DNA of 64,000 bases from Gammaproteobacteria bacterium (GTDB lineage Bacteria; Pseudomonadota; Gammaproteobacteria; Ga0077536): contig CAXXLL010000003.1 in the NCBI GenBank assembly GCA_963662545.2, positions 1,280,001-1,344,000 of the forward strand. The letters are read 5' to 3'. Both the position numbers and the translations under genes were made by a program. Position 1 is the stretch's first letter, and the number at the start of each line of letters is the position of its first letter. Shown piece after piece: positions 1-64,000 of the stretch. The notes below the pieces were generated by a model. The model had not been told where the DNA came from. It made no database searches and saw nothing but the letters and a program-made list of their open reading frames with translations.

Positions 1-1429
1 CAAGCTTTGCTGCGGATCGCACAATCGCGGTATTGCGATCGGCTACGGGCGGCTCTATATGATTACGGCCGACGCCCGCTTGCTGGCACTAGATACCGCC
101 GATGGCGCGATCGTCTGGGACATTCCTGTCTTAGATCTCGCGACCGGCAACTCTGCCGATCTCAATGCAATCCGGAACCTCGATCCAAGCGCCGAAGAGC
201 TGGCCAATTCGACGCGGTTTGCCGGCAATATGGCGCCGGTCGTCTACGACGGCAAGGTTTTCGTTGGCGTCAGCGGCGCAGGATACACGGCGATCCTCGG
301 CGAAGCCGAAGGGGATGGGACCTACCTGCTCGGAAAGCCGGGGATACGGCGCGGGCAGCGCGCCTTTCTGACCGCGTACGACGCGACGAGCGGACGGCTG
401 GTCTGGCGCTGGTATTCGACGGCAGCGCAAGGCTGGGAAGGAAACTTCGCCGAGCGCACGGCGTTCGGCGATCTCCTGCACCGCGACACCGCGGCCGAGC
501 GCGTGAACGCGTCGAAGTACCGGGACGCCTGGAAGACCGGAGGCGGATCGATTTACTCCTCTCCGTCCATCGATCCGGAACTGGGTCTTATCTATTTCGG
601 TACCGGCAACGCGGCGCCGCCCTACGCGCCGCACACGCGACCCGGTGACAACCTGTATACCGCTTCGCTCATTGCGCTTGATATACGAACGGGCGCGCTT
701 CGTTGGTACCACCAGATAACGCCACACGACATCTGGGGCTACGACGTCGCTGCCCCGCCCGTTTTGTTTGATTTCCAATCTGGCGGCAAAAAGGTGCGCG
801 CGGTCGCCCAGGCGTCGAAATCAGGGTGGCTTTACGTGTTCGATCGCGCTACCGGTGAGCCGTTCGGCCGCTCGGATCCTTTCGTGCCGCAGAACGAATT
901 GATGTTTCACCGTCCGACGCGTGAAGGGATTATGGTGGCACCGGGCGCCGCCGGTGGCGCCAACTGGCCACCGACCTCGTACAGCCCGCTCACGCAGTGG
1001 CTGTACGTGTCTGGTACCCACAATCCCACACGCTATGGACTCGAAGACGACAAGGATGGCCGAACGCTGGTCACCCTGGATTTCCCCAAAGACATCGAGC
1101 GGAGTGGAACGTTCAGCGCCATCGACCCCGCTGACGGCGGGATCAAATGGCAGGTGGAGACAGATCTGCCCGTCGTCAGCGGATCGATCGCGACCGGCGG
1201 CGGATTGATCTTCCACGGGGAATCCAACGGCGATTTCGTCGCCCGTGACGCCGGCAGCGGCAAGGCCTTGTGGCATTTCAACACGGGCGCCGGCGTGAAT
1301 GCGCCCCCAGTGACTTATGCAGTGGGCGGACGGCAGTTCGTCGCGGTGGCCGCCGGCGGCCATCGATTGTTCGATTTTCCGCTGGGCGATGCCGTCGTTG
1401 CGTTCGGTTTACCCGATTCGGAGGATTGA
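1..1429 (+). CDS. PQQ-dependent dehydrogenase, alcohol/methanol dehydrogenase fold (5'-truncated by the window edge)
   Basis: The frame is open from base 2 (KLCCGSHNRG, vicinal Cys-Cys). It has Trp-docking beta-propeller motifs, YFGTGN, RPGDNLY, HQITPHD and a C-terminal PVTYAVGGRQFVAVAAGG. Confidence 0.9.
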   Translation, partial: KLCCGSHNRGIAIGYGRLYMITADARLLALDTADGAIVWDIPVLDLATGNSADLNAIRNLDPSAEELANSTRFAGNMAPVVYDGKVFVGVSGAGYTAILGEAEGDGTYLLGKPGIRRGQRAFLTAYDATSGRLVWRWYSTAAQGWEGNFAERTAFGDLLHRDTAAERVNASKYRDAWKTGGGSIYSSPSIDPELGLIYFGTGNAAPPYAPHTRPGDNLYTASLIALDIRTGALRWYHQITPHDIWGYDVAAPPVLFDFQSGGKKVRAVAQASKSGWLYVFDRATGEPFGRSDPFVPQNELMFHRPTREGIMVAPGAAGGANWPPTSYSPLTQWLYVSGTHNPTRYGLEDDKDGRTLVTLDFPKDIERSGTFSAIDPADGGIKWQVETDLPVVSGSIATGGGLIFHGESNGDFVARDAGSGKALWHFNTGAGVNAPPVTYAVGGRQFVAVAAGGHRLFDFPLGDAVVAFGLPDSED

Positions 1430-1441
1430 ATACTTAGAACC

Positions 1442-2287
1442 TCAGCGCGCGGATCCGATGCCGCAGAAAAAACCTTGGCTGGCCCAGCGCTCGAACCATT
1501 TGCCGACGGCATCGACAAGAATATCGGCGTCCACTCCGGGTACCGCGGCAGCGGCCTCGACGGCTTCACCAAGCGACAAGGCCTGATTCAGACCGCACAA
1601 CAGCTCAAACTGCGCAAGCGATAGATCGGTGCGCCACACGCGGTAGTCAATACGATAAACCGCCACATGCGTCGCCTTGGGAGCGGGAATGTCCGAGTGT
1701 CGGTCTTCTCGCACTGCGCTGATGTAGTCGTTTACCGGATAATCGAGCCGTAACAGGCGTAAAGCTGGCGTCAATTGTAGTTGCATGCGATTCCAGCTTT
1801 CGCTCGGGATTGCCTTGAGCTTTTCGATGGAGATCCGATCGACACGCCGCTCGTCGAAGACGTCCTGTATGGCGCGTTCCACGACCGCGACAGCGCCGAC
1901 AAATTCGCGGTGCGGCATATCTTGCGCTTCTGCTGCCAGATACTGCGGGAACTGCTTCCCGAGCGCGTTGAGATTAGGGTAGGTCGAAGGATGTCGGGTC
2001 AGATAGTCTTTCGCGGTTTTCTCGAAAAGATCGGGTCCAAAAATGTGTCGAACCGTCGGAAAATCATCTTCCATGACTTCGATCAGGCGCGGGAAATACA
2101 TGTTCGCGTAGATCGAGATCCGCTCGAGTGCAGACAGATCTCTCGACGGCAGCACGACTTCGTCGAGCGACGCCTTCTCGAGTGGGAGTAAAGCTTGCGC
2201 ACTATCGGATTGAAGGCCTATTTCGACGCCCTGCGGATGCATGACGAGCGTTTGCATCCACCGTTCGATCTGCTCGACCTTACGCAT
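1442..2287 (-). CDS. DUF2063-family (BufC/HvfC-like) MNIO partner protein
   Basis: ERISIYANMYFPRLIEVMEDDFP...YLTRHPS...LG..FP motif. The ATG at 2287 overlaps the DUF692 gene end; the longer ORF-track start is a shadow extension. Confidence 0.85.
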   Translation of the reverse strand: MRKVEQIERWMQTLVMHPQGVEIGLQSDSAQALLPLEKASLDEVVLPSRDLSALERISIYANMYFPRLIEVMEDDFPTVRHIFGPDLFEKTAKDYLTRHPSTYPNLNALGKQFPQYLAAEAQDMPHREFVGAVAVVERAIQDVFDERRVDRISIEKLKAIPSESWNRMQLQLTPALRLLRLDYPVNDYISAVREDRHSDIPAPKATHVAVYRIDYRVWRTDLSLAQFELLCGLNQALSLGEAVEAAAAVPGVDADILVDAVGKWFERWASQGFFCGIGSAR

Positions 2288-3122
2288 AGGCGGTCTCGAC
2301 CGTGTTGCGGAATTTAGCCGCTTTGAGCGCTTCGGTGTGCACTTCTTCGAAGGGCGGGATCTTGGCGTCCCATTCGAGCAGGGTCGCCGTGGCGCCTGCG
2401 CGCTTGAGCGCGTCGAGATAGAGATCCCATACGGGCTCGATGACGCGCCCGTCGTGGGTATCGATGCAATGCGTACCCTTGTCGGTGTGTCCCGCCAGGT
2501 GGATCTGAACCACGCGGTCGTAGGGGATGCCTTCGAGATATTCCCGCGGATCAAGATTGTGGTTGCGACAGGTGACGTAGACATTGTTTACGTCGAGCAA
2601 CAGTCCACAGTCCGCATTTTCTGACATGCGGGCCAGGAATACTTGCTCGGGCATGGTCGAACTCGCGAAAGTAAGATAAGTAGAAGGGTTTTCCAGTATC
2701 AGTGGACGTTCCAGGAAATCCTGAACGATACGGATCCGTTCAACCAGAAACTCAAGCGTCTCTTCGTTGTACGGGATCGGATACAGATCGTGACCATTGA
2801 GTCCCGCCACACCCGTCCAACACACATGGTCACCGAGCCAGACTGCATCGACACGTTCGGCTAAGGATTTGAGTTTTCGGAGATAATCGAAATCGACCGG
2901 ATCGGTACTGCCTATGGACATCGAGACGCCGTGCATAACGATCGGATAGCGCTCAGCGACCTGGTCGAGGACGTACAGCGGACGCCCCTCGGTGTCCATG
3001 AAGTTTTCGGAAACGATCTCGAACCAGTCGACCGCCGGCCAGTTCTCGAGAATATGGCCGAAGTGGTCCTTCCGCAGCCCGACGCCAATACCAAGGTCAG
3101 GAAATTTCCAGCGATTCGCCAT
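2280..3122 (-). CDS. DUF692 multinuclear non-heme iron oxidative enzyme (MNIO; MbnB/TglH/ChrH/BufB family)
   Basis: GIGVGLR..H, EIVSENF, HGVSMSIGS, DHVCW, ILENPSTY, LLLDVNNVYV, QIHLAGH, IDTH and LEWD motifs. Confidence 0.95.
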   Translation of the reverse strand: MANRWKFPDLGIGVGLRKDHFGHILENWPAVDWFEIVSENFMDTEGRPLYVLDQVAERYPIVMHGVSMSIGSTDPVDFDYLRKLKSLAERVDAVWLGDHVCWTGVAGLNGHDLYPIPYNEETLEFLVERIRIVQDFLERPLILENPSTYLTFASSTMPEQVFLARMSENADCGLLLDVNNVYVTCRNHNLDPREYLEGIPYDRVVQIHLAGHTDKGTHCIDTHDGRVIEPVWDLYLDALKRAGATATLLEWDAKIPPFEEVHTEALKAAKFRNTVETAYA

Positions 3123-3289
3123 CTGCTCACATCTTTTGAAGTCGATCGCAACCGCCGATCACTATTCGGGTCTCATAGCGTCACACAAGAGCTGCCAAGC
3201 AAGGCGTGCCCTGGCACGGTCGCGTCTCAAAAACAACGCCTCGCGCGAGAGGATCGGGAACGGCCTCCGCCGATCCTCCCGGTTGGGTA

Positions 3290-3667
3290 TTACGCGGGTT
3301 CCATGTGTGAGCTTGGAACTGGAACCTCGCAGCCGCCGTGACCCTTGCAAGAATTCTTGCCGGCGCAGCCGTTGTCTCCACCCTTACAGCCGCCCATGCC
3401 CTTGCAGTCGTTTTTGCCCCCACAGTCGTGTTTGGCAACCGTTGCGCAGCCGCCGTGGCTCTTGCAGGAATTCTTACCGGCGCAGGAGTTATCGCCGCTT
3501 TCGCAGCCGCCCTGACCCTTACAGTCGTTCCTGCCTGCACAGACGTGGTCGGTGCCTTCGGCATAAGCGCCGAGTAACAGTGGGGTTCTTTGTTGTGCTC
3601 CAGCCAGAATTCCGCCGACCGAAGCGACGAGCAGCTTATTAAAATCCCGTCTTTTTAACTTCATCAC
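3290..3667 (-). CDS. Cys-rich exported RiPP precursor (BufA2/bufferin-like) with four CxGxNxCKxxGGC repeats
   Basis: 12 Cys in four repeats. N-terminal KRRDFNK plus a hydrophobic stretch and AYA. GGAG RBS upstream. Lies directly upstream of DUF692 on the same strand. Confidence 0.85.
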   Translation of the reverse strand: MMKLKRRDFNKLLVASVGGILAGAQQRTPLLLGAYAEGTDHVCAGRNDCKGQGGCESGDNSCAGKNSCKSHGGCATVAKHDCGGKNDCKGMGGCKGGDNGCAGKNSCKGHGGCEVPVPSSHMEPA

Positions 3668-4076
3668 ACTCTCCTAATCATCATGATTAGCATCGCCGCC
3701 GCACGAAATTATTTGGCGACGACGCGAAAATAAGTCCTGCCGTCCGTCGGAAAGCGCTATTCCGCTCTCCCTGACATACCAACTCAGTATATGCCAAAAA
3801 GCGAAGTAGCGAATTCGAATGGACCCCCTTTGCACTCGCCGGTTGTTTCAACTTCCAGCCCACCTTCGACACCAAAGGCATAGAGTGGCAAGCTGGCCAA
3901 AGCCCTCCGCGTAACAGGAATATCCGACTCCGGTTTCGTGGGTGAAGTGCAGCGTAGCGAAAGAACTGCAACAACGGTGATGGGGTTGATTTGTTCTATT
4001 ATTGGAGGATGCCGAGAACCTAAGGTTCCGTTGGTTTATTCGAGTTCAGTCCGCTGTTTAAACCGGAGAGAGAGAT

Positions 4077-4904
4077 ATGGCTGAAATCAATAAGATATTC
4101 ACCGTAATTGATCCTACAACGAAGAATCAGCGGGCCTTGAATCGCGCCGTACTCGGCGCGAAGAGCACGGGCGCGCGCATCCACGCCTATCTCTGTATTG
4201 CCTCCAACATGGACGCAGATCATTTCCAGGACTTTATCGAAGCCGAAACATCGAAGTATCAGGCATGGATCGAAGAGCTCGTCAAACCAATCAGGGCTGA
4301 CGGTATTGACATAGACGTTGAGATTGAACGGCACGATGACTGGCGCAGTGCGATGGGCCCGGCCGCGACGCGCTCCGGATGCGATTTGATCATCAAGAAC
4401 GCGCACCAGCGATCGGAATCGAAGACAACATCGCTGTCGTCCTCGGACTGGAGTCTGTTCCGCAGCGCACCTTGCCCTGTAATGATTGCCAAATCAGAGC
4501 GCTCCAGTGGCTCTGGAAACGTCCTGTTGGCGATCGATCCCATGAAAGAGAATAGCGCTTACGAAAAAGTTATTGACGAAAGCTTGGGATTCGCGCGTGT
4601 TGCGGTCGCATCTTATAGAGAGGGCACTTTGCATGTGTTGAGCGCATACGAAGGTTCAGACGTCAAAGTGAGTGCGGAGAATTTGGCGGAACGAACCGGT
4701 TTGGAAACGGCGCACGTCCACGTGACCGGTGATCGGGTGGAAGAGGCGATCGAAAAATGCGCCACTGAAATTGACGCGGAGTTGATCGTGATCGGTGTTG
4801 CGGAATCGCCAAGACTTTCTGGCGTATTGTTTGGAACGACTACCGAATGGCTTTTGAATCATCTGGACAGAGACGTCATGGTGGTGATACCTCAGAACGC
4901 GTGA
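4077..4904 (+). CDS. uspE: Tandem-domain universal stress protein (UspE-like)
   Basis: N-terminal IFTVIDPT..QRALNRA, CDLIIK, SDWSLFRSAPCPV, and a second domain ending FGTTTEWLL...DVMVV. Confidence 0.8.
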   Translation: MAEINKIFTVIDPTTKNQRALNRAVLGAKSTGARIHAYLCIASNMDADHFQDFIEAETSKYQAWIEELVKPIRADGIDIDVEIERHDDWRSAMGPAATRSGCDLIIKNAHQRSESKTTSLSSSDWSLFRSAPCPVMIAKSERSSGSGNVLLAIDPMKENSAYEKVIDESLGFARVAVASYREGTLHVLSAYEGSDVKVSAENLAERTGLETAHVHVTGDRVEEAIEKCATEIDAELIVIGVAESPRLSGVLFGTTTEWLLNHLDRDVMVVIPQNA

Positions 4905-5096
4905 CGATGGCGCTAGCGCGTGTTCTGTCTAACGGTATTTGAGCTCAATTCTGGACGATTGCCTGCATCTGTACGCGGGATCGCAAGCGCGGCGTGGAGA
5001 AACCCACGTTAGAGTGTGCATTAACGATAGAATTGAACGGACTTGCCCATCCCGAGTTCGCGGATGTTCCGAAACCTAGCCGCCAGGATCTAAACC

Positions 5097-5939
5097 ATGC
5101 CAGCCACGATCGAATTGACTGATATCCGTCTCGACTACGTTGCGATTGCCGAGGCGCATACGCTGCCTGGTTTACGCCTGATACTCGGCGCCTATGCCAT
5201 ACCTGGACCGTGGCGCGAGGCTTGTAAGGGTTTGTTCTACGTCAAGGGGATCCCGTACACCCCAGTGGTGACCGCCGACACGCAAGCTTCCGATCTTCAG
5301 TTTGGCATGGAGGATAGCGCTCGTGAATTACGCGAATGGACCAGCCAGGCCAGTGCCCCGGTGGCGATCTGGAACGACGAGCGCCCACGCGTGAGTTGGA
5401 TCGACCAGATCCATCTCGCCGATCGCATCGCTGCGGAGCCGCCCTTGGTGCCGACCGAAATAGCCGATCGGGTGCTGATGTTTGGGCTAATAAACGAGCT
5501 TGCCGGAGAACACGGCCTCGGTTGGACCAAGCGCCTGGCGATCGTCGACGACGGCCTGAAGGCGCTTCCCGAGGGCGCGGAAGGGCGCGCTTTTTTCGAG
5601 CATCTTGCGGTGAAATACGATCACAACGAAGCCGAAGCCGCCGTTGCGCCCGCGCGCATGACCGCGATCATCGGCAACATTGGCCGCCAGCTCGCGAGCC
5701 AGGCCGAGCAAGGACGCCGCTTCCTCATCGGCGATCGCCTGAGCGCGCTCGATATCTATTGGTCGACCTTTGCCGGGCTGTTCGATCCACTGCCGCCGGA
5801 ACAGTGCCCGATGGGCACCGCCTTTCGCGACTTCTATCGCAACCCCCATACGGAAACACAGAAAGTACTGAGTACCGACCTGCTTCAGCACCGCGACTTC
5901 ATCTATCGCGAGTATCTCGAATTGCCGATCGTTTTTTGA
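5097..5939 (+). CDS. Divergent glutathione S-transferase-like protein
   Basis: PGPWREACKGLFYVKGIPY thioredoxin-like N-terminus and a GST C-terminal FLIGDRLSALDIY motif. Confidence 0.65.
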   Translation: MPATIELTDIRLDYVAIAEAHTLPGLRLILGAYAIPGPWREACKGLFYVKGIPYTPVVTADTQASDLQFGMEDSARELREWTSQASAPVAIWNDERPRVSWIDQIHLADRIAAEPPLVPTEIADRVLMFGLINELAGEHGLGWTKRLAIVDDGLKALPEGAEGRAFFEHLAVKYDHNEAEAAVAPARMTAIIGNIGRQLASQAEQGRRFLIGDRLSALDIYWSTFAGLFDPLPPEQCPMGTAFRDFYRNPHTETQKVLSTDLLQHRDFIYREYLELPIVF

Positions 5940-6119
5940 GCTTGCTGCGCGCTTGGCTGATCCCGGCCTGCTTCGCCGGACGCCAATCACCGTTTACGGA
6001 ATAGTTGTTGCTAAGGGCGAAGCTCGACGGCGTAACTCCGGACGCATATTTTTAGAAAATAAATGCGCCCTTTTGTCCGCGCCGGTCACTGCCTAGAAAG
6101 TCCTTCCGCGGGTCAGCGC

Positions 6120-6728
6120 TTACGTCTGGATTCCGATCTGGAAAGCTGGCCGGGCTTCGAGACGATTCACGTAGACGTCCAACGCCGTCATCTCGCCGGT
6201 GAAACACCCCAAGCGCCGACTCATGAAGCATGCATGTCCGAGCATGATGTCCGCGCCGGAGAAGTCTCCGATCAGGTATTCCCGCCGCTCGACCGCTTTG
6301 TCAACCGGCGCCAGCGCCTTGGTCAGCAAACGTTGCGCCTGGCCCAACACCTCTGCGTTTCTGCGATCCTCGGGAAGGAGCTTGGTTTGCACCACGATCG
6401 TGTTCACCGGCGGCATGACCATGCCCTCACAGTAGTGGAACCACTGCAGGTATGCGGGGAACTCCGGTGTGTTCACGTTGGGCTTCAGGGCGCCGTCCGT
6501 GTGCCGTGCAATGATGTAATCGACGATGGCGCCGGATTCGTAGAGCATCACTTCGCCGTCCTCTAATACCGGTACGCGGCCCAGCGGATGGCGCGCGCGG
6601 TGTTCATCTGATTTCAACTCTTTCGGGTGAAAGGCCATCTTGTTGAGCTCGTACTCCAGCCCGACCTCTTCCAACAACCAGACGATACGGCCCGCGCGTG
6701 AGTTGGGTGCGTGATGCAGTTTCAACAT
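6120..6728 (-). CDS. Glutathione S-transferase
   Basis: SRAGRIVWLLEE, HPLGRVPVLEDG, ESGAI, YLIGDFSGADI. Confidence 0.92.
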   Translation of the reverse strand: MLKLHHAPNSRAGRIVWLLEEVGLEYELNKMAFHPKELKSDEHRARHPLGRVPVLEDGEVMLYESGAIVDYIIARHTDGALKPNVNTPEFPAYLQWFHYCEGMVMPPVNTIVVQTKLLPEDRRNAEVLGQAQRLLTKALAPVDKAVERREYLIGDFSGADIMLGHACFMSRRLGCFTGEMTALDVYVNRLEARPAFQIGIQT

Positions 6729-6854
6729 GTCTAATTTACTCCCGACCGCGGTGATCGCCTTTATTGGAAATAATTTTCATTAAAAAAGCGTTTCCGCGGA
6801 AACACTGCGAACCTCGATGATAAGGGGAATGAGCCCGGGCGGTTTGGAAACCCT

Positions 6855-7862
6855 TTAGCCGCCGACTCGGGACATCTCCACCTTATCGAGGCCGATGGTC
6901 GCGGTGCTGCGGATCTCGGAGTAGCGGTCTGCGCGGCGGCGCCAAATGGCGCGCACAAACGCTGCGATATCGGCGTCCGAGGCTCCGCTTCGCAGCAGGC
7001 TGCGCAAATCGTGGCCGCGGGTGGCAAACAAACAGGTGAAGAGCTGCCCGTCGGCCGTGAGCCGCAGGCGGGTACAATCGCCGCAGAAGGCTTGTGTGAC
7101 CGACGCGATGATGCCGAATTCCCCTGCCCCGTCCCGATAGCGGTAGCGCCTGGCTACCTCCCCGCGGTAGTTAGCCTGTAACGGTTCCACCGGCCATTGC
7201 GACTCGATCATGGCCAGGATCTCGGCTGCGCTGACCACGTCCGCCGTGCGCCAGCCATTGCTGTGCCCCACGTCCATGTATTCGATGAACCGCAGGACAT
7301 GACCGGTGTAGCGGAAGTGTTGGGCCAGCTCGGCAACGCAGTGCTCATTCATGCCGCGCTTGACGACCATATTGACCTTGACCGGCGTCAGCCCGCACGC
7401 GGAAGCGGCCTCGATACCTTCGAGCACACGCGCGACGGGAACGGCAACGTCGTTCATCGCTTGGAAGGTATCGTCATCGAGTGCATCGAGGCTCACGGTG
7501 ACTCGCTGCAGTCCGGCATCCTTGAGGCTACGGGCTTTGCCGGCGAGCAGCGAACCGTTCGTGGTGAGCGTGAGATCGCGCACACCACCGAGCGGCGCCA
7601 GCATCTCGATGAGCCGCTCAAGGTCCCGGCGAAGCAGGGGTTCGCCGCCAGTGATGCGGATCTTCTCGACACCCTGGTCGACGAAGATGCACACCAGCTG
7701 GCGGATCTCATCGAAACTCAGCAACTCGGCGTGAGGCAGGAAGGCCCAATCACGCCCGAAGACCTCTTTCGGCATGCAGTACGGACAACGGAAATTGCAG
7801 CGATCGGTCACCGAGATCCGCAGATCGCGCAACGGACGTTGCAGCGTATCGGTAACGGTCAT
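6855..7862 (-). CDS. moaA: GTP 3',8-cyclase MoaA
   Basis: [36 protein letters not shown] and C-terminal MSRVGG. Start taken at the ATG at 7862 ([10 protein letters not shown]). Confidence 0.96.
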
Positions 7863-7885
7863 GGCTTGCTTAGGTGATCCGGGTA

Positions 7886-9211
7886 TCACGCGGCAATACT
7901 GGTGACCCCTCTCCACAGCGGCGCGACCACGACATTCAGTTGCGCATGCGCCTGCCTGAGTGCGGCCTCCACCTGCTCCGGGCGGGGCGCCCGAGCAAAG
8001 ATGAACCCGAGGTAGCTCGAACCTTCGGGCAGCGGCACCAGTTGATAACGATCCCGCACCTGTATGGTCACTTCCTCGACATAATCTACCGCGCGGGCCG
8101 CACCCACCCCCTCGACCCGTCTGAGGATGCCGGCCTGCGGCGTCGGGATCATCAACACACCGGCCGCCTGTTGCCAATCTGCGAACGCCAGGGGGGCGCC
8201 CACGGCATGCGATAACACCATCTCCTCGAGGCTGCCGGCGAGGCCGTATTCGAACAGCCGGCTGCACAGCCCGCCGATGGTCCTGGACGCAATCTCGAGC
8301 ATCCATACCCCCGCGTCATTGATGCGGCACTCGGCATGCACCGGCCCGTGCCGCAGTCCGTAAGCCCGGCAGCTCTCGGCCACCCGTTGTCCGACCTGGC
8401 GTTGTACGCCTGCATCGAGCCGCGAGGGGGTCACGAAGTAAGTCTCTTCAAAATAGGGGCCATTAAGGGGGTCGGTTTTATCGAAGACGGCGAGCACCTC
8501 GAGCTCCCCGTCGGTCAGTAGCGCCTCGACCGCGACCTCGACGCCCGGAACGAATTCCTCCACCAGAAGATAGTGCCGCTCTTCCGCATCACGCGCTTCG
8601 GCAACGATTCGGTCCACACGCTCACAGGCCGCGCGCAGCGCGTCCTCGCTATCCACCCGGATGACGCCACGGCTTGCCGACATGGCAAGGGGCTTGATCA
8701 CGCACGGGAATTCGATGCCTTCGAGCTGCCCCGCCAGCGGCTTCCGCAGATTAATGCGCGTATACGTCGGGACCGGGATCCCTGCTGCACTAAGGCGTGC
8801 CCGCGCGAGATCTTTGCGGCGCGCAATGCGCACGGCATCGGGTTCGTTATGGGGCAAGCCCAAACGACGGGCGGCGAGTGAAGCCAGCTCGGTCGTGGAA
8901 TCGTCGGTGCTGATAATTGCAGCAAAACAATGGTGACGGGCCGCCTCGAAGATGACCTCAAGCGCACCGCGGCTGTCGCTGAAATCGAGGTGTAATCCTT
9001 GCGCGTACGCGCTGACCAGCGAATGGCGGCCTTCGGAAGCGATCAGAACCTCGATGCCGAGGCGTCGGGCGGCATCGAGGTAAGGGACAGTCCGGTAGCT
9101 CCCGTGGGGAGCGATGATCAACACGCGTGCTTTGCCCGGTGCCGACACGCGCTGCAAATCCGCGCCGCCAGCGGCGCCCGTTCGAGGTCCAGCATGGAAG
9201 CTTGTAGACAT
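7886..9211 (-). CDS. ATP-grasp ligase of unknown substrate
   Basis: RKDLARARL...[50 protein letters not shown]. Start uncertain (9211 or 9271). Confidence 0.88.
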
Positions 9212-9251
9212 CGAAGCCGTCAACCGATGAAGATTGGCGGGGACGCGACGG

Positions 9252-9650
9252 CTAGAAGCCGCTGCCGCCACAGCCGCTGCACATGCCGCTGCCGCCTACA
9301 CTCTCAAAGACATTGTTAAAGACAAAGGATTCATTGAGGCCGTCCTTGACGTAGTCGATTTCACAGCCCCGTAGGAAGTTCAGGGCGACGGCATCCACCA
9401 CTAGCTGAAAGCCCTCAAACTGGCGGACACTGTCGTACTCGGTCCGCTCGTCGTCATAGGTCATCCCATAGCTGAGCCCATTGCATCCGCCACCCTCAAC
9501 AAAGATACGCAGGGCGGCGAACTCCTTCTCGGCCTCCTCCACGATGCTCGCAAGCTGCGCCTCGCAAACGGGCGTAATCGTGAAGGTTTGCTCGGTGATC
9601 TCCTGCGAATATTCAAACTTCGTCTCTTGCAACACGGTCTTGAACCTCAC
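9252..9650 (-). CDS. A-type Fe-S carrier (HesB/IscA/ErpA family) with an atypical C-terminus
   Basis: LRIFVEGGGCNGLSYGM, VVDAVALNFLRGCEIDY, FVFNN. Ends CSGCGGSGF instead of NPN...CGCGxSF. Confidence 0.88.
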   Translation of the reverse strand: MRFKTVLQETKFEYSQEITEQTFTITPVCEAQLASIVEEAEKEFAALRIFVEGGGCNGLSYGMTYDDERTEYDSVRQFEGFQLVVDAVALNFLRGCEIDYVKDGLNESFVFNNVFESVGGSGMCSGCGGSGF

Positions 9651-9747
9651 TCTTTTCGACTGTGATAATTCGGCAGAATAATTCTTGAGTATTTTACTCA
9701 GTTATTATAGCTTATTCAACCTCACCCTGGAGTGAAGCGCACCGACC

Positions 9748-10032
9748 ATGGCACATACAGTTAATTGCCCGATCCTGCAACGGGAGGCCGAGGGCCTCGA
9801 CGCACCCCCGCACCCCGGCACTTTGGGGACGCGCATCTATGAGGAAATTTCCAAGGAAGGATGGCAGAAGTGGCTGGAACGGCTCACCATGATCATGAAT
9901 GAGAACGGGTTGAGCACGGCAGATCCGGACGCTATACCCCTGATTGAAGATCACATGCGGGGGTTCCTGTTCGGAGAAGGCGATCTCGGCGGTCTGCCGC
10001 CGGGATTCGTCCCCCAGGGCCAGAAGAAGTAA
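9748..10032 (+). CDS. yggX: Fe(II)-trafficking / oxidative-damage protection protein YggX
   Basis: TVNC..L.REAEGLD.PP.PG.LG.RIYEEISKE.W..W...TMIMNE..L signature. Confidence 0.93.
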   Translation: MAHTVNCPILQREAEGLDAPPHPGTLGTRIYEEISKEGWQKWLERLTMIMNENGLSTADPDAIPLIEDHMRGFLFGEGDLGGLPPGFVPQGQKK

Positions 10033-10091
10033 GCAACCCTACAGAAGGATTTCCACAGGTCCACGGTTGGCATCTCCCCACCGGGTCGCGC

Positions 10092-11483
10092 TTATAGGTC
10101 GGCGAACTGCTCGTCCGTCGGCTCAGCGCAACAATACCAAGGCTCACTCAACTCCGCCGATGGCGCGCGGTCGGCCATTATCGGCAGGGACGGCGTCGGC
10201 CGAGCCAGGTACGCATGGGTAAGCGCCCAGATCTCCTTGAATAATTGCTCGCGGGGTTTCTCTGCGGCTTGCTGTACCACCCTCTGAACTTCGGCCTGCA
10301 GATCGTCTACCTTGGGATCGGCACTCGACCACGGATAAACGAGCGCCGCTTGCTTGAGGGGGCCGACGCGATCGCGGATCTCCTGCAACTCCAATAGCCG
10401 CGAGCCGGGCGGGATCAACAGGCGGATGGCGAGCTGCACCGGCGCGACTGCGCTCACCAGATCGAGCTCAGTAAGCGCCGCTAGAAGATCTCGGTAGTCG
10501 GTTAGTGTCGTCCAGGGCGTAAAAGCGACAAACGTTGGCGAGAGCGTCAGCCCGAGTTCATCGAAAATGCTGACTACGCGGTAGAAATCCTCGCGGGTGT
10601 GGCCTTTGTCCAGGAGGTCGAGGATCTGATCATCAACCGACTCGACGGCCGTGGTGACGAAAAGACACCCGGTAGATTTCAGCTTTGGTAGCAAGCGGCC
10701 GTGCGCGAGCAGGTGTTCGACCTTAATGGTTACGTCGTAGCTCAGCTCCGGGAATTGCTCATGCAGCGCCTCGACGATCCGCAAAGCGTGAGTCGGCCCG
10801 TTGAAGAAATCCGGATCGCCAAACGTAATATGGCGCGCGCCCGCCATCACCTGCTGGCGAAGGTCGGCCAGGACGATCGCGCGCGGCACGGCACGAAAAC
10901 GCCCGTTGTACACTGGGACCACCGGACAATGCCGGCAGCGGTGCTTGCATCCCCGACTGGCCTCGACGTAGCCGGTAACCCGCGTCTCGCCGTCGGGCAT
11001 CCGCAGAAACGCATAGCGCTCGAGCGCCGGGAGATCGCTACGGTCCGGTACCAGAAATCGCTGCCCGGCCAGGGAGACCCGCGGTTCCAGTTGCTCACCG
11101 GTCTTACATGACACGCCCGCTTCGAGCCTACCGGCGAGTGCCTTGAGTCCCGGCTCGAACTCGCCGCCCAGTACCGTCCCGACACCGAGTTCCCGAAGGT
11201 ACGCTTCGTTTGTCGGCGCATAAAGACCATAGGCGGCGATATGCGCGCGAGGGTTGAGGTGCTTCACCCGGGGGATCAGCCGGGCGGCCAGCCGGGTCGC
11301 CGTATGCATCGGCACATAGAAAGCCGCTAAGTCGGCTTTGCGAACGAGGTCTTCGTCCCAGCTCTCCACTGCCAGATCCAAGGTCCACACTGAATCGCCA
11401 CGCTCCCGCAAGCACGCAGCAGGCTCGGCCAGACCAAACGGTTGGTGGCCGAGTTCGTAGGTGGAAATGAGGACGACGTTCAA
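10092..11483 (-). CDS. Radical SAM protein with a B12-binding-type N-terminal domain, CUAEP/CCAEP-tail family
   Basis: YELGHQPFGLA N-terminus, EASRGCKHRCRHC (CxxxCxxC), HITFGDPDF, and C-terminal EPWYCCAEP encoded TGT TGC. Confidence 0.9.
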   Translation of the reverse strand: MNVVLISTYELGHQPFGLAEPAACLRERGDSVWTLDLAVESWDEDLVRKADLAAFYVPMHTATRLAARLIPRVKHLNPRAHIAAYGLYAPTNEAYLRELGVGTVLGGEFEPGLKALAGRLEAGVSCKTGEQLEPRVSLAGQRFLVPDRSDLPALERYAFLRMPDGETRVTGYVEASRGCKHRCRHCPVVPVYNGRFRAVPRAIVLADLRQQVMAGARHITFGDPDFFNGPTHALRIVEALHEQFPELSYDVTIKVEHLLAHGRLLPKLKSTGCLFVTTAVESVDDQILDLLDKGHTREDFYRVVSIFDELGLTLSPTFVAFTPWTTLTDYRDLLAALTELDLVSAVAPVQLAIRLLIPPGSRLLELQEIRDRVGPLKQAALVYPWSSADPKVDDLQAEVQRVVQQAAEKPREQLFKEIWALTHAYLARPTPSLPIMADRAPSAELSEPWYCCAEPTDEQFADL

Positions 11484-11685
11484 CCCCGGTTCAACTCGTC
11501 AAATAGGAAACGTCAATTCTATTTCTGCGGCTGCCGATAACTGAGATGTGGACCCAATGCAAAAACTCAATTGCCATTTTATTCGACCCCTGCGATTTCG
11601 ATTTCGTCGCCCGTCAAAAGGATAGTTTATCCGCGGTCTTCTCAGCGCTTCAGCCCTAATCATTTAATCGGCAACCAGCCCGGGA

Positions 11686-11714
11686 AAAAAGCCCCGCTGT
11701 TAAAGCGAGCTTTT
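11686..11714 (-). terminator. Rho-independent terminator after the Mo-oxidoreductase gene
   Basis: The minus strand reads AAAAGCTCGC-TTTAACA-GCGGGGCTTTTTT, about 20 bp after the stop at 11735. Confidence 0.65.
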
Positions 11715-11734
11715 ATCATCTTAAGATAATTCTT

Positions 11735-13864
11735 TTACGCCACCAGTTCTATCTGGACTAGATTATCCGAAAAGGTGGGGGCATGCCCCATATTCACAAA
11801 CTCGGCTGAACTGATGATATTCACCGTCCCCTTCGTCAGTTGTCGCCAGTAACCAAGCGTCGCAACGACCACACCCGGGTTGACATCATCGGTAAGCCTG
11901 GCAACGCCCTCAAATGCTCCCCGGTCATTAAAGACCCGCACTTGATCACCCTCTTTAATGCGACGTTCGTTGGCATCCACCGCGTTGATCAATACGAATT
12001 GTTCGCCCTGTTTTTTAATTTTGTTATTCATATTGGCGTAGCAGGAATTCAAAAGGGCATGGCTTTTAGGCGAGATGATATTCAATGGGTATGTCTTCGC
12101 CAATTCCGGATCCGTTGCAGCACTTTCTCTTGGCGGCACATAATCCGGCAAGGTATCCAACGGTTCACCGGGCTGAAAGGCCTCGTACATCTGACGAAAC
12201 GGCGCGATGACGAAATTACCGTTTGCGGCGGTTGCCGACAAGAGTTCACACTTACCTGATGGCGTCGGAAAGTTACCTTTCTTATGGGGCGCCCGATCAT
12301 CCGGCGTGCCAATCGTAAGACGGGCATAACCATGTTCGCGCAGGTAATTCAGATCGATTCCCTCACAAGCGGGTGAATCCCAGTCAATGAAATTTTCCAG
12401 GCATTCGGAATCCGACCATTTAAAACAGTCTTCCTCAAAACCCATGCGCGCCGCCAGGCGTCTGAAGATTTCTCTGTTGGAAACGGTTTCACCCGGTGAC
12501 TCGACACATTGGGTGTTGTAGGTAAGGTAGTTATTTCCCCAGGACAAGATGATGTCTTCCATTTCTGCGCCCATGGCAGCGGGAAGAACGATATCTGCAT
12601 AGGCTGCGGTATCCGAAATAAAATGCTCGGCGGAGACCAGGAACAAATCTTCCCGCTGCAAGCCTTCGACAATCTTGTCACACTCCGGCGCCTGGGTGAC
12701 CGGGTTTGAATTCCAGCACATCATCGATTTGATCGGCGGATCCAGGGGTATTTCACCAATCAATGCACGGCCAATTTGCAGATTATTGACCACGCGTGTG
12801 CCTTCCGGAATAAAGTCAGGTCGCGAAATAACGTCCAGCTTGTAGGGATGTTCCCAGAACGTCATTTGATGAATGCCGCCACCGACGTCACGCCAGGCAC
12901 CGGTTAATGCCGGAATGCAACACACAGCGCGAATCGTTTGCCCTCCACCGTAATGTTTTTCCAGGGCCACACCGATGCGGATGGCGGCCGGTTTTGTGGT
13001 CGATAATTCGCGAGCCAGCGTGCGTATGTCCTCCGCGCTTACGCCGGTAATTTCTTCGGCCCACTCCGGCGTGCGTGTTTCAGCCCTTGCAGCCAGTTCG
13101 TCATAACCAACGGTGTAATTATCGATGTAATCCTGATCGACGAGGCCCTCCTCGATAATCGTGCTAATTATTGCCATCGCGAGCGCACCATCGGTTCCGG
13201 GTTTTGGTGCGAGATGCCAATCGGCTTGCCTGGCAGTGCGCGACTTGTAGGCATCAATCACCACCACCTTGGCACCTTTTTTTCGGGCATCTTTAACGAA
13301 ATGCCAATGGTGCAGGTTGGTGCTAACGCTATTACATGCCCAGATAACGATATATTTTGAGTGAACAAAACTCTCAGGGTCCATTCCGCCACTGGGGCCA
13401 TAGGTCAGTACCCAGGCGGTGGCCGAACCTACGCCACACCATGTCCGCTCACAAACCGTTGCTCCGAGTCGGTTAAAAAAGGCATCCCCGCCGTTTAGTC
13501 CATTAATAAGTCCCTGATGACCTGCATAGCTGTAGGGCATGATCGCCTGCGGGCCATACTCATCGATAATGGCCTGCCATCGATCTGTGATTTCATCCAG
13601 TGCTTCGCCCCAGGAAATCCGCTCGAACTGTTTAGACCCTTTGGGCCCCGTTCGGCGCAGGGGATAGAGGATACGATCGGGATGGTAATGGCGCTTTTCA
13701 TAATCATCTAACTTTACACAGAGCCCGCCCCGCGTCATGGGATGTTCTTTATTACCATGGACACCGACCAGTTTTCCTTCTTCGACTTCAAGTACCATCG
13801 CACAGGTATCAGGACAATCGTGTGGACATCCTCCGTAATAGGTTTCTTTAACTTGTGCAGACAT
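11735..13864 (-). CDS. Cytoplasmic molybdopterin (bis-MGD) oxidoreductase, YoaE-like
   Basis: CPHDCPDTC Fe-S motif, GGLCVK, PLRRTGPKGS..FERISW, PGTDGALA, TAAYADIVLPA. No Tat signal. Confidence 0.92.
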   Translation of the reverse strand: MSAQVKETYYGGCPHDCPDTCAMVLEVEEGKLVGVHGNKEHPMTRGGLCVKLDDYEKRHYHPDRILYPLRRTGPKGSKQFERISWGEALDEITDRWQAIIDEYGPQAIMPYSYAGHQGLINGLNGGDAFFNRLGATVCERTWCGVGSATAWVLTYGPSGGMDPESFVHSKYIVIWACNSVSTNLHHWHFVKDARKKGAKVVVIDAYKSRTARQADWHLAPKPGTDGALAMAIISTIIEEGLVDQDYIDNYTVGYDELAARAETRTPEWAEEITGVSAEDIRTLARELSTTKPAAIRIGVALEKHYGGGQTIRAVCCIPALTGAWRDVGGGIHQMTFWEHPYKLDVISRPDFIPEGTRVVNNLQIGRALIGEIPLDPPIKSMMCWNSNPVTQAPECDKIVEGLQREDLFLVSAEHFISDTAAYADIVLPAAMGAEMEDIILSWGNNYLTYNTQCVESPGETVSNREIFRRLAARMGFEEDCFKWSDSECLENFIDWDSPACEGIDLNYLREHGYARLTIGTPDDRAPHKKGNFPTPSGKCELLSATAANGNFVIAPFRQMYEAFQPGEPLDTLPDYVPPRESAATDPELAKTYPLNIISPKSHALLNSCYANMNNKIKKQGEQFVLINAVDANERRIKEGDQVRVFNDRGAFEGVARLTDDVNPGVVVATLGYWRQLTKGTVNIISSAEFVNMGHAPTFSDNLVQIELVA

Positions 13865-14188
13865 TGTTTGACTCTCCTCGCACTGGAAGCTTACAGAGGT
13901 AAGCCCAGTATAAACCGTCTATCGAGACAGCCCTTTTTTACTCGAAATTCCAGCAGTACCTGGTACGCCTTAGGTCTTATCTTCTGGTTTCCAAAATTAG
14001 GTCAATGCCATCTGACAGCGATGTTTCGCGTTGCGGGGCTCAGGTCTTGCGTATTCCCTAGCACGAAGGCAGCTTAGGCAAAAGGCAAGAGCTGACCCCG
14101 ATACCCTCCCCTGCGGATCCTGGCCCTCGATTACCCCACCTCCAAAATGAAACAATAGGCGACGAATCGCTACCCGCGGAGATCAGCT

Positions 14189-15262
14189 ATGGATTTTGGT
14201 ATCAGTTTCCCGACCTACATCCGCTCCTGGCACGATGCCAAGATGGCGGAGGACTACGGTTTTTCACACGCCTGGTTCTACGACTCGCAGATGTGCTACA
14301 GCGATGTCTATGCCAGCATGGCGCTCTGTGCGTACCATACGCGAACGCTGAAACTCGGGACTTTCGTCTCCATTCTCGGCAACCGCATCGCCCCGGTCAC
14401 CGCGCATTCCATCGCCACCATCAACGAACTCGCGCCCGGACGGGCGATACTCGGGGTTGGCACGGGGTTCACCGGCCGCAACGTGATGGGCATGCCGCCG
14501 ATTCCCCTCAAGACGATGCGGGCACATGTCGAAATCATCCGCGACCTGTTGGCGGGCAAGGAGGTGCTCTACAGCGAAGGTGAGCGCGAACGTCACATTA
14601 AGTTTCTTCACCCCGACAGTGGCTACATCAACATCAAGGATCCGATCCCGATCCACATGGCGTCGAACGGACCCAAGGCTTTGAAACTCGCCGGCGAAAT
14701 CGCCGACGGTTGGATTACCATCGGCCTCGATCCGCAGCACATCGCCGACAGTATCAAAACCATCAAGGAAAGCGCGAAAGCGGTGGGCCGGGATTTATCC
14801 GAAGTCTATTGCAGCAACCTGACCTCGGGCTGCGTGCTGCGTCCGGGCGAATCGATTACCTCGCCCCGGGTCCTGCGTCAAATCGGCCCGTTCGCGATCC
14901 TGCTGCTGCACACCAACTGGGATCCGGTGGAGATGAAAGTCGGTCCCTTCGCGCCGCCCGCAGTGGCGCCGCTAGCCAAGCGCTATTTCGAAGAACACGT
15001 CATGCAGATGAAAACGCCGCTAGACCGGCGCTTTCAGGAAATGCACCTAGGTCACCTGGTCTTCGTCCGGCCGGGCGAAGAGGCGTTCATCACGCCCGAG
15101 CTGATCAAGATCTCGACTTTGACCGGATCTGCAGCGGAGATCATCGATCGCGTGCATGAACTCGAAGAAGCCGGGGTGAGCAACATCGCCTTGAACGTCT
15201 GCGGGACCGATGCGCGGGAGATGATCCGCGAGTTCGGCAATGAGGTGATTGCGAAACTCTGA
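14189..15262 (+). CDS. LLM-class flavin/F420-dependent oxidoreductase
   Basis: AEDYGFSHAWFYDSQ, ATINELAPGRAILGVGTG, GPKALKLAGEIADG. Confidence 0.9.
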   Translation: MDFGISFPTYIRSWHDAKMAEDYGFSHAWFYDSQMCYSDVYASMALCAYHTRTLKLGTFVSILGNRIAPVTAHSIATINELAPGRAILGVGTGFTGRNVMGMPPIPLKTMRAHVEIIRDLLAGKEVLYSEGERERHIKFLHPDSGYINIKDPIPIHMASNGPKALKLAGEIADGWITIGLDPQHIADSIKTIKESAKAVGRDLSEVYCSNLTSGCVLRPGESITSPRVLRQIGPFAILLLHTNWDPVEMKVGPFAPPAVAPLAKRYFEEHVMQMKTPLDRRFQEMHLGHLVFVRPGEEAFITPELIKISTLTGSAAEIIDRVHELEEAGVSNIALNVCGTDAREMIREFGNEVIAKL

Positions 15263-15267
15263 TCTAA

Positions 15268-15429
15268 GGAGCCTCTGAACAAGTCATGGTGCGTCTGAAT
15301 TGTTCATGAAATCGTGCAGATCAAGGCACGAATCGCAGGCAATAGCGGGGACTATTGGCAAGGTTCGTAACGCCGAGCTGCGCGATTTCATGGTCAAGGC
15401 AGATGTGCCATGGCTTATTCAGAGGTTCC
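15268..15429. mobile_element. 162-bp MITE, copy 1 (TIR GGAACCTCTGAATAA-like, TSD CTAA)
   Basis: Near-identical to 47325-47486 and 57364-57525. Has terminal inverted repeats and is flanked by CTAA on both sides. Confidence 0.85.
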
Positions 15430-15472
15430 CTAAGAGGGGGACGGTGCGGGCATTCTGCACCGCGGCGATCGA

Positions 15473-15495
15473 TTCGCCCGCAAGCGGGTTCCTAC
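15473..15495 (-). repeat. GTAG-type REP element
   Basis: Reverse complement is GTAGGAACCCGCTTGCGGGCGAA. Related copies at 26167, 31189, 43629, 63245 and 63279. Confidence 0.75.
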
Positions 15496-15507
15496 GCCAA
15501 AACATCA

Positions 15508-17757
15508 TCAAGCGGCGGCCGCGAGTTTCTCGACCGTCACTGACACGGTATGCAGGGCCGGCGTCATCGACGGTAGGTCGACGTCGGTCTCGTCGGAGAT
15601 ATCGTTGAAGCTCACAGTGTCGAGCTTGGACGCGATCGAAAGCTTCGTGCCGGGCACGTTCTGACCGTAGCCTTGGGGCAGGCTCAATACGCCCGGCATC
15701 ATTGTTTCGGTGACTTCGACCAAGGCCTCGAGCGACAAGTGGCGGGCTCTCACCCGCACGCGTTCACCGGTCTCGACCCCCAAACGCTCCGCGTCGTCGG
15801 GATGCATCAGAAGCATGCAGGCATTCTTGCCTTTGACGAGAAATTGCAGGTTGTTCATCCACGAATTGACCGAGCGCACGTGGCGCCGGCCGACGAGCAA
15901 TAGACCCTCGTCCGGCACGTATGCATCCAGCCGCTCGATATCGTCCATGATGACCTGCGGTGTCAGATCGATCTTCCCATTCGGGGTCTTGAGCAAGCCG
16001 GGCAGCTGTGGATCCATCGGGCCGAGGTCGAGGCCATGCGGGTGTTGCTTGAGCTTATCGAGATTCAGGCCTTCCGGTCTGGCGCCGAAGAAGTCGCCGT
16101 GCGGACCCGTCCGCAGCAGGACATCGTACAAGCGATTGGGTCCGGGCTCCTCGCCGATGAGTTGGCGCGCTTGCTGCCGCGATACGCGATCGCGGAGCGG
16201 GTGATCGGCCATGTACTTTTCGAGCAGGCCATCGACGGTCGCTTCTTCGAGCGCGGCCGGAGTGGTATCGGACAGGCGTGCGCCCAGGTTCAAAAAGACT
16301 TCCCAGTCCGCCAGGGTTCCGGGTTCGAGATCGAGCGCCGGCGCCGTCCACTTGGCATATTTTCTGACCATGAACGGCACGGAAAACAGCGGAAACGCCG
16401 CATGGCGCACGGCCGTTGGCGTCGGCAGGATGAAATCCGCGAAACGCGACGTTTCATTGACGTAGATATCCATGCAGACCAGCAAGTCGAGCGTCTGTAC
16501 GGCGGCCGCGGTTCGTTCGCGGTTCGGAATCGAAGTGACCGGGTTGCCCGTGATGGTGAAAAGGCCGCGTATCTGGCCCTGCCCTGGCGTGGTGATCTCG
16601 TCGGCCAGGGTGATCGCCGGCAGGACACCGCCGATCTCAGGCAGATTTCTGACGCGCGAGCGGAATTTCGCATAGGGCGGCTGATCGCCTTCGTAAGTAT
16701 CGTTGAGCAGCACGGACGGCACCACGCCGACCGGAAACATCGCACCGCCGGGCCGGTCCAAGTTACCGCTCAGGATATTGACGATGTCTAGCAGCCAGGA
16801 CGTGATCGATCCGAAGCGCTGCAGTGACGTCCCGACCCGGCCGTAGCACGCTGCGCGCTCGGCACCGAAGAACTCGACGGCTAGTTGACGAACGACATCG
16901 ACGGACACGCCCGTGATGGCAGAGACTCGTTCAGGCGGGAATCCGGAAGCAATGCGTTTTACGGTTTCGACCTGTTGTTCATCGATGAGCGCTTCGACCG
17001 CGCCGAGCGACACCAGGTTTTCCGCGAATGCGACGTTTATCATGCCCAACATGAGCTGGGAATCCGTGGACGGCCGGACGGCGACGTGTTGATCGGCCAG
17101 CGCCGCGGTTTCGGTGAAACGTGGATCCACCACCACCAGCTTGCCGCCGCGACTGCGGATGGCTTTCAACCGGCGCGGCATGCCGGGCGCGCCTATCAGG
17201 CTTCCGCCCGAAGCGACGGGATTGGCGCCAATGATCAAAAGATAGTCCGTACGGTCGAGGTCCGGTACCGGGATCGCAGCCTGGTCGCCGAACAGCAAAC
17301 CGCTCGAAAGGAGCTTAGGCGCGTGATCAATACTCGACGTGCCGAATGCGTTCTTCGATTTCAAACTCCTGGCGAACACGCCGCCGTAAAGCATCACGCC
17401 CGGATGATGGATGGTGGCGTTGCCGAAATACGTCGCGAGCCCATCGTAGCCGTAACCCTGTTGTATCGCCTTGGCCCGCGCCGCAATCTCATCAAAGGCC
17501 TCGTCCCAGCCGACTTCTTCAAAGTCGTTGCCTTTTTTGCGCAGCGGTTTGCGGACCAGATCGGGATCCTCCTGGATCTTGGTCAGGGCGTGCATTTTCG
17601 CGCAGACGAATCCGCGGCTGAAAGGATCGTCCTTGTCGCCTTTAGCCGAGATGACTTTCTGTTTTTCGCGATCAATTTCGAGAATGACCCCGCAATTGGC
17701 TTCGCAGAACGGGCAGATGCTGGTCTGCTTGATGATGTTTGCATGAGCTTGAGTCAT
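15508..17757 (-). CDS. Molybdopterin (bis-MGD) oxidoreductase of an uncharacterised subfamily
   Basis: CPFCEANCG...GFVCAK Fe-S motif, IIGANP..SGGS, VVVDPRFTETA, DIYVNETSRFADFILP, GRRH.RS.NSWM. Start MTQAH at 17757 with a GGAGG RBS. Confidence 0.92.
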   Translation of the reverse strand: MTQAHANIIKQTSICPFCEANCGVILEIDREKQKVISAKGDKDDPFSRGFVCAKMHALTKIQEDPDLVRKPLRKKGNDFEEVGWDEAFDEIAARAKAIQQGYGYDGLATYFGNATIHHPGVMLYGGVFARSLKSKNAFGTSSIDHAPKLLSSGLLFGDQAAIPVPDLDRTDYLLIIGANPVASGGSLIGAPGMPRRLKAIRSRGGKLVVVDPRFTETAALADQHVAVRPSTDSQLMLGMINVAFAENLVSLGAVEALIDEQQVETVKRIASGFPPERVSAITGVSVDVVRQLAVEFFGAERAACYGRVGTSLQRFGSITSWLLDIVNILSGNLDRPGGAMFPVGVVPSVLLNDTYEGDQPPYAKFRSRVRNLPEIGGVLPAITLADEITTPGQGQIRGLFTITGNPVTSIPNRERTAAAVQTLDLLVCMDIYVNETSRFADFILPTPTAVRHAAFPLFSVPFMVRKYAKWTAPALDLEPGTLADWEVFLNLGARLSDTTPAALEEATVDGLLEKYMADHPLRDRVSRQQARQLIGEEPGPNRLYDVLLRTGPHGDFFGARPEGLNLDKLKQHPHGLDLGPMDPQLPGLLKTPNGKIDLTPQVIMDDIERLDAYVPDEGLLLVGRRHVRSVNSWMNNLQFLVKGKNACMLLMHPDDAERLGVETGERVRVRARHLSLEALVEVTETMMPGVLSLPQGYGQNVPGTKLSIASKLDTVSFNDISDETDVDLPSMTPALHTVSVTVEKLAAAA

Positions 17758-17964
17758 CGGCCGCCTCCTGGTGTCGTGCCGGACGGTGACAGAAACACCG
17801 CGATGAGGGCACAAGCCGAGCTAAGCTGCTTCGAGCGCGCTCGGCATGGATTCGATCGACTTCGATTGAATCACAATTTGAAATGCGGTGCGATCTATTT
17901 GACTATACTTTCCTCCCCGGCTTACTGCTATTTGACGACGATTAATGACAACTGGAGATAACAC

Positions 17965-18372
17965 ATGGTTAAGCGAAGCAATCCTGACGTCGGTTACTTC
18001 TCGAACGACGTGTTCGAGGCGTATGCGTTTACCCAGACGATCAAGACCGGTAACCATATTTACCTGTCCGGCATCGCCCCTTTGCGAGGGAGTAACGACA
18101 ATATCGAACTGGTTGGGGAAGGTGATATTAGAGCGCAGGTCAGTTTCTGCCTCGAGGTGCTCAAGGGATGCCTCGCCGCCGAGGGAGTAGGCCTCGAAAA
18201 CTGGGTAGCTCACACGGTGTACGGCACCGATATGAAGGAATTGCATAAGACGGCGGATATTTTCGTCGACGTGTTCGGTGAATACCCGCCGACCAGCACC
18301 TGGGTCGAGATCAAGGGCTTGTTCGTTCCCGGACAGATGGTCGAGATCACGGGTTTCGCGGTCGTCGACTGA
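17965..18372 (+). CDS. RidA/YjgF family protein
   Basis: FTQTIKTGNHIYLSG, PPTSTWVEIKGL..PGQMVEI. Confidence 0.85.
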   Translation: MVKRSNPDVGYFSNDVFEAYAFTQTIKTGNHIYLSGIAPLRGSNDNIELVGEGDIRAQVSFCLEVLKGCLAAEGVGLENWVAHTVYGTDMKELHKTADIFVDVFGEYPPTSTWVEIKGLFVPGQMVEITGFAVVD

Positions 18373-18385
18373 CGAGGCGCCGCGC

Positions 18386-19156
18386 TTGCTCGACATCGCC
18401 GGCCGCTGGTTCGAACGTAAACGGCTTGGCGGCAGCGTCACCTGTCTGTGGGAGCCGCACGTGCACCCGCTTCTGCGCTGCAATATCTGGCACGTAGACG
18501 GGCGGGACCGCAATCTGCTGGTCGACACCGGGCTCGGCGTGGCGTCGCTACGCGAGGCCATCGCCGATTTGATCGACAAGCCGCTCGATGCCGTGGCGAC
18601 CCACATTCACTACGATCATGTCGGTGGTCTGCATGAATTTGAGACCCGCCTCATGCATGAAGCCGAAGCCGCCCAAATGAATCCTTACGAGGAATTCGGA
18701 ACGCTCGAAACAGCCGATTTCGGAGAACTGCTTGCACTCTTGTCCGACGCCGGATACGCGCTCGAGAGCGATCTCCTGATCGACGCGCTGCCGCATGTGG
18801 GATATGAACCCGAATCCTATGCGGTCACTCCGACGACGCCGACCGGCACGCTCGCGCAAGGCGACGCTATCGATCTCGGCGACCGCCGTTTCGAGATCCT
18901 ACACCTGCCGGGACATTCCCGTGGAAGCATCGGCCTATGGGATGCTTCGAGCGGCATGCTGTTTTCCGGCGATGCAGTCTACGACGGACCGCTGATCGAC
19001 GTGTTGCCCGAAAGTGATATCGCGGATTACATCGTCACCATGAAACGACTCCGCGAACTGCCGGTAGAGATCGTTCATGCGGGGCATGAAGCGAGCTTCG
19101 GCCGCGTCCGCCTGATCGAGCTGATCGATGCCTATCTCGATAAGCGTGATGCTTGA
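18386..19156 (+). CDS. MBL-fold metallo-hydrolase
   Basis: LVDTGLG, THIHYDHVGG, HLPGHS.GS, LFSGDAVY, VHAGH. A TTG start at 18386 is assumed. Confidence 0.9.
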   Translation: MLDIAGRWFERKRLGGSVTCLWEPHVHPLLRCNIWHVDGRDRNLLVDTGLGVASLREAIADLIDKPLDAVATHIHYDHVGGLHEFETRLMHEAEAAQMNPYEEFGTLETADFGELLALLSDAGYALESDLLIDALPHVGYEPESYAVTPTTPTGTLAQGDAIDLGDRRFEILHLPGHSRGSIGLWDASSGMLFSGDAVYDGPLIDVLPESDIADYIVTMKRLRELPVEIVHAGHEASFGRVRLIELIDAYLDKRDA

Positions 19157-19313
19157 CGTTCAAGCTACGTGCGTCCGCCAGTGGGAATTTGATCAACTAT
19201 TCATTGCCTGGGGCCCCTGGCGTCACGTTGCGGGCTTTGTTTGAACGCAGGGTGGAGTAGTTTCGAAGGTGGGTGCCTGCCATCCCTGGCGTTACGCAAC
19301 AGTCTTCGTTCAG

Positions 19314-19548
19314 CCCCAGCCCAGCCATCCATGGCTGGGCGCTCGCCGGGAGAAAGCCATGTTAAATGGCTTTCTCCTTACTCCGACTCGCCCCCAGCCC
19401 AGCCATCCATGGCTGGGCGCTCGCCGGGAGAAAGCCACGTTAAATGGCTTTCTCCTTACTCCGACTCGCCCCAGCCCGCACATCCTTGTGCGGGCGCGCG
19501 TCGGGAAAAAGCCACGTTAAGTGGCTTTTTCCCGACGCGCCCCAACCC
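19314..19548. repeat. Tandem ~78-bp double-hairpin repeat (two near-identical units and one diverged unit)
   Basis: The unit contains GCCCAGCCA-TCCA-TGGCTGGGC and GGAGAAAGCCA-N7-TGGCTTTCTCC. Units start at 19314, 19392 and 19469. Confidence 0.9.
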
Positions 19549-19573
19549 TCTAAATAGGCAACCCGATTGCTGA

Positions 19574-20809
19574 TCAGTATTTCGGCGCCGCTTCTTCATA
19601 CGACAGGCCCACCGACGCAGCCTGGCGCTTCACCGTGCGGTAGAGCTTGTCGTCCAGGGAATCCTTGGCGCCGCCGTCGGCTTCGATCTTCTCGGTGATG
19701 TAGCTGCCGCGTTTTTCGGCGAGTTCCTTGATCTGGCCCTCGAGTTCGCCGCGCGCGGCGGCCTGCTTCATCACCACCGATTCGCGTTCCTCAGGCGCGA
19801 GGGCCTGCAACATCGCCGGCAGTTCTGAGACATCCATGTCGGCCATGTCCACGCGGCCCGCGACGACCGCGTCGACCAACTCGTTGTCACCGAGAAAATT
19901 GCGCTTGCCGCTCGCCGACGCGTTGAACGCGGCCCGGCGTGCGCGTGATTCGTCCGACGCTTTCGCATGCAGCTTGTCGGCTGCGGCTTTCTTCAAACGC
20001 TGCTTCGCTTTCTCCTCTTCGGTACCGAAGTAGAGGCGCGTATCGTCCAGCGCCGCGGACAGTTTCGCGATGTCGGCGTCGAAGGGCGTCGCGACCGCGA
20101 CTGCATTACCGTCCTGCGCGACGTTGAAGAAATCACCCTGGCTCAAAGCCGCGATGTGCCGCCACTGCCGCATGGTTGCGGGATTCTGTCCGGCTTGAAT
20201 GGCGTTGACGACGATACCGCGGGCCCTGGCGGCCTTGATCGTTTCCGGGTATTGCACCTCGTCGCGGTAATCCATGTGCGGCGGCGCGTCGCCGACCAGG
20301 AACACGACTTTGTAGGCATTTTGATCCTGGCTCCACGAAATGTCGTGGACCGCGTCGTATAGCGCCTTGTTCACGCTCTCCGGACCGTCGCCGCCACCGT
20401 CCGCGTGAAAATCCATCAACCGTGCATACATCGAATCGAGATCGTCTGAGAGATCGACGACCTGCGTGACGTAGGCATCGCCGCGATCGCGGTAGGCGAC
20501 GAGGCCTATCCTGATCGCGGGCGCCTGCTCGGCCTGCGCCATGGTCGTCGCGATCGACCAGATCTTCTCCTTGGCCGCCTCGATCAGGCCGCTCATGCTG
20601 CCGGTGGTGTCGAGTACGAAAACCACTTCGATCTTCGGGCGTTCGTTCATAGCAGGATCGATGACCGGCAGGAAGTTTGTGCCTGGATCGCCGATCGTGG
20701 CGACGATGGGATCGACCCCCGTCGCGGGATCCGATTGCAGCGCCGGGTAAAAGGCGATGACGGATGCGGTTGCCGCAAAAAGGGCAACGCCGATGAGTTT
20801 CGTTTTCAT
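19574..20809 (-). CDS. Exported/anchored von Willebrand factor A domain protein
   Basis: N-terminal hydrophobic signal, MIDAS motif VFVLDTTGSMS, GLVAYRD, GGGDGPE, FLVGDAPPH. Confidence 0.9.
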   Translation of the reverse strand: MKTKLIGVALFAATASVIAFYPALQSDPATGVDPIVATIGDPGTNFLPVIDPAMNERPKIEVVFVLDTTGSMSGLIEAAKEKIWSIATTMAQAEQAPAIRIGLVAYRDRGDAYVTQVVDLSDDLDSMYARLMDFHADGGGDGPESVNKALYDAVHDISWSQDQNAYKVVFLVGDAPPHMDYRDEVQYPETIKAARARGIVVNAIQAGQNPATMRQWRHIAALSQGDFFNVAQDGNAVAVATPFDADIAKLSAALDDTRLYFGTEEEKAKQRLKKAAADKLHAKASDESRARRAAFNASASGKRNFLGDNELVDAVVAGRVDMADMDVSELPAMLQALAPEERESVVMKQAAARGELEGQIKELAEKRGSYITEKIEADGGAKDSLDDKLYRTVKRQAASVGLSYEEAAPKY

Positions 20810-20835
20810 ATCGATATCCTCTCCAGAAATTTGGG

Positions 20836-21399
20836 TTAACTGACAGTGTGTATGCGCCGCACAGCCGCTTCGGCGGTGCGCAAGGCGCGATCAAAGCCCT
20901 CGTCGAGAGATGTGGCCCGCTCGACTCGGTTTGATCGAATGACCTCGGGTATGAGGACGAACAGGGCCTGCAACAGGAATAGGATCCAGATGCTGAGCAG
21001 CACGCTGTGCGTATGGCGGGCCGTGGCGACGGCCGCGACTACGCTCAAGGCGCATAACGCCAGGTCCAGCAGGGCTGGCAACACGCTCGAATGGAAATAA
21101 AGCGAGCGGATCAGCCAGACCGTCGCGACGTGTGCGATGAGGAACGGCATGATGCCCGGCGCCAACAGCCAGGTGAGCACCGCCCCGGCCAACCACAGCA
21201 CGGGGACGGTTACCCTGCCCGTGCGCTCCTCACTGCGGGCGAGCAGATAGATCACGTACAGCCCGGCAAAGCCCGTGATCAGCGCTTTCAGAATGAAGCT
21301 CGATGCGTAGACCAGGGTCAGGGTGCTAAAAACGGCCGCACCGGTCACGGCAAAGCCGAGCGCGATCACGATGCCTTGAAGAAATGTCGGGCGTTTCAT
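20836..21399 (-). CDS. Polytopic membrane protein of unknown function
   Basis: About 6 hydrophobic segments. ATGA overlap with the PspA-like gene. Confidence 0.8.
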   Translation of the reverse strand: MKRPTFLQGIVIALGFAVTGAAVFSTLTLVYASSFILKALITGFAGLYVIYLLARSEERTGRVTVPVLWLAGAVLTWLLAPGIMPFLIAHVATVWLIRSLYFHSSVLPALLDLALCALSVVAAVATARHTHSVLLSIWILFLLQALFVLIPEVIRSNRVERATSLDEGFDRALRTAEAAVRRIHTVS

Positions 21400-21929
21400 G
21401 TGAGTGCCCTCCGCTGCTTTTCCTTGAGGTAGGCGATTTCGATCTCGTCTTCGCCGACGCTGATGTCGTAGGTCTGGCCTTCCGTGGCGGGTACTGCCTG
21501 CCCTTCGTCGACGAGGATGTCGAGTTTCTGGCGCATGCTCGCAAGGTGCCGCTGATTTTCACCGACGCTCGCCTCGAGCGTGTCGTACGCCTTCTGTGTC
21601 GCTTCGCGTTTTACGGCCGCCGTCTTGGCGCGACGTTCGGCCTCGAGTTTGCGCCGGATCAGACTACGAGCGAGTCCGTCCTCATCGGATTCGAAGCAGA
21701 CGTCGAGTTCTTCGTCGAGGGTTGCCAGAAGTTCCTCATCCGTGCGTTGTTGAACATCCAGTTTTTCCAGATCCTGGAGCAGGAATTTCGATCGCGCCTG
21801 CATTTTGGCGAGTTCGTCCTCCATTTCCCGGACGGCTTGTTTGAGCAGCACGTCGGGTTCCTCGATGCGATCGAGAACCGCGTGGAGATCTGCGGTAAAC
21901 AGTCGTGAGAAGCGATTGAGCAAAGCCAT
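21396..21929 (-). CDS. PspA/IM30 (ESCRT-III-like) family protein, short form
   Basis: MALLNRFSRLFTADLHAVLDRIEEPDVLLKQAVREMEDEL followed by coiled coil. ATG at 21929 with a GGAG RBS. Confidence 0.88.
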   Translation of the reverse strand: MALLNRFSRLFTADLHAVLDRIEEPDVLLKQAVREMEDELAKMQARSKFLLQDLEKLDVQQRTDEELLATLDEELDVCFESDEDGLARSLIRRKLEAERRAKTAAVKREATQKAYDTLEASVGENQRHLASMRQKLDILVDEGQAVPATEGQTYDISVGEDEIEIAYLKEKQRRALT

Positions 21930-22108
21930 TTTGTGTACTCCTGAAATCGACCTCGTATTGAGTACGCAAAGTCTGGTTCGTTGCCGACTCGCGCGGTAGG
22001 CACAGTTTGGTAAAACTTCGCCCGCCGTGTTTACAAAACTTTTACATGCGCCCAATCGCCTGGACTGATAGCCTTCTAGTCCCAATTCGAAGGACCGCGA
22101 AAACGGAC

Positions 22109-22810
22109 ATGCCCCGCAAACGCCGCCTGCTCGTCGTTGAAGACGAAGAAGCCATCCGCACCGGCCTGGTGGACGTCTTCATATTTCACGGTTACGAGGT
22201 TGAAAGCGCGGTGGATGGACGTAAGGGCCTCGAGAAGGCGCTCACGGGAAAATTCGACTTGGTCATCCTGGACGTGATGTTGCCGTCTATGAACGGCTTC
22301 GATATCTGCAACGAAATCAGGCAGGTCGACCGCGAGCAATTGATCATTATGCTGACCGCCAAGGTCAGTGACGAAGACATCGTCAACGGCTTGAAGCTCG
22401 GCGCCGACGACTACATCGGCAAACCGTTCGGTGTGCAGGAACTCGTGTTGCGCGTGGAAGCCGTATTGCGACGCGCCAAGGGTTCGGCGAACGCAGATGC
22501 CGTAATCAGACTCGACGGTGGATTGGAAATCGATACGCGCAACTTGAACGGCCGGTGCGGCGCCAAGGACATCGCATTCACCCGACGCGAGATCGAAATC
22601 CTCCAATACCTTGCCGCACATTCCGATCGCCCCGTCTCACGCAGCGAACTGCTCTCGGAAGTTTGGGGTTACGCCAGAAATCTCGATATCGAAACGCGAA
22701 CGGTCGACATTCACATCGCCAAGCTCAGGCGCAAGATCGAAACCGACGCGAAAGCGCCGCGCCGCCTGATCACCGTGCGCGGCGCTGGATACAGACTGGT
22801 CAGCGGCTGA
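22109..22810 (+). CDS. OmpR-family response regulator
   Basis: LLVVEDE, ILDVMLP, MLTAK, GADDYIGKPF, RTVDIHIAKLRRKIE, TVRGAGY. Confidence 0.96.
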   Translation: MPRKRRLLVVEDEEAIRTGLVDVFIFHGYEVESAVDGRKGLEKALTGKFDLVILDVMLPSMNGFDICNEIRQVDREQLIIMLTAKVSDEDIVNGLKLGADDYIGKPFGVQELVLRVEAVLRRAKGSANADAVIRLDGGLEIDTRNLNGRCGAKDIAFTRREIEILQYLAAHSDRPVSRSELLSEVWGYARNLDIETRTVDIHIAKLRRKIETDAKAPRRLITVRGAGYRLVSG

Positions 22811-22814
22811 ACCG

Positions 22815-24926
22815 ATGTCTGCTGTGCTTCGCAGAGGCCTGACCGAGAAGCAGCTCAAATATCGGCTGCTCCTGTTCTTCCTGGCGCTGGCACTACCTGC
22901 AATGCTGCTCATTTACCGTGCTTACGGCCAGGTAAAATGGGAAGTATTTCACCAGTACCGCGTGCTGGCCGAAGTCCTATCGGCACGCATCGACGCTGAG
23001 CTGATCCGGCTCATCGATACCGAGGAAGCACGTTCGTTTACCGATTACGGCTTTCTGATCGTTAGCGGACGGCCTGGTTCGAACTATCTCGAGCGATCGC
23101 CGCTGTCGGGCTTTCCAGCCGACAGCAAAATTCCGGGTCTGGTGGGTTACTTCCAGGTCGACAGCGAGGGGGCTTTCGGTTCGCCCGTCCTACCCCGGCG
23201 CGATACAGCGCACGGCAATTACGGAGTTTCGAATGCTGAGCTCCGAGCGCGACAGGCCTTGAGCAACGAAATTCAAGCCATTCTGTCCCGCCCCGTCACC
23301 CGGCAGATCGAGCAGCGCGCCGACAAGGACGAGGCAGAGACCGTCTCCGAAGCGACTGCCGAAGCCCCCGCCTTATTCGCCGCGGCACCCAAGGCCAATG
23401 TCCTGGAAGCGACCGAACCAGCCAACGTCTTCGATCGACTGTCCCAGGCGGTAGAGGGTCCCTCGGAGCGCCAGGTCCTCAGCAAATACGGACGCGTCGC
23501 CGATCTAAAGCTCGACTCACGGCTCGAGAAGAAGAGCCGTGAACAAGCGAAGCGGGAATATCGCCCGTCGCTCTCACTATCGGCAGGTGGGAAACGCGCA
23601 AGCCGCAAGGAGCAGGTTGCCGTATACGAAGCGCCGCCGGCCGACGAAGAAATGCTGTTCGCGGATGATGCGCTGGATTCAAGAGCCGCGACGCCGGAGG
23701 GGACATCGGTCAGTGAAATCGCCGCGGCGCGGGTCGTCGACTCTCCGGGGACCCGCGTGCGCTTGTTTGAAAGCGAGATCGATCCCATGAGCTTTGAGGT
23801 CCTCGACGAAACATACTTCGTCCTGTACCGCAATGTCTGGCGCGAAGGTGAACGGATTATCCAGGGCGCTGTTATCCGGCGCGCGCCGTTTATCCGGGAG
23901 ATGATCGAAGCCGCGTACGAAAACGCCGCTGTATCCGCCATGAGCAATCTAGTGACGGCGTACCAGGGCGAAGTCTTGGCCGCTTTCGCGCGGCACGCAC
24001 GGGAATATCTTCCACGCAACGGCGAGCTGGCCGCTGAACTCCTTTACCGCGTCCGGTTGTCCTCCCCCTTGAGCGATCTCGAATTGATCTACAGCGTGAC
24101 CGAGCTACCGCTTGGTCCGAGCATACGCTTCCTCGCGTGGATGGGCCTGGCGCTGCTCGTGGTACTGACGGGCGGTTGCTACGCCATGTATCGGTTCGGC
24201 GTCGGACAGATGGCGCTCTACCGCCAACAGCAGGATTTCGTGTCGGCGGTAAGCCACGAGCTCAAGACGCCGCTCACCTCCATCCGCATGTACAGCGAAA
24301 TGTTGAAAAAAGGGTGGGCCGACGAAGATAAAAAAGCCGGCTATTACGCGTTCATTCACGATGAAAGCGAGCGCTTGTCGCGATTGATCGGGAACGTGCT
24401 GCAACTCGCGCGCATGACGCGCGGTAAAGTCGGTATCGATCTCAGGGAAATCGGCGTGGACGCGCTGCTCGATACGGTCGATCCGAAACTCGCGAGCCAG
24501 GTCCAAAGTGGCGGTTTCGAGTTACAGAGAAACTATGCTGAAAACGCGCTCGAAGCGAGCGTGACCCTCGACGGCGATGCCTTCACTCAGATCCTCATCA
24601 ATCTCGTCGACAACGCGATCAAGTTCTCCTCCGGTAACGGGCAAAAGCTGATCGACTTCGCTTGCATCCGGCAAAGCGACGATCGGATTCGCTTTACGGT
24701 GCGCGATTACGGCCCCGGCATAGAGCGGGACCAGATGCGAAAGATCTTCGAGCTGTTTTATCGTTCCGAGAACGAGCTGACGCGGGAGACGGTCGGAACA
24801 GGCATCGGTCTCGCGCTCGTGCACCAACTCACCTTGGCCATGAACGGCCGGGTGGATGTTATCAACCGGGATCCGGGTGCGGAGTTCAGCCTGACCTTCC
24901 CCATCGCGATTGCCGGCAGCGAATAG
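22815..24926 (+). CDS. Sensor histidine kinase with a large periplasmic domain
   Basis: Two TM segments, H-box VSHELKTPLTSI, NLVDNAIKF, DYGPGI, GTGIGLA. Confidence 0.96.
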   Translation: MSAVLRRGLTEKQLKYRLLLFFLALALPAMLLIYRAYGQVKWEVFHQYRVLAEVLSARIDAELIRLIDTEEARSFTDYGFLIVSGRPGSNYLERSPLSGFPADSKIPGLVGYFQVDSEGAFGSPVLPRRDTAHGNYGVSNAELRARQALSNEIQAILSRPVTRQIEQRADKDEAETVSEATAEAPALFAAAPKANVLEATEPANVFDRLSQAVEGPSERQVLSKYGRVADLKLDSRLEKKSREQAKREYRPSLSLSAGGKRASRKEQVAVYEAPPADEEMLFADDALDSRAATPEGTSVSEIAAARVVDSPGTRVRLFESEIDPMSFEVLDETYFVLYRNVWREGERIIQGAVIRRAPFIREMIEAAYENAAVSAMSNLVTAYQGEVLAAFARHAREYLPRNGELAAELLYRVRLSSPLSDLELIYSVTELPLGPSIRFLAWMGLALLVVLTGGCYAMYRFGVGQMALYRQQQDFVSAVSHELKTPLTSIRMYSEMLKKGWADEDKKAGYYAFIHDESERLSRLIGNVLQLARMTRGKVGIDLREIGVDALLDTVDPKLASQVQSGGFELQRNYAENALEASVTLDGDAFTQILINLVDNAIKFSSGNGQKLIDFACIRQSDDRIRFTVRDYGPGIERDQMRKIFELFYRSENELTRETVGTGIGLALVHQLTLAMNGRVDVINRDPGAEFSLTFPIAIAGSE

Positions 24927-25162
24927 CGGCGTGGAATCGAGCGTCCCACTCCCACTACGCGTGGAGGATGCCGCATTCCCGACGGGAACCGCATCCGTCG
25001 CGAAAGGGGGCGCCATGACATCGCGAGCCTTGCTTGCCGCGTTTCACATTTGAAGCCAGCCTAGCCATCATTGGTCGAGCGCTCGCTGGAAAAAAACTGT
25101 GTTAAACGGCCTTCCCCTCATTCTGGCTCACAAGCATGCGTCCGAATCGACAATCTATTCAT

Positions 25163-25984
25163 TCACTTGAGGCGCGTTTTCAGATCGGCCAAGCGTTCGG
25201 CCAGGCGATCGAACTCGCTTTCGCTGTGGTAACGCGATGCCTGGATGTACTGCGTCATGCCGAGTTCCGCACAGGCCGACAGCCGGTCTTCGGCCTCGGA
25301 CTGGTCTTCCGGAAGACCGCCGAGGACCACGATTTCAGGGCATTTTTTGCCCGCGGCGGCGGCCAGTTCCGACAAGGCTTGCGCCTTGGGGCGCAGCGCG
25401 TCCGCATCGAGGCCCATCGGCATCCAGCCGTCGCCCATCTGGACCGCCCGCCTGAGCGCCGGCGGATTCATGCCGCCGACGTAGATCGGGGGGCGCACCG
25501 GACGCGGACGAAACAGGAAAGGCTGGCCGTTCGACTCCACGATATCGTCGCCGGCATCGAAACAACGACGAATGAACGCGATGGTTTCGTCGGTGATGGC
25601 GCCGCGCCTGCTCCGGTCGACGCCGAGGGCCTTGAACTCGGGCTTCATCCAGCCGCAACCGACGCCAAAATGAAAACGTCCGCCCGAGAGTTCCTGGATC
25701 GTCGCCACCCACTTTGCCGTCTGCAGCGCAGGACGGTAAGGCAGCACCAATACCGACACACCGAGATCGATCGTCCGTGTGGCCGCCGCGAGAAAAGCGA
25801 GCGTGGCGAGCGGGTCGAGATAGCGGCCATCGGATCCTTCGGCATCATCCGGCGGAATCGCGATATGGTCGACCGTCCAGATGTGATCAAGGCTCAACTC
25901 CTCGGCGTAGCGAGCGCAATGTAGTAGACATTCGGCGTTCGCCTCGGGTCCCATGTTTCGCAGCATCGTGCCGATTTTCATCAT
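25163..25984 (-). CDS. LLM-class, probably F420-dependent oxidoreductase (Rv2161c-like)
   Basis: DHIWTVDHIAIP, LDPLATLAFLAAAT, SGGRFHFGVGCGW..EF.ALG, ALRRAVQMGDGW. Confidence 0.88.
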   Translation of the reverse strand: MMKIGTMLRNMGPEANAECLLHCARYAEELSLDHIWTVDHIAIPPDDAEGSDGRYLDPLATLAFLAAATRTIDLGVSVLVLPYRPALQTAKWVATIQELSGGRFHFGVGCGWMKPEFKALGVDRSRRGAITDETIAFIRRCFDAGDDIVESNGQPFLFRPRPVRPPIYVGGMNPPALRRAVQMGDGWMPMGLDADALRPKAQALSELAAAAGKKCPEIVVLGGLPEDQSEAEDRLSACAELGMTQYIQASRYHSESEFDRLAERLADLKTRLK

Positions 25985-26166
25985 TCAATTACTAGCGTCG
26001 ACCCCTGAAACGCCCGCGCGGGTGGATTATACAAAGTTCATAGAGTAGCCGTTTGCAGCAGCGTAGCGGGTTCGCCATTTTGAGTCGATGATTTTGATGC
26101 GTGGGGAAATCCCTTTAACATCCGTGTCGAGGTGTCTATGCGTACGAATTACGAGACAGAATTCAA

Positions 26167-26190
26167 TTCGCCCGCAAGCGAAGAGCCTAT
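26167..26190 (-). repeat. Degenerate GTAG-type REP
   Basis: TTCGCCCGCAAGCG core shared with the other REP copies. Confidence 0.5.
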
Positions 26191-26244
26191 TGTGGATTTG
26201 TCCGTGTGATTACCGTTCAATACGATTCCATCATGGTGCGGCCG

Positions 26245-26742
26245 ATGAATCCCCTTCACTCGATCTACAAGCACTATGTAGTCTCGATCATTCTCACACT
26301 CGGATACTTTCTTACAGGCTGTGTCGGCAGCGACGACCCGCTGGAACGGTTTCGTGCCGGGGATTACGAAGCTTCTCTGAAACTGTTCGGCCCGCGCGCG
26401 GACGCCGGCGACCCGGCGGCCCGCAATTTCATCGGGATCCATTACTACCTCGGTTTGGGTGCGGATCGCGACCTCGCCGCCGCAGCCAAATGGTTCGAGC
26501 AGGCGGCATTAGCGCAGAACGCCGACGCGCAGCGCAACCTCGGCGTCATGTATCTGCGCGGATTTGGAGTCGCGCGGGATTACGGGCAGGCATATGGCTG
26601 GCTCTACCACGCTTATGTCGGTGGCAACCGGACGGCTGAACGGTATCTGGGCTTTACGGCCGACCTCATCACGCCGAACGCCAGCATGCAGGCACGCAAG
26701 CGGGTGGGCGCGCAGATCAAAGCGGCAGCCACCGCGCGTTGA
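26245..26742 (+). CDS. Sel1-repeat protein, probable lipoprotein
   Basis: Lipobox-like FLTG-C. Sel1 repeats ARNFIGIHYYLGLG and AQRNLGVMYLRGFGV. Start uncertain (26206-26245). Confidence 0.85.
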   Translation: MNPLHSIYKHYVVSIILTLGYFLTGCVGSDDPLERFRAGDYEASLKLFGPRADAGDPAARNFIGIHYYLGLGADRDLAAAAKWFEQAALAQNADAQRNLGVMYLRGFGVARDYGQAYGWLYHAYVGGNRTAERYLGFTADLITPNASMQARKRVGAQIKAAATAR

Positions 26743-26894
26743 GAGCTTACTCCCCGCCCTAGTGCCAGCTTGCGCTCAAGGCTTGCGATACTAGCCGCAA
26801 GCTTGTCTGGCGACGGTCGCGAACGATACGCGGTCGAAGCTACAGACGAATCCGGACGCCTTCCAGGAAGCTCAGGTCCGCGTACCCCGCCGCC

Positions 26895-27353
26895 TCAGCC
26901 GATCCGCTCCAGCACAATGACGGGGATCTCACGGTCGCCGGCCTTGACCTGGTAGTCGGCATAGGGCGGGTACATGTCGGTCATCTGTTTCCAGATCGCC
27001 GCGCGCTCCTCGCTTTCCGCAGTGCGCACGTTCGCTTGAAAAATATCATTGGCAACCTGCACGGTGACTTCACCCTGCGCCTTCATGTTGTGGTACCAGC
27101 CGGGGTGCTTGGGCGCGCCGCCCTTGGAAGCGATGACCGCATAGCCACCGTCGACCTTGCCGTAGAGCAGCGGCATGATGCTTTCGGTGCCGGATTTCCG
27201 GCCGGTTGTCGTCAATAGCAGGGTGGGCAGCAGTCCGGGGCCGCCGGCGGCACTCGAATCCCACATATGGCCCGCTTCGCCGTCTTCCTGGTATTGCTTG
27301 CGGTGTTTCGCGATCCAACCGGTGGTGCTCATTTCAATGATGGGGTCGGTCAT
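26895..27353 (-). CDS. Deazaflavin (F420H2)-dependent nitroreductase family protein (Ddn/FDOR-A)
   Basis: LLLTTTGRKSG, IASKGGAPKHPGWYHN, YPPYADYQ...REIPV. Confidence 0.93.
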   Translation of the reverse strand: MTDPIIEMSTTGWIAKHRKQYQEDGEAGHMWDSSAAGGPGLLPTLLLTTTGRKSGTESIMPLLYGKVDGGYAVIASKGGAPKHPGWYHNMKAQGEVTVQVANDIFQANVRTAESEERAAIWKQMTDMYPPYADYQVKAGDREIPVIVLERIG

Positions 27354-27462
27354 GTCTTCATCCTCCGAATTGTGGTTATGGGCGCATCGTACCGGATTCA
27401 ATGTCAGACTACTCCATCACAATGTGATATCAGATCCGACCGACGAAAAGGAGAAACCAGCC

Positions 27463-27783
27463 ATGCTCATGCTTTTCATAACTGACGTAGTCAAGCCCGA
27501 CGGGATGTCCAACGATGAATTTATCAAAATCTGGAACGATGAAGCGATCGCCGCGACGGCGGCGCTCAAGGAGGGCGCCATCAAGCATTTGTGGAAAACC
27601 GCTGGACAGTACCAGGTGATCGGCGTGTTCGATCTGCCGGACGGAGATGCGATGGATGCCGCGCTACACGCACTCCCGATCTGGCAGCAAGGTCATCACG
27701 AAATGACGCAGAACACCCGCTGGATTCCGCTGCGTCCATACGAAAACTGGGCCGCGGACCTGAAGGAGATGAGTAATAAGTGA
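27463..27783 (+). CDS. Muconolactone delta-isomerase family protein (CatC-like)
   Basis: HLWKTAGQY..IGVFD...L..LPIW. ATG at 27463 with an AGGAG RBS. Confidence 0.75.
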   Translation: MLMLFITDVVKPDGMSNDEFIKIWNDEAIAATAALKEGAIKHLWKTAGQYQVIGVFDLPDGDAMDAALHALPIWQQGHHEMTQNTRWIPLRPYENWAADLKEMSNK

Positions 27784-27833
27784 TCCCGGGCTCGACGCAG
27801 GGGGCGGCGGTATTTCCGCTCCCTCTGGCCGGC

Positions 27834-28493
27834 TTATGAGTTGATCGGTTTGCAATCCAGCAGCACTTTCCTCACCTTGTCGATGACGTCGGCCTCGCGG
27901 ACACCGCCGCGCAGCGAATCGCTCATCTCCAATTGCACGCCGCGGCCCCTCGCGCCCCGGTTACAGATGTTCCGTGGGTGCGTCCCCGGGTAGTCGTGAC
28001 CATCGGTATAGACCGGAACACCCGCGTTCCGGATCGCCTCAGCCACGCGGTGCTTCAAATCTTCGTCAAGGCCGCCGAGATACGCACACTCCTGGCTGAG
28101 ATGGCAGCCGTGGACGGCCAGGACAGTCGTGCAATCCGCGATAAGGCTCAAGCATGCGGGTTCGTCGAATCGATGGCTGGCGACGTGCAGCGGTTCGAAG
28201 CTGCCGTTCGAATCGAGTCCCTCGAACAGGTAGAGATTGAATTCGTCGCCCGCGATCGCGCGCGCGATGTGCGAAGTCCGCCGCTCGATACTGCCGGCGT
28301 GCGGCGCGATGACGGCGACCCGGCTGGCCGGTCGGCGCGTGACGGTGATCCGGTAATCGCGATCTTCGGTCTGTCGCGCGGCGAGTTCTGCAAAGTTCTG
28401 GTATTGATTCAATGGCCCTGCTGCCTCGAGCGCTAAAAGAGCGTTCCGGACCAAGAGACGGGTTTCGCTGCGCCTCCTCGGCCTTTCGTTCAA
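27834..28493 (-). CDS. Poly-gamma-glutamate hydrolase family protein (DUF867/YjqB-like)
   Basis: IAPHAGSIE..TS, YLFEG, LHVASHRFDEP, HGC, P.NICNRG..G.GVQLEMS. Start uncertain. Confidence 0.85.
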   Translation of the reverse strand: MNERPRRRSETRLLVRNALLALEAAGPLNQYQNFAELAARQTEDRDYRITVTRRPASRVAVIAPHAGSIERRTSHIARAIAGDEFNLYLFEGLDSNGSFEPLHVASHRFDEPACLSLIADCTTVLAVHGCHLSQECAYLGGLDEDLKHRVAEAIRNAGVPVYTDGHDYPGTHPRNICNRGARGRGVQLEMSDSLRGGVREADVIDKVRKVLLDCKPINS

Positions 28494-31135
28494 TTCAAGG
28501 TCCGCGAAACTACCTCATAACTGTCTTTTGACAAGCCCGAGGTATCGCGAATGCGTTCGAGCGCTCGCCGTGCGTGTTCCTGTCTCGCGTCATCGAATTT
28601 ACGCCAGCGATCAAAAGCGCGCGTAAGCCGCGCTGCCAGCTGCGCGTTGACGGCATCGAGTGCGATAACCTGATCGGCGGCGAACGCGTAGCCCGATCCG
28701 TCGGCCGTGTGGAAGCGCGCATGGTTACCGTGACAGAAAGCGCCAACGACCGCACGAATGCGATTGGGGTTAGTACCGTCGTAAGCGGGGTGCTGCATCA
28801 GGCGGCGCACTTCATCGAGCGTTCCCGGCAGCCGCGATCGCGCCTGCACGGAAAACCATTTGTCGATGACCAGCGTCTCGTCGCGCCACTTTTCGTAAAA
28901 CTCGGCCAGTGCTTCGATGCGCTCCGGACAGTCGTAATCCGCGAGAGTGCCCAGGGCTGCCATTGCATCGGTCATATTGTCCGCCGTATTGAGCTGCGCC
29001 AACGCCCGGGTCTGAATCTCGTGCGTTTCGAGTTCCATCAGGTAGGACAGACACTGGTTGCGCAGGCTGCGGCGGCCGGCTGACTCTGCGTCCGGACTGT
29101 ATTCGCCCGCGACGACGTACGCTGCATAGGCCGCCTCGAGTTCCGCTTCGAGACACCGCGCCAGGTGGCCGCGAAGCTTGGTCCGTACCGCGACTATCGC
29201 CTCCGGATCCACTTCCTCGAGTTGTTCGGCCAGATAATCGGCACCCGGCAGTGCCAGCGCTTCGGCCGTAAACGCCGGATCTTCGCCGCCGTCGGCCAAC
29301 ACCCGTGCGAAGGCGTCGACGAAGGCCTGGGGGATCTCCGGTTCACACTGCGAGCGGTAAGCCTCGATGCCACGCAACAGGACATCGAGTGCCAGGCGCT
29401 GGCCGGCTTCCCAGCGGTTAAAGGGATCGCTGTCGTGTGCCATCAAGTGAGCGAGTTCCGCATCGCTGTAATCGAAGCGCAAGATGACGGGCGCCGAAAA
29501 TCCGCGCAGCAACGACGGTACCGGAGGCTCCGGTATGTTGATGAACGTCAGGCGGGCTGTGTCATGGGTCAGGGTGAACACGCGCGTCGTGCCCTGCGCT
29601 TCCGTATCACCGGCCAGCTGCAGCGGCAGATCATGTCCCGCACGGTCGACGAGCCCGAGCGCGATGGGAATGTGGAACGGCGCTTTCTCATCCTGTCCCG
29701 GCGTGGGCGGGCAGGACTGTTCGAGTTCAAGCACGTATTGCTTTTCTACCGCGTCGTATTTACCGCGCGCGCTCACGACCGGTGTCCCACCCTGGTCATA
29801 CCACCGCTGAAATGGGCCGAGATTAACACCCGAGGCATCCTGCATCGCGCTCACAAATTCCTCGGTACGCACCGCCTCGCCGTCGTGCCGCTCGAAATAG
29901 AGATCCATACCCCGACGAAAACTTGCCGCGCCCAGCAGCGTGTGGATCATGCGCACTACCTCGGCGCCCTTGTTGTAGACGGTCGCGGTATAGAAATTGC
30001 TGATCTCGATATAGGCATCGGGACGTACCGGATGGGCCATGGGCCCGGCGTCTTCCGGGAACTGTCCGGCGCGCAGGCCGCGCACTTCCTGAATGCGTTG
30101 AACCGCCTCGGAGTAACGGTCGCCGCCATACTGCTGATCGCGGAACACGGTGAGACCTTCCTTGAGGCTGAGCTGAAACCAGTCGCGGCAGGTGACCCGG
30201 TTGCCGGTCCAATTGTGGAAGTATTCATGCGCGATCACACGGTCGAGCATCATGAAATCGAAGTCGGTCGCGGTGTCGGCGCGCGCCAGCACGTATTTCG
30301 TGTTGAAGATGTTGAGTCCCTTGTTCTCCATCGCGCCCATGTTGAAATCGCTGACTGCGACGATCATGTACTGGTCCAGATCGAGTTCCAGGCCGAAGAC
30401 GTCTTCGTCCCATTTCATCGCGGACTTGAGCGCATTCATGGCGAACGTGCATTGATCGAGCTTGCCCGGCTCGACATATACCAGGAGCTTGACCTGCCGG
30501 CCCGAAGCGGTAGCGAAGTCGTCCTCCAGACAGTCGAGGCGGGCCGCTACCATTGCGAACAGATAGCAAGGTTTCGGAAAGGGATCGACCCAGCGCGCCC
30601 AGTGCCGCCCGTCTTCGTCGTCGCCCTCGGTCTCGAGGTTGCCGTTGGAGAGTAGCAGCGGACAACTGTCCCGTTCGGCATGGATGGTGGTCGTATAACG
30701 TGACATTACATCGGGCCGGTCGATGAAAAACGTGATGCGGCGAAAGCCTTCCGCTTCGCATTGGGTAAAGTACCCGTCGCGTGAGGCGTAAAGGCCCATC
30801 AACTGGGTGTTCTCGTCCGGGCGGATAAGCACCTCGGTTTCAAAGATGAAGGCGTCCGGAACTTCGGCGATCCGTAGATATTCCCGGTTGAGATCATAGT
30901 CGGCCGCCTGCAGTCTACGGCCATCGATGGACACGGCGACGAGTTCGAGTTCTTCACCGTCCAGCGACAGCGGCGCACTTGCGTCCACGGCCTTGGGATT
31001 GCGCGACATCGCAAGCGAAGCCTTGACGACGGTGTGGTTTTCGCGGATATCGATGTCGAGATCGACGCTGGAGATCAGAAACGGCGGCGGTGTGTAGTCC
31101 CTGAGATAGACTGTGATCGGTGCCGGGTTCAGCAT
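28490..31135 (-). CDS. pepN: Aminopeptidase N
   Basis: TQCEAEGFRRIT, GAMENKGLNIFN, HEYFHNWTGNRVTCRDWFQLSLKEG. Confidence 0.98.
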   Translation of the reverse strand: MLNPAPITVYLRDYTPPPFLISSVDLDIDIRENHTVVKASLAMSRNPKAVDASAPLSLDGEELELVAVSIDGRRLQAADYDLNREYLRIAEVPDAFIFETEVLIRPDENTQLMGLYASRDGYFTQCEAEGFRRITFFIDRPDVMSRYTTTIHAERDSCPLLLSNGNLETEGDDEDGRHWARWVDPFPKPCYLFAMVAARLDCLEDDFATASGRQVKLLVYVEPGKLDQCTFAMNALKSAMKWDEDVFGLELDLDQYMIVAVSDFNMGAMENKGLNIFNTKYVLARADTATDFDFMMLDRVIAHEYFHNWTGNRVTCRDWFQLSLKEGLTVFRDQQYGGDRYSEAVQRIQEVRGLRAGQFPEDAGPMAHPVRPDAYIEISNFYTATVYNKGAEVVRMIHTLLGAASFRRGMDLYFERHDGEAVRTEEFVSAMQDASGVNLGPFQRWYDQGGTPVVSARGKYDAVEKQYVLELEQSCPPTPGQDEKAPFHIPIALGLVDRAGHDLPLQLAGDTEAQGTTRVFTLTHDTARLTFINIPEPPVPSLLRGFSAPVILRFDYSDAELAHLMAHDSDPFNRWEAGQRLALDVLLRGIEAYRSQCEPEIPQAFVDAFARVLADGGEDPAFTAEALALPGADYLAEQLEEVDPEAIVAVRTKLRGHLARCLEAELEAAYAAYVVAGEYSPDAESAGRRSLRNQCLSYLMELETHEIQTRALAQLNTADNMTDAMAALGTLADYDCPERIEALAEFYEKWRDETLVIDKWFSVQARSRLPGTLDEVRRLMQHPAYDGTNPNRIRAVVGAFCHGNHARFHTADGSGYAFAADQVIALDAVNAQLAARLTRAFDRWRKFDDARQEHARRALERIRDTSGLSKDSYEVVSRTLN

Positions 31136-31188
31136 GCGGCCTATTCTATGCGCAAAGCACGCTGGTCCAGGAATGATTGTTCAACGCA

Positions 31189-31210
31189 TCGCCCGCAAGC
31201 GGGTTTCTAC
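31189..31210 (-). repeat. GTAG-type REP element
   Basis: TCGCCCGCAAGCGGGTTTCTAC. Confidence 0.7.
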
Positions 31211-31245
31211 GACAGCCTTTGTCGTGTTGGCGAGCTCTTAGGTCA

Positions 31246-31833
31246 TTAGCAATCCTTGCATGCGCCGCGTCCCGCGCGCTTGGCGTAATCGACAACACTG
31301 CCGCGGCGATCGACTTCAATCTCGCAACAACCCAGCAGCGCCTGCTTGAGCCTGGTGCGGCCACGCTGTACGCGTGTTTTCATCGTGGAAGAAGACAAGC
31401 CCAGGCGTGCGGCCGCCGCGGTTTGCGTCAAACCTCCGATTTCGGTCAGCAACAAGGCCTCGCGATACTTTTCGGGCAGCTCACGAATAAACGGGATCAG
31501 GCATTGAGCCAGTTCGGCATGTGATTCGTCGCCGGCCTCAGCGGCCGCGTCTGAATCTATTGGATCGTCGGTGACGCGGGCGAGCATGCGGCGCTCTGCG
31601 GAATGCCGCCGGTAATGATCCGTAATGGCGTTGGTCGCTACGCGCATGATCCACGCCAGGGGTTTGCGTGCGCGTTCCAGATCTCCTCGATGCTGAACCA
31701 GGCGAAGGAGGATATCGCCGACGACATCGTCAGCCGACGAGGTGTCGACGCGTGCGCTAACGTAGGCGCGTAGCCGCGGCTCGAACGCCTGCCAGGGATC
31801 GTCATCGTCAGCCGGGACGGTTCTCACGATCAA
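31246..31833 (-). CDS. sigZ: ECF sigma factor, SigZ-like, with a Cys-rich C-terminus
   Basis: Region 2 AWIMRVATNAITDHYR, region 4 LPEKYREALLL...KTRVQRGR, tail LLGCCEIEVD...ACKDC. Confidence 0.8.
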   Translation of the reverse strand: MIVRTVPADDDDPWQAFEPRLRAYVSARVDTSSADDVVGDILLRLVQHRGDLERARKPLAWIMRVATNAITDHYRRHSAERRMLARVTDDPIDSDAAAEAGDESHAELAQCLIPFIRELPEKYREALLLTEIGGLTQTAAAARLGLSSSTMKTRVQRGRTRLKQALLGCCEIEVDRRGSVVDYAKRAGRGACKDC

Positions 31834-31836
31834 TCC

Positions 31837-32274
31837 TCAGGAACAACAGACACCTTGTGCGCGGTCGGATCCGCCTGCCTGTTCTGCTCGCGCGGCCGGG
31901 CGTTCTTCGATCGGATCGTCGTCGGTGATCCGGTACCACTCCCAGCGCAGCCCCTGCGGCTCATGCGACCAGACTTTGTCCTGTGTCGCGTAGCAGCAGG
32001 TCGGTTCATGCTCCGTTTTCGCAAGCAGGCCAGCCGCAGATAAGCGCCGGGCGGCCGTATCGACTTCTTCAGCGTGAAAGACTTCGACGCCCAAGTGATT
32101 CAGCCGCTCGTGCGCCTCCGGATTTTCTAACAGGACGAGTTTCAGCGGCGGCTCGTCGATCGCGAAGTTGGCGTAGCCGGGTCTCCGTTTATGCGGCTTT
32201 GCATCGAACAGCTTTGAGTAATAGGCGACGGCTTGTTCCAGATCCGCCACGTTCAGCGCTAATTGTAATCGCAT
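31837..32274 (-). CDS. ArsI/CadI family VOC metalloenzyme
   Basis: QLALNV.DL..AV.YYSKLF, RPGYANF, PPLKLVL.EN, LNHLGVEV, TCCYATQDKVW, WEWY. Ends VCCS. Confidence 0.9.
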   Translation of the reverse strand: MRLQLALNVADLEQAVAYYSKLFDAKPHKRRPGYANFAIDEPPLKLVLLENPEAHERLNHLGVEVFHAEEVDTAARRLSAAGLLAKTEHEPTCCYATQDKVWSHEPQGLRWEWYRITDDDPIEERPAARAEQAGGSDRAQGVCCS

Positions 32275-32399
32275 GTTTCTGCTCCTGTTGCTCCATCCAG
32301 TCTATAAGACGCAGCAGCAGGGAAATGGACGCAAAATCTCGATGGATTCCGGGTGATCGTCTGCCGTTAAGTCCTACAGATCTGGCTCCAGATCGCCCG

Positions 32400-32702
32400 T
32401 TAAACCACGATATGTTCTTCGGTAAAGAGGATCGCCAGTTCGGAGGCGCCAAGGGTCGCGCTCTCGCGTGCCACCCCGCCCTCGGCCGTCGAGAAAACCC
32501 GGTCCATCGCTTCGCGCGTTTCGAACCAGACTTCAGCGATGCCATCGAACGCCTGATCCGGTGTGGTGCAAAGATTGATTCGGTATTCCTTTAACCCAGG
32601 CCATTGCTTGACCTTCGGAGCGTGGTCGTTAAGCCACCACGATTTGAATGCCTCGAAATCCATTCCTTCGGGCCTCTTGATAATACCCATGATCTTGTAC
32701 AT
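32400..32702 (-). CDS. EthD-family protein
   Basis: KRPEGMDFEAF..WW...HAP, PGL, FDGIAEVWF. Confidence 0.88.
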   Translation of the reverse strand: MYKIMGIIKRPEGMDFEAFKSWWLNDHAPKVKQWPGLKEYRINLCTTPDQAFDGIAEVWFETREAMDRVFSTAEGGVARESATLGASELAILFTEEHIVV

Positions 32703-32733
32703 TTCGTTCTGTCCTCAAACGTCGCTCATGATC

Positions 32734-33137
32734 TCAACCGGGCGATGCGCCGTCGATCTGGCCATGCAAAGGCCCCTGATGCCAGCAGATCATGGTCCAC
32801 TCGCCCTTGCTCTTGTGCCAGGTCTGGGTGAACCCCATGAAGCGCTGCCGAAATCCGCAGTCCTTCGGCTTGCCACGGAAGGTCGCGTAACCCGATACGA
32901 TGCCGACCGAGCCGCGAGACTGGAATCTGAGTTCGCGCGGGAGCCACGCAAAAGACTCCCAAAGGGAGACGTGGAAGGCGATGTGATCGATGAAATCGCC
33001 TTGTTGAAACGCCAGGGAATGTCCTCGTCGAAGATCACGATGTCCTCGTCCATGACTGCGTATACACCGTCGAGATCACCCCGGTTTAGCGCGTCGCGCC
33101 AGCCGTAGAAAAAGGCTTCGAATTCCTTAGCAGCCAT
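32734..33137 (-). pseudogene. SnoaL/NTF2-like (DUF4440) gene with a 1-bp frameshift near 32997
   Basis: MAAKEFEAFFYGWRDALNRGDLD...WRFNKA continues in another frame as DFIDHIAFH...GYATFRGKPK...FTQTW...WTMICWHQ...SPG*. The span is 404 bp, one short of a codon multiple. Confidence 0.8.
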
Positions 33138-33340
33138 TATCTGTGCTCCTGTGTGTCTGTCTACCATCCTATGGTACACGGCTCCGGTATCAGTCTGAGC
33201 CGCGCTGCGGCGGCGGCCTGGTCTAGGCCCTTGTCAGGCGGGGTCATCGTCTGCCATATAGACTTGTATACTTTCGTGCACGCGTTGCCGGTATGCTTTG
33301 CGACTGGGACAGCCCACCTCACGAACGAGAAGCAGCGAAC

Positions 33341-33697
33341 ATGGATCAGAAATACCGCCGCAAGGTGATGACGAACCTCATCATCGGCGCGCCCCTCAAT
33401 CCGACGAAGAAAAACCGGCTTAAACTCCTGTCGAAGATGCTGTCTGATCTCGAAGAGGTCCGCGAAGCGCACCTGCCGCAGGTGAATCAACTGGGGTCGA
33501 ACAAACCGCCGGAACTGATATTTTTCGTGGTTATCGATCCGGAATCGGCAATACCCGGCGTGATGGAGAAGATTGATGCACGCTTGAAGGACGTTTTGCG
33601 CGCCGACGAGAAACTGGAGGTTCGCCCGCTCCTCAAGGATCACGAGCTGCTGCCGGCGATCAGGAATGCCGAGTGCGTGGTCGGCTGGCGCGACTAA
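33341..33697 (+). CDS. Hypothetical protein (118 aa)
   Basis: ATG start, GC3-biased codons, and it fills the gap between recognisable genes. No motif recognised. Confidence 0.65.
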   Translation: MDQKYRRKVMTNLIIGAPLNPTKKNRLKLLSKMLSDLEEVREAHLPQVNQLGSNKPPELIFFVVIDPESAIPGVMEKIDARLKDVLRADEKLEVRPLLKDHELLPAIRNAECVVGWRD

Positions 33698-33819
33698 TTT
33701 CCCGCGCGACCACGTTTTTCATTCGCGATCGACTGCGCCCCTGGATAGCTCGCCACCCATTTGCTAGGGTTGCGGGTGACCCCGAAGAATAGCAATTTCA
33801 GCCCTGCGGGAGGTACGCA

Positions 33820-35262
33820 ATGAGTATTTCGGAATACGGTGATCTCGACGGTATCGCGCTGGCTCAATTGGTGGCCAAAGGCGAAGTGACGGCCCTGGAA
33901 CTCGTCGAGGAAGCGATCACACGCGTCGAGGCAGTCAATCCCAAGCTCAATGCGGTCGTCTATGAAATGTACGACCATGCGCGCGAACTCGCGGGCGGCA
34001 CCTTACCGGCCGGCAGCTTCGCCGGCGTGCCCTTTCTACTCAAGGACATGACTTCGCATTACGCCGGCACCCCCACCACGCACGGCTGTAAATTCCTCGC
34101 GGACATCGGCCCGTCGGACTACGACACGGAAATCGTCAAGCGCTTCAAGAAAGCCGGCCTCGTCACCGTAGGCAGAACCAGTACACCGGAGCTCGCCTTG
34201 AGCGCGACGACGGAACCGAGCTTTCGCGGCCCGTGCCGCAATCCCTGGGATCCTGATCGCACGACCGGCGGCTCCAGCGGCGGCAGTGCCGCCTCGGTCG
34301 CCGCCCGCGTGGTCCCGATCGCGCACGGCGGCGACGGCGGCGGATCGCTGCGTATGCCGGGCTCGTGCTGCGGCATCGTCGGCTTCAAACCGTCGCGCAT
34401 GCGCACGCCGCACGGCCCGGACATCAGTTCGATCTGGGAATCCTGCTGCGGTGAATTCGTCATGAGCCGCTCGGTGCGCGATTCGGCGTATATGCTGGAT
34501 GCGGTCGCGGGTCAGGATGTCGGCGCCTACTATTCAGCGCCGGCTCAGGAACGGCCGTTCCGGGAAGAGATTGAATCCGATCCGGCGCCGCTCAAAATCG
34601 CATACTCGACCGGCGGCCCCGCAGACTACGACACCCATCCGGATTGCATCGCCGCGGTGGAGAACGCGGCGAAGCTCTGCGCGGATCTCGGTCATCATGT
34701 CGAACAGGCCTGCCCGCGACTGCCGGATGCCTTGATGGAAGCTATGGGCGAAGCCTTCCTCGGCGCGCTCGCCATCGAGACCGCCCGCGACGTCGATGAA
34801 TTGGCTGAACTGGTCGGCCGGACGGCGACCGCCGACGACTTCGAACCCGCCAACTGGTCGTATGTCGAATACGGACGCGGCTTTTCAGGTACCGATGCCG
34901 TGCGCTTTAGGCGCGTCCTGCACGAGGTCGCGCGCACAATCGGACCGTTCTTCGAGGATTACGACGTTTATCTCTCGCCGACACTCGGCAAGCCACCCGT
35001 CCCCATCGGTGAGATCGATCCGAAGATCCCGGACTGGAATGAATACTTCGGCATCATGTTCGACTTCATGCCGTTCACCGCCCTGTTCAATATCACGGGC
35101 GCGGCAGGCGTGTCGCTACCGCTGTGGTGGAACGAGGGAGATCTGCCGATCGGCTCCCAGTTCGTGACTCGCATGGGCCGCGACGGGTTGTTGCTCCAGC
35201 TCAGCGCGCAGCTCGAACGCGCGCAGCCGTGGGCGGACCGGCGGCCGCAGATTTGCAGCTGA
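33820..35262 (+). CDS. Amidase signature family enzyme
   Basis: GVPFLLKD, GGSSGGSAA, DGGGSLRMPGSCCG. Confidence 0.95.
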   Translation: MSISEYGDLDGIALAQLVAKGEVTALELVEEAITRVEAVNPKLNAVVYEMYDHARELAGGTLPAGSFAGVPFLLKDMTSHYAGTPTTHGCKFLADIGPSDYDTEIVKRFKKAGLVTVGRTSTPELALSATTEPSFRGPCRNPWDPDRTTGGSSGGSAASVAARVVPIAHGGDGGGSLRMPGSCCGIVGFKPSRMRTPHGPDISSIWESCCGEFVMSRSVRDSAYMLDAVAGQDVGAYYSAPAQERPFREEIESDPAPLKIAYSTGGPADYDTHPDCIAAVENAAKLCADLGHHVEQACPRLPDALMEAMGEAFLGALAIETARDVDELAELVGRTATADDFEPANWSYVEYGRGFSGTDAVRFRRVLHEVARTIGPFFEDYDVYLSPTLGKPPVPIGEIDPKIPDWNEYFGIMFDFMPFTALFNITGAAGVSLPLWWNEGDLPIGSQFVTRMGRDGLLLQLSAQLERAQPWADRRPQICS

Positions 35263-35339
35263 AGCGACTGCGAAGGGCGGGGGGAATTTTGCCCGCTCCC
35301 GGGAAGCCTCGTCGACCGTCTCGGCCGACGGGCCGAGAA

Positions 35340-35483
35340 AAACACCTCCGGGCCGGCGCTGTAGAACCTCAAATCGCGGTTGACATCGACGTCGGCGCCC
35401 TTCTTATCAGCATATTCGTAGCTCGCCAGGAACGTCACGAACCACAAACCCCGATGCGTCATGCTGACGCGGTAGCGATCCTC
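35340..35483 (-). pseudogene. Orphan ~48-codon fragment of a paralogous MtrB/PioB-type porin gene
   Basis: EDRYRVSMTHRGLWFVTFLASYEYADKKGADVDVNRDLRFYSAGPEVF aligns without gaps to EERYRVSVTNRGLWFATFLVSYEFADKKGDDFDVTRDFRFYSVGPPDF at about 37537-37680. Confidence 0.85.
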
Positions 35484-35892
35484 TTTAAGTCTCTATCTTG
35501 TCGCCGCGTTCAACGTAACGCTTTCGACATAAATTCGGTGATTCAAGAGTTTATGCGGGGATCTTTAGAGGATATGTCATTTTCTCGATTCGACCGCGCG
35601 TATCGGTCGCTTTGTCGTGCCTGCGAACCCTAATGAACCAGCCTTTATGGGCTGGGAACCTACCTACTGTCAGATTAGTGCCTGAGACGCTGGATCACGA
35701 GAAATTATGAGAGTTCTTGAATGTGGGTGCGGGACGGGGCGCGACCAACTGTTAACATATGTCATTAATCCGACGCGCAACGTGATTCGAGACGGCGTCC
35801 TGCGCTAGTCTTATGGGTACCCGTGATAATTTGGGCTGGCAGTCATCGGTTCCAAAGATGACAAAGCCAAGAATCCGAAAAGGAAGGAACAC

Positions 35893-36619
35893 ATGAAATC
35901 ACGCAGCCTGGTACCTTTGCTTACGCTGATTTTGGGCACGTTTTTGACGGTGCGGGCGTTCGCGATATCAGTAGCTTCGCTAGACGACTTTCAGACCGGC
36001 ACCGTTGAAGGTTGGATGACGATGATCGGTCCGGCGCACGCGGTGCCGGCCAACAAAGGACCGCTAGGGGCCGGTGATTTCGCGCTCTTCGTCACGACCA
36101 CTGCAGCCGGCCCCGGCTCAAACTTGGCCACGACGAATACCACGGCTGAATGGACGGGTAACTACATCACCGCCGGTGTCGCGGGGATCATGGTCGATGC
36201 CCGCAATGTAAATGGCGCCAGCGGCAACTTTCCCATTGTGTTTGATATTGATTTAAGGCTTTCGGTGAACGGGGCAGGTGGTGCATTTTCGACTGCGGCG
36301 GCGCATATCCTGCCGAATGGGCCGTCGCCTTGGCAAACGTTACTGCTGTTCGATCTCAACACGCTGGTTCCCATTACGGACGCCGCGCCGGGGGGAGGCG
36401 GATCTATCGGGTTTGATCTTTCCGCGACCCTCGGCAACGTTAGCGAGATCCGGCTCGTGCACAACCCTGCGCCGGCCTGGCGCGGCCTTGCCGTTAACCT
36501 TGCGTTTAGACAATATCACGGCGGTCGCTGGTGTGCTCGTGCCGATTCCAGCGTCCCTACCTTTGCTCCTCTCCGCTGTCGCCGGGCTCGGTTTTGTCAC
36601 GAGACGCGCACGCGCATAA
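35893..36619 (+). pseudogene. Exported VPLPA/PEP-CTERM-type sorting-signal protein with a frameshift near 36498
   Basis: Sec signal ending AFA. The sorting tail LDNITAVAGVLVPIPASLPLLLSAVAGLGFVTRRARA* lies in a different frame from the N-terminal ORF. Confidence 0.8.
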
Positions 36620-36646
36620 CTGCACTTTAAAGAACCTTACGAATTT

Positions 36647-36678
36647 AAGACCCGGCCTTGAGCCGGGTCTTTATTTTG
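36647..36678. terminator. Rho-independent terminator between convergent genes
   Basis: AAGACCCGGC-CTTGA-GCCGGGTCTT followed by TTATTTT. Confidence 0.75.
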
Positions 36679-36681
36679 GAA

Positions 36682-39204
36682 TCAGAATCGATAGCGGACG
36701 GTGGCGCCAAAAGTGCTTGCAGTGAAATCCTTGTCGCCGTGACCGAGCATCAGCAGGTGGCCGATGCGGGGTTTCAGGCCGCTGAGCTGGTAGTTGTCAA
36801 ACGTCGAGTACTGGTAACGGAAGAACAACCGCACCGCCCACTGGACGCTCGCCTCGTAGAGTAGGCTGCCCTCGATAATGCGATCGGTGTTCTGCAGATC
36901 GGGAAAGTCAGTGCCGACCTCTTCCCCCGTAAGACCAGCGGCTAAGGCACCATCGGATTCGAAGCTGTAATCGCGCTGTTCATTCGAGTGTAAATAGACG
37001 CCGTGCAGGTCGAGAGTCAGGCGGTCCCCTACTTGCATCTCAATGTCGAAGCCCAGCGTCCACGTCGTCGCTTCCGACTTCATCTGCCACGCGTTTTCGA
37101 ACGGATACACCGCGTCGGTCGACACGACGAACGGCGGGAAGGCCAGCGGGAAAACCGGGAAGCCCGCCTCGAAATCCTGCGGATCAAAATTATCGATGGT
37201 CGTCAAATTGAAGGGGGCGCGGAGCCTGATCCCGTTGATAGACCGCATCTGGCGCTAGCGCGCCTCAATGCTGGCGTAGGCGCTGGCGTTCAACTTGGGC
37301 GACGGCTGAAAGGCTAATTCGATATTGCCCTCACCCGAGCGATTGAAATCGAGGCCGAATTGCGCGTCGTAATCGTTGTCGATGAAGCGCGCGCTGGCCG
37401 AAACGTCGCCGATTTCGCCAACCGCCGCGTTGACGCGGGCGTTGATGATCTTTTGCTTGCGATCAGCCAGGTCGAACTGACGGAGTTCCGCGAGCGAGCG
37501 CAGGGGAGTTGCCGACAGAACCAGAAAGGGCAGCGCGAAATCGGGCGGGCCGACACTGTAGAACCGGAAGTCGCGGGTCACGTCGAAGTCGTCGCCCTTC
37601 TTGTCCGCAAATTCGTAGCTGACCAGAAACGTCGCGAACCATAAACCCCTGTTGGTGACGCTGACCCGGTAGCGTTCCTCTTCCGTTTTCTTTCGGGCCC
37701 GGTGGTCGCGCTCGAAGGTTTCACGCTCGTATTCGAACTCGACTGTGGTGCGCCAGCCGGGGTGCACAACGGCACCTCCCTTGAGGTTCCACTTGTCGTA
37801 ACCGTAGGGAATCGATTTGTAGCGGGGGATTGTAAAGAACGCCCTGAAGAAGCCGTCCTCAGGAAGGTAGCCGAAGAAATCGAGGGCGGGATTAAACGCT
37901 TCGTAATTCGTATCGCTGTCGCGATCGTAGTAGCGTAACTCGCCCTTTAGCCGAAGCTGGCGGAATGGGCGGAACTGGAGGCGCGAATGCGACAGGAAGG
38001 TCCTGACCTCGGCCCGCGCCGTCGGTTTGCCGAGCGCGGCGTCGGGATCGGGCCAGAACGGCGCAGCCGGGTTGACCGGCGGCGCGAGTAAGACCTCGTC
38101 CTGCTCGGCCCGGCTATACGAGACGGAGGTCGTGAAGCGCCCGGAGAACGGCACAATGAAACCGAGGTCGCCCTTTAGAGTGTGCCAGCGATTGTCGGGA
38201 TCGAGTGCAAGCTGGCCCACCTCGCTGCCGCTGAACGCAAAGGGGTTCTCCCAGCGCAGGGCTTCGTTGTCGTTGTCGAAGTAGGAAAAACCGTAGGAAA
38301 GGTTGAGCTGGAGCCACGGGTGTGCGAGTTGCAGACCCGCTGTCAGGTTCTGCGTCGTGTAGTCGACCGGCTCGATGGTCTCGATTACGCTCCCCGCGCC
38401 AGGAGACGGAAACGCGAACGCGAGTGACCCGCTCGACGGCTTCTCGCCCTTGCGCTCCTCAATGCGGTACTCGGCGAACAACCGCAGGATGCGAAACGGC
38501 TTAGCCTCGACCTCGATCCGGCCGCGCTCGCGTTTGACCAAGAGGCGTCGGAATGGCAGCTCGGCGAGCACCGCGTCGATCTCGGCGTCAGTGCTGGCGC
38601 CGGGCACAAGTTCGGGAGGCAGCCGCAGGCTGCTTGTGCCGATCCCTTCGTAAAGGCTCGTCGCGTCGTTCATCAGGCGATGGGGGATCTCGTCGTACGA
38701 GCCGCGCACGCGCAGCCAACCGAGAATCCCGGCCTCCACCGTATAATGCTGGTCGTCGCGCTTGACCGCGCCGCCGTCGATGTGCGCGTAGGCACCGTGT
38801 TCACCGCCACGCAGATCGACGAAGAAGTCATTTAGCACAAGGCTCGGACTGCGATCGAGGTAATCGTCCCAGTAGGCGCGGCGCGTGTCGTTGCCATTGT
38901 TGAAAAGCCCGAGTTCGAACGACCCGCGCGCGAGCAAGCCTTCACTCAGTACCGTGTAGTCCGGCGGCGCGAACGGAAATGGGTAGAGCGTGCCCGTAGG
39001 CGTGCGCCGGCGCGTCGGTCGATACAAGCTCAGACCGCGCGGATCGAGGCTGCGCGAGGCCTCGAGCGAGCGCACATTGATGCGCGTGCCCTCGCCCTCT
39101 CCGGCTGCGGCGGCGGCGAGCGCGATCGTGGCGAGCAGCACGGTCGCACGGAGGCCTCGACGCTTCGCCCCTCCCGGTGGCACCGGCGCAGGGTGTTCAA
39201 TCAT
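36682..39204 (-). pseudogene. mtrB: MtrB/PioB-family decaheme-associated outer-membrane porin interrupted by one in-frame TAG (37255-37257)
   Basis: ORFs 37255-39204 and 36682-37248 share a frame (...EAR*RQMRS...). IEPVDYTT, S.FDND..AL.W.NPF and L.PDN motifs. C-terminal beta-signal VRYRF. Lies directly after the decaheme cytochrome gene. Confidence 0.85.
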
Positions 39205-39212
39205 CGTTCACC

Positions 39213-40184
39213 TCAGCGATGGAAGCGTGCCCCGGAGGGATGGTTGGAACCGTGGATTCGGACGTGGCAGTTGACGCAGCCGCGGTTGATCAGCCGCTCG
39301 TCCGGCCGGGCCCCATTGGCGAGGTTGCCGCGGGTCAGGAGCGCAGTCGGATGATCCAATACCCCGATTTGCACGTGACACTGTTGGCACAGGAAGGGCG
39401 GCGCAGTCACTAGTAGATTCTCGCGGTTTGATCCGTGCGGCAAATGACAGCTCAAGCAGTTCTCGGTGACCGGGGCGTGTTCCCACAGAAACGGGCCGCG
39501 CTTCTCGGCATGGCAGCCGAAGCAAAGCTGGTTGACCGAATCCGCTCGCAAAAGCGGATCGGTCGCGGAGCCGTGCGGGTTGTGACAGTCGACGCAATTC
39601 ATCTTACCCTCGAGCAAGGGCATATGGGAACGCTTGCGGAATTGCAGACGCTGAGTCTTGTGGCACGTGAAGCAGGTTTCGTTGACGGTCGCTTCGCGCA
39701 GCAGACCGGCGGCGGAGGTTCGCGTCATCGGATTGTGGCAATCGCTGCACCCGATATTCTGGGCTTCGTGCGTCGACCCCAGCCAGTGGAAACGGTCGCC
39801 GCCGACGTGACACTCGAGGCACACTGCATTTTGCGTCGTGACGGCTTGGGCTGAGCGCCGCGTAAACGCGATGATCGAGTCGGGGACCGTGGCATTCGCA
39901 AAATGTGCCGAGCCCGGGCCGTGGCAAGCCTCGCATCCGCGCGCCTGCTGTTCGCCACGGGGATGATTCTTGAAAACCCGTGCGTGCACTGTGTCGTCCC
40001 AGTGCTCCGCTTCGACCTGGTGACAGATACGGCATTTTGCCTCGCCGATATAGGTGCGTTCCTGGCCGCTGGCGCCCTCATTGCCCGGGTCGGCGCCTGA
40101 TTCCTTTGCTTGTGCCAGGCTGATCCACGCGCCGAGGACGATGACGATACTGGACAATGTCGTCAATGAACGATAGGCGGGCAC
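39213..40184 (-). CDS. mtrA: Periplasmic decaheme cytochrome c, MtrA/DmsE/PioA/MtoA family
   Basis: Signal peptide, ten CxxCH motifs, EKRGPFLWEHAPV, C-terminal IHGSNHPSG. Confidence 0.95.
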   Translation of the reverse strand: MPAYRSLTTLSSIVIVLGAWISLAQAKESGADPGNEGASGQERTYIGEAKCRICHQVEAEHWDDTVHARVFKNHPRGEQQARGCEACHGPGSAHFANATVPDSIIAFTRRSAQAVTTQNAVCLECHVGGDRFHWLGSTHEAQNIGCSDCHNPMTRTSAAGLLREATVNETCFTCHKTQRLQFRKRSHMPLLEGKMNCVDCHNPHGSATDPLLRADSVNQLCFGCHAEKRGPFLWEHAPVTENCLSCHLPHGSNRENLLVTAPPFLCQQCHVQIGVLDHPTALLTRGNLANGARPDERLINRGCVNCHVRIHGSNHPSGARFHR

Positions 40185-40392
40185 GAACTTCCCCTTTCAC
40201 CAAATCTGGATTAGCAAGCGCGCAAACGGATAGCGCTCCCGGAGTGTTGAGTTCCATCATGAGTGCCAACCGTTCAAATCACGACCGCATGGTACGACGA
40301 ATTTTTCTATCGCGGCACGGCGCTCGGCAGTGAAAAAAATACCTCGAAGGCCGCGAGCCTTGGTATCCACACCCCGAATCGAAGAGAGTGCT

Positions 40393-41232
40393 CTAGTCCT
40401 TTACGATCCGGAGCCGTGCGCCCAGTGCCCGGCCCGGTTCGATCTCGATCGAGTCCGCGCTCACGTTGGTCGCTGCTGCACCGATTATTGCCGCGGTCGC
40501 GGCGAGATCAGGCGATCGTAGTTGAAGCCTGAAAGGCCCCGGTCCCCACCGCTCCAGCTCTTCTGTCCGGATGTATTCGGAAGGCTCACAAAGCTCGAGT
40601 TCGAATCCGCCGACGCGATAGCTCAGGGCCGGCGGTTCCGGCGGGCGTCCCGATGGCGAGAGACCGAAGGCTTTCTCGTAGAGCGTCGCCGCCGCGTCGA
40701 TATCATCGACGAGTAATTCCATCCCGCTGACACCGGTCACCCGATTCGGGTGACTCCCTATCGGGTCCCACCTCAAGCGATCGGCATCGGGGGTTTCCCA
40801 TTCGATCAAAAATGGCCACGGTTTGCGCCAGGGTGACGATCCGGGGATGACCAGCCGCCAGGTCAGAATATGCCCGTCCGGGCGCTCGCGTTCCATGGCG
40901 AACGGTCCCTCGGCTGCGAGCCCGATGTTCGCCAGCCCTTCTGCTTCATCTTCGAGCCGGCTGCTCGCGAAGACGAACCCGACCAGGCCCATCGACTGCT
41001 CCAGAAACGCTGCCAGTTCGGCACCGAATGAACCACGCGTCCGCGCCTGATCGGCGTCTTCGACCGCGAGCAGTTCCAGGTAATCGAGTCCGAAACGCAC
41101 GATCGCGTTGCGGGTACCGAGCGATGGGTGACGCCCGCCGGCAGCGACCTCGAATCCGAGCGCGGTATAAACCTCGATCGCCGTATCGATATCGGGTACC
41201 GCAATCACCGCGTGGTCGAAACGGACGATCAT
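40393..41232 (-). CDS. VOC/glyoxalase-like protein
   Basis: FDHAVIAV.D, GGRHPSLGTRN, YLELL, PFLIEW. Confidence 0.88.
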   Translation of the reverse strand: MIVRFDHAVIAVPDIDTAIEVYTALGFEVAAGGRHPSLGTRNAIVRFGLDYLELLAVEDADQARTRGSFGAELAAFLEQSMGLVGFVFASSRLEDEAEGLANIGLAAEGPFAMERERPDGHILTWRLVIPGSSPWRKPWPFLIEWETPDADRLRWDPIGSHPNRVTGVSGMELLVDDIDAAATLYEKAFGLSPSGRPPEPPALSYRVGGFELELCEPSEYIRTEELERWGPGPFRLQLRSPDLAATAAIIGAAATNVSADSIEIEPGRALGARLRIVKD

Positions 41233-42215
41233 GTCACGAGCGCCGGCAGAACTTCGTTCGAGACGCGCTCGAACTGAGCCGTTTCGTCATGGCCGATCAG
41301 ACGCAAGGTGACGGTCGTCGCACCGGCGTCGATGAACCGCCTGATCTCGTCGACGCAGCGCTGCGGATCGCCAACGGCCACCCAACGCTCGAGAAACTCG
41401 CGCTCGTAGTCGACGCCGTAGTAGTCCCGCAGATAGCCGGCCGTGACGGTCAGGCCGGCCTCGCGGTCGTCGTCCACGCGGATGTTGTAATAGAGGCATA
41501 CTTCGAAGTCATCCGGCAGAGTCCGCGATTGTTCTTCGGCATACCTACGTATTGCGTCGAGATTCTCGCCGAGGCTGTCGATGGTGTTGGCGGTCGTCAT
41601 CCAGCCGTCGCCATAATGCGCGACACGGCGCAGCGCGGATTCGCGGCGTTTCGGAAACGCCGCGTTGGGGTTCGCCGTCACCCAGATGGGTAAGGGCTGC
41701 TGCACCGGACGCGGCAGCACGGTAACACCCTTGAATCGATTGAACTCGCCTTCGTAGCTCGCGTTTTCCTCAACGGAGATGAGCCGCATGATCTCCATTG
41801 CCTCCTCCATGCGGCGGCTGCGAGAGGCCGGATCGATACCGAAGGCTGCAAATTCCTCGGCGAAGCGCCCGCCGCCCGCCTCGCGCTGGCCCTGGCAGGC
41901 AACGAAGATCGAACGCCCCTGACACATGTAGTCGAAACTCGCCCATTGGTAGGCGAGCAGCAAGGCATCTCTCAGCGGGGTGCTGGCCATGCACGCGACG
42001 CCGAGCTTGACCCGGCTGGTAACGGCGGCGAGCCCGCCCAGCGCCACCATAACGTCGAGCCGCGGCTTGGCGAAGATAGAATCCCCCAGCCACACCGAAT
42101 CCCACACGGGCGCGCGGTCGGCGGCTTTGGCGAGGCCCAGCATACCGGGCACGTCGGACATTCCGAGCACGACGCTGCGGTTGGAAAGGGTCAGACCGAA
42201 CTTCGTTCGACTCAT
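41229..42215 (-). CDS. LLM-class flavin-dependent oxidoreductase
   Basis: DSVWLGDS, LAAVTSRVKLG, PRPVQQP.PIW, LRRVAHYGDGW. Confidence 0.9.
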   Translation of the reverse strand: MSRTKFGLTLSNRSVVLGMSDVPGMLGLAKAADRAPVWDSVWLGDSIFAKPRLDVMVALGGLAAVTSRVKLGVACMASTPLRDALLLAYQWASFDYMCQGRSIFVACQGQREAGGGRFAEEFAAFGIDPASRSRRMEEAMEIMRLISVEENASYEGEFNRFKGVTVLPRPVQQPLPIWVTANPNAAFPKRRESALRRVAHYGDGWMTTANTIDSLGENLDAIRRYAEEQSRTLPDDFEVCLYYNIRVDDDREAGLTVTAGYLRDYYGVDYEREFLERWVAVGDPQRCVDEIRRFIDAGATTVTLRLIGHDETAQFERVSNEVLPALVT

Positions 42216-42403
42216 GTACGCAGACTCCCAAACATCGGCGGGCTCAACGAATCATACCGGAAGCGGGGTGGGCGCCGGATCATGGCAGACGATTTCTCCG
42301 CATAGCGCCTGGTGTACATCGAGCGCCGTTAGCCATCGCGTCCAACGGCAACCGCAGAACCGTATACTGTCGGCCGCTTTTTCATTCACCTTGGAGGTAG
42401 CCT

Positions 42404-43030
42404 ATGACAAGCCTGCTCTATATCGAAGCCTCGCCCCGCAAGAAACGATCCCATTCGATCCGCGTGACCGATGCTTTTCTTAGTGCCTACGGGTCCGCCA
42501 ACCCCGATCACCGCATCGATAAGCTCGACCTCTGGGCCGAACCCCTCCCCGCCTTCGACGGCGACATGATCGACGCGAAGTACGCCGTCATGCACGGCCA
42601 GGACCCTTCCGCGAGCGAACTCGAGGCCTGGCGTGAGGTCGAAAATATCTTCAGTCGCTTCGGCGATGCCGACAAATACGTTTTCAGCGTGCCCATGTGG
42701 AATTTCGGCATCCCGTATATTCTCAAGCACTATATTGACATCATCACCCAGCCCGGCATGGCGTGGAGCTTTGATCCTGACGCGGGATACAGCGGCCTCG
42801 TCAAAGGACCGGTGGTGGCAATTTACTCCAGTGGCGGCGCCTACCACGACGGCAGCGGCGCCGAAGCGTTCGATCTGCAGAAACCCTACCTGGAAAACTG
42901 GCTCGGGTTCATCGGCCTGACCGACGTCAAACGCGTCGTCGTTGCCGGCACGCTGGAAGCGCCGGAGGCGGTGAAACAGTCGGCGCAACAGGCCGTTGAG
43001 GAAGCGGCGCGCCTCGGGGCGATTTTCTAG
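42404..43030 (+). CDS. azoR: FMN-dependent NADH:azoreductase
   Basis: IEASPR...SHS, PMWNFGIPYILKHYID, SSGG.Y, LGFIG. Confidence 0.92.
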   Translation: MTSLLYIEASPRKKRSHSIRVTDAFLSAYGSANPDHRIDKLDLWAEPLPAFDGDMIDAKYAVMHGQDPSASELEAWREVENIFSRFGDADKYVFSVPMWNFGIPYILKHYIDIITQPGMAWSFDPDAGYSGLVKGPVVAIYSSGGAYHDGSGAEAFDLQKPYLENWLGFIGLTDVKRVVVAGTLEAPEAVKQSAQQAVEEAARLGAIF

Positions 43031-43049
43031 AACGTGCCGGGGACCGTCC

Positions 43050-43619
43050 ATGAAGGTGCGTGAAAGCGGCATGCCCGAGCAGGCGTACTGGGAATCGCTC
43101 ATCGACCATTGCGGGCTGCTTGAGGAAATGAGTTTGCGTGACTGTGCGAGTGTGTTCGAATTCGGCGTTGGCTTTGGCTCAATACTGCAATGCTTTCACG
43201 GTGGAGACACCTCGGTCGCCGGCATCGATATCGACGAGAGCATGGTTAAGGTAACTCAGCAACGCCTCGACCGCCTGGGTATGGCGTCATCGATTCATCA
43301 AGGCGATTTTTTCGATGGCGCGCTGCTCGATTCGCTCGGGAAATTCAGTGTCTGCCTGTTGATGAACATCCTTCATCATACGGATCCACGCGCATTGACC
43401 GCGAGGGCCTCGCGCATGTTGATCCCCGACGGACGGATCGGGATCTGTCACTGGCGCGATGACATCGACACCCCCCGCGGACCGCCCATGGCAATCCGCA
43501 TCGGCATGGCCCAGGCCGAAGAGCTCGTCCGCAGTGAGGGTTTGTCCATATTGAAGTCGGGAAATTCGTTGAGCTCGCCCTACCATTATTACGTCGTTGG
43601 GGGCGTAACGCCGGCCTGA
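43050..43619 (+). CDS. Class I SAM-dependent methyltransferase
   Basis: FEFGVGFG, GIDID..MV, NILHH, L.PDG, TPRGPP. Confidence 0.85.
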   Translation: MKVRESGMPEQAYWESLIDHCGLLEEMSLRDCASVFEFGVGFGSILQCFHGGDTSVAGIDIDESMVKVTQQRLDRLGMASSIHQGDFFDGALLDSLGKFSVCLLMNILHHTDPRALTARASRMLIPDGRIGICHWRDDIDTPRGPPMAIRIGMAQAEELVRSEGLSILKSGNSLSSPYHYYVVGGVTPA

Positions 43620-43628
43620 CCAGGCGCT

Positions 43629-43651
43629 GTAGGAGCCTGCTTGCGGGCGAA
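43629..43651 (+). repeat. GTAG-type REP element
   Basis: GTAGGAGCCTGCTTGCGGGCGAA between convergent genes. Confidence 0.75.
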
Positions 43652-43667
43652 CCTGCACATCGACTCT

Positions 43668-44873
43668 TTAGAATGACACTTCGACCCGCTCATAGCCGAG
43701 CACGAATGTCCCAAAGCGCTTCGGAATCGGTTCCACGTCGGCGCGTTTCAGCTCCGGCATCCGGCCCAGCATTTCTTCCAACATCACTCGGATCTCGAGT
43801 CTCGCGAGATGCGCGCCGAGACAATGATGTCTGCCGTACCCGCCGAAACTCAAATGGCGATTGGGATTCCGGCCGATGTCGAATTCATGCGGCCGGTCGA
43901 ACACTGAATCGTCCCGGTTGCCCGACTCGAACAGGGTAATGAGCTTGTCGTCCGCACCGATCTTCTGTCCGCCGAGATCCACCGCTTTCAGGGCTTTACG
44001 AGCGATCGTCTTCACCGGCGTAACCCACCGTAGCATTTCCTCGACGGCGGTTGGAATGCGTGAGAAGTCCGATTTCAATGCGTCAAACTGTTCACGGTTC
44101 TCAAGCAGCGCAACCACGCCGCCCGTGATGACGTGACGCGTCGTTTCATCGCCGCCCACCAGCAACAGCAGGGCCTCATGCATCCGATCCTTATCGCGCA
44201 GCGGGCGTCCAAGCACCTTGGCCTGCACGATCGCCGACAGAATATCGTCGCCGGGATCTTCGCGGCGGCGCTGGAACCATTCATCAATGTAACGCTCGAA
44301 CTCGCCGGCCGCTGCACGCACCTCCTCTGCGAAGCCAACGGGCATGTTGATGAATCCCGTGGCAATCAAATCCGACCAGTGCAGAAGACGTTCGTAGTCT
44401 GCATCGGGAAGATCCATCATCTTGCCGATGATCATCATCGGCAGCGGCATGGCGAGGTCTCTGACCAGGTCACAAGTGCCCTCAGGGCGCACGCCTTCGA
44501 TTAGATCAATCGCGACCTCCCTGACATAGGCTTCGTAACGTTTGACGGCGGTCGGCGTGAAACGCTGGCGGTTGATAGCGCGCCGCGCGAGGTGTTCAGG
44601 AGCGTCGTGGTTGATCATCGAGGGGACGGGGGGCGCATCGGGTCGCGAACCGCCGCGCACCGAGAAGAGATCATGGCGTGATGATACTTCCCGGATATCG
44701 TCATAGCGCGTAATGCCCCAAGCTCCCCGTCCGTCCCAGGTGTCAGCGTCCGCATCCCAGTACACCGGTGCATGCTTGCGCATCCATGCGTAGGCTTCAT
44801 GCGGATCTGCGTGAAAAGATGGATCCATGATGCGAATGTCTTCGCGGATCGGATGAGTCGGAGCAGCGGTCAT
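43668..44873 (-). CDS. Cytochrome P450 (CYP142/CYP125-like)
   Basis: I-helix GGDETTR, EEMLRW.TP, heme motif FGGYGRHHCLGAHLARLE. Confidence 0.95.
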   Translation of the reverse strand: MTAAPTHPIREDIRIMDPSFHADPHEAYAWMRKHAPVYWDADADTWDGRGAWGITRYDDIREVSSRHDLFSVRGGSRPDAPPVPSMINHDAPEHLARRAINRQRFTPTAVKRYEAYVREVAIDLIEGVRPEGTCDLVRDLAMPLPMMIIGKMMDLPDADYERLLHWSDLIATGFINMPVGFAEEVRAAAGEFERYIDEWFQRRREDPGDDILSAIVQAKVLGRPLRDKDRMHEALLLLVGGDETTRHVITGGVVALLENREQFDALKSDFSRIPTAVEEMLRWVTPVKTIARKALKAVDLGGQKIGADDKLITLFESGNRDDSVFDRPHEFDIGRNPNRHLSFGGYGRHHCLGAHLARLEIRVMLEEMLGRMPELKRADVEPIPKRFGTFVLGYERVEVSF

Positions 44874-45033
44874 AAGGGGTTGTCGCGCCGCCGGGCGCGA
44901 CTTTTCTGGAAAACGCGAACGGAAACCGGATTTACCCACGACACGCGCGAGGATCCGAATCCCGTCGATAGGGCGTCCGAAAGCAGCGTTTTGCTGCTTC
45001 CGCTCTTAGTTAGAGCCAGTGAGTTTGCTCGAC

Positions 45034-46122
45034 TCAGGCAGCGCGGCCTGTCGCCTCCATTCCCCAGCTCTTGAGTTCCGGAAGAACCTCTTTGCCGAGC
45101 AGGCGCAGACTTGCTTCGACGTCTTCGAACGGCATTCCGGCATAGCTCGCTATCACCGTCCACTCGAAATCGCCCAGTGCCTTCTGACGTTTTTCAAGCT
45201 TGTCGAGGATCTGCTGCGGCGTGCCATAGGCCTGCACGTCGACGTAGTCCTCGAGCGACTGTTCTTTACCCGCCGCTTTGAGAATGTCCGCAGCCGCCGC
45301 GTAGGACTCGTACCCCTTGGTATCGCGATGGTAGTCATCGAGGAACTCGTAGTGCTCGAGCACCGAAAGGTAATAACCGGCGATGTACTTGCGCGCCATT
45401 TCCTCGGCGCGGCCGGCATCACGATCGCAGTAGGTCACATCGATGCAAAGTGGCGGCGGCGGCGGCGATTTATGGGCTTTCTTGAACGCATCGCGGTAGA
45501 GTTCGACCCCCGGTATGTGTTTTTCGATATCAAACTGGAGGAAGAACATCATCGTCGCGCCGAGATCAGCAATGATTGGCGCAGATTCGGGAGACATGGC
45601 GACACCGTAGGTCCGATCCTTGAACGAGCGGCTGGGGCGCGGACGGATCTCGGTACGTTTCTGCGGATAATAGGGACCGTCGCCTTCGATGAATCCGGTT
45701 TCGAGCGCCTTCAGTATCATGCTTGCCGCCTCGTCGAAACGCCCGCGGGCTTCCTCCATGTCGATACCAAAGGATTCGTATTCCATACGCGCGAGTCCTC
45801 GGCCAACGCCGAACACGAGTCGGCCGTCGCATAAGGCGTCCAGCATGGACAGCTTCTCGGCGACCCGGATCGGCGAGTTCCACGGTAGGATTACTGCGGC
45901 CGTGCCGAGTTTGATCTTCGAGGTGCGGCCGGCGAGATAGGTCAGGGCCTGGACGTTGTCAGGAACCATCGAGTATGAGTCGAAGTGATGTTCGGCTGAC
46001 CAACACACGTCAAACCCGCACTCTTCGGTGAGCTCGGCAAGCCGCATTTCATTTTTCACCATGTCCACGTCGGACAAGCCTTCGTGGGCGTTCTGAAACA
46101 GCATCAAGTATCCAGTCTGCAT
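45034..46122 (-). CDS. LLM-class flavin-dependent oxidoreductase
   Basis: GFDVCWSAEHHF, P.RVAEKLSMLD.L.DGR..FGVGRG. Confidence 0.92.
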   Translation of the reverse strand: MQTGYLMLFQNAHEGLSDVDMVKNEMRLAELTEECGFDVCWSAEHHFDSYSMVPDNVQALTYLAGRTSKIKLGTAAVILPWNSPIRVAEKLSMLDALCDGRLVFGVGRGLARMEYESFGIDMEEARGRFDEAASMILKALETGFIEGDGPYYPQKRTEIRPRPSRSFKDRTYGVAMSPESAPIIADLGATMMFFLQFDIEKHIPGVELYRDAFKKAHKSPPPPPLCIDVTYCDRDAGRAEEMARKYIAGYYLSVLEHYEFLDDYHRDTKGYESYAAAADILKAAGKEQSLEDYVDVQAYGTPQQILDKLEKRQKALGDFEWTVIASYAGMPFEDVEASLRLLGKEVLPELKSWGMEATGRAA

Positions 46123-46544
46123 ATTCGTTTTCTCCGTAAGTCAACGACCGTATTCACACGATTGGCGTCCGGTCTCGGAACTGCTCGAAGCAAGCGCGAT
46201 TTGCATAGTGTGAACCAAACGCGCCGGCAAGGAAAATCCGACTTTTGACGAGCGTCTGCGCCGGGCATTTTGCGGCACTCCTGCTTTGCTCGAAACGCTT
46301 ATACGGCGGTCGTCGTTCGATCGTTCAACTATAAAAAGTGTCGTGCGTTTGCATCGTATCGAGGTACTCCCGCACCCGGCGGATCCTGCCGTCGGCGACT
46401 TCGAAATGGCGAAAATGTCAAAACTTACCGGCCCATCAAATCGATCCGGAAGCAATAACACGCGATCGGTATTACGCCGATACCGACGACGAATTTCCAT
46501 TTGCACCATAATCGCCGCCGGATGAAACCGCTATACTTCGCCGC

Positions 46545-47324
46545 ATGAATACCCAGACGACTGAACACCGCATTCTGATCGTCAATGACGACGGCATCCA
46601 CTCCCGCGGTATCGCGCTCCTCGAAAACATCGCGCGCGGCATTACGGACGACGTGTGGGTGGTCGCACCGGACCACGAAAAAAGCGGCGCCAGCCATTCG
46701 ATCTCACTGACCATTCCGATCCGCATGCGCCAGCTCGGCGAAAAGCGCTACCAGATCACGGGCACTCCGACCGACTGCGTCCTGATGGCCGTGTCGGTAT
46801 TCATGCGCGATGCACCGCCGACCGTCATTCTTTCAGGTATCAACAGCGGCGCCAACCTGGCGGAGGACGTTAGCTATTCCGGAACGACGGCCGCCGCCAT
46901 GGAAGGGACTTTACTCGGAATACGGTCCATTGCCTTGAGTCAAATTCGCGCGCTCGACAGCCAGGCCGACTTCGCTCCCACGGAAAAGTACGGTCCTGAA
47001 CTCGTCAGGAAGCTGATCGATCTAAAACAGTGGCCTGAAGGCTCTTTTATCAACATTAATTTTCCGAACGTATCTCCGGATGAAGTGACCGGCATCAGGC
47101 TGACGAAACAGGGCCAACGTCCCCCGGGCTCGTTTTCGATCGACGCGCGGATCGATGCGCGATCGCAACCCTATTACTGGGTGAAGATCGCCTACCCACC
47201 CGGCAATGAGTACCCCGGTACCGACCTCCACGCGATTGCCGCCAAGGCCGTATCAATCACGCCGATCAAGATGGACTTCTCCGATCACGACTGGCGCCAA
47301 GCTCTCGACCCAGTCATCGCCTAA
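46545..47324 (+). CDS. surE: 5'/3'-nucleotidase SurE
   Basis: ILIVNDDGI, VVAPD..KSGASHS, GTPTDCV, SGINSGANL..DV.YSGT. Confidence 0.96.
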   Translation: MNTQTTEHRILIVNDDGIHSRGIALLENIARGITDDVWVVAPDHEKSGASHSISLTIPIRMRQLGEKRYQITGTPTDCVLMAVSVFMRDAPPTVILSGINSGANLAEDVSYSGTTAAAMEGTLLGIRSIALSQIRALDSQADFAPTEKYGPELVRKLIDLKQWPEGSFININFPNVSPDEVTGIRLTKQGQRPPGSFSIDARIDARSQPYYWVKIAYPPGNEYPGTDLHAIAAKAVSITPIKMDFSDHDWRQALDPVIA

Positions 47325-47486
47325 GGAACCTCTGAATAAGTCATGGTGCTTCTGAATGGTTCATGAAATTGTGCAGATCAAGGCACGAATCGCAGGCCAT
47401 AGCGGGGACTAGGGCTAAGGTTCGTAACGCCGAGCTGCGCGATTTCATGGGCAAGGCAGATGTGCCATGATTTATTCAGAGGTTCC
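47325..47486. mobile_element. 162-bp MITE, copy 2 (TSD CTAA, which includes the surE stop codon)
   Basis: Perfect 15-bp TIR GGAACCTCTGAATAA / TTATTCAGAGGTTCC, flanked by CTAA on both sides. Confidence 0.88.
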
Positions 47487-47512
47487 CTAATTACTCGAAG
47501 ACGGAAATTCTT

Positions 47513-48235
47513 GTGAAAGGCGTTTTTTTCGACCTCGGGGGCACCTTATACAGCTACCGCAACGTACCTCGCGCGACCGCACCCCTGTTGATAGAAGCGG
47601 CCGAGCGGCTCGGCCTGATGGCGGATTTCGAAGACATCAAGCGCGCGTACAACCAGGCAGCAAGCGACATGACGGCCGCGTATGCGGCAAAGTCCTATTA
47701 CCTGCACCGAGATTTTTTTCGCGACACCTTCATGCGCTTCGCCGAACTTGTCGGCGGCAAGCCCGATGACTCGGTGCATGCCTGGTATCACGACGCACAT
47801 CGCACCGCGATCATCGATTGCCTGGTATTGAAAGACGATTGCATCGATACGCTGTCACACCTAAAGGATCAAGGGTATTACCTTTCGATCGTGTCGAACA
47901 TTGATGACGACATGCTGCAGCCACTCGTCGTACGCGAGGGATTGGATAAATTTTTCGATCATTGGATGAGTTCGGAAGCTGCGCAGTCCTGTAAACCCGA
48001 CCGCCGGTTCTTCGATGCGGCGCTGGATAAGTCCGGGCTCAATTCGAAGTCGGTGTTATTCGTCGGAGATTCGCCGGAACACGATGTAGCCGGCGCGAAA
48101 GCCGCCGGCATGAACGCCGCACTGATCATCGACGGCGGCATGGAACCGCCGCTGCAGACCGGGCGTGACACCGTGGCACCCGACTATACGATTCATAACT
48201 TGAACGAGTTAAAGGAATTGCTACCCAGGCGGTAA
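47513..48235 (+). CDS. HAD-family hydrolase
   Basis: FFDLGGTL, IVSNID, KPD..FF, FVGDS.EHDV.GA. Confidence 0.92.
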   Translation: MKGVFFDLGGTLYSYRNVPRATAPLLIEAAERLGLMADFEDIKRAYNQAASDMTAAYAAKSYYLHRDFFRDTFMRFAELVGGKPDDSVHAWYHDAHRTAIIDCLVLKDDCIDTLSHLKDQGYYLSIVSNIDDDMLQPLVVREGLDKFFDHWMSSEAAQSCKPDRRFFDAALDKSGLNSKSVLFVGDSPEHDVAGAKAAGMNAALIIDGGMEPPLQTGRDTVAPDYTIHNLNELKELLPRR

Positions 48236-48571
48236 CGCACGGTTCCCCCTCTGAATCTCAGCTCGTGCGGATACGGCGAATCTGCCAAGCCATGGGGACA
48301 TCGTCATCAACAGCCGAATCCGAAATCGAATGGTCTCAATCCCCCGATAAACGGACGGCAGTATTTGATCTAATATGAGCAGGATGGTGAATAATGCCTC
48401 TCTGACATTATTGACCTCTCGGCGACGAAAACCGACGTCGCGTTGCGCTCCTTCCATCAAGCACTGGCATGTTAGAGGGATGCCGGTACCGCTGGTTCTG
48501 GAAAGACGCTGGCGATAAACCGATTTTTGCAGCGCTTTGTATACGGACGAATCAACAATGGAGAACAAAAC

Positions 48572-48961
48572 ATGTCTAAAGCATCCGCGAATCTCGTCGC
48601 CGCCATCAAGGCGGCGAACAAAGTGCTCAGTGCGGCATTCGCCTCCGGCGACATGAAGAAGACCGCGGCTTGTTATACGAAGAACGCGAGATTGCTGGCG
48701 CCAAATACGCCGGCATGCAATGGCCAGGCCGCGATCGCGCGCTTCTGGACAGGCGCCCGCGATATGGGTATCGGACGGGTGGCGCTGCGCACGATTGAAA
48801 TCGATTCTCACGGTACGACGGCGATCGAAACCGGCGCCTACACCTTGAAAACTGCGCGGGGAACAAATCTCGATAAGGGCAAGTATGTGGTCGTTTGGAA
48901 AAGCCAGCGGGGAAAATGGAAACTGCACTGGGACATCTTCAACAGCAACAATCCATCCTGA
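48572..48961 (+). CDS. SnoaL-like/DUF4440 (NTF2-fold) protein
   Basis: G..AI..FW, A.E.G.Y, GKYVVVWK...GKWKLHWDIFNS. Confidence 0.88.
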   Translation: MSKASANLVAAIKAANKVLSAAFASGDMKKTAACYTKNARLLAPNTPACNGQAAIARFWTGARDMGIGRVALRTIEIDSHGTTAIETGAYTLKTARGTNLDKGKYVVVWKSQRGKWKLHWDIFNSNNPS

Positions 48962-49027
48962 TCGCTTGACGAGAAGCGGAGGCGCCCGTGCGGCGCTTTC
49001 GCAAATCCCAGAAACCGCCTTCGACAA

Positions 49028-49432
49028 ATGCCCGCTACGCTGACACATCTCGCACTCCACGTCGCCGACCTGGACCGTTGTCTTGCGTTCTACCAGGACT
49101 ACTGCAAGCTCCGCATCGTGCACGATCGGCTCGACCGGGGTAACCGCATCGTCTGGCTCGCGGAGCCCGGCAAGGAAGAAGAATTCATCCTGGTGTTCAT
49201 TCCCGGCGGACCACGCCGCGATCAAAGCTCCGACGATTTCTCACATCTCGGCTTCGCTCTCGATAGCCGCGAGGCCGTCGACGAGATCGCTACACGCGCT
49301 CGCGCGGACGACATTATTGAATGGGAACCGCGCGATGAACCCTACCCCGTCGGTTATTACTGCGGGGTCAGGGATCCCGACGGTAATTTTGTGGAGTTCA
49401 GTTTCGGCCAGCCGCTCGGCGCCGGCGCCTGA
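49028..49432 (+). CDS. VOC/glyoxalase family protein
   Basis: THLALHV.DL, HLGFA, RDPDGNFVEFS. Confidence 0.9.
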   Translation: MPATLTHLALHVADLDRCLAFYQDYCKLRIVHDRLDRGNRIVWLAEPGKEEEFILVFIPGGPRRDQSSDDFSHLGFALDSREAVDEIATRARADDIIEWEPRDEPYPVGYYCGVRDPDGNFVEFSFGQPLGAGA

Positions 49433-49497
49433 AGGTAGGCGCCTTCATTCGAAACCGCTGATATCACCCTTGCCGTCGTAGCCTGGTCAGGCTTCGA

Positions 49498-50235
49498 TCA
49501 CGATGATCGCTTCCTCTTTCTACGTCTTTCCCTTCGCGGGCGGTCGCTTTCGCGATCCTCCTTTAATTCGATCGGTGCCAGATTATCCTCCGCGATCTGA
49601 TTTTCACGGCGGCGTTTGAGACGGCGCCGCGTACGTCTCCCCGCGATATAAAGAATCGGAAGTACGACCAGCCCCATGATGGGATAGGACCAGGCTGCCA
49701 CGATCAATGGCAAAAACCCTGTCTGGAAGCTGATCGGCAAGATCAAATCGGGAGAAACATCGTATACCGTGGTACGGAATCTACCGCTATCGGTTTCGCA
49801 ACGGGCTCGGATCCGCTGCGAATCCTCCCCGTCCGTACTCAGAATCCGATAGCTAAATTGATTGTCATAACTTTTTAGCATTTCTCCCTGCCGCTCCGCC
49901 GGCAGGATGAACCTCGCTCCTTCTTCGATGCGCTTTAGCAGGTTTTCCTGCAGCGCTACGAAACCGCTGCCGCGCGAATCCTCGATGTCGCGCAGACGCC
50001 TGTCCGTATTGACGTAGATAATGCAGAGTTCGACGTAGTCGTGAGGGGGTGGCCAACCTGATTCACCCACCAGATTATTCGTGCACCAGAGAATCGCGGA
50101 GAGACCAGCGGGCAGAACGACGAATGCCGTCAAGAACGGATGACTCAAGGGCCCGGCAAAAGTGTACTCAAACGGTGTCCGTCGCTGCTTGCGCCGACGC
50201 TTGGCTCCCTTGGTTTCTCCTGTCTGCTTCATCAT
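49498..50235 (-). CDS. Hypothetical membrane protein
   Basis: Two hydrophobic regions flank a soluble domain; both termini are very basic. Confidence 0.6.
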   Translation of the reverse strand: MMKQTGETKGAKRRRKQRRTPFEYTFAGPLSHPFLTAFVVLPAGLSAILWCTNNLVGESGWPPPHDYVELCIIYVNTDRRLRDIEDSRGSGFVALQENLLKRIEEGARFILPAERQGEMLKSYDNQFSYRILSTDGEDSQRIRARCETDSGRFRTTVYDVSPDLILPISFQTGFLPLIVAAWSYPIMGLVVLPILYIAGRRTRRRLKRRRENQIAEDNLAPIELKEDRESDRPRRERRRKRKRSS

Positions 50236-50419
50236 GCCGTCGTCACTCGGATCTCGATCTGGCCCGCTGACGGAAAACGCCAGTCTTTACCGATGTGTGT
50301 CCGTTAGCTACTCGTATCAGCGGCCCTTTGGCGCCCAATCTTTAAACCGATCGAACGCGAAGTAATAGGCGAACCGCCCCACGGACGCAGCCGGTGATTC
50401 AGCGTCTGGAACGGCCTCC

Positions 50420-51328
50420 TTACCCGACCGGACCCAACTCTTTGGTAAAGAAATCGATCGCCAGCTTGTTCGATTGCGTCAACCCGGGCTCCGAATAAAG
50501 CCCCGTTTGGTCGAACGGCAAAAATTCAAGCCGTTTGGGCTCGCGCGCACGCTCGAACAGTTCAGCGACGCTCCACGCCGGGTGGACGATGTCGCGGCCG
50601 GAAGTGCTGATGATGAGATAGGGACGCGGCGTGATGCGATGGACGAAGGACAGCGGGCTGAATTCGATAATTTTTTCTATGGACTCAAGCGTAATCGAAT
50701 CCTTCCAGGTTGGAAACGCTTCCGGTACACCCTCGAAAAATTCCATGATCCCCGCGTCCGAAGGCATGCCACACAGGCTTCCTTGCGGGCCGAGCACCGG
50801 AATTCGATCGCCTCTGCCACCGGCAAAGCGCTTCGCACGGTCGGCTTCGACCGCCGCTAGTAATTCATCGAAGTTGACTTCGCTACGCAGAAGTTTCATC
50901 CACGTATAGCCATCCGTCACGGGCACCATGGCACAGACTGCTTTGGCACGGCGATCAATGGCCCCTACATAGCTCACCACAGCTCCAGCAAAACTCGCGC
51001 CCCAGATACCGATGCGTTTGGGATCGACGTTGCGTCGCGATTGCAGATAACTGATGCCGTTGCGGAAGTCCTCCGCTTCGTTAAGCGGGAATAACTGGCC
51101 GCGCGGTTTACCACCCGCTTTGCCGAACGTGCGGTAGTCGATTGCAAGCACGATGAAGCCGGCCTCACAAAAGGCGGTAGCCTGTTGAGTCAGAAACGAT
51201 TTGTTCAGCGAAAAACCATGGCCGATGACGAGGCCGGGGCGGCGCTCGCTGCGCGCAAGGCCTGACGGTTTGTATAGATCTGCGGTGCAATCAACGCCGC
51301 CGCTCTTGAAAGAAATCTCTTTTACCAT
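50420..51328 (-). CDS. Alpha/beta-fold hydrolase
   Basis: HGFS, DYRTFG..GG.PR, nucleophile elbow WGASFAG. Confidence 0.9.
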   Translation of the reverse strand: MVKEISFKSGGVDCTADLYKPSGLARSERRPGLVIGHGFSLNKSFLTQQATAFCEAGFIVLAIDYRTFGKAGGKPRGQLFPLNEAEDFRNGISYLQSRRNVDPKRIGIWGASFAGAVVSYVGAIDRRAKAVCAMVPVTDGYTWMKLLRSEVNFDELLAAVEADRAKRFAGGRGDRIPVLGPQGSLCGMPSDAGIMEFFEGVPEAFPTWKDSITLESIEKIIEFSPLSFVHRITPRPYLIISTSGRDIVHPAWSVAELFERAREPKRLEFLPFDQTGLYSEPGLTQSNKLAIDFFTKELGPVG

Positions 51329-51379
51329 TTTGGCTTCTCCTCGCAACACGTAGTGTCGAAAATATTTTTGAAAGGGGTG

Positions 51380-51829
51380 TCAGCCCGATTCCTCGAGGCG
51401 GAACACCGGATACATTTCGGCAATTTCGTTGAACGATTCGAGATCCGCATCGGCGCCGATCGGGAAGTAGCGCCTGACCTCGGTTTGATATGCATTTAGA
51501 TACGCCTTGAGCAAAGGCGCCCTCTCGTCGGTGCCGAGCTCCGTCACGGGATAGGTCCGGGCCGAGGCGCCGCGCCGCAAGACGACCGCCCCCGCGGCTC
51601 TCGCGTTTCGCACCCATTGTGTTTGACCGCGTGGTGCGACGAGATAAGTGCAGCCATCCACCTCGATCGGATCAACCGGCGTTGCATATCGACGACCGGA
51701 GCGCCGTCCCCGCACTTCCAATACGCGCATGTGGCCCGGGCCAATACCGAGGCTGATGAGTTTACCAAGCATCTTGTTGAAGAATGCTTCAATGACGGTG
51801 GCACACCTGAACTCAGTCGACCTATTCAT
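51380..51829 (-). CDS. Deazaflavin-dependent oxidoreductase family protein (FDOR-A/DUF385)
   Basis: LEVRGRRSG..Y.TP, YLVAPRG.TQWVRNARAAG, YPVFRL. Confidence 0.88.
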   Translation of the reverse strand: MNRSTEFRCATVIEAFFNKMLGKLISLGIGPGHMRVLEVRGRRSGRRYATPVDPIEVDGCTYLVAPRGQTQWVRNARAAGAVVLRRGASARTYPVTELGTDERAPLLKAYLNAYQTEVRRYFPIGADADLESFNEIAEMYPVFRLEESG

Positions 51830-51859
51830 CGCCAGCGAGCGGTTCTCTGTACGGTCATG

Positions 51860-52645
51860 CTACTGGCGGGCGGCGGTGCCGCCGTCAATCGGCAGCACCA
51901 CTCCGTTGCAATAGGTCGCCTCGTCGGATGCGAGATAAAGACAACCGTAAGCCATTTCCATCGGCGTGCCGGCCCGCGCCATCGGCGTGAGATGTTCGGC
52001 GATCACGGGATCGTCGAAGATGTTCATGACGTCGGCGATCATCGGTGTATCGGTATAGCCCGGGCAAACGCAGTTCGTACGGATATTTTCCTTGGCATAG
52101 GTCGTCGCCATCGCGCGGGTGAGGTTGATCACGCCGCCTTTGGACGCGCAGTAAGTGTGCGCGGTCGTCATGCCGAACATGCCCGAAAGGCTGGCGACGT
52201 TAACGATCGAGCCCCCGCCCTGCTTCTGCATGATGGGGATTATGCCGTGACACAAGTAGTAGCATGCATCGAGATTGATGCCGATCACTTCGTGCCACTT
52301 TTCAGGCGGCGTTGTCGCGATATCGTTCATCGAGTTTTCGCTTTTGTGGCTCCAACTCCAACCGACGCTTGCGGCGTGAACGAGAATATCGATGCGGCCA
52401 TAGGCGCTCATGGTCGCGTCGATTACGTTTTGCGCCTCGGCCTCCGATGAAAGATCCGCGGCCACTACCATGCCCTCGCTACCCGCCTTACGGACTTTAA
52501 TCAACGTATCGTCCAGTGCCGACTGCGTTCTCGATACACCGACTGTCGTCGCGCCTTCCTCGGCAAAGAGCATCATGCACGCCTCACCGATACCCGATCC
52601 GGCGCCGGTGATGATTGCGATCTTTCCTTCTACTCGTCCCGCCAT
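51860..52645 (-). CDS. SDR-family dehydrogenase
   Basis: TGAGSGIG, IVNVAS, YCASKGG, NCVCPG..DTPM. Confidence 0.95.
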   Translation of the reverse strand: MAGRVEGKIAIITGAGSGIGEACMMLFAEEGATTVGVSRTQSALDDTLIKVRKAGSEGMVVAADLSSEAEAQNVIDATMSAYGRIDILVHAASVGWSWSHKSENSMNDIATTPPEKWHEVIGINLDACYYLCHGIIPIMQKQGGGSIVNVASLSGMFGMTTAHTYCASKGGVINLTRAMATTYAKENIRTNCVCPGYTDTPMIADVMNIFDDPVIAEHLTPMARAGTPMEMAYGCLYLASDEATYCNGVVLPIDGGTAARQ

Positions 52646-52656
52646 CTTAGTTTCCC

Positions 52657-53844
52657 CTAGATCATTTCGATCAACGTGGCATTCGCCATGCCGCCGCTCT
52701 CGCACATCGTCACCAGACCGCAACGCCCGCCCCGTGCTTCGAGCGCGCGCAGCAGGTTGGCAACCAGGCGCCCGCCCGAAGCGCCGACCGGGTGGCCGTG
52801 CGCGATGGCGCCTCCAAACACATTGAGCTTTTCGGGATCGGTACCAAATTCCTTCGCCCACGCCAAGGGTACGGAGGCAAAGGCCTCGTTGACTTCATAG
52901 GCATCCACCTGGTCGAGCCCGATTCCGGCCCGCTCCAGAAGTTTAGTCGTCGCGGGGATGACGCCGGTCAACATCATGACCGGGTCGTCGCCGGCGACGG
53001 CGAAATGCGTCACGGCGGCGCGCGGTGCGAGCCCGAGCCGTACGGCGATCTTCTCTTCGGCGATGAGCATCGCGCTCGCGCCGTCGGTCACCAGGCTCGA
53101 ATTGCCTGCCGTGACACGCCATTCGATTTCCGGAAACCGCTGTTTCATTTCCTCGTTCTCGAAAGCCGGCTTCAAGCTGGCAAGTTTTTCCAGGGTCGAG
53201 CCCGAGCGAATGCCTTCGTCTTCGGCAACGATCCGCTTGACGCTTGCGTCGGTGTCGATTTCGATCGGTGCGATGTCTCCGGCGGCGCCGCCTCGATCGC
53301 CCTCGGCGAGTTGATGGGATCGCAAAGAAAAGCGATCGAGTGCCTCGCGGTCAAGCCGCCAGCGTGCCGCGATCAGTTCCGCGGAGATACCCTGCCGTAC
53401 CAGCCCTGCGGGGTAACGCGCGTGAAAACGGCCGCCCTCATTGTCCTTACCCATCCGATTGACGCGCATGGGGACGACGCTCATCATCTCGACGCCGCCC
53501 GCAATGACAAGATCGTAGGCGCCGGCGATGACGCCTTGCGCCGCAAAATCCATCGCCTGCTGCGCGGAGCCGCACTTGCGATCGAGCGTGACGGCCGGCA
53601 CCGATTCGGGCAGGCCCGCTGCCAGGACCGCCTGTCTCCCGATGTTGCCCGCCTGTTCCGCGACCTGGATCACGCAGCCGGTGATGACGTCCTCGATCAG
53701 GACCGGGTCGATCCCCGTCCGCTGGACGAGTGCCTCGAGCACGTGCGCGTATAGATTAACCGGGTGCAGCGAAGCCAGAGCGCCCGTGTCGCGACCGCGC
53801 CCGAACGGCGATCGCACGATATCGATGATGACCGCGCGGCGCAT
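52657..53844 (-). CDS. Acetyl-CoA C-acyltransferase (thiolase)
   Basis: DRKCGSAQQA, EVNEAFA, GHPVGASG, MCESGG. Confidence 0.95.
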   Translation of the reverse strand: MRRAVIIDIVRSPFGRGRDTGALASLHPVNLYAHVLEALVQRTGIDPVLIEDVITGCVIQVAEQAGNIGRQAVLAAGLPESVPAVTLDRKCGSAQQAMDFAAQGVIAGAYDLVIAGGVEMMSVVPMRVNRMGKDNEGGRFHARYPAGLVRQGISAELIAARWRLDREALDRFSLRSHQLAEGDRGGAAGDIAPIEIDTDASVKRIVAEDEGIRSGSTLEKLASLKPAFENEEMKQRFPEIEWRVTAGNSSLVTDGASAMLIAEEKIAVRLGLAPRAAVTHFAVAGDDPVMMLTGVIPATTKLLERAGIGLDQVDAYEVNEAFASVPLAWAKEFGTDPEKLNVFGGAIAHGHPVGASGGRLVANLLRALEARGGRCGLVTMCESGGMANATLIEMI

Positions 53845-53967
53845 GTCTAATTTGCTGTCCCGCAATAAGCCTTCATAATTCGCTGGTCCTCGCGCCTTGT
53901 ATCGCACCACGAGTCCTGCGGGACCCAATGACAAATATTATTGGGAAGTTTATTACGGGACAGTACA

Positions 53968-55428
53968 TTAGCTCGACTTGCGTAGCGACAGTTCGAGATC
54001 GCTAGATATGACCTCGATCACGGGCGAAGTCGCGAGCTGCATGAGTCGCCGCACCTGATCGAGTTCGGGCGAGGAGAGATACGGATAAGTCGTCTTGACC
54101 GGGCCGGAGGTCCGCATTTTTTCGAGGCCTTCGCCGGCGACGAGCGCACATAGGATCAGTTCGTCATCGTCGTCGGTACCGTACTCCTTGCGCAGGTCCT
54201 CTATGCTCGGTTGTGGCGGGGGATTCGCTAATACCTCCTTCGCGCGTGCCGAGGACATGATCATGTCCATGACACTTTCATCGATTGGGCCGGCGGTTTC
54301 TCCATAATAACCGGCGGCATACTGAATGACTTGGTCCGGGATCGAGGAATAGCGCTTGCCGGTTACGATGTTCAGCACCGCCTGGGTGCCCACGAGTTGG
54401 CTAAAGGGTGTCGCCATTCCAGGATAACCGAGTTCGCGGCGAACCACCGCGGTTTCCTCGAGCACTTCGTCGATGCGCTCTCGCATGCCGTGCTGCACGA
54501 GTTGCGCCTTAAGCGTGCCGATCATGCCGCCCGGGATCTGATGCCGGATCGAGAGCACGTCGTACTCCGAATACTGATTGACCAGAAAACCTGCCGCTTT
54601 GCCGACTTTTTCGAAGTGCTCCGCCACCGGCGGCAGCAGACTGATATCGAGATCGTGAGTGTGTCCCAGCAGTTCAACGTTGCGCACCATGATCTCAGTG
54701 GAGGGCACGGAAGGGCCGTTAGCCAGCGGACGGATAGCGGTGTGCAGAATACGCACCCCCAGATCGATGGCATCGAGGTAGGCTTTGGCAGACTGTCCAA
54801 GCAGATTATTCGAATGGAATTCGATGGGCTTGCCCCGCGCTTTCTCGCGGATGGCCGGCAGCAAGGTCGCCATGCGCTCCTTCTCCAGCACACCGGCCGT
54901 ATCGTAGAGCAGGAGCGTGTCGATGTCCGGTGACGCCGACAGCTTGTCCGCCTTATCCGCGTAGTATTCGTCCGAATGTACCGGGCTCAAGGTGAACATG
55001 ATCGCACCCGCGATATCCGATCCAAACTCCTTGGCAAGCTTCGCCAGCCGCAGCGTCTTATCGATATTGAACAAAACGTCGTAGATCCAGAAGCTGCGCA
55101 CGCCGTGCACGTTCAACTGCCGCATCCACGCATCCATCAATGCGTCCGGCGTTACGCCGAAAGTGACCGAGGCGTTGGAGCGCATGCCGGCGCGGATCCG
55201 CGTGCGCGGCATCGAGGCCACGATCAGGTCGAGGCCCTCCCAGGGATTTTCATAAGAATACTTGATGAGAACCTCGAACATGGACGAACCGGTCAGGTCG
55301 ACGACCCAGTAGCCCGTGCGATCGATTATCGGTGTCACGGGCAGCGCCATGCCCGCCTGCATGCGCATGCCCCAAAGGCTTTGCTGCCCGTCGCGCATGG
55401 TTTCATCGAGAAAATTAATGTGGGCCAT
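53968..55428 (-). CDS. Pyruvate-carboxylase/OadA-type carboxyltransferase subunit
   Basis: DETMRDGQQSLW, ENPWE, SPVHSDEYY, HQIPGGM, LGYP..ATPFSQLVG.QA. Confidence 0.9.
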   Translation of the reverse strand: MAHINFLDETMRDGQQSLWGMRMQAGMALPVTPIIDRTGYWVVDLTGSSMFEVLIKYSYENPWEGLDLIVASMPRTRIRAGMRSNASVTFGVTPDALMDAWMRQLNVHGVRSFWIYDVLFNIDKTLRLAKLAKEFGSDIAGAIMFTLSPVHSDEYYADKADKLSASPDIDTLLLYDTAGVLEKERMATLLPAIREKARGKPIEFHSNNLLGQSAKAYLDAIDLGVRILHTAIRPLANGPSVPSTEIMVRNVELLGHTHDLDISLLPPVAEHFEKVGKAAGFLVNQYSEYDVLSIRHQIPGGMIGTLKAQLVQHGMRERIDEVLEETAVVRRELGYPGMATPFSQLVGTQAVLNIVTGKRYSSIPDQVIQYAAGYYGETAGPIDESVMDMIMSSARAKEVLANPPPQPSIEDLRKEYGTDDDDELILCALVAGEGLEKMRTSGPVKTTYPYLSSPELDQVRRLMQLATSPVIEVISSDLELSLRKSS

Positions 55429-56827
55429 CGACGGTTTCTCTCTCGTTCATTTTAAGTTCGGGTAAATAAGTGTGTTCGAGCCAGCGGGTATGAATGGTAT
55501 TGGCTTCGAAATCGGGGTGGGCGGTGATGCCGCGCAAAATTGGCAGATTCGTAACCAGGCCTTCGATCTGAAACGCGTCCAGCGCAAGGCGCAACCGCGC
55601 CACGGTCGCGCGCCGATCCGCGGCAGTGACGATCAGCTTCGCGATCATTGAATCGTAAAATGGGGGCACCTGGTAGCCGTCGTGACAATGGCTGTCGACG
55701 CGGATCCCGGCTCCCTCGGGCGGCCGCCACCGCGTGATGCGGCCCGGACACGGCTGGAATCCGCGGGAGGGATCTTCGGCATTGATGCGGCATTCGATCG
55801 CATGCCTGGTAACGTGGATCTGATCCTGTCGACCCAGGACGCGTTCGCCACCGGCGATACGGAACTGCGCCTGAACGAGATCGACGCCTGTCACCTGTTC
55901 ACTGACCGGATGCTCGACCTGAATGCGGGTATTGACCTCGATGAAATAATAAGCTTCACGACCGGCGTCGTAGATGAACTCCACGGTCCCGGCGTTCATG
56001 TATTTCATCGACGACAGCAAGTCCACGGCGGCTTGATGGAGCTCATGGCGGACATGTGGGGGCATTGCAGCGCAGGGCGCTTCCTCGATGACCTTCTGGT
56101 AGCGACGCTGCACCGAACAGTCGCGTTCACCGTAATGCACGACGCGCCCCTTGCCGTCACCGATCACCTGCACCTCCACGTGCCGCGCGTTCTCGATATA
56201 GCGCTCCATGTACATCGTGCCGTCGCCGAAGACCTCCTCGGCCTCGGCGCTGGCTTTGTCGAATGAGGATTCGATATCACTCGCCTCGCGAGCCACGAAC
56301 ATGCCGCGACCGCCACCGCCGGCAGACGCCTTGATGACGACTGGATAGCGGATTTCTTTCGCGGCGACGACGGCCGCGCCCGCATCGGCAATTTGATCGG
56401 TGCCGGGGGCCAGCGGCACGCCCGCCGCCGCGGCAATTTCTCGCGCGCGGAGCTTGTCACCCAAGGCGTCGATGGTGCTGGCGCTGGGCCCAATGAAAGT
56501 GATCCCGTTATCCGCGCACAGGGTTGCGAGCTCGGCGCGCTCCGCAAGAAAGCCGTAACCGGGATGGAGCGCATCACAGCCCGTCGCCTTCGCCGCGTGT
56601 ACAACAAGCCTGGCGTCGAGGTAGCTTTGCCGGGAAGGCGCCGGTCCGATAACCACGACCCGGTCGGCCATACGTGCGGCTACGCTGTCGCGGTCCGCTT
56701 GGGATACCGCCTGCACGGTTTCGATGCCGAGCGCCTGCGCGGCCCGGATTACCCGTACCGCGATCTCACCGCGATTGGCCACCAGAGTGCGCTTGACGGC
56801 CACTGTTCCGGGATTACCTGATGGCAC
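55415..56827 (-). CDS. Biotin carboxylase
   Basis: ANRGEIAVR, HPGYGFLAE, GGGGRGM, ERDCSVQRRYQK, EVNTRIQVEHPV, YDSMIAK. Confidence 0.96.
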   Translation of the reverse strand: MPSGNPGTVAVKRTLVANRGEIAVRVIRAAQALGIETVQAVSQADRDSVAARMADRVVVIGPAPSRQSYLDARLVVHAAKATGCDALHPGYGFLAERAELATLCADNGITFIGPSASTIDALGDKLRAREIAAAAGVPLAPGTDQIADAGAAVVAAKEIRYPVVIKASAGGGGRGMFVAREASDIESSFDKASAEAEEVFGDGTMYMERYIENARHVEVQVIGDGKGRVVHYGERDCSVQRRYQKVIEEAPCAAMPPHVRHELHQAAVDLLSSMKYMNAGTVEFIYDAGREAYYFIEVNTRIQVEHPVSEQVTGVDLVQAQFRIAGGERVLGRQDQIHVTRHAIECRINAEDPSRGFQPCPGRITRWRPPEGAGIRVDSHCHDGYQVPPFYDSMIAKLIVTAADRRATVARLRLALDAFQIEGLVTNLPILRGITAHPDFEANTIHTRWLEHTYLPELKMNERETVDGPH

Positions 56828-56865
56828 CGTTTGGGCGGTGGCGAAAAAAGAAATTTTTCACCCGT

Positions 56866-57330
56866 TCATCGGGCACTTGGATCGATGATGGCCAGGGGTT
56901 GATCGAATTCAACCATCTCCGCATCGTTGACGCAGATCTCGTGCACCACGCCCGCCACTCCGGCCCTGACCGGGGTGAATAGTTTCATGACCTCGATGAG
57001 GCAGATCTCGGTGTCCTCCTCGATCGCCTGCCCGATTTCGACGTACGACGGTGAGCCGGGCTTAGGTGCGCGGAAAAACGTCCCCAAGTTCGGCGCGCAC
57101 ACGACCACCATGCCCTCAGGAATCACCACCGGGGCCGGCGCTGCGGGCTCATGGGGCGTCTCACCCGTGGACGCGGCTGCCTCCAACGCTACGGCACGCG
57201 GACCTCGGGCTCCTGGGACGTTGGACAGAAAGAGTTCCAGGCCCTCGATCTTGAGGTGCATTTCCTCCCAGTCGGATTGATTAAAAAGGTCGACGAGGGT
57301 CTCGATGTCCTCGGCGCTCGGCTTGGTCAT
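56866..57330 (-). CDS. Biotin carboxyl carrier protein
   Basis: AP.LGTFFRAPKPG, biotinylation motif IEVMKLF. Confidence 0.95.
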   Translation of the reverse strand: MTKPSAEDIETLVDLFNQSDWEEMHLKIEGLELFLSNVPGARGPRAVALEAAASTGETPHEPAAPAPVVIPEGMVVVCAPNLGTFFRAPKPGSPSYVEIGQAIEEDTEICLIEVMKLFTPVRAGVAGVVHEICVNDAEMVEFDQPLAIIDPSAR

Positions 57331-57363
57331 GGTCGATTTCCTCGATTGCAGATTCTTGATTCA

Positions 57364-57525
57364 GGAACCTCTGAATAAGTCATGGTGCGTCTGAATTGTT
57401 CATGCAATTGTGCAGATCAAGGCACGAATCGCAGGTAATAGCGGGGACTAGGGCTAAGGTTCGTAACGTAAGGCTCCGCGCTTTCATGGGCAAGGCAGAT
57501 GTGCCATGATTTATTGAGAGGTTCC
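57364..57525. mobile_element. 162-bp MITE, copy 3 (TSD TTCA, overlapping the PPDK-like stop codon)
   Basis: Same TIRs with one mismatch, flanked by TTCA on both sides. Confidence 0.85.
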
Positions 57526-57526
57526 T

Positions 57527-59284
57527 TCAGTCGTCCAGCGTACCGGCTCGCGCATGGATGGCCGCAAGCATCACCACCAGCGGATGCCGCGCAACGATCG
57601 ACTCGACGCCGCACGACAGCGCCGCCTTAACGCCCGCGTCGGTCTCGATGGCGCCGCCCCGCACGGCGCGGCAACCGTTCAACAAGCCCGCAAGCTTCTC
57701 CGGATCCTCCGCGCCGTCAATGCCATCCAGATCGAGCAACTCATGCTCCACGGTCACGTTGGTGGCGAGCACGCGTAGTGGACACGCCTGTGCAGCCCAA
57801 TCGGCTAGTTTGCGCAAGCACGGATCATCGGCTTCGCTGGGCGAAATCATGTCGAGTTCACCGGCGAATACCCGCCCCTCGTTGGCATCGACCGTCACCA
57901 TCTCGCCGGCGAGCGCTGTGACTGAGCCATCGCCGCAACCGACGATACTCGGTTTACCGAGGTCACGGCTGACGAGCGCCGCGTGCGAGGTCGAACCGCC
58001 CCGCTCGGTGATCACGGCTTGGCTCGCGATGATGCCGTGAATGTCTTCCGGACTTGTCGTCGCGCGCGCGAGTACGACGTCTTTACCGGCAGCCTGTAGT
58101 TTTTCCGCTTCATCGGAGTCGATCACCACGACGCCACGCCCCACCCCCTGGCAGGCCGGTTCGCCTTGCGCGAGAACGCGCGCGCCCTCCTCGGCCCGCT
58201 GCGCGAGCCGCGGTTTGAGCAAGGACCGGACCTGCTCCGCCGTGACCCGTGACAAGGCGGTCGCCGGCTCGATTCTCCCCTCGTCCACCATGTCGACGGC
58301 GCAGCGGACCGCCGCCTGCGGTGCACGCTTGGCCGAACGGGTCTGCAATAAAAACAATGTCCCTTGCTGCACGGTGAATTCTATATCCTGAACGTCATTG
58401 TTCGCGTCTTCGAGCGTCCGCGCGGCGCGCACCAGTTGATCGTAAACTTCGGGCAGTGCTTCGCCGAGCGCGCTCAAGGGTTCAGGCGTAAATTTTCCCG
58501 ACACCACATCCTCGCCCTGCGCGCAATGAAGGTATTCACCATAAGGGGCTAAATCGCCCGTCAACGGATTGCGGCTGAACAGGACGCCCGTCCCGGAACG
58601 ATCGTCGAGATTGCCGAACACCATGGACTGTATCGTCACGGCCGTACCGAGGTTGTCTGCAATGCCGTGATGCTTGCGATAGCGCTTGGCGCGTCGGGAA
58701 TTCCAGGATGCGAAGACCGCCTCGATCGCGGCCCTTAACTGCACGCGCGGATCCTCGGGAATCTTCCCTGCGCCGAGTTTTTCGATGACGGCCCTGAGCG
58801 TCCGTAGATCGCCGTCACCGAGGTCCGGCAAGGTCTGCCTGAGCACGATGCTCGCATAGAGTTCGAGGAATCGACGGTGGGTATCGCGCGCGAAGGCGTC
58901 GTCACCGGACTCCGCTGCCAGTGCGCGCTCGGTGGTATCGTTGATGCCGAGGTTCAGCACGGTATCCATCATGCCGGGCATGGAAATCGCAGCGCCCGAA
59001 CGCACCGACACGAGCAGCGGCCGATCGCCCGCCCCGAAATCCCGTGCCGTGGCGGACTCGAGCCAGGCGATGGCCGCGTCGAGTTCCGCCTCCAGCTTTT
59101 CCGGAAGCGCCGAGGATTCGAGATAAACCTGGCAAGCAGCCGTCGTAATGACCACCGCAGGCGGTACCGGCAGGTCCAGGCTTCGCATGTGCGCGATCGA
59201 CCACGCCTTACCACCGATCACTGCGCGCGTGGGTAGCGCACTCCCATCGATCGCCAGGATGAATTGACCGAACTCGTGTGCCAC
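57527..59284 (-). CDS. Truncated PPDK-like protein (nucleotide-binding and phospho-His domains; no full pyruvate-binding barrel)
   Basis: GGKA, LLVSVRSGAAISMPGMMDTVLNLG, QSMVFGN, QGEDVVSG, DIEFT...LQTR, GGSTSHAA. Only 585 aa. Confidence 0.9.
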   Translation of the reverse strand: MAHEFGQFILAIDGSALPTRAVIGGKAWSIAHMRSLDLPVPPAVVITTAACQVYLESSALPEKLEAELDAAIAWLESATARDFGAGDRPLLVSVRSGAAISMPGMMDTVLNLGINDTTERALAAESGDDAFARDTHRRFLELYASIVLRQTLPDLGDGDLRTLRAVIEKLGAGKIPEDPRVQLRAAIEAVFASWNSRRAKRYRKHHGIADNLGTAVTIQSMVFGNLDDRSGTGVLFSRNPLTGDLAPYGEYLHCAQGEDVVSGKFTPEPLSALGEALPEVYDQLVRAARTLEDANNDVQDIEFTVQQGTLFLLQTRSAKRAPQAAVRCAVDMVDEGRIEPATALSRVTAEQVRSLLKPRLAQRAEEGARVLAQGEPACQGVGRGVVVIDSDEAEKLQAAGKDVVLARATTSPEDIHGIIASQAVITERGGSTSHAALVSRDLGKPSIVGCGDGSVTALAGEMVTVDANEGRVFAGELDMISPSEADDPCLRKLADWAAQACPLRVLATNVTVEHELLDLDGIDGAEDPEKLAGLLNGCRAVRGGAIETDAGVKAALSCGVESIVARHPLVVMLAAIHARAGTLDD

Positions 59285-59318
59285 GGTGATGGTTGATGGG
59301 GTCGGTTGAAGGCTACAT

Positions 59319-59391
59319 TGAAGGGGTCAAGTCTTCAACTTTCTACATGACGTTTTACGTCATGTAGAAAGTTGAAGACTTGACCCCTTCA
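59319..59391. repeat. Perfect palindrome with 35-bp arms and a 3-nt loop
   Basis: TGAAGGGGTCAAGTCTTCAACTTTCTACATGACGT-TTT-ACGTCATGTAGAAAGTTGAAGACTTGACCCCTTCA. Confidence 0.95.
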
Positions 59392-59416
59392 GGCCCCAGA
59401 CCTGACCCCGTTTTTA

Positions 59417-60655
59417 TCAACGCCCGAGCAGCGTGATGCAGGCTACCGCCTCCTCGAAACCGCAGATGCCGCCGCCGTTCTGGGCGATGGCGATTTTTGC
59501 ACCCTCGACCTGGCGTTTACCGGCTTCGCCGCGCAGGTGGGTCACGAGTTCATAAATCTGTCCGAGACCCGTCGCACCGATCGGATGGCCCTTGGATTCC
59601 AGACCACCGGATGGGTTGACCGGGATACGGCCACCGAGGCTGGTGTCGCCACGTTCGCCCGCGACGCCGCCTTCACCGATGGGACACAGACCGATAGCCT
59701 CGGTTTCCATGACCTCGCCGGTCGCAGTGGCGTCGTGTACCTCGGCGACATCGACATCTTCAGGTCCGACACCCGCCTGCTCGTAGGCCTTGAACGCGCC
59801 GAGCCGACTGGCGTGTTTTTCGAGATCGGCCGCGGCGCGATTGCTGCCCCCCTGTAGCACGCTCGCCAGCACGCGCATCGTGCGCGACCCCGACGCACCG
59901 ATGCGCTTAAGCCCGGCCTCGTTGCATACGATGGCGGCAGCAGCGCCGTCGCTCACGGGAGAGCACATCGGCACGGTTAGAGGATAGGTGATAGGCGCGG
60001 CTGCCAGGATCTCGTCTACGGTAAACGCTTTTTGGTATTGCGAAAGCGGATTCATGGTCGAATGGTTGTGGTTCTTCGAGGCGATCGCGGCGAGCTGGCG
60101 CTGCGTCGTTCCGAATTCGCGCATGTGCATGCGAGAAAATCCGGCGTAGACGTCCATGAATACCGAGTACGGGCGCGGCGAGGTGGACCCTTCGGGTACC
60201 TCGACCCCTTCGCCCAGTTGCAGCAACTGGTTCTTGACGTTCTCTACGTCGTTCACGTCCCAGGCGCCGTCGAAGGCGCTGAACATGAGTTCCTTATCCT
60301 CGGAAAACATCTTCTCGACGCCGATGGCGAGCGCGATGTCCGCGGCGCCGGCCTTGACGTAATTCACTGCCATGTGGAAAGCGGTGCTGGCGGTCGCACA
60401 GGCGTTTTCGACGTTGACCACCGGGATACTCTCGATACCGAAGGCCCGGAGCGCAATCTCGCCGCGCACCATGTCCTGGCCCTCCATGTGACCCTGAACG
60501 CAATTGCCGAAAAAGACCGCCTCAAGGGCTTTGACGTCGCAACCGGCATCTTTGAGCACGCCGGCTAGGGCTTCGCCGGCGAGGTCTTTCAGACTGCGAT
60601 CGAGGTGTTTACCGAAATGCGTCATGCTGACGCCGGCCACGTACATTTCACTCAT
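59417..60655 (-). CDS. SCP2/SCPx-type thiolase-family protein
   Basis: ENACATASTA, EVHDATA, NPSGGL.SKGHPIGATG, AQNGGG. Confidence 0.92.
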   Translation of the reverse strand: MSEMYVAGVSMTHFGKHLDRSLKDLAGEALAGVLKDAGCDVKALEAVFFGNCVQGHMEGQDMVRGEIALRAFGIESIPVVNVENACATASTAFHMAVNYVKAGAADIALAIGVEKMFSEDKELMFSAFDGAWDVNDVENVKNQLLQLGEGVEVPEGSTSPRPYSVFMDVYAGFSRMHMREFGTTQRQLAAIASKNHNHSTMNPLSQYQKAFTVDEILAAAPITYPLTVPMCSPVSDGAAAAIVCNEAGLKRIGASGSRTMRVLASVLQGGSNRAAADLEKHASRLGAFKAYEQAGVGPEDVDVAEVHDATATGEVMETEAIGLCPIGEGGVAGERGDTSLGGRIPVNPSGGLESKGHPIGATGLGQIYELVTHLRGEAGKRQVEGAKIAIAQNGGGICGFEEAVACITLLGR

Positions 60656-61063
60656 GATCCTGTTCCTCTCAACTTTTCACCGCATACCGCAGGCGCGGGA
60701 TTTTTCGGAGCCGACTATGTTACTGGGCTTGGGACGTTCTTTGCCACTCGGAACGGCAGGATACGGCTGCACCCCTGCTAAGCCCGGAAATCTCACCGGG
60801 AATCGGGATCCTGGTCCAAGCCCGCCTCGTGAGATATCCAGGCCAGGCCAACGGCGGCATGGTTGACAAGGGACGCCGTGTCGCAGAGATTGTGTTTAGC
60901 GCGCCCGATCGCGCCAATAACAATGAAAGAGCTCAATCGCCCGAACCGTTTGAACTAAGCAATTGCTGCGCACCCGTACGGTAACGCCGGGAATCCGCAT
61001 CCAATACAAAAAGAGCCCTGCGGGGTCACAACTCCGCGGGACGACCATCGAGGAGCAGGAAAT

Positions 61064-63211
61064 ATGGCTGCGAGAAGGCCACGCGCCCGCAAAGGCACTA
61101 ACTGGATAGCGCTCGACGCCGGCGGCACCCTGACTGACGCCGTCATCGTTGATAAGCAAGGGCAGTTTCTGGTCGGCAAACATCTGACCAACAAACAGGA
61201 CGAATCACAAAGTTTCCTCGGCGCGATCAGAGACGCTACCGACACCGCGGATCGCGACCTCGACCAGACGCTTGGCGCAAGCGACGTCATCGTCTACGCC
61301 GGTACCATCATGTTGAATACCCTGCTCAGCAAGACCGGTGCCAAAGTCGGTCTCATGGTCAGCCAGGGCTTCGAAGACTATCTGCTGATGGAGAAAGGCG
61401 AAGGCTCCTGGATCAGCTATCCGTATTCCGATCGCCTGCATACCGTGACACACCACCACGCGGATCCCACGATCCCGCGCAACCGTATCGTCGGCATCCA
61501 GGGGCGGCTCGATATGTTCGGCGGCGAAGTCATCCCGCTGCGGAAATCCGATGTCGAAGAACAGACCCGGGTGCTAATCGATGAAGGCGCCGAATCGATC
61601 GCGGTGATGTTCCTGTTCTCACACATGGATCCAGTGCATGAACAACTCGCCGCCAAACTCATCCGTAAGATCGATAAAAAAATTCCGATCATTCTCTCTT
61701 CCGAAATCGCCCCCACGCACAAGGAATACACCCGTCTGTCGAGCGTGGTCGCGCAGGCCTATGCGGGTGAGCGTGCGCGAACCCATTTCAAGCGGGTCGA
61801 GGCGCAAGCGCGCGCCCATGGGTTCAACAAGGAAGTGTCCACGCTTCTCGCACACGGTGGAACCGTTCCGATCAGCACCAAGCGACTCTACGAATCCTAC
61901 GTCTCGGGTCCCGTGGGAGGGGTACTGGGCGGTCACTACGTGGGCGAAATCATGGGCTCGGGCAACGTCGTCGGCTGTGATATCGGCGGCACCAGTTTCG
62001 ACGTCGGCATCATTCGCGACGGTATCATCCCGATCATCCGCGAACCGACCTTGCTCAGTTTCCGTACCAACATCCCGATGATCCATACCGAGTCGATCGG
62101 CGCCGGCATGGGCTCAGAACTCGACGTGCATCCGCTGACCGGCAAATTGACGGTCGGGCCGAAAAGCGCGGGCTCCGACGTCGGACGCTGTCTCAATTGG
62201 GACTTACCGACCGTCACGGACTGCCACATCCTGCTCGGCTACCTCGACCCGAACAATTTTCTCGGCGGCGACGTGCCGCTGGATCTGGATGCCGCGGTCA
62301 AAGCGCTCGAACCGATGGCCAAGCATTTCAACACCAAGACCTACGAATTCGCGGAACGCGCCCATCTGCTGGTGTGCGACTACATGAAGGAATTTCTGGT
62401 CAACATGCTGCGCGGACGCGGCTACGACATCCACGAATACGTTCTGATGATGTACGGCGGTGGCGGACCGCTAGGCCTTGCCGACGTCGTCGAGGGACTG
62501 GAATTCAAGGACATCGTCACGTTTCCGTTCGCCGCCGTATTCTCCGCCTTCGGCGTGCTATGCGCGCCGCGGCGCTACCGCTACCACCACAGCATCGTAG
62601 CGGGCTGCCCGCCGGGCGTGGACGATCACATCGTGGGGGTCAAGCAAGCGGCGATCGAATCCATCAACGCCACCTGGAAGCAACTGGAGGCGCGCGCCAA
62701 AGCCGATTTCAAAGGGCATGGCTGGAACTTCAGCGACGCCAAGCTCAACCATTTTGTCTACGTCCGCTTCACCAACCAGTTATCGGACTTCGAGGTGTTG
62801 TGGGACAGCCCGCGGCTCAAGTCGACCGCCGAGCTCGACCAGTTGATGAAACGTTTCGAATCGGTCTACACCACGATCTATCCCGAACAGGCACTGGAGT
62901 CGGAATCCGGCTACCAGATTCTCGAGGTGGCGCTTGCGGCCGACATCGACACGCCTAAGCCGAAGATCCCGATCATGACGATGTCCCGCAAAAAGCCGCC
63001 TTCGGCATCCGAAAAAGGATCGCGCAAGGTTTACTATCGGGGCAAACGCCGCGAATTCCGCGTTTACGAAATGGACGAGCTCAAGGCCGGCAACGTGGTC
63101 AACGGTCCCGGCATTATCGAGCATCCGGCGACGACGTTTTATATACCGCCCGGGCATCACGCCGCATTCGACAAGCGGCGCCTGATTCACTATCGCAAAG
63201 GCACGAAATAG
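61064..63211 (+). CDS. Acetone carboxylase beta subunit-like protein (hydantoinase A/oxoprolinase family)
   Basis: DAGGTLTD, YPYSDRLH, SGPVGGV.G, DIGGTSFDV, SIGAG.GS, GP.SAG, YGGGGP, FSAFG. Confidence 0.9.
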   Translation: MAARRPRARKGTNWIALDAGGTLTDAVIVDKQGQFLVGKHLTNKQDESQSFLGAIRDATDTADRDLDQTLGASDVIVYAGTIMLNTLLSKTGAKVGLMVSQGFEDYLLMEKGEGSWISYPYSDRLHTVTHHHADPTIPRNRIVGIQGRLDMFGGEVIPLRKSDVEEQTRVLIDEGAESIAVMFLFSHMDPVHEQLAAKLIRKIDKKIPIILSSEIAPTHKEYTRLSSVVAQAYAGERARTHFKRVEAQARAHGFNKEVSTLLAHGGTVPISTKRLYESYVSGPVGGVLGGHYVGEIMGSGNVVGCDIGGTSFDVGIIRDGIIPIIREPTLLSFRTNIPMIHTESIGAGMGSELDVHPLTGKLTVGPKSAGSDVGRCLNWDLPTVTDCHILLGYLDPNNFLGGDVPLDLDAAVKALEPMAKHFNTKTYEFAERAHLLVCDYMKEFLVNMLRGRGYDIHEYVLMMYGGGGPLGLADVVEGLEFKDIVTFPFAAVFSAFGVLCAPRRYRYHHSIVAGCPPGVDDHIVGVKQAAIESINATWKQLEARAKADFKGHGWNFSDAKLNHFVYVRFTNQLSDFEVLWDSPRLKSTAELDQLMKRFESVYTTIYPEQALESESGYQILEVALAADIDTPKPKIPIMTMSRKKPPSASEKGSRKVYYRGKRREFRVYEMDELKAGNVVNGPGIIEHPATTFYIPPGHHAAFDKRRLIHYRKGTK

Positions 63212-63244
63212 ATCGCTGTGCCGAGTTACGAGACGATTAATGAA

Positions 63245-63301
63245 TCGCCCGCAAGCCGGCCCCTACAACATTGCCTCCGTAGGAGCTCGCTTGCGGGCGA
63301 A
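63245..63301. repeat. Inverted pair of GTAG-type REPs
   Basis: TCGCCCGCAAGCCGGCCCCTAC-N12-GTAGGAGCTCGCTTGCGGGCGAA between the acx-like genes. Confidence 0.8.
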
Positions 63302-63330
63302 CAACGCTACCAGATGAAGGAAATCCTTCC

Positions 63331-64000
63331 ATGACCAAGCACATGACCTTATTGGAACGCCTCGACCTGTCCGAAAAGCTTTACGAGCAGACCGGTCATT
63401 ACCAGGGTCTTAAAAAGCTCGCCGTACACGACAAGGATCCGCTCAAGTTCGAGGCGTTTCACTCGCGCCTTCTCTCGACCATCATATCGGTGCGTGAAAC
63501 GATGAAGTACATCGCCTCGTCGCCGGCCATTCGCGACTTCGAGGAGTTCGTCATCGGCCTGTATACACCCGAAGGCGATGCCATCGCACTTTCGACCGGC
63601 ATCATGGTGCACGTGCACACCCTGTCTGAATTCATCAAGTTCATGATCCGCAACGACTACGAGGACGACCCCTGTATCCGGCCCGGCGATATATTCGAGA
63701 ATAATGAATCATGGGCGGGCGGCGTGCACACCCCGGACGTCATGACTTGCATCCCCGTCTACCACGAGGGCGAACACATCGCGTGGATCGGATCGGTGTC
63801 GCACGAGCTCGAATCGGGGACCTACGAAGGTCCGGGCATGACCGTATTCTCGCCCGATCGTTTCGGCGAGGGCCTGCACATCAGCGCCGAGAAGGTCGGC
63901 GAGAACGACCATTTCAGGAAAGACTATTTCATGCGCCTGAAGATGGGCCTGCGCAATTCGAATTGGTGGCGGCTGGACGACAAGGCCAAGCTCTCCGGCT
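63331..64000 (+). CDS. Acetone carboxylase alpha subunit-like protein (hydantoinase B family), 3'-truncated by the window edge; absent from the ORF track
   Basis: Manual translation: MTKHMTLLERL...TGHYQGLK.L....DPLKFE...IASSP...LYTPEGDAIALSTGIMVHVHT...I.PGDIF.NN....GGVH..DV...HELE. Confidence 0.9.
   Translation, partial: MTKHMTLLERLDLSEKLYEQTGHYQGLKKLAVHDKDPLKFEAFHSRLLSTIISVRETMKYIASSPAIRDFEEFVIGLYTPEGDAIALSTGIMVHVHTLSEFIKFMIRNDYEDDPCIRPGDIFENNESWAGGVHTPDVMTCIPVYHEGEHIAWIGSVSHELESGTYEGPGMTVFSPDRFGEGLHISAEKVGENDHFRKDYFMRLKMGLRNSNWWRLDDKAKLSG

What the first reader, a model, noticed from the sequence alone, without database searches (positions are those of the whole stretch)
6855..11483. Uncharacterised module: CCAEP-tail radical SAM, YggX, atypical IscA and ATP-grasp next to moaA
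Seen: rSAM, IscA-like, ATP-grasp and moaA lie on the minus strand with short gaps, and yggX is inverted between them. A Mo-enzyme gene lies immediately upstream. Known: CUAEP/CCAEP-tail rSAMs are a family with Sec and Cys variants and, to my knowledge, no assigned reaction; B12-rSAMs typically methylate unactivated atoms; ATP-grasp enzymes form amide bonds. Inference: a dedicated rSAM plus ligase pathway with its own Fe-S carrier, making or modifying a cofactor, metabolite or protein. This is one of the strongest candidates here for an undescribed system.
Basis: partly seen in the sequence, partly recalled or inferred. Interest (0 to 1): 0.78.

Follow-up and report, generated by a model that had tools for sequence, protein, structure and literature searches.

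The report
Conserved ArsL-like radical SAM plus ligase module
A radical SAM enzyme of unknown function, whose nearest studied relative builds an arsenic-containing antibiotic, sits beside an amino-acid ligase and iron-handling proteins in this window and in many soil bacteria, which points to an undescribed small pathway.

Summary
They are a CCAEP-tail radical SAM (rSAM) gene (10092-11483, -), yggX (9748-10032, +), an A-type Fe-S carrier with a CxxC tail (9252-9650, -), an ATP-grasp gene (7886-9271, -) and moaA (6855-7865, -). I fetched 80 loci from other genomes that hold this rSAM. A homologue of the ATP-grasp lies beside it in 54 of them and YggX in 40, in several different gene orders. Nfu/NfuA-type Fe-S carriers lie beside it in 7. 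MoaA is near in 1 of 80 and the Mo-enzyme in 0 of 80, so both are local bystanders. The only close family is ArsL (35% identity). [quoted passage not shown] The ATP-grasp is an L-amino-acid ligase; its closest solved relative makes Met-X dipeptides. Other family members sit beside, or are fused to, MerB-like, HgcAB-like/CpaM and DUF169 genes. Best reading (confidence about 0.4): the rSAM adds ACP to a soft atom held on its CC/CU tail, the ligase makes a dipeptide, and YggX and the carrier maintain the cluster. The atom is unknown. I found no published description of the module.

The parts
10092..11483 (-). CCAEP-tail radical SAM protein (463 aa). It has an N-terminal Rossmann-like domain, a radical SAM core with C179/C183/C186, a family-specific invariant C273, and the C-terminal tail E447-P-W-Y-C451-C452-A-E-P.
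   Evidence: NF040546 618.6 bits (cut-off 500); second best is ArsL NF040542 at 269 bits. 35% identity to an ArsL over 426 aa, E 2e-82. AF2 model pLDDT 88.5; best PDB fold match AprD4, TM 0.67. Invariant residues from alignment A1.
9748..10032 (+). yggX (Fe(2+)-trafficking / oxidative-damage protection protein, 94 aa). It is convergent with the rSAM and divergent from iscA.
   Evidence: PF04362 98.3 bits; NF003817 99.7 bits. A homologue lies within 5 kb of the rSAM in 40 of 80 loci, in three different arrangements.
9252..9650 (-). A-type Fe-S carrier variant (132 aa). It has GGGCNG and a Gly-rich C-terminal CSGCGGSGF (CxxC) in place of the canonical C-G-C.
   Evidence: TIGR00049 81.8 bits (cut-off 58.8); below the IscA/ErpA/SufA equivalog cut-offs. 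115 of the 120 listed relatives keep a C-terminal CxxC and 120 of 120 keep GGGCxG. This variant was not found in the 80 loci; Nfu/NfuA-type carriers take its place in 7 of them.
7886..9271 (-). L-amino-acid-ligase-type ATP-grasp enzyme. The ORF as listed is 461 aa; the conserved part starts near residue 47, so the start may be the ATG at 9211.
   Evidence: PF13535 107.6, PF18603 (LAL_C2) 49.6 and PF18130 38.4 bits. PDB 3VOT (BL00235 L-amino acid ligase): E 2.9e-30 with the single sequence, 7.4e-67 over the full length with the family profile. Homologues are adjacent to the rSAM in 54 of 80 loci.
9678..9708 (.). Imperfect palindrome ATAATTCTTGAGTA-TTT-TACTCAGTTATTAT in the AT-rich divergent yggX / iscA-ATP-grasp promoter region. 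It is a candidate operator.
   Evidence: Arms of 14 nt, 79% complementary. The core occurs once without mismatch in the window. Promoter-like sites on both strands at 9640-9719. Its function is inferred only.
6855..7865 (-). moaA (GTP 3',8-cyclase). It lies 20 nt downstream of the ATP-grasp and is probably co-transcribed here, but it is not a conserved member of the module.
   Evidence: TIGR02666 384.9 bits. A MoaA homologue is in 1 of 80 loci (L045, about 2 kb away, opposite strand). Terminator-like hairpin at 6806-6787(-).

Best explanation
The conserved unit is a two-enzyme pathway with cluster-care helpers: the CCAEP-tail rSAM, an L-amino-acid-ligase-type ATP-grasp, and YggX, often with an Fe-S carrier (the CxxC-tail A-type protein here, Nfu/NfuA elsewhere).

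Proposed mechanism:
1. The [4Fe-4S] cluster on C179/C183/C186 reductively cleaves SAM. By homology with ArsL, the cut is at the C-gamma-S bond and gives methylthioadenosine and a 3-amino-3-carboxypropyl (ACP) radical (inferred).
2. The flexible C-terminal tail W-Y-C451-C452 presents a bound soft atom as the radical acceptor. The second position is selenocysteine in 46 of 80 homologues. The family-specific invariant C273 may help. Candidate atoms are a chalcogen such as S or Se, or a metal(loid). This step is inferred from ArsL's As(III)-binding RCCLKC tail.
3. The product is a 4-substituted 2-aminobutyrate, that is, a methionine/homocysteine-like amino acid (inferred).
4. The ATP-grasp couples this amino acid to a second amino acid or amine through an acyl-phosphate (inferred from homology to dipeptide-forming ligases).
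5. YggX and the A-type or Nfu carrier supply or repair the oxygen-labile cluster (inferred from family annotations).

Shown here: the family assignments, the sister relation to ArsL, the tail and its Cys/Sec alternation, and the conserved gene linkage. Not shown: the SAM cleavage mode, the acceptor atom and the ligase substrates. moaA and the Mo-oxidoreductase are neighbours in this genome only.
For: 1. Sister family to ArsL. NF040542 (ArsL) is the second-best model at 269 bits and the next family scores 40 bits. The window rSAM is 35% identical over 426 aa (E 2e-82) to P0246, which passes the ArsL cut-off (477 bits against 450) and in turn scores 362 bits on the CUAEP model.
2. What ArsL does. 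It cleaves SAM to MTA plus an ACP radical. Its C-terminal RCCLKC binds As(III). That tail is needed for product formation but not for SAM cleavage (passages of bioRxiv 10.1101/2024.02.01.577332 and 10.64898/2026.04.29.721666).
3. The tail is strongly conserved. W[YF]C[C/stop]AEP persists in many full-length representatives, down to 33% identity, with a few variant tails. In 46 of 80 loci the second position is TGA followed by in-frame AEP; 33 have Cys and 1 is unreadable.
4. Linkage to the ligase. The ATP-grasp is adjacent in 54 of 80 loci, with a median gap of 25 nt and often overlapping stop and start codons. It lies downstream, or upstream, or separated by NfuA or DUF169.
5. The ligase type. 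The family profile matches BL00235 (3VOT) at E 7e-67 over the full length. BL00235 makes Met-Gly and Met-Met (passages and table of PMC6920838). Methionine is ACP-S-CH3.
6. Organometal(loid) and amino-acid-processing genes around other family members:
   - P0124 is a CUAEP rSAM (623 bits) joined by a Pro-rich linker to a MerB domain.
   - MerB-domain genes lie in L001 (94 bits) and L017 (51 bits).
   - An HgcAB-like fusion (329 bits, cut-off 285) and CpaM lie in L006 and L065.
   - DUF169, with four invariant Cys, is in 7 of 80 loci. In L012, L015 and L018 it occurs together with the ATP-grasp.
   - L017 also has a GCS2-type ligase, a methyltransferase and an aminotransferase.
7. Cluster care. 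YggX is present in 40 of 80 loci and Nfu/NfuA-type carriers in 7 of 80.
Against: - No biochemical data exist for any member of the family, and the acceptor atom is unknown.
- 15 of the 55 loci with at least 3 kb on both sides have no ATP-grasp within reach. These include L001 and L002, the closest relatives of the window's rSAM (70% identity; sister group, SH-aLRT 99). The ligase is therefore not obligatory next door. I could not test whether those genomes encode it elsewhere.
- 50 of the 80 loci are Acidobacteriota. Three 'other phylum' loci (L019, L026, L078) nest inside Acidobacteriota clades in the rSAM tree. The number of independent lineages is therefore smaller than the counts suggest.
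- No exporter, resistance gene or ars, mer or sel gene is a conserved neighbour. In Acidobacteriota the flanks are housekeeping genes: aconitase in 39 loci, then G6PD and glucokinase. This fits a core function better than an antibiotic.
- The tail has two Cys rather than ArsL's three, so it could be a redox tail rather than a binding site.
- The MerB, HgcAB-like and CpaM contexts are few (2, 2 and 2 of 80). They lie mostly in a clade of rSAMs that lacks the ATP-grasp, so they may report on a diverged subfamily.
Confidence: 0.4

Rival explanations
1. The rSAM is a canonical 5'-deoxyadenosyl-radical enzyme acting on a small molecule or peptide. The mobile CC/CU tail is a redox or H-atom relay, like the C-terminal dithiol or selenolthiol tails of thioredoxin reductase or ribonucleotide reductase (recalled). 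The ATP-grasp makes or consumes the substrate.
For: Sec/Cys alternation (46 Sec and 33 Cys among 80 loci) is typical of redox-active positions (general knowledge). The tail has only two Cys, against three in ArsL. The best fold matches are 5'-dA-generating enzymes (AprD4, TM 0.67; OxsB; MgmA) and TsrM, which does not cleave SAM reductively. Thiol-redox genes lie nearby: a GST in the window, and GFA and a 1-Cys peroxiredoxin in L001.
Against: The only close family is ArsL, which makes the ACP radical and uses its tail to hold the substrate. Fold similarity to AprD4 is shared by ArsL homologues and says nothing about the cleavage mode. The MerB, HgcAB-like and CpaM contexts are not explained.
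Confidence: 0.25
2. The rSAM is a sulfur- or selenium-inserting enzyme of the MiaB/RimO/LipA kind. C273, C451 and C452 (or Sec452) hold an auxiliary cluster or a sulfane atom that is consumed in the reaction. The Nfu/A-type carrier and YggX rebuild it after each turnover.
For: Fold matches to MiaB and RimO (TM 0.54-0.60, E 1e-12 to 1e-8) and weak NCBIfam hits to MiaB/MtaB/RimO (E 1e-7 to 1e-2). Three extra invariant Cys positions: C273 plus the tail. Fe-S carriers lie right beside the module in 7 of 80 loci and in the window, and YggX in 40 of 80. NfuA is known to rebuild the sacrificial cluster of lipoyl synthase (recalled, not checked in a paper here).
Against: In ArsL, removing the tail left the Fe and S content unchanged, so that tail holds no auxiliary cluster (passage). 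Selenocysteine as an Fe-S ligand would be unusual. Similarity to MiaB-type families is far weaker than to ArsL (about 30 bits against 269).
Confidence: 0.15
3. One reading: a cobalamin-dependent rSAM methylase and a ligase that make or modify a cofactor linked to molybdenum-cofactor biosynthesis (moaA and the Mo-enzyme next door).
For: In the window, moaA follows the ATP-grasp by 20 nt and a Mo-oxidoreductase lies 251 nt upstream of the rSAM. PF02310 gives a weak match (25.7 bits).
Against: PF02310 is below its cut-off of 32.1. ArsL homologues and AprD4 are described as not binding cobalamin (passage). MoaA is near the rSAM in 1 of 80 loci and the Mo-oxidoreductase in 0 of 80. A terminator-like hairpin separates the Mo-enzyme from the rSAM.
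Confidence: 0.04

Closest known systems
Arsinothricin biosynthesis: ArsL (RCCLKC-tail rSAM) with the methyltransferase ArsM
   Same: Same architecture: a Rossmann-like N-domain, a CxxxCxxC core and a Cys-rich C-terminal tail. 35% identity over 426 aa, and each family's model cross-scores the other. Some family members also have a SAM methyltransferase next door (L006, L065, L017, L038).
   Different: The window protein is below the ArsL cut-off (269 bits against 450). The tail is WYC[C/U]AEP with two Cys/Sec, not RCCLKC with three. C273 and several His are invariant here but differ in the ArsL sequence compared. There is no ars operon. The usual partner is an amino-acid ligase with YggX, not ArsM. 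The family is often a selenoprotein.
L-amino-acid ligases (BL00235, BacD/YwfE, and TabS, RizA and DdaF as recalled)
   Same: The ATP-grasp has the three Lal domains and aligns over its full length with BL00235, which makes Met-Gly and Met-Met. Several Lals couple an unusual amino acid made by neighbouring genes into a dipeptide (BacD; the others recalled).
   Different: It passes no equivalog model: BacD 38 bits against a cut-off of 850, DdaF 36 against 840. The family has its own invariant motifs (FDKPDPLEGPYFEET, IGGLCS with an invariant Cys, [12 protein letters not shown]). Its substrates are unknown. No exporter or immunity gene accompanies it.
Diphthamide pathway (Dph2 ACP-radical transfer, Dph5 methylation, Dph6 ATP-dependent amidation)
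   Same: The chemical logic is the same: an ACP radical from SAM, followed by methylation and/or an ATP-dependent amide-forming step. Dph2 is cited; Dph5 and Dph6 are recalled.
   Different: Dph2 is not a PF04055 enzyme and acts on a protein histidine. There is no sequence relation to the proteins here. This is a resemblance in logic, not membership.
Organomercurial and corrinoid systems (MerB, HgcAB, and Haft's SAO locus with CU motifs)
   Same: Vicinal CC/CU motifs are read as soft-metal sites in MerA, MerT, HgcA, HgcB and the Sao proteins (Haft 2022 preprint, passages). MerB-domain and HgcAB-like/CpaM genes are fused to, or lie beside, some CUAEP rSAMs.
   Different: None of these genes is in the window. 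They are rare (2 of 80 loci each, plus one apparent fusion) and sit mostly in the rSAM clade that lacks the ATP-grasp.
MiaB/RimO/LipA sulfur-inserting rSAMs served by NfuA
   Same: Fold resemblance and dedicated Fe-S carriers beside the gene.
   Different: Sequence similarity is weak (about 30 bits). The homologous tail in ArsL holds no auxiliary cluster.

Membership tests
CUAEP/CCAEP-tail radical SAM (seleno)protein, NF040546 | Score at or above the curated equivalog cut-off (500 bits) | tested here: met
   618.6 bits; profile positions 1-467 of 468 matched.
CUAEP/CCAEP-tail radical SAM (seleno)protein, NF040546 | CxxxCxxC cluster motif and the C-terminal WYC[C/U]AEP tail | tested here: met
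   C179-KHR-C183-RH-C186 and E447-PWYCCAEP; C451 is invariant in A1. The same tail is present in 79 of 80 loci, with 1 unreadable.
ArsL (arsinothricin biosynthesis rSAM), NF040542 | Score at or above the cut-off (450 bits) | tested here: not met
   269.4 bits.
ArsL (arsinothricin biosynthesis rSAM), NF040542 | RCCLKC (CCxxC) tail with three As(III)-binding Cys | tested here: not met
   The tail is YCCAEP with two Cys. The three-Cys requirement comes from passages.
ArsL (arsinothricin biosynthesis rSAM), NF040542 | Located in an ars operon with arsM | tested here: not met
   No ars gene among the annotated window ORFs and none among the conserved neighbour clusters.
ArsL (arsinothricin biosynthesis rSAM), NF040542 | C-gamma-S cleavage of SAM (MTA plus ACP radical) | not testable with these tools
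   Needs an enzyme assay.
Cobalamin-dependent radical SAM methylases | B12-binding domain (PF02310) above the gathering score, and bound cobalamin | tested here: not met
   PF02310 25.7 bits against 32.1. The best fold match is AprD4. A review passage says AprD4 and ArsL homologues do not bind cobalamin. Binding itself is not testable here.
L-amino-acid ligase (ATP-grasp) | ATPgrasp_N, ATP-grasp_4 and LAL_C2 domains, and full-length similarity to a characterised Lal | tested here: met
   38.4, 107.6 and 49.6 bits, all above their cut-offs. 3VOT at E 2.9e-30 (single sequence) and 7.4e-67 (profile).
L-amino-acid ligase (ATP-grasp) | ATP-dependent dipeptide formation from free amino acids | not testable with these tools
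   Needs an assay.
YggX (PF04362 / NF003817) | Score above the curated cut-offs over the full length | tested here: met
   98.3 bits (cut-off 27) and 99.7 bits (cut-off 74).
A-type Fe-S carrier (IscA/ErpA/SufA) | Subfamily model TIGR00049 above its cut-off | tested here: met
   81.8 bits against 58.8.
A-type Fe-S carrier (IscA/ErpA/SufA) | Equivalog scores and the canonical C...C-G-C cysteine signature (signature recalled) | tested here: not met
   IscA 61 bits against 150.6, ErpA 73.5 against 117, SufA 58 against 136. The C-terminus is CSGC (CxxC), and 115 of the 120 listed relatives keep a CxxC there.
Conserved rSAM/ATP-grasp/YggX module | moaA and the Mo-oxidoreductase co-occur with the rSAM in other genomes | tested here: not met
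   MoaA in 1 of 80 loci, the Mo-oxidoreductase in 0 of 80, the GST in 0 of 80.
Conserved rSAM/ATP-grasp/YggX module | The ATP-grasp and YggX co-occur with the rSAM in other genomes | tested here: met
   ATP-grasp in 54 of 80 loci and YggX in 40 of 80. Among the 55 loci with at least 3 kb on both sides: 40 and 31.

The most novel reading that the evidence does not exclude
ArsL-type chemistry is not an arsenic curiosity. This large and often selenocysteine-bearing sister family (579 representative clusters at E<=1e-30; at least 583 matching stretches in the genome collection (one genome per species)) would use the ACP radical of SAM to make a carbon-heteroatom bond to an atom other than arsenic, such as Se, S or a soft metal, held on a CC/CU tail. 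The resulting unknown methionine-like amino acid would be built into a dipeptide by a dedicated ligase, as part of the core physiology of soil bacteria. YggX would act as a dedicated helper of this enzyme.
Probability: 0.3. Interest if true: 0.85.

Novelty: new variant of a known kind. Interest (0 to 1): 0.7.

Why it matters
ArsL is described as a rare exception: a canonical-fold radical SAM enzyme that makes the aminocarboxypropyl radical. The family in this window is its only close relative and is widespread. It has at least 583 matching stretches in a collection holding one genome per species, and 579 clusters at 50% identity with E<=1e-30. In most of the loci I examined it is a selenoprotein. 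No reaction has been assigned to it.

The conserved partners shown here (an L-amino-acid ligase, YggX and Fe-S carriers) turn 'uncharacterised rSAM' into a testable two-step pathway. The second set of contexts (MerB-like, HgcAB-like/CpaM, DUF169) adds further candidate partner genes.

If the proposed chemistry holds, it would reveal a new biological carbon-heteroatom bond-forming route and an unknown amino acid or dipeptide in abundant soil phyla. It would also give YggX, whose role is still debated, a concrete client enzyme.

Tried and rejected
- Co-folding of the rSAM (A1) with the ATP-grasp (A2, residues 45-461): verdict 'no answer', score 0.00 in both runs, controls not run. This says nothing for or against binding.
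- Rfam and tRNA scans of the whole window: 0 matches each. No Moco or SAM riboswitch.
- DUF169: AF2 model with pLDDT 90.6, but 0 PDB fold matches at E<=1e-3. No functional lead.
- ESM Atlas searches for the ATP-grasp and the rSAM only repeated the family names.
- Search for longer fused forms (10 hits):
  - P0272, P0274 and P0275 look like rSAM-ATP-grasp fusions. They lack the WYC tail, and the junction reads like an out-of-frame translation of the tail region (my reading). I treat them as frameshift artefacts that show adjacency only.
  - P0277 (ATP-grasp then rSAM) and P0273 (PF00501 adenylating enzyme then rSAM) also have doubtful junctions.
  - P0271 and P0276 were uninformative.
- Aconitase, G6PD and glucokinase as module members: rejected. 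They are synteny within Acidobacteriota, plus three loci that nest within that clade.
- A second copy of the 9678-9708 palindrome upstream of the rSAM: none found.
- Literature: 'CUAEP' and 'CCAEP' occur only in the Haft 2022 preprint. No paper holds YggX, ATP-grasp and radical SAM together. The search for CpaM, HgcAB-like or DUF169 gave nothing on function.

Left unchecked:
- bioRxiv supplements (the ArsL alignments) were closed.

Full report
**The observation.**
- rSAM, 10092-11483(-), 463 aa: passes NCBIfam NF040546 'CUAEP/CCAEP-tail radical SAM (seleno)protein' with 618.6 bits (cut-off 500). It has C179-x3-C183-x2-C186 and ends EPWYCCAEPTDEQFADL.
- yggX, 9748-10032(+): a full-length YggX (PF04362 98 bits; NF003817 99.7 bits, cut-off 74).
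- 9252-9650(-): an A-type Fe-S carrier at subfamily level (TIGR00049 81.8 bits, cut-off 58.8). It is below the IscA, ErpA and SufA equivalog cut-offs and ends in CSGCGGSGF.
- 7886-9271(-): an ATP-grasp with ATPgrasp_N, ATP-grasp_4 and LAL_C2 domains.
- moaA, 6855-7865(-): TIGR02666 385 bits.
- 11735-13864(-): a DMSO-reductase-family Mo-oxidoreductase, 251 nt upstream of the rSAM.

Consensus scans suggest three transcription units. A terminator-like hairpin (11709-11693) follows the Mo-enzyme. Promoter-like sites on both strands lie in the AT-rich 97-nt gap between yggX and iscA. A terminator-like hairpin follows moaA. That gap holds a 31-nt imperfect palindrome (9678-9708) with no second copy in the window. 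There are no Rfam or tRNA matches in the window.

**What the rSAM is related to.** The second-best NCBIfam model is ArsL (NF040542, 269 bits over nearly the full length). The next family scores 40 bits. A library representative that passes the ArsL cut-off (P0246, 477 bits, tail KRCCIKC) is 35% identical to the window protein over 426 residues (E 2e-82). It scores 362 bits on the CUAEP model. The two families are therefore each other's only close relatives.

From the passages I read in two preprints (10.1101/2024.02.01.577332 and 10.64898/2026.04.29.721666):
- ArsL cleaves the C-gamma-S bond of SAM to give MTA and a 3-amino-3-carboxypropyl radical.
- Its C-terminal RCCLKC binds As(III) through three Cys.
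- Deleting the tail abolishes product formation but not SAM cleavage, and leaves the Fe/S content unchanged.

The window protein's AF2 model (pLDDT 88.5) best matches AprD4 (TM 0.67), then TsrM, OxsB and MgmA, then MiaB/RimO. PF02310 is below its cut-off. A 2026 review says AprD4 and ArsL homologues do not bind cobalamin (passage).

**The family and its tail.**
- The family is large. In the representative library, 6496 score E<=1e-3 and 579 score E<=1e-30.
- Identity between phyla is about 55-60%.
- The tail W[YF]C[C/stop]AEP persists in many full-length representatives, down to 33% identity, with a few variant tails.
- Reading the 80 fetched loci with TGA as U: 46 have TGA at the second tail position followed by in-frame AEP, 33 have Cys, and 1 could not be read. 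The window has the Cys form.
- C273 is invariant in my 18-sequence alignment and is Leu in the ArsL compared. Several invariant His (H60, H81, H185, H241, H295) also differ in that ArsL.
- The only paper in the library that names the family calls it uncharacterised and reads CU motifs as heavy-metal sites (Haft 2022 preprint, passages).

I fetched 80 loci around rSAM homologues with up to 10 kb on each side. tblastn with the window's proteins found homologues as follows:

| Window protein | Loci with a homologue (of 80) |
|---|---|
| ATP-grasp | 54 |
| YggX | 40 |
| IscA-like domain | 4 |
| MoaA | 1 |
| Mo-oxidoreductase | 0 |
| GST | 0 |

ORF clustering gave the same picture. The ATP-grasp lies on the same strand at a median of 25 nt downstream. 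YggX lies at a median of 1.4 kb, usually convergent. Of the 55 loci with at least 3 kb on both sides, 40 have the ATP-grasp and 15 do not.

The pair survives in different gene orders:
- rSAM > ATP-grasp < YggX
- ATP-grasp > NfuA > rSAM (L018, L035, L046, L047)
- ATP-grasp > rSAM, with Nfu divergent (L045)
- YggX > rSAM > ATP-grasp (L032, L072)
- Nfu > rSAM > ATP-grasp (L024, L071)
- rSAM > DUF169 > ATP-grasp < YggX (L012, L015)
- the window's own order

The four 'IscA-like' hits turned out to be NfuA-type proteins: a degenerate A-type domain plus an Nfu CxxC domain. With three more Nfu-type neighbours, this gives 7 of 80 loci.

The window's own carrier belongs to a distinct subfamily. 395 proteins score E<=1e-5. 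115 of the 120 listed end in a Gly-rich CxxC and all 120 keep GGGCxG. The named ones are Gammaproteobacteria. That subfamily was not in any of the 80 loci. Three of its closest members report the same longest-contig lengths as the closest rSAM hits (5,330,565; 45,449; 682,658). This suggests, indirectly, that the same pairing exists in close relatives.

**Caveats on independence.**
- 50 of the 80 loci are Acidobacteriota (labels from record titles).
- In a quick ML tree of the 81 rSAMs, L078 ('Verrucomicrobiia'), L026 ('Methylomirabilota') and L019 ('Dormiibacterota') nest inside Acidobacteriota clades. They are either mis-binned or transferred.
- The presence or absence of an adjacent ATP-grasp needs at least 8 changes among the 70 assessable rows.
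- The window's rSAM is sister (SH-aLRT 99) to L001 and L002, which lack the ligase.
- The aconitase (39 loci), G6PD and glucokinase neighbours are synteny of that Acidobacteriota clade.
- I could not test whether genomes without an adjacent ligase encode one elsewhere.

**What the ligase is.** The single sequence matches the solved L-amino-acid ligase BL00235 (3VOT) at E 2.9e-30. An 18-sequence family profile matches it at E 7.4e-67 over the full length, followed by BacD. BL00235 is listed as making Met-Gly and Met-Met (passages and table of PMC6920838). The family has its own invariant motifs, including a Cys in IGGLCS that BL00235 lacks.

**A second set of contexts.** Loci without the ligase show other recurring partners.
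- DUF169 lies directly after the rSAM in 6 loci and 3.7 kb away in a seventh. It has four invariant Cys.
- In L006 and L065, DUF169 is followed by CpaM (254 bits) and an HgcAB-like fusion protein (329 bits, cut-off 285).
- L017 (Nonomuraea) has a GCS2-type glutamate-cysteine-ligase homologue divergent from the rSAM. Downstream come a methyltransferase, a class I/II aminotransferase, a MerB-domain protein (51 bits) and DUF169.
- L001 has a MerB-domain protein (94 bits), an Ldi-like protein, a GFA-domain protein and a 1-Cys peroxiredoxin. L002 has a heavy-metal P-type ATPase.
- L061 and L067 have an arginase-family enzyme.
- One library representative, P0124 (695 aa), is a full CUAEP rSAM (623 bits) joined by a Pro-rich linker to a MerB domain.

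These contexts are few, and they lie mostly in one rSAM clade. DUF169 bridges the two sets of contexts, because it occurs with the ATP-grasp in L012, L015 and L018.

**Most likely mechanism (confidence about 0.4).** Steps 1-3 are inferred from ArsL, step 4 from the Lal homology and step 5 from family annotations. I also recall, but did not check, that YggX protects labile clusters and that NfuA rebuilds rSAM clusters.
1. The cluster cleaves SAM to MTA and the ACP radical.
2. The mobile CC/CU tail, perhaps with C273, presents a soft acceptor atom.
3. The product is a 4-substituted 2-aminobutyrate.
4. The Lal-type ATP-grasp couples it into a dipeptide or amide.
5. YggX and the A-type or Nfu carrier keep the cluster intact.

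The acceptor is open. A chalcogen (S or Se) would fit the amino-acid and thiol-type neighbours and the Met-specific Lal relative. A soft metal(loid) would fit the MerB and HgcAB-like contexts and Haft's reading of CU motifs. The housekeeping flanks and the absence of exporter or immunity genes argue for a physiological role rather than an antibiotic.

**Rivals.**
- A canonical 5'-dA enzyme with a redox tail (0.25).
- A sulfur- or selenium-inserting enzyme with a sacrificial site rebuilt by Nfu/YggX (0.15).
- The B12/Moco reading (0.04).

**Novelty.** The family is named but has no assigned function. Its linkage to a Lal-type ligase, YggX and Fe-S carriers, and to MerB, HgcAB-like and DUF169 genes, was not found in the papers I could search. 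I rate it a new variant of a known kind: ArsL-type chemistry coupled to a ligase. moaA and the Mo-enzyme should be dropped from the module.

Noticed in passing
window 1442-3122 (-): An MbnB/TglH/ChrH (DUF692) gene (2280-3122, 350 bits) is followed by a DUF2063/HvfC-like gene (1442-2584). Together they look like a RiPP-type peptide-modification pair. Small ORFs upstream could be the precursor.
   Followed up: partly
window 36682-40184 (-): A DmsE-family decaheme cytochrome (39213-40184) lies beside an MtrB/PioB-type outer-membrane protein. That protein is split into two same-frame ORFs (37255-39204 and 36682-37248) by one in-frame TAG at 37255-37257. It could be a pseudogene, a sequencing error or a read-through.
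   Followed up: partly
window 11735-13864 (-) and 15508-17814 (-): Two DMSO-reductase/formate-dehydrogenase-family Mo-oxidoreductases lie within 6 kb. Both are below every equivalog cut-off. They are the likely reason a moaA sits here. Their substrates are unknown.
   Followed up: partly
window 9678-9708: A 31-nt imperfect palindrome sits in the divergent yggX/iscA promoter region. It is a candidate operator for an unknown regulator and is present as a single copy in the window.
   Followed up: partly
L006 11169-13903; L065 10363-13042: The gene run DUF169 > CpaM > HgcAB-like fusion protein lies directly downstream of a Sec-type CUAEP rSAM in two Acidobacteriota MAGs. This is a possible clue to what the non-mercury HgcAB-like fusions do.
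   Followed up: partly
L019 6270-7574: A phage-integrase-family gene sits exactly where the ATP-grasp lies in the sister locus L013. This suggests the ligase was displaced by an insertion in that contig.
   Followed up: no
window 14189-15262, 25163-25984, 41229-42215, 45034-46122: Four luciferase-like (LLM, F420/FMN-type) oxidoreductase genes are scattered through the window. One lies beside a cytochrome P450 (43668-44939).
   Followed up: no

Follow-up and report, generated by a model that had tools for sequence, protein, structure and literature searches.

A conserved operon with a barrel-less PPDK, a three-part biotin carboxylase and thiolases: a candidate variant of kinase-dependent ketone carboxylation

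The window, a 64,000-nucleotide stretch of gammaproteobacterial DNA analysed here at its full length, encodes a truncated member of the PPDK lineage (tPPDK) among the genes of a biotin carboxylase and two thiolases. The locus raises the question of which substrate a PPDK without its PEP/pyruvate barrel could serve in such a setting, and with which partners. The answer favoured here, with moderate confidence, is a variant of the kinase-plus-biotin-carboxylase ketone pathways described in 2022 (Hpe and Acv), in which a different, undescribed kinase would tag a ketone with phosphate ahead of the addition of CO2. Literature searches found no description of this operon and kinase system.

The minus-strand run reported by the first-pass annotation, comprising an SCP2-type thiolase, a PPDK-like protein, a BCCP, a biotin carboxylase (BC), a carboxyltransferase (CT), a thiolase and an SDR, was recovered in full and in place with Pfam and NCBIfam models, as were the hydantoinase A and B domains of the acxA/acxB-like genes diverging on the plus strand (Table 1). 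The CT and BC genes overlap by 14 bp, the remaining gaps between minus-strand genes measure 11–196 bp, and no minus-strand terminator-like site was found in 51860–60655, in a terminator scan that, taken overall, did no better than chance. The SDR starts at an ATG at 52645, preceded by an AGGGG site, and not at 52861; the BC start probably lies near 56800. BC scores 607.7 bits with NF006367 (cut-off 597), the genome holding five BC paralogues with this one included, and the thiolase scores 401 bits with TIGR01930 (cut-off 240).

Table 1 Features of the locus and of the unlinked putative partner genes in the same genome.
Feature	Position	Strand	Domains or motif
SDR oxidoreductase, 261 aa, final gene of the conserved run	51860..52645	-	PF13561/PF00106
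Thiolase, acetyl-CoA C-acyltransferase type, 395 aa	52657..53844	-	PF00108 + PF02803
Carboxyltransferase (CT), PycB/OadA-like TIM barrel, 486 aa, without fused BCCP	53968..55428	-	PYC_OADA, 98 bits
Biotin carboxylase (BC), ATP-grasp	55415..56827	-	PF00289, PF02786, PF02785
BCCP, 154 aa	56866..57330	-	PF00364 + EVMKL biotinylation motif
Barrel-less PPDK (tPPDK, VadK/PRK05878 family), 585 aa	57527..59284	-	PF01326 + PF00391 only
SCP2-type (lipid-transfer-protein-like) thiolase, 412 aa, opens the run	59417..60655	-	PF22691 + PF00108
Acetone-carboxylase beta-like subunit (hydantoinase A), divergent	61064..63211	+	PF01968, PF05378, PF19278
Acetone-carboxylase alpha-like subunit (hydantoinase B), 743 aa, the first 223 within the window	63331..64000	+	PF02538
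Carrier/unk520/unk200 set, on a contig other than the operon's	C2:1306417-1309454
CoA ligase, orthologue of the ligase in relatives' operon	C3:193778-195235

The order tPPDK–BCCP–BC–CT–thiolase is found again in 15 of the 16 family loci examined, in all three alphaproteobacterial loci and in genome G075, and the gene run is therefore not a chance arrangement. The thiolase directly follows the CT in every one of these settings, including the sixteenth family locus, and is itself followed by the SDR in 15 of the 16 family loci; the SCP2-type thiolase is present at eight of the 16 and at one further locus (L001). The minus strand of 51860–60655 probably constitutes one catabolic operon with two modules, a kinase head and a biotin carboxylase. 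Linkage was followed in 41 genomes, this one (G000) and 40 relatives, which are related and not independent samples. The truncated PPDK family is carried by 19 of them, and the co-occurrence with this CT clade that had been proposed as a check is conserved in 17 of the 19, in which an A-type CT (74–100% identity) is encoded on the same strand of the same contig, no more than approximately 3.7 kb away; in the other two, tPPDK and CT are on separate short contigs. The linkage is kept beyond the family, in the three alphaproteobacterial loci (3/3) and in one further family of the Gammaproteobacteria. The operon with a barrel-less PPDK, a three-part biotin carboxylase and thiolases is thus real and conserved.

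The tPPDK is made up of PPDK_N (the ATP-grasp nucleotide domain) and the PEP-utilizers mobile domain (the phosphohistidine swivel), with a C-terminal tail of approximately 100 residues. It scores 735 bits with the NF004531/PRK05878 model (cut-off 456), covering profile positions 5–531 of 534, and 508 with the full-length PPDK model TIGR01828 (cut-off 843). Pfam gave no match in tPPDK to PEP-utilizers_C, the PEP/pyruvate TIM barrel, and alignments with PPDK structures stop at approximately residue 541 of 874; owing to the missing barrel and the sub-threshold TIGR01828 score, a full three-domain PPDK was rejected. That the truncated form is a whole and conserved protein is borne out by its homologues, all 120 listed being 553–619 residues long with the same two Pfam domains. 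The catalytic His434, within GGSTSHAA, is invariant across 16 aligned family sequences. The gene is the only one of its kind in the genome, where the sole other PPDK_N-type match is a PEP-synthase-like gene (27% identity), and its distribution is patchy, a sample of 400 genomes of the class yielding it in 4. As it has no substrate-binding domain, tPPDK is unlikely to act on a ketone alone.

In relatives, a phosphohistidine carrier, a protein denoted unk520, a CoA ligase and a protein denoted unk200 are encoded directly upstream of tPPDK (L088, L090, L002 and L119). Locus L084 has the carrier, unk520 and unk200 there without the ligase, and L001 has the same upstream set by open-reading-frame layout only, the Pfam domain of its carrier and the homology being unconfirmed. 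Among the 41 genomes, tPPDK and unk520 occur together in 19, unk520 alone in two (both with the CT at a contig end), tPPDK alone in none and neither in 20. Gene fusions connect these parts: a single 701-residue open frame in Nocardia uniformis (L004) joins tPPDK to unk200 (hhalign probability 99.9, E 9e-33), the 722-residue protein P0316 joins unk520 to unk200 (probability 100), and L093 encodes a 730-residue fused form. No ATP-binding domain was found in the carrier, unk520 or unk200. The 516-residue unk520 fell into no known family and matched none of the solved structures (PDB) searched, and approximately 100 of its positions are invariant among 20 sequences; unk200 combines a winged helix with a helical bundle. 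The proposal that the PPDK-like protein itself acts on the ketone consequently needs to change, as tPPDK has no substrate domain and relatives encode three further kinase parts; phosphoenol chemistry may operate at this locus.

In this genome the corresponding parts, a 245-residue carrier, unk520 and a 201-residue unk200, lie together at a remote locus, flanked by a Y_phosphatase3 (tyrosine-phosphatase-type) enzyme, a second SDR and a caprolactamase-like hydantoinase pair. In the operon of the window, Pfam detected no phosphatase, the NagD-type HAD family included. The remote parts are of a paralogous ‘B’ type (a 72–94% clade), and the A-type copies that adjoin tPPDK elsewhere are just 62–66% identical to them. 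The usual B cassette stands without a carboxylase, two of the 16 B loci having a CT_B, and it may serve another pathway. Because the remote parts are unlinked to the operon and of B type, their cooperation with it is assumed here.

The CT is the sole PYC_OADA domain protein in the genome. Its best NCBIfam matches are PycB and OadA, with every equivalog far below its cut-off (NF010644, 272 against 734; TIGR01108, 265 against 756.5; NF008985, 259 against 718), and its best solved chains are 5ks8_C (227 bits), 2nx9_A (199) and 1s3h_A (175). Against these three chains, RDGQQS, GMRSNA and ATPFSQ of the CT align with RDGHQS, LLRGQN and VTPTSQ. Asp13 and His205 of the metal site are retained, whereas the carbamylated lysine is replaced by tyrosine (YDTAG) and the second histidine by asparagine (HSN). 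Both replacements occur in all five clade A/B sequences aligned, the window CT included. The aligned Asp, carbamylated Lys, His and His are taken to be metal ligands, following the pyruvate carboxylase literature, and Arg12, Gln16, Arg82 and the Thr of ATPFSQ, all retained, are presumed to be pyruvate-contacting or catalytic residues. The CT thus shares the TIM-barrel PYC_OADA fold and the aligned Arg, Gln, Arg and Thr with PycA/PycB pyruvate carboxylase, the oxaloacetate decarboxylase alpha subunit and transcarboxylase 5S, and differs from them in having no fused BCCP, in its sub-threshold scores, in the Tyr and Asn at the Lys(KCX) and His positions and in its catabolic operon. Equivalog scores, structure alignments and clade alignment agree that it is not an ordinary PycB, OadA or 5S protein. 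Orthology to HpeA, AcvE or XccA was also rejected. With the CT of L094, a true Hpe/Acv-type cluster with a PRK08296-type pair in a relative of the same family, used by synteny as a stand-in for those sequences, identity is 33%, the two fall into separate clades of a quick tree (SH-aLRT 96–98), and their ligands differ.

The divergent plus-strand genes are of a different enzyme family. The best solved chains of hydantoinase A and B are the beta (5m45_B, 461.7 bits) and alpha (5m45_A, 437.5 bits) subunits of acetone carboxylase. Hydantoinase B crosses the window end and is followed in the genome (L081) by a gamma subunit (PF08882, Acetone_carb_G, L081 4574–5083), so that beta, alpha and gamma subunits lie in that order in one operon, as in AcxABC of Xanthobacter and Aromatoleum; the closest structures are 5m45 and 5svb. 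With scores of approximately 440–460 bits over approximately 700 residues, a ketone other than acetone may be the substrate. AcxABC itself uses ATP to form a phosphorylated ketone ahead of carboxylation, and belongs to a family unrelated to the biotin system. The earlier suggestion that two ketone carboxylases work here in parallel is not supported: acx-like genes adjoin the operon in only 2 of 16 loci (L082 and L101), both from the same genus, the neighbourhood being conserved at genus level alone, and tblastn with hydantoinase A gives 23 matches in the genome, its own gene counted.

From this gene content we infer the following pathway. An SDR would oxidize a secondary alcohol to a ketone. 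The tPPDK would serve as the ATP-using, self-phosphorylating head (at His434) of a multi-part phosphohistidine kinase whose substrate-handling parts would be the remote carrier, unk520 and unk200, phosphate passing from ATP to the tPPDK histidine, to the carrier and through unk520/unk200 to the ketone, where either the enol oxygen or a hydroxyl next to the carbonyl would accept it. The swivel-histidine autophosphorylation reported for the family member Rv1127c fits such a head, and a 2 M NaCl wash is reported to have been used to part that protein from its operonic partner Rv1126c (PMC13400623). BC would place CO2 on the biotin of BCCP, and the CT would move it to the carbon beside the carbonyl, giving a beta-keto acid; the phosphate would be lost during carboxylation or taken off by the phosphatase. 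The CoA ligase and a thiolase would then yield acetyl-CoA. Ketone carboxylation followed by thiolysis, the logic already suggested for this locus, remains the best fit, its partners (thiolases, SDR and ligase) matching the Hpe logic (PMC9618137).

A broader reading, to which a low probability is given, places these proteins in an undescribed, modular class of small-molecule dikinases. Its ancient core would be tPPDK with unk200, a pair that in actinobacteria may correspond to VadK and the protein encoded next to it in its operon. In proteobacteria this core would pass phosphate to exchangeable acceptor modules of carrier and unk520, whose product, an enol phosphate or alpha-phospho-hydroxyketone, the CT would carboxylate. 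The phosphate of that product would be placed where the carboxylate of pyruvate sits in pyruvate carboxylase, and the CT, minus two metal ligands, would act by PEP carboxylase-like chemistry. If true, marine bacteria would have a second, biotin-dependent way to carboxylate non-aromatic ketones, and a role beyond regulation would be suggested for VadK, as the half that does the charging in a metabolite kinase.

Other explanations place the phosphate elsewhere. In the first-pass version, tPPDK alone hands phosphate to a ketone held in the CT barrel, which would therefore substitute for the lost PEP/pyruvate barrel, and carboxybiotin attacks the resulting phosphoenol ketone, with the acx-like genes as a second, parallel carboxylase of the same pathway. 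This direct transfer is improbable. It accords with the constant adjacency of tPPDK to BCCP–BC–CT while carrier, unk520 and unk200 can be remote, and with the ‘short’ loci besides the window (given as seven; named L082, L085, L086, L096, L099 and L101), in which an SCP2-type thiolase lies near upstream of tPPDK and the carrier, unk520 and unk200 genes do not intervene; but all 19 tPPDK genomes hold at least one unk520, the fusions join tPPDK to unk200 and unk200 to unk520, not to CT, and neither fusion nor docking evidence ties tPPDK to CT. The enolate phosphorylation of PPDK chemistry speaks for it, as do two arginines that, judging from the alignment, the altered CT would keep and that may hold phosphate; its second carboxylase, although of acetone-carboxylase type with a gamma subunit, is confronted with the narrow acx neighbourhood and the many hydantoinase-A matches.

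Alternatively, tPPDK could be a regulatory histidine kinase that, as proposed for VadK, phosphorylates or binds pathway enzymes (carboxylase, thiolase) and so adjusts flux, while the substrate itself stays unphosphorylated; this reading has a slim chance of being correct. The tPPDK is above the cut-off of the model that also describes the VadK family member Rv1127c, which is reported to autophosphorylate on His422 with ATP and Mg, to interact with methylcitrate-cycle enzymes and to tune flux, and has been read as a regulatory and not a small-molecule kinase (PMC13400623). The winged-helix domain of unk200 is of a kind seen in regulators, but the match to regulators is a faint one (best Foldseek E 0.006) that does not extend beyond the winged helix. 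Proteobacterial tPPDK moreover sits inside an enzyme operon of fixed order and co-occurs with a second phosphohistidine carrier, the highly conserved unk520 and a phosphatase, equipment that fits an Hpe/Acv-like metabolic phospho-tagging cycle better than a switch. Also improbable is a reading of BC, BCCP and CT as the organism's anaplerotic carboxylase of pyruvate or another 2-oxoacid, in an unusual three-subunit form, with tPPDK as a remnant partner at the PEP–pyruvate–oxaloacetate node. Neither PEP carboxylase (PF00311) nor ATP-PEPCK was found in the genome (96.85% complete), the CT is its lone PYC_OADA domain with PycB and OadA as top matches, and the pyruvate contacts are retained, so that a pyruvate or 2-oxoacid substrate has some basis. 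Set against this are GTP-PEPCK and malic enzyme in the same genome, the CT scores far under every PycB/OadA/5S cut-off, the loss in five clade A/B sequences of the Lys and one His of the three best solved chains, the conservation of the CT among thiolase, SDR, CoA ligase and kinase-part genes, and the patchiness of tPPDK.

The favoured phospho-tagging pathway is closest to known systems in Rhodococcus rhodochrous GD02 (hpeHICBADEF), Sphingobium sp. SYK-6 (acvABCDEF) and Aromatoleum aromaticum (XccABC). HpeHI with HpeCBA (PMC9618137) and AcvAB with AcvCDE (10.1101/2022.04.28.489975) pair a dikinase with a biotin carboxylase of PycB type whose substrate is a phosphorylated ketone, so the logic of such a pathway, claimed as new for this locus, has been known since 2022. 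In these systems the PycB-type CT carboxylates phospho-acetophenones, the beta-keto acid is converted to a CoA ester and cleaved, and XccABC clusters with hpeHI homologues (PMC9618137). [quoted passage not shown] The kinase differs: in Hpe and Acv it is a two-subunit PpsAB-type enzyme composed of HpeH/AcvA (approximately 650 residues, PRK08296 type) and HpeI/AcvB (PPDK_N only), whereas here a single barrel-less PPDK-lineage protein (NF004531) is accompanied by a separate carrier and two family-less proteins, and a two-subunit phenylphosphate-synthase-type dikinase was accordingly rejected. Comparison of unk520 with the HpeH-like protein of L094 gave no relation (hhalign probability 0.2). The Lys and His ligands absent from the CT are retained in L094, the phosphatase is Y_phosphatase3 instead of a NagD-type HAD enzyme, cleavage falls to thiolases instead of a hydrolase, and, unlike Hpe and Acv, the operon is without aromatic-catabolism genes.

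VadK (Rv1127c of Mycobacterium tuberculosis) resembles tPPDK in its NF004531 model, its two barrel-less domains and its catalytic histidine motif, and actinobacterial members are 46–51% identical to tPPDK. In L004 and L005, taken as a pair, tPPDK is fused to (L004) or fused to or followed by (L005) an unk200 homologue. For VadK, by contrast, a role in regulating the methylcitrate cycle has been described, and none of the three actinobacterial loci checked (L004, L005 and L012) has BCCP, BC or CT within 10 kb of tPPDK. A precedent for exchange of the kinase is provided by MarK, an ADP-forming UPF0261 kinase with no homology to the parts found here: the MarK-dependent acetovanillone route of Novosphingobium aromaticivorans shows that an unrelated kinase can take the place of the module that supplies an Acv/Hpe-type carboxylase (PMC12624787).

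The minus-strand operon of the window is a real, conserved system built around tPPDK, a barrel-less relative of PPDK, and a PycB-like carboxyltransferase (CT) encoded together with a biotin carboxylase (BC) and a biotin carrier (BCCP). Pfam and NCBIfam scans confirmed the gene list of the first-pass annotation. The genes are closely packed, with a 14-bp overlap between CT and BC. A promoter and terminator scan, whose counts did not rise above those of shuffled controls, placed no terminator-like site on the minus strand within the run.

Genes of the operon and of the divergent acetone-carboxylase-like (acx-like) set
Feature	Position in window	Strand	Basis
SCP2-type thiolase	59417-60655	minus	Pfam and NCBIfam scans
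tPPDK, 585 aa	57527-59284	minus	Pfam and NCBIfam scans
BCCP	56866-57330	minus	Pfam and NCBIfam scans
BC	55415-56827	minus	Pfam and NCBIfam scans
CT, PycB/OadA-like, 486 aa	53968-55428	minus	Pfam and NCBIfam scans
Thiolase	52657-53844	minus	Pfam and NCBIfam scans
SDR	51860-52645 (start corrected)	minus	Pfam and NCBIfam scans
Hydantoinase A	61064-63211	plus	best solved relative, acetone carboxylase beta, 461.7 bits
Hydantoinase B	from 63331	plus	best solved relative, acetone carboxylase alpha, 437.5 bits
Acetone-carboxylase gamma subunit	outside window, after hydantoinase B		

The tPPDK protein is composed of an ATP-grasp domain and a phosphohistidine swivel domain, with His434 located within a GGSTSHAA motif. 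It lacks the PEP/pyruvate barrel, and its alignment to PPDK structures ends near PPDK residue 541. All 120 homologues listed have the same two Pfam domains and lengths of 553–619 residues, which shows that tPPDK is not a broken gene. It is the sole protein of its kind in the genome containing the window (G000) and scores 735 bits on NCBIfam NF004531 (cut-off 456), under which Rv1127c itself presumably falls. Ten longer tPPDK-like representatives (690–781 aa) contained no additional Pfam domain, and thus gave no clue from fusion.

The truncated PPDK family was found in 19 of 41 genomes (G000 and 40 relatives). In 17 of the 19, a CT of the type encoded beside tPPDK (A type, 74–100% identity) shares the contig and strand of tPPDK and is at most approximately 3.7 kb away; in the remaining two (G014 and G016), tPPDK and CT are found on different short contigs. 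Searches of fetched loci with tblastn showed the order tPPDK–BCCP–BC–CT–thiolase in 15 of 16 family loci, with the SDR after the thiolase in 15 and the SCP2-type thiolase present at the locus in 8. The exception in gene order is L101 (G002, from the window's genus), in which little of the BC gene is left, its first codons running directly into its last; either approximately 1.2 kb was deleted internally or the assembly of this genome (150 contigs) collapsed here, and 247 bp separate BCCP from CT (L101 7373-7620). A locus search with the tPPDK alignment covered 80 of at least 598 loci, mostly those of full-length PPDKs, and six were used: three alphaproteobacterial (L001–L003) and three actinobacterial (L004, L005 and L012). 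The five-gene order is kept in all three alphaproteobacterial loci, in which CT (67–73% identity to the window protein) is more conserved than tPPDK (57–61%), and also in G075, a gammaproteobacterium of another family. The linkage of tPPDK to CT is thus conserved, and an unconserved linkage, which the first-pass annotation had named among the grounds for refuting its proposal, is not what is observed. In an even sample of the class, the truncated family was present in 4 of 400 scored genomes; together with the kept gene order, this describes a system that is patchy but tightly conserved where present.

The acx-like genes, which had been proposed as a parallel ketone carboxylase of the same locus, are linked to the operon at the level of the genus only: they occur in 2 of the 16 family loci, both from the window's own genus, and hydantoinase A has 23 tblastn matches in G000, counting the query's own gene. 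At the scale of the family, their neighbourhood is incidental.

Downstream of the SDR, the minus strand (48221-51829) encodes a deazaflavin-dependent nitroreductase-family protein, an alpha/beta hydrolase and two family-less ORFs. The hydrolase has weak lactonase-family matches, and loci L082, L083 and L101 encode it too; recurrence of the two family-less ORFs is confined to the genus. Upstream of the region, the minus strand (40393-46122) encodes a cytochrome P450, a glyoxalase-like protein and a pair of luciferase-like monooxygenases; monooxygenases of the latter kind flank the operon in L088 and L090 too. At 36682-40184, also on the minus strand, an MtrB/PioB-type outer-membrane porin is divided between two adjacent ORFs, 37255-39204 (profile positions 25-493) and 36682-37248 (positions 503-635), adjoined by a multihaem cytochrome (39213-40184). 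The porin gene may be interrupted.

In many relatives, four extra genes directly upstream of tPPDK encode a phosphohistidine carrier, a protein termed unk520, an AMP-forming CoA ligase and a protein termed unk200. They were seen in L088, L090, L002 and L119 and, without the ligase, in L084; in L001 the ORF layout alone matches that of these loci. The only domain of the carrier (approximately 250 aa) is a swivel domain of the PEP-utilizers type, including the histidine (TRSH), and unk520 (approximately 520 aa) and unk200 (approximately 200 aa) are both family-less. In G000, the carrier, unk520 and unk200 are encoded on another contig (C2:1306417-1309454), in a run of hydantoinase A, hydantoinase B, a Y_phosphatase3 enzyme, carrier, unk520, unk200 and SDR, of which the hydantoinase pair is caprolactamase-like and lacks a gamma subunit. 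A second Y_phosphatase3 gene lies close to the CoA ligase orthologue (68–70% identity), which is encoded at C3:193778-195235. The genes of the putative system are distributed over three loci in G000.

Two paralogous types of unk520 are found: type A, encoded beside tPPDK (62–66% identity to the G000 copy), and type B (72–94%), part of a cassette of phosphatase, carrier, unk520, unk200 and SDR. All 16 B loci examined encode the phosphatase, carrier and unk520; unk200 is encoded in 15, as is the SDR, while 8 have a hydantoinase pair nearby and 2 a CT paralogue. As B cassettes usually lack a CT, a decayed carboxylase locus was ruled out as an explanation of the remote locus in G000, which has B-type genes only and an A-type CT only. 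In the short form of the A locus, tPPDK is preceded at close range by the SCP2-type thiolase, with no carrier, unk520 or unk200 gene in between; this form is not a peculiarity of the window's genus, being found in no fewer than four further genera (L085, L086, L096 and L099). Across the 41 genomes, 19 encode both tPPDK and unk520, 2 unk520 only, none tPPDK only and 20 neither, and the two with unk520 only both carry CT at a contig end. In G023, B-type unk520 matches fall in three pieces in different frames (C111:36810-38357), owing either to a disrupted gene or to sequencing errors.

That the kinase parts work together is indicated by two natural fusions. In Nocardia uniformis NBRC 13702 (L004 10001-12103), a single open frame of 701 aa encodes tPPDK joined to an unk200 homologue, the unk200 part being matched with an hhalign probability of 99.9 (E 9e-33); this fusion connects the VadK family with the kinase parts seen in proteobacteria. 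The second, unk520::unk200, is found in 722-aa proteins (P0316, hhalign probability 100) and in a 730-aa protein of locus L093. No ATP-binding domain was found in the carrier, unk520 or unk200. On the simplest reading, tPPDK, carrier, unk520 and unk200 constitute a putative multi-part dikinase, in which tPPDK would transfer phosphate from ATP onto His434 and the carrier, with unk520 and unk200, would pass it onward to the substrate.

The confident AF2 model of unk520 (pLDDT 83.7, pTM 0.86) had no match to a solved structure in these searches: it gave a best E of 0.18 against the PDB as a whole protein in Foldseek, with scattered weak START/Bet-v1-like rows, a best Z of 2.3 in VIA wide and no usable match in the ESM Atlas. 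The protein matched no Pfam or NCBIfam family, and hhalign comparison with the HpeH-like protein returned a probability of 0.2. It is strongly conserved: approximately 100 positions do not vary among 20 sequences. The unk200 protein consists of a winged helix and, after it, a helical bundle; its structural match is limited to the N-terminal winged helix (best E 0.006).

The pairing of tPPDK with unk200 extends to the VadK family. Actinobacterial tPPDK members share 46–51% identity with the window protein, and in Mycolicibacterium porcinum (L005) an unk200-like gene begins 185 bp after tPPDK. A Y_phosphatase3-like gene follows the fused frame in L004 (12183-12734). None of BCCP, BC or CT was found within 10 kb in the three actinobacterial loci. 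[quoted passage not shown] Literature searches for ‘Rv1126c’ returned the VadK papers and one review only. As the conserved pairing or fusion of a tPPDK head with unk200 reaches the actinobacteria, it bears on the mechanism of the VadK family.

The closest solved relatives of CT are PycB (5ks8_C, 227 bits), OadA (2nx9_A) and transcarboxylase 5S, and CT scores far under every NCBIfam equivalog cut-off. Alignments to these structures show that two residues of the metal site, Asp13 and His205, are retained, whereas the carbamylated lysine is replaced by tyrosine (YDTAG) and the second histidine by asparagine (HSN). Arg12, Gln16, Arg82 and the threonine of ATPFSQ, which we take to correspond to the pyruvate-contacting residues of pyruvate carboxylase, are also retained. 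Lost metal ligands and kept arginines would fit a substrate with an anionic group (carboxylate or phosphate) beside the carbonyl. In a quick maximum-likelihood tree, A-type and B-type CTs form one clade (SH-aLRT 98) beside a third type (L093; 44–47% identity to the window CT, Glu replacing Lys), apart from Hpe/Acv-like and OadA-like sequences, and an extra CT of G004 (L126) lies on a very long branch. The tree, the low equivalog scores and the altered site together place CT on a separate branch of the PycB family. The L093 locus (4215-15989, G011) is a third type of system, with two CT paralogues, BC, BCCP, a phosphohistidine carrier and fused unk520::unk200, as well as two enoyl-CoA hydratases, an APH-type kinase and a 371-aa family-less protein.

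Neither a PEP carboxylase nor an ATP-PEPCK was found in G000, the window CT is its only PYC_OADA domain and the pyruvate-contacting residues are retained, as would suit an unusual pyruvate or 2-oxoacid carboxylase. This is nevertheless unlikely: the operon partners are catabolic, the metal site is altered, the distribution is patchy and G000 encodes a GTP-PEPCK and one malic enzyme. A purely regulatory, VadK-like tPPDK is rather unlikely, fitting poorly with a second carrier, a phosphatase and the setting within an enzyme operon. Direct hand-over from tPPDK to CT, as the first-pass annotation had it, could occur in the short loci but is rather unlikely, as we found nothing in its support, whereas the fusions implicate unk200 and unk520.

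To our knowledge, few enzymatic routes to the carboxylation of ketones, which are chemically inert, have been described. Known routes are the hydantoinase-type acetone and acetophenone carboxylases and, since 2022, a kinase-plus-biotin route for phenolic acetophenones. The latter logic has been shown experimentally for HpeHI/HpeCBA/HpeD of Rhodococcus (PMC9618137) and AcvAB/AcvCDE/AcvF of Sphingobium (10.1101/2022.04.28.489975): a dikinase phosphorylates the ketone substrate and a biotin enzyme with a PycB-like CT carboxylates its acetyl group, followed by dephosphorylation, CoA activation and cleavage (PMC9618137; 10.1101/2022.04.28.489975). The former study also describes xccABC as clustered with hpeHI homologues (PMC9618137), and the MarK report shows that an unrelated kinase can take the place of the one feeding an Hpe/Acv-type carboxylase (PMC12624787). 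A textbook cluster of this type is present in the window's own bacterial family (L094 4471-11699, G018), encoding a 650-aa PRK08296-type protein, a 349-aa PPDK_N protein, BCCP, BC, CT and a NagD-type HAD, so both kinds of kinase-coupled carboxylase exist within one family. Literature searches, with the supplements of the Hpe, Acv and VadK papers outside their scope, returned no description of the present system.

The system is common in one marine gammaproteobacterial family and occurs in alphaproteobacteria, which suggests that some abundant ketone or secondary alcohol has a sink not recognised so far, and its enzymes would be candidates for biocatalytic CO2 fixation onto ketones. It probably works like Hpe/Acv, yet is not a member of that group. 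Its kinase is of another lineage and architecture, its phosphatase belongs to another family and thiolases take the place of the Hpe/Acv hydrolase; its CT falls in another clade, the Hpe/Acv-type CT of L094 sharing 33% identity with it, keeping the lysine and His-x-His but lacking Arg82. The operon would extend the kinase-plus-biotin route in two ways, through a remodelled CT active site and through a differently built putative kinase, whose head derives from PPDK and whose other parts are a second phosphohistidine carrier and two family-less proteins.
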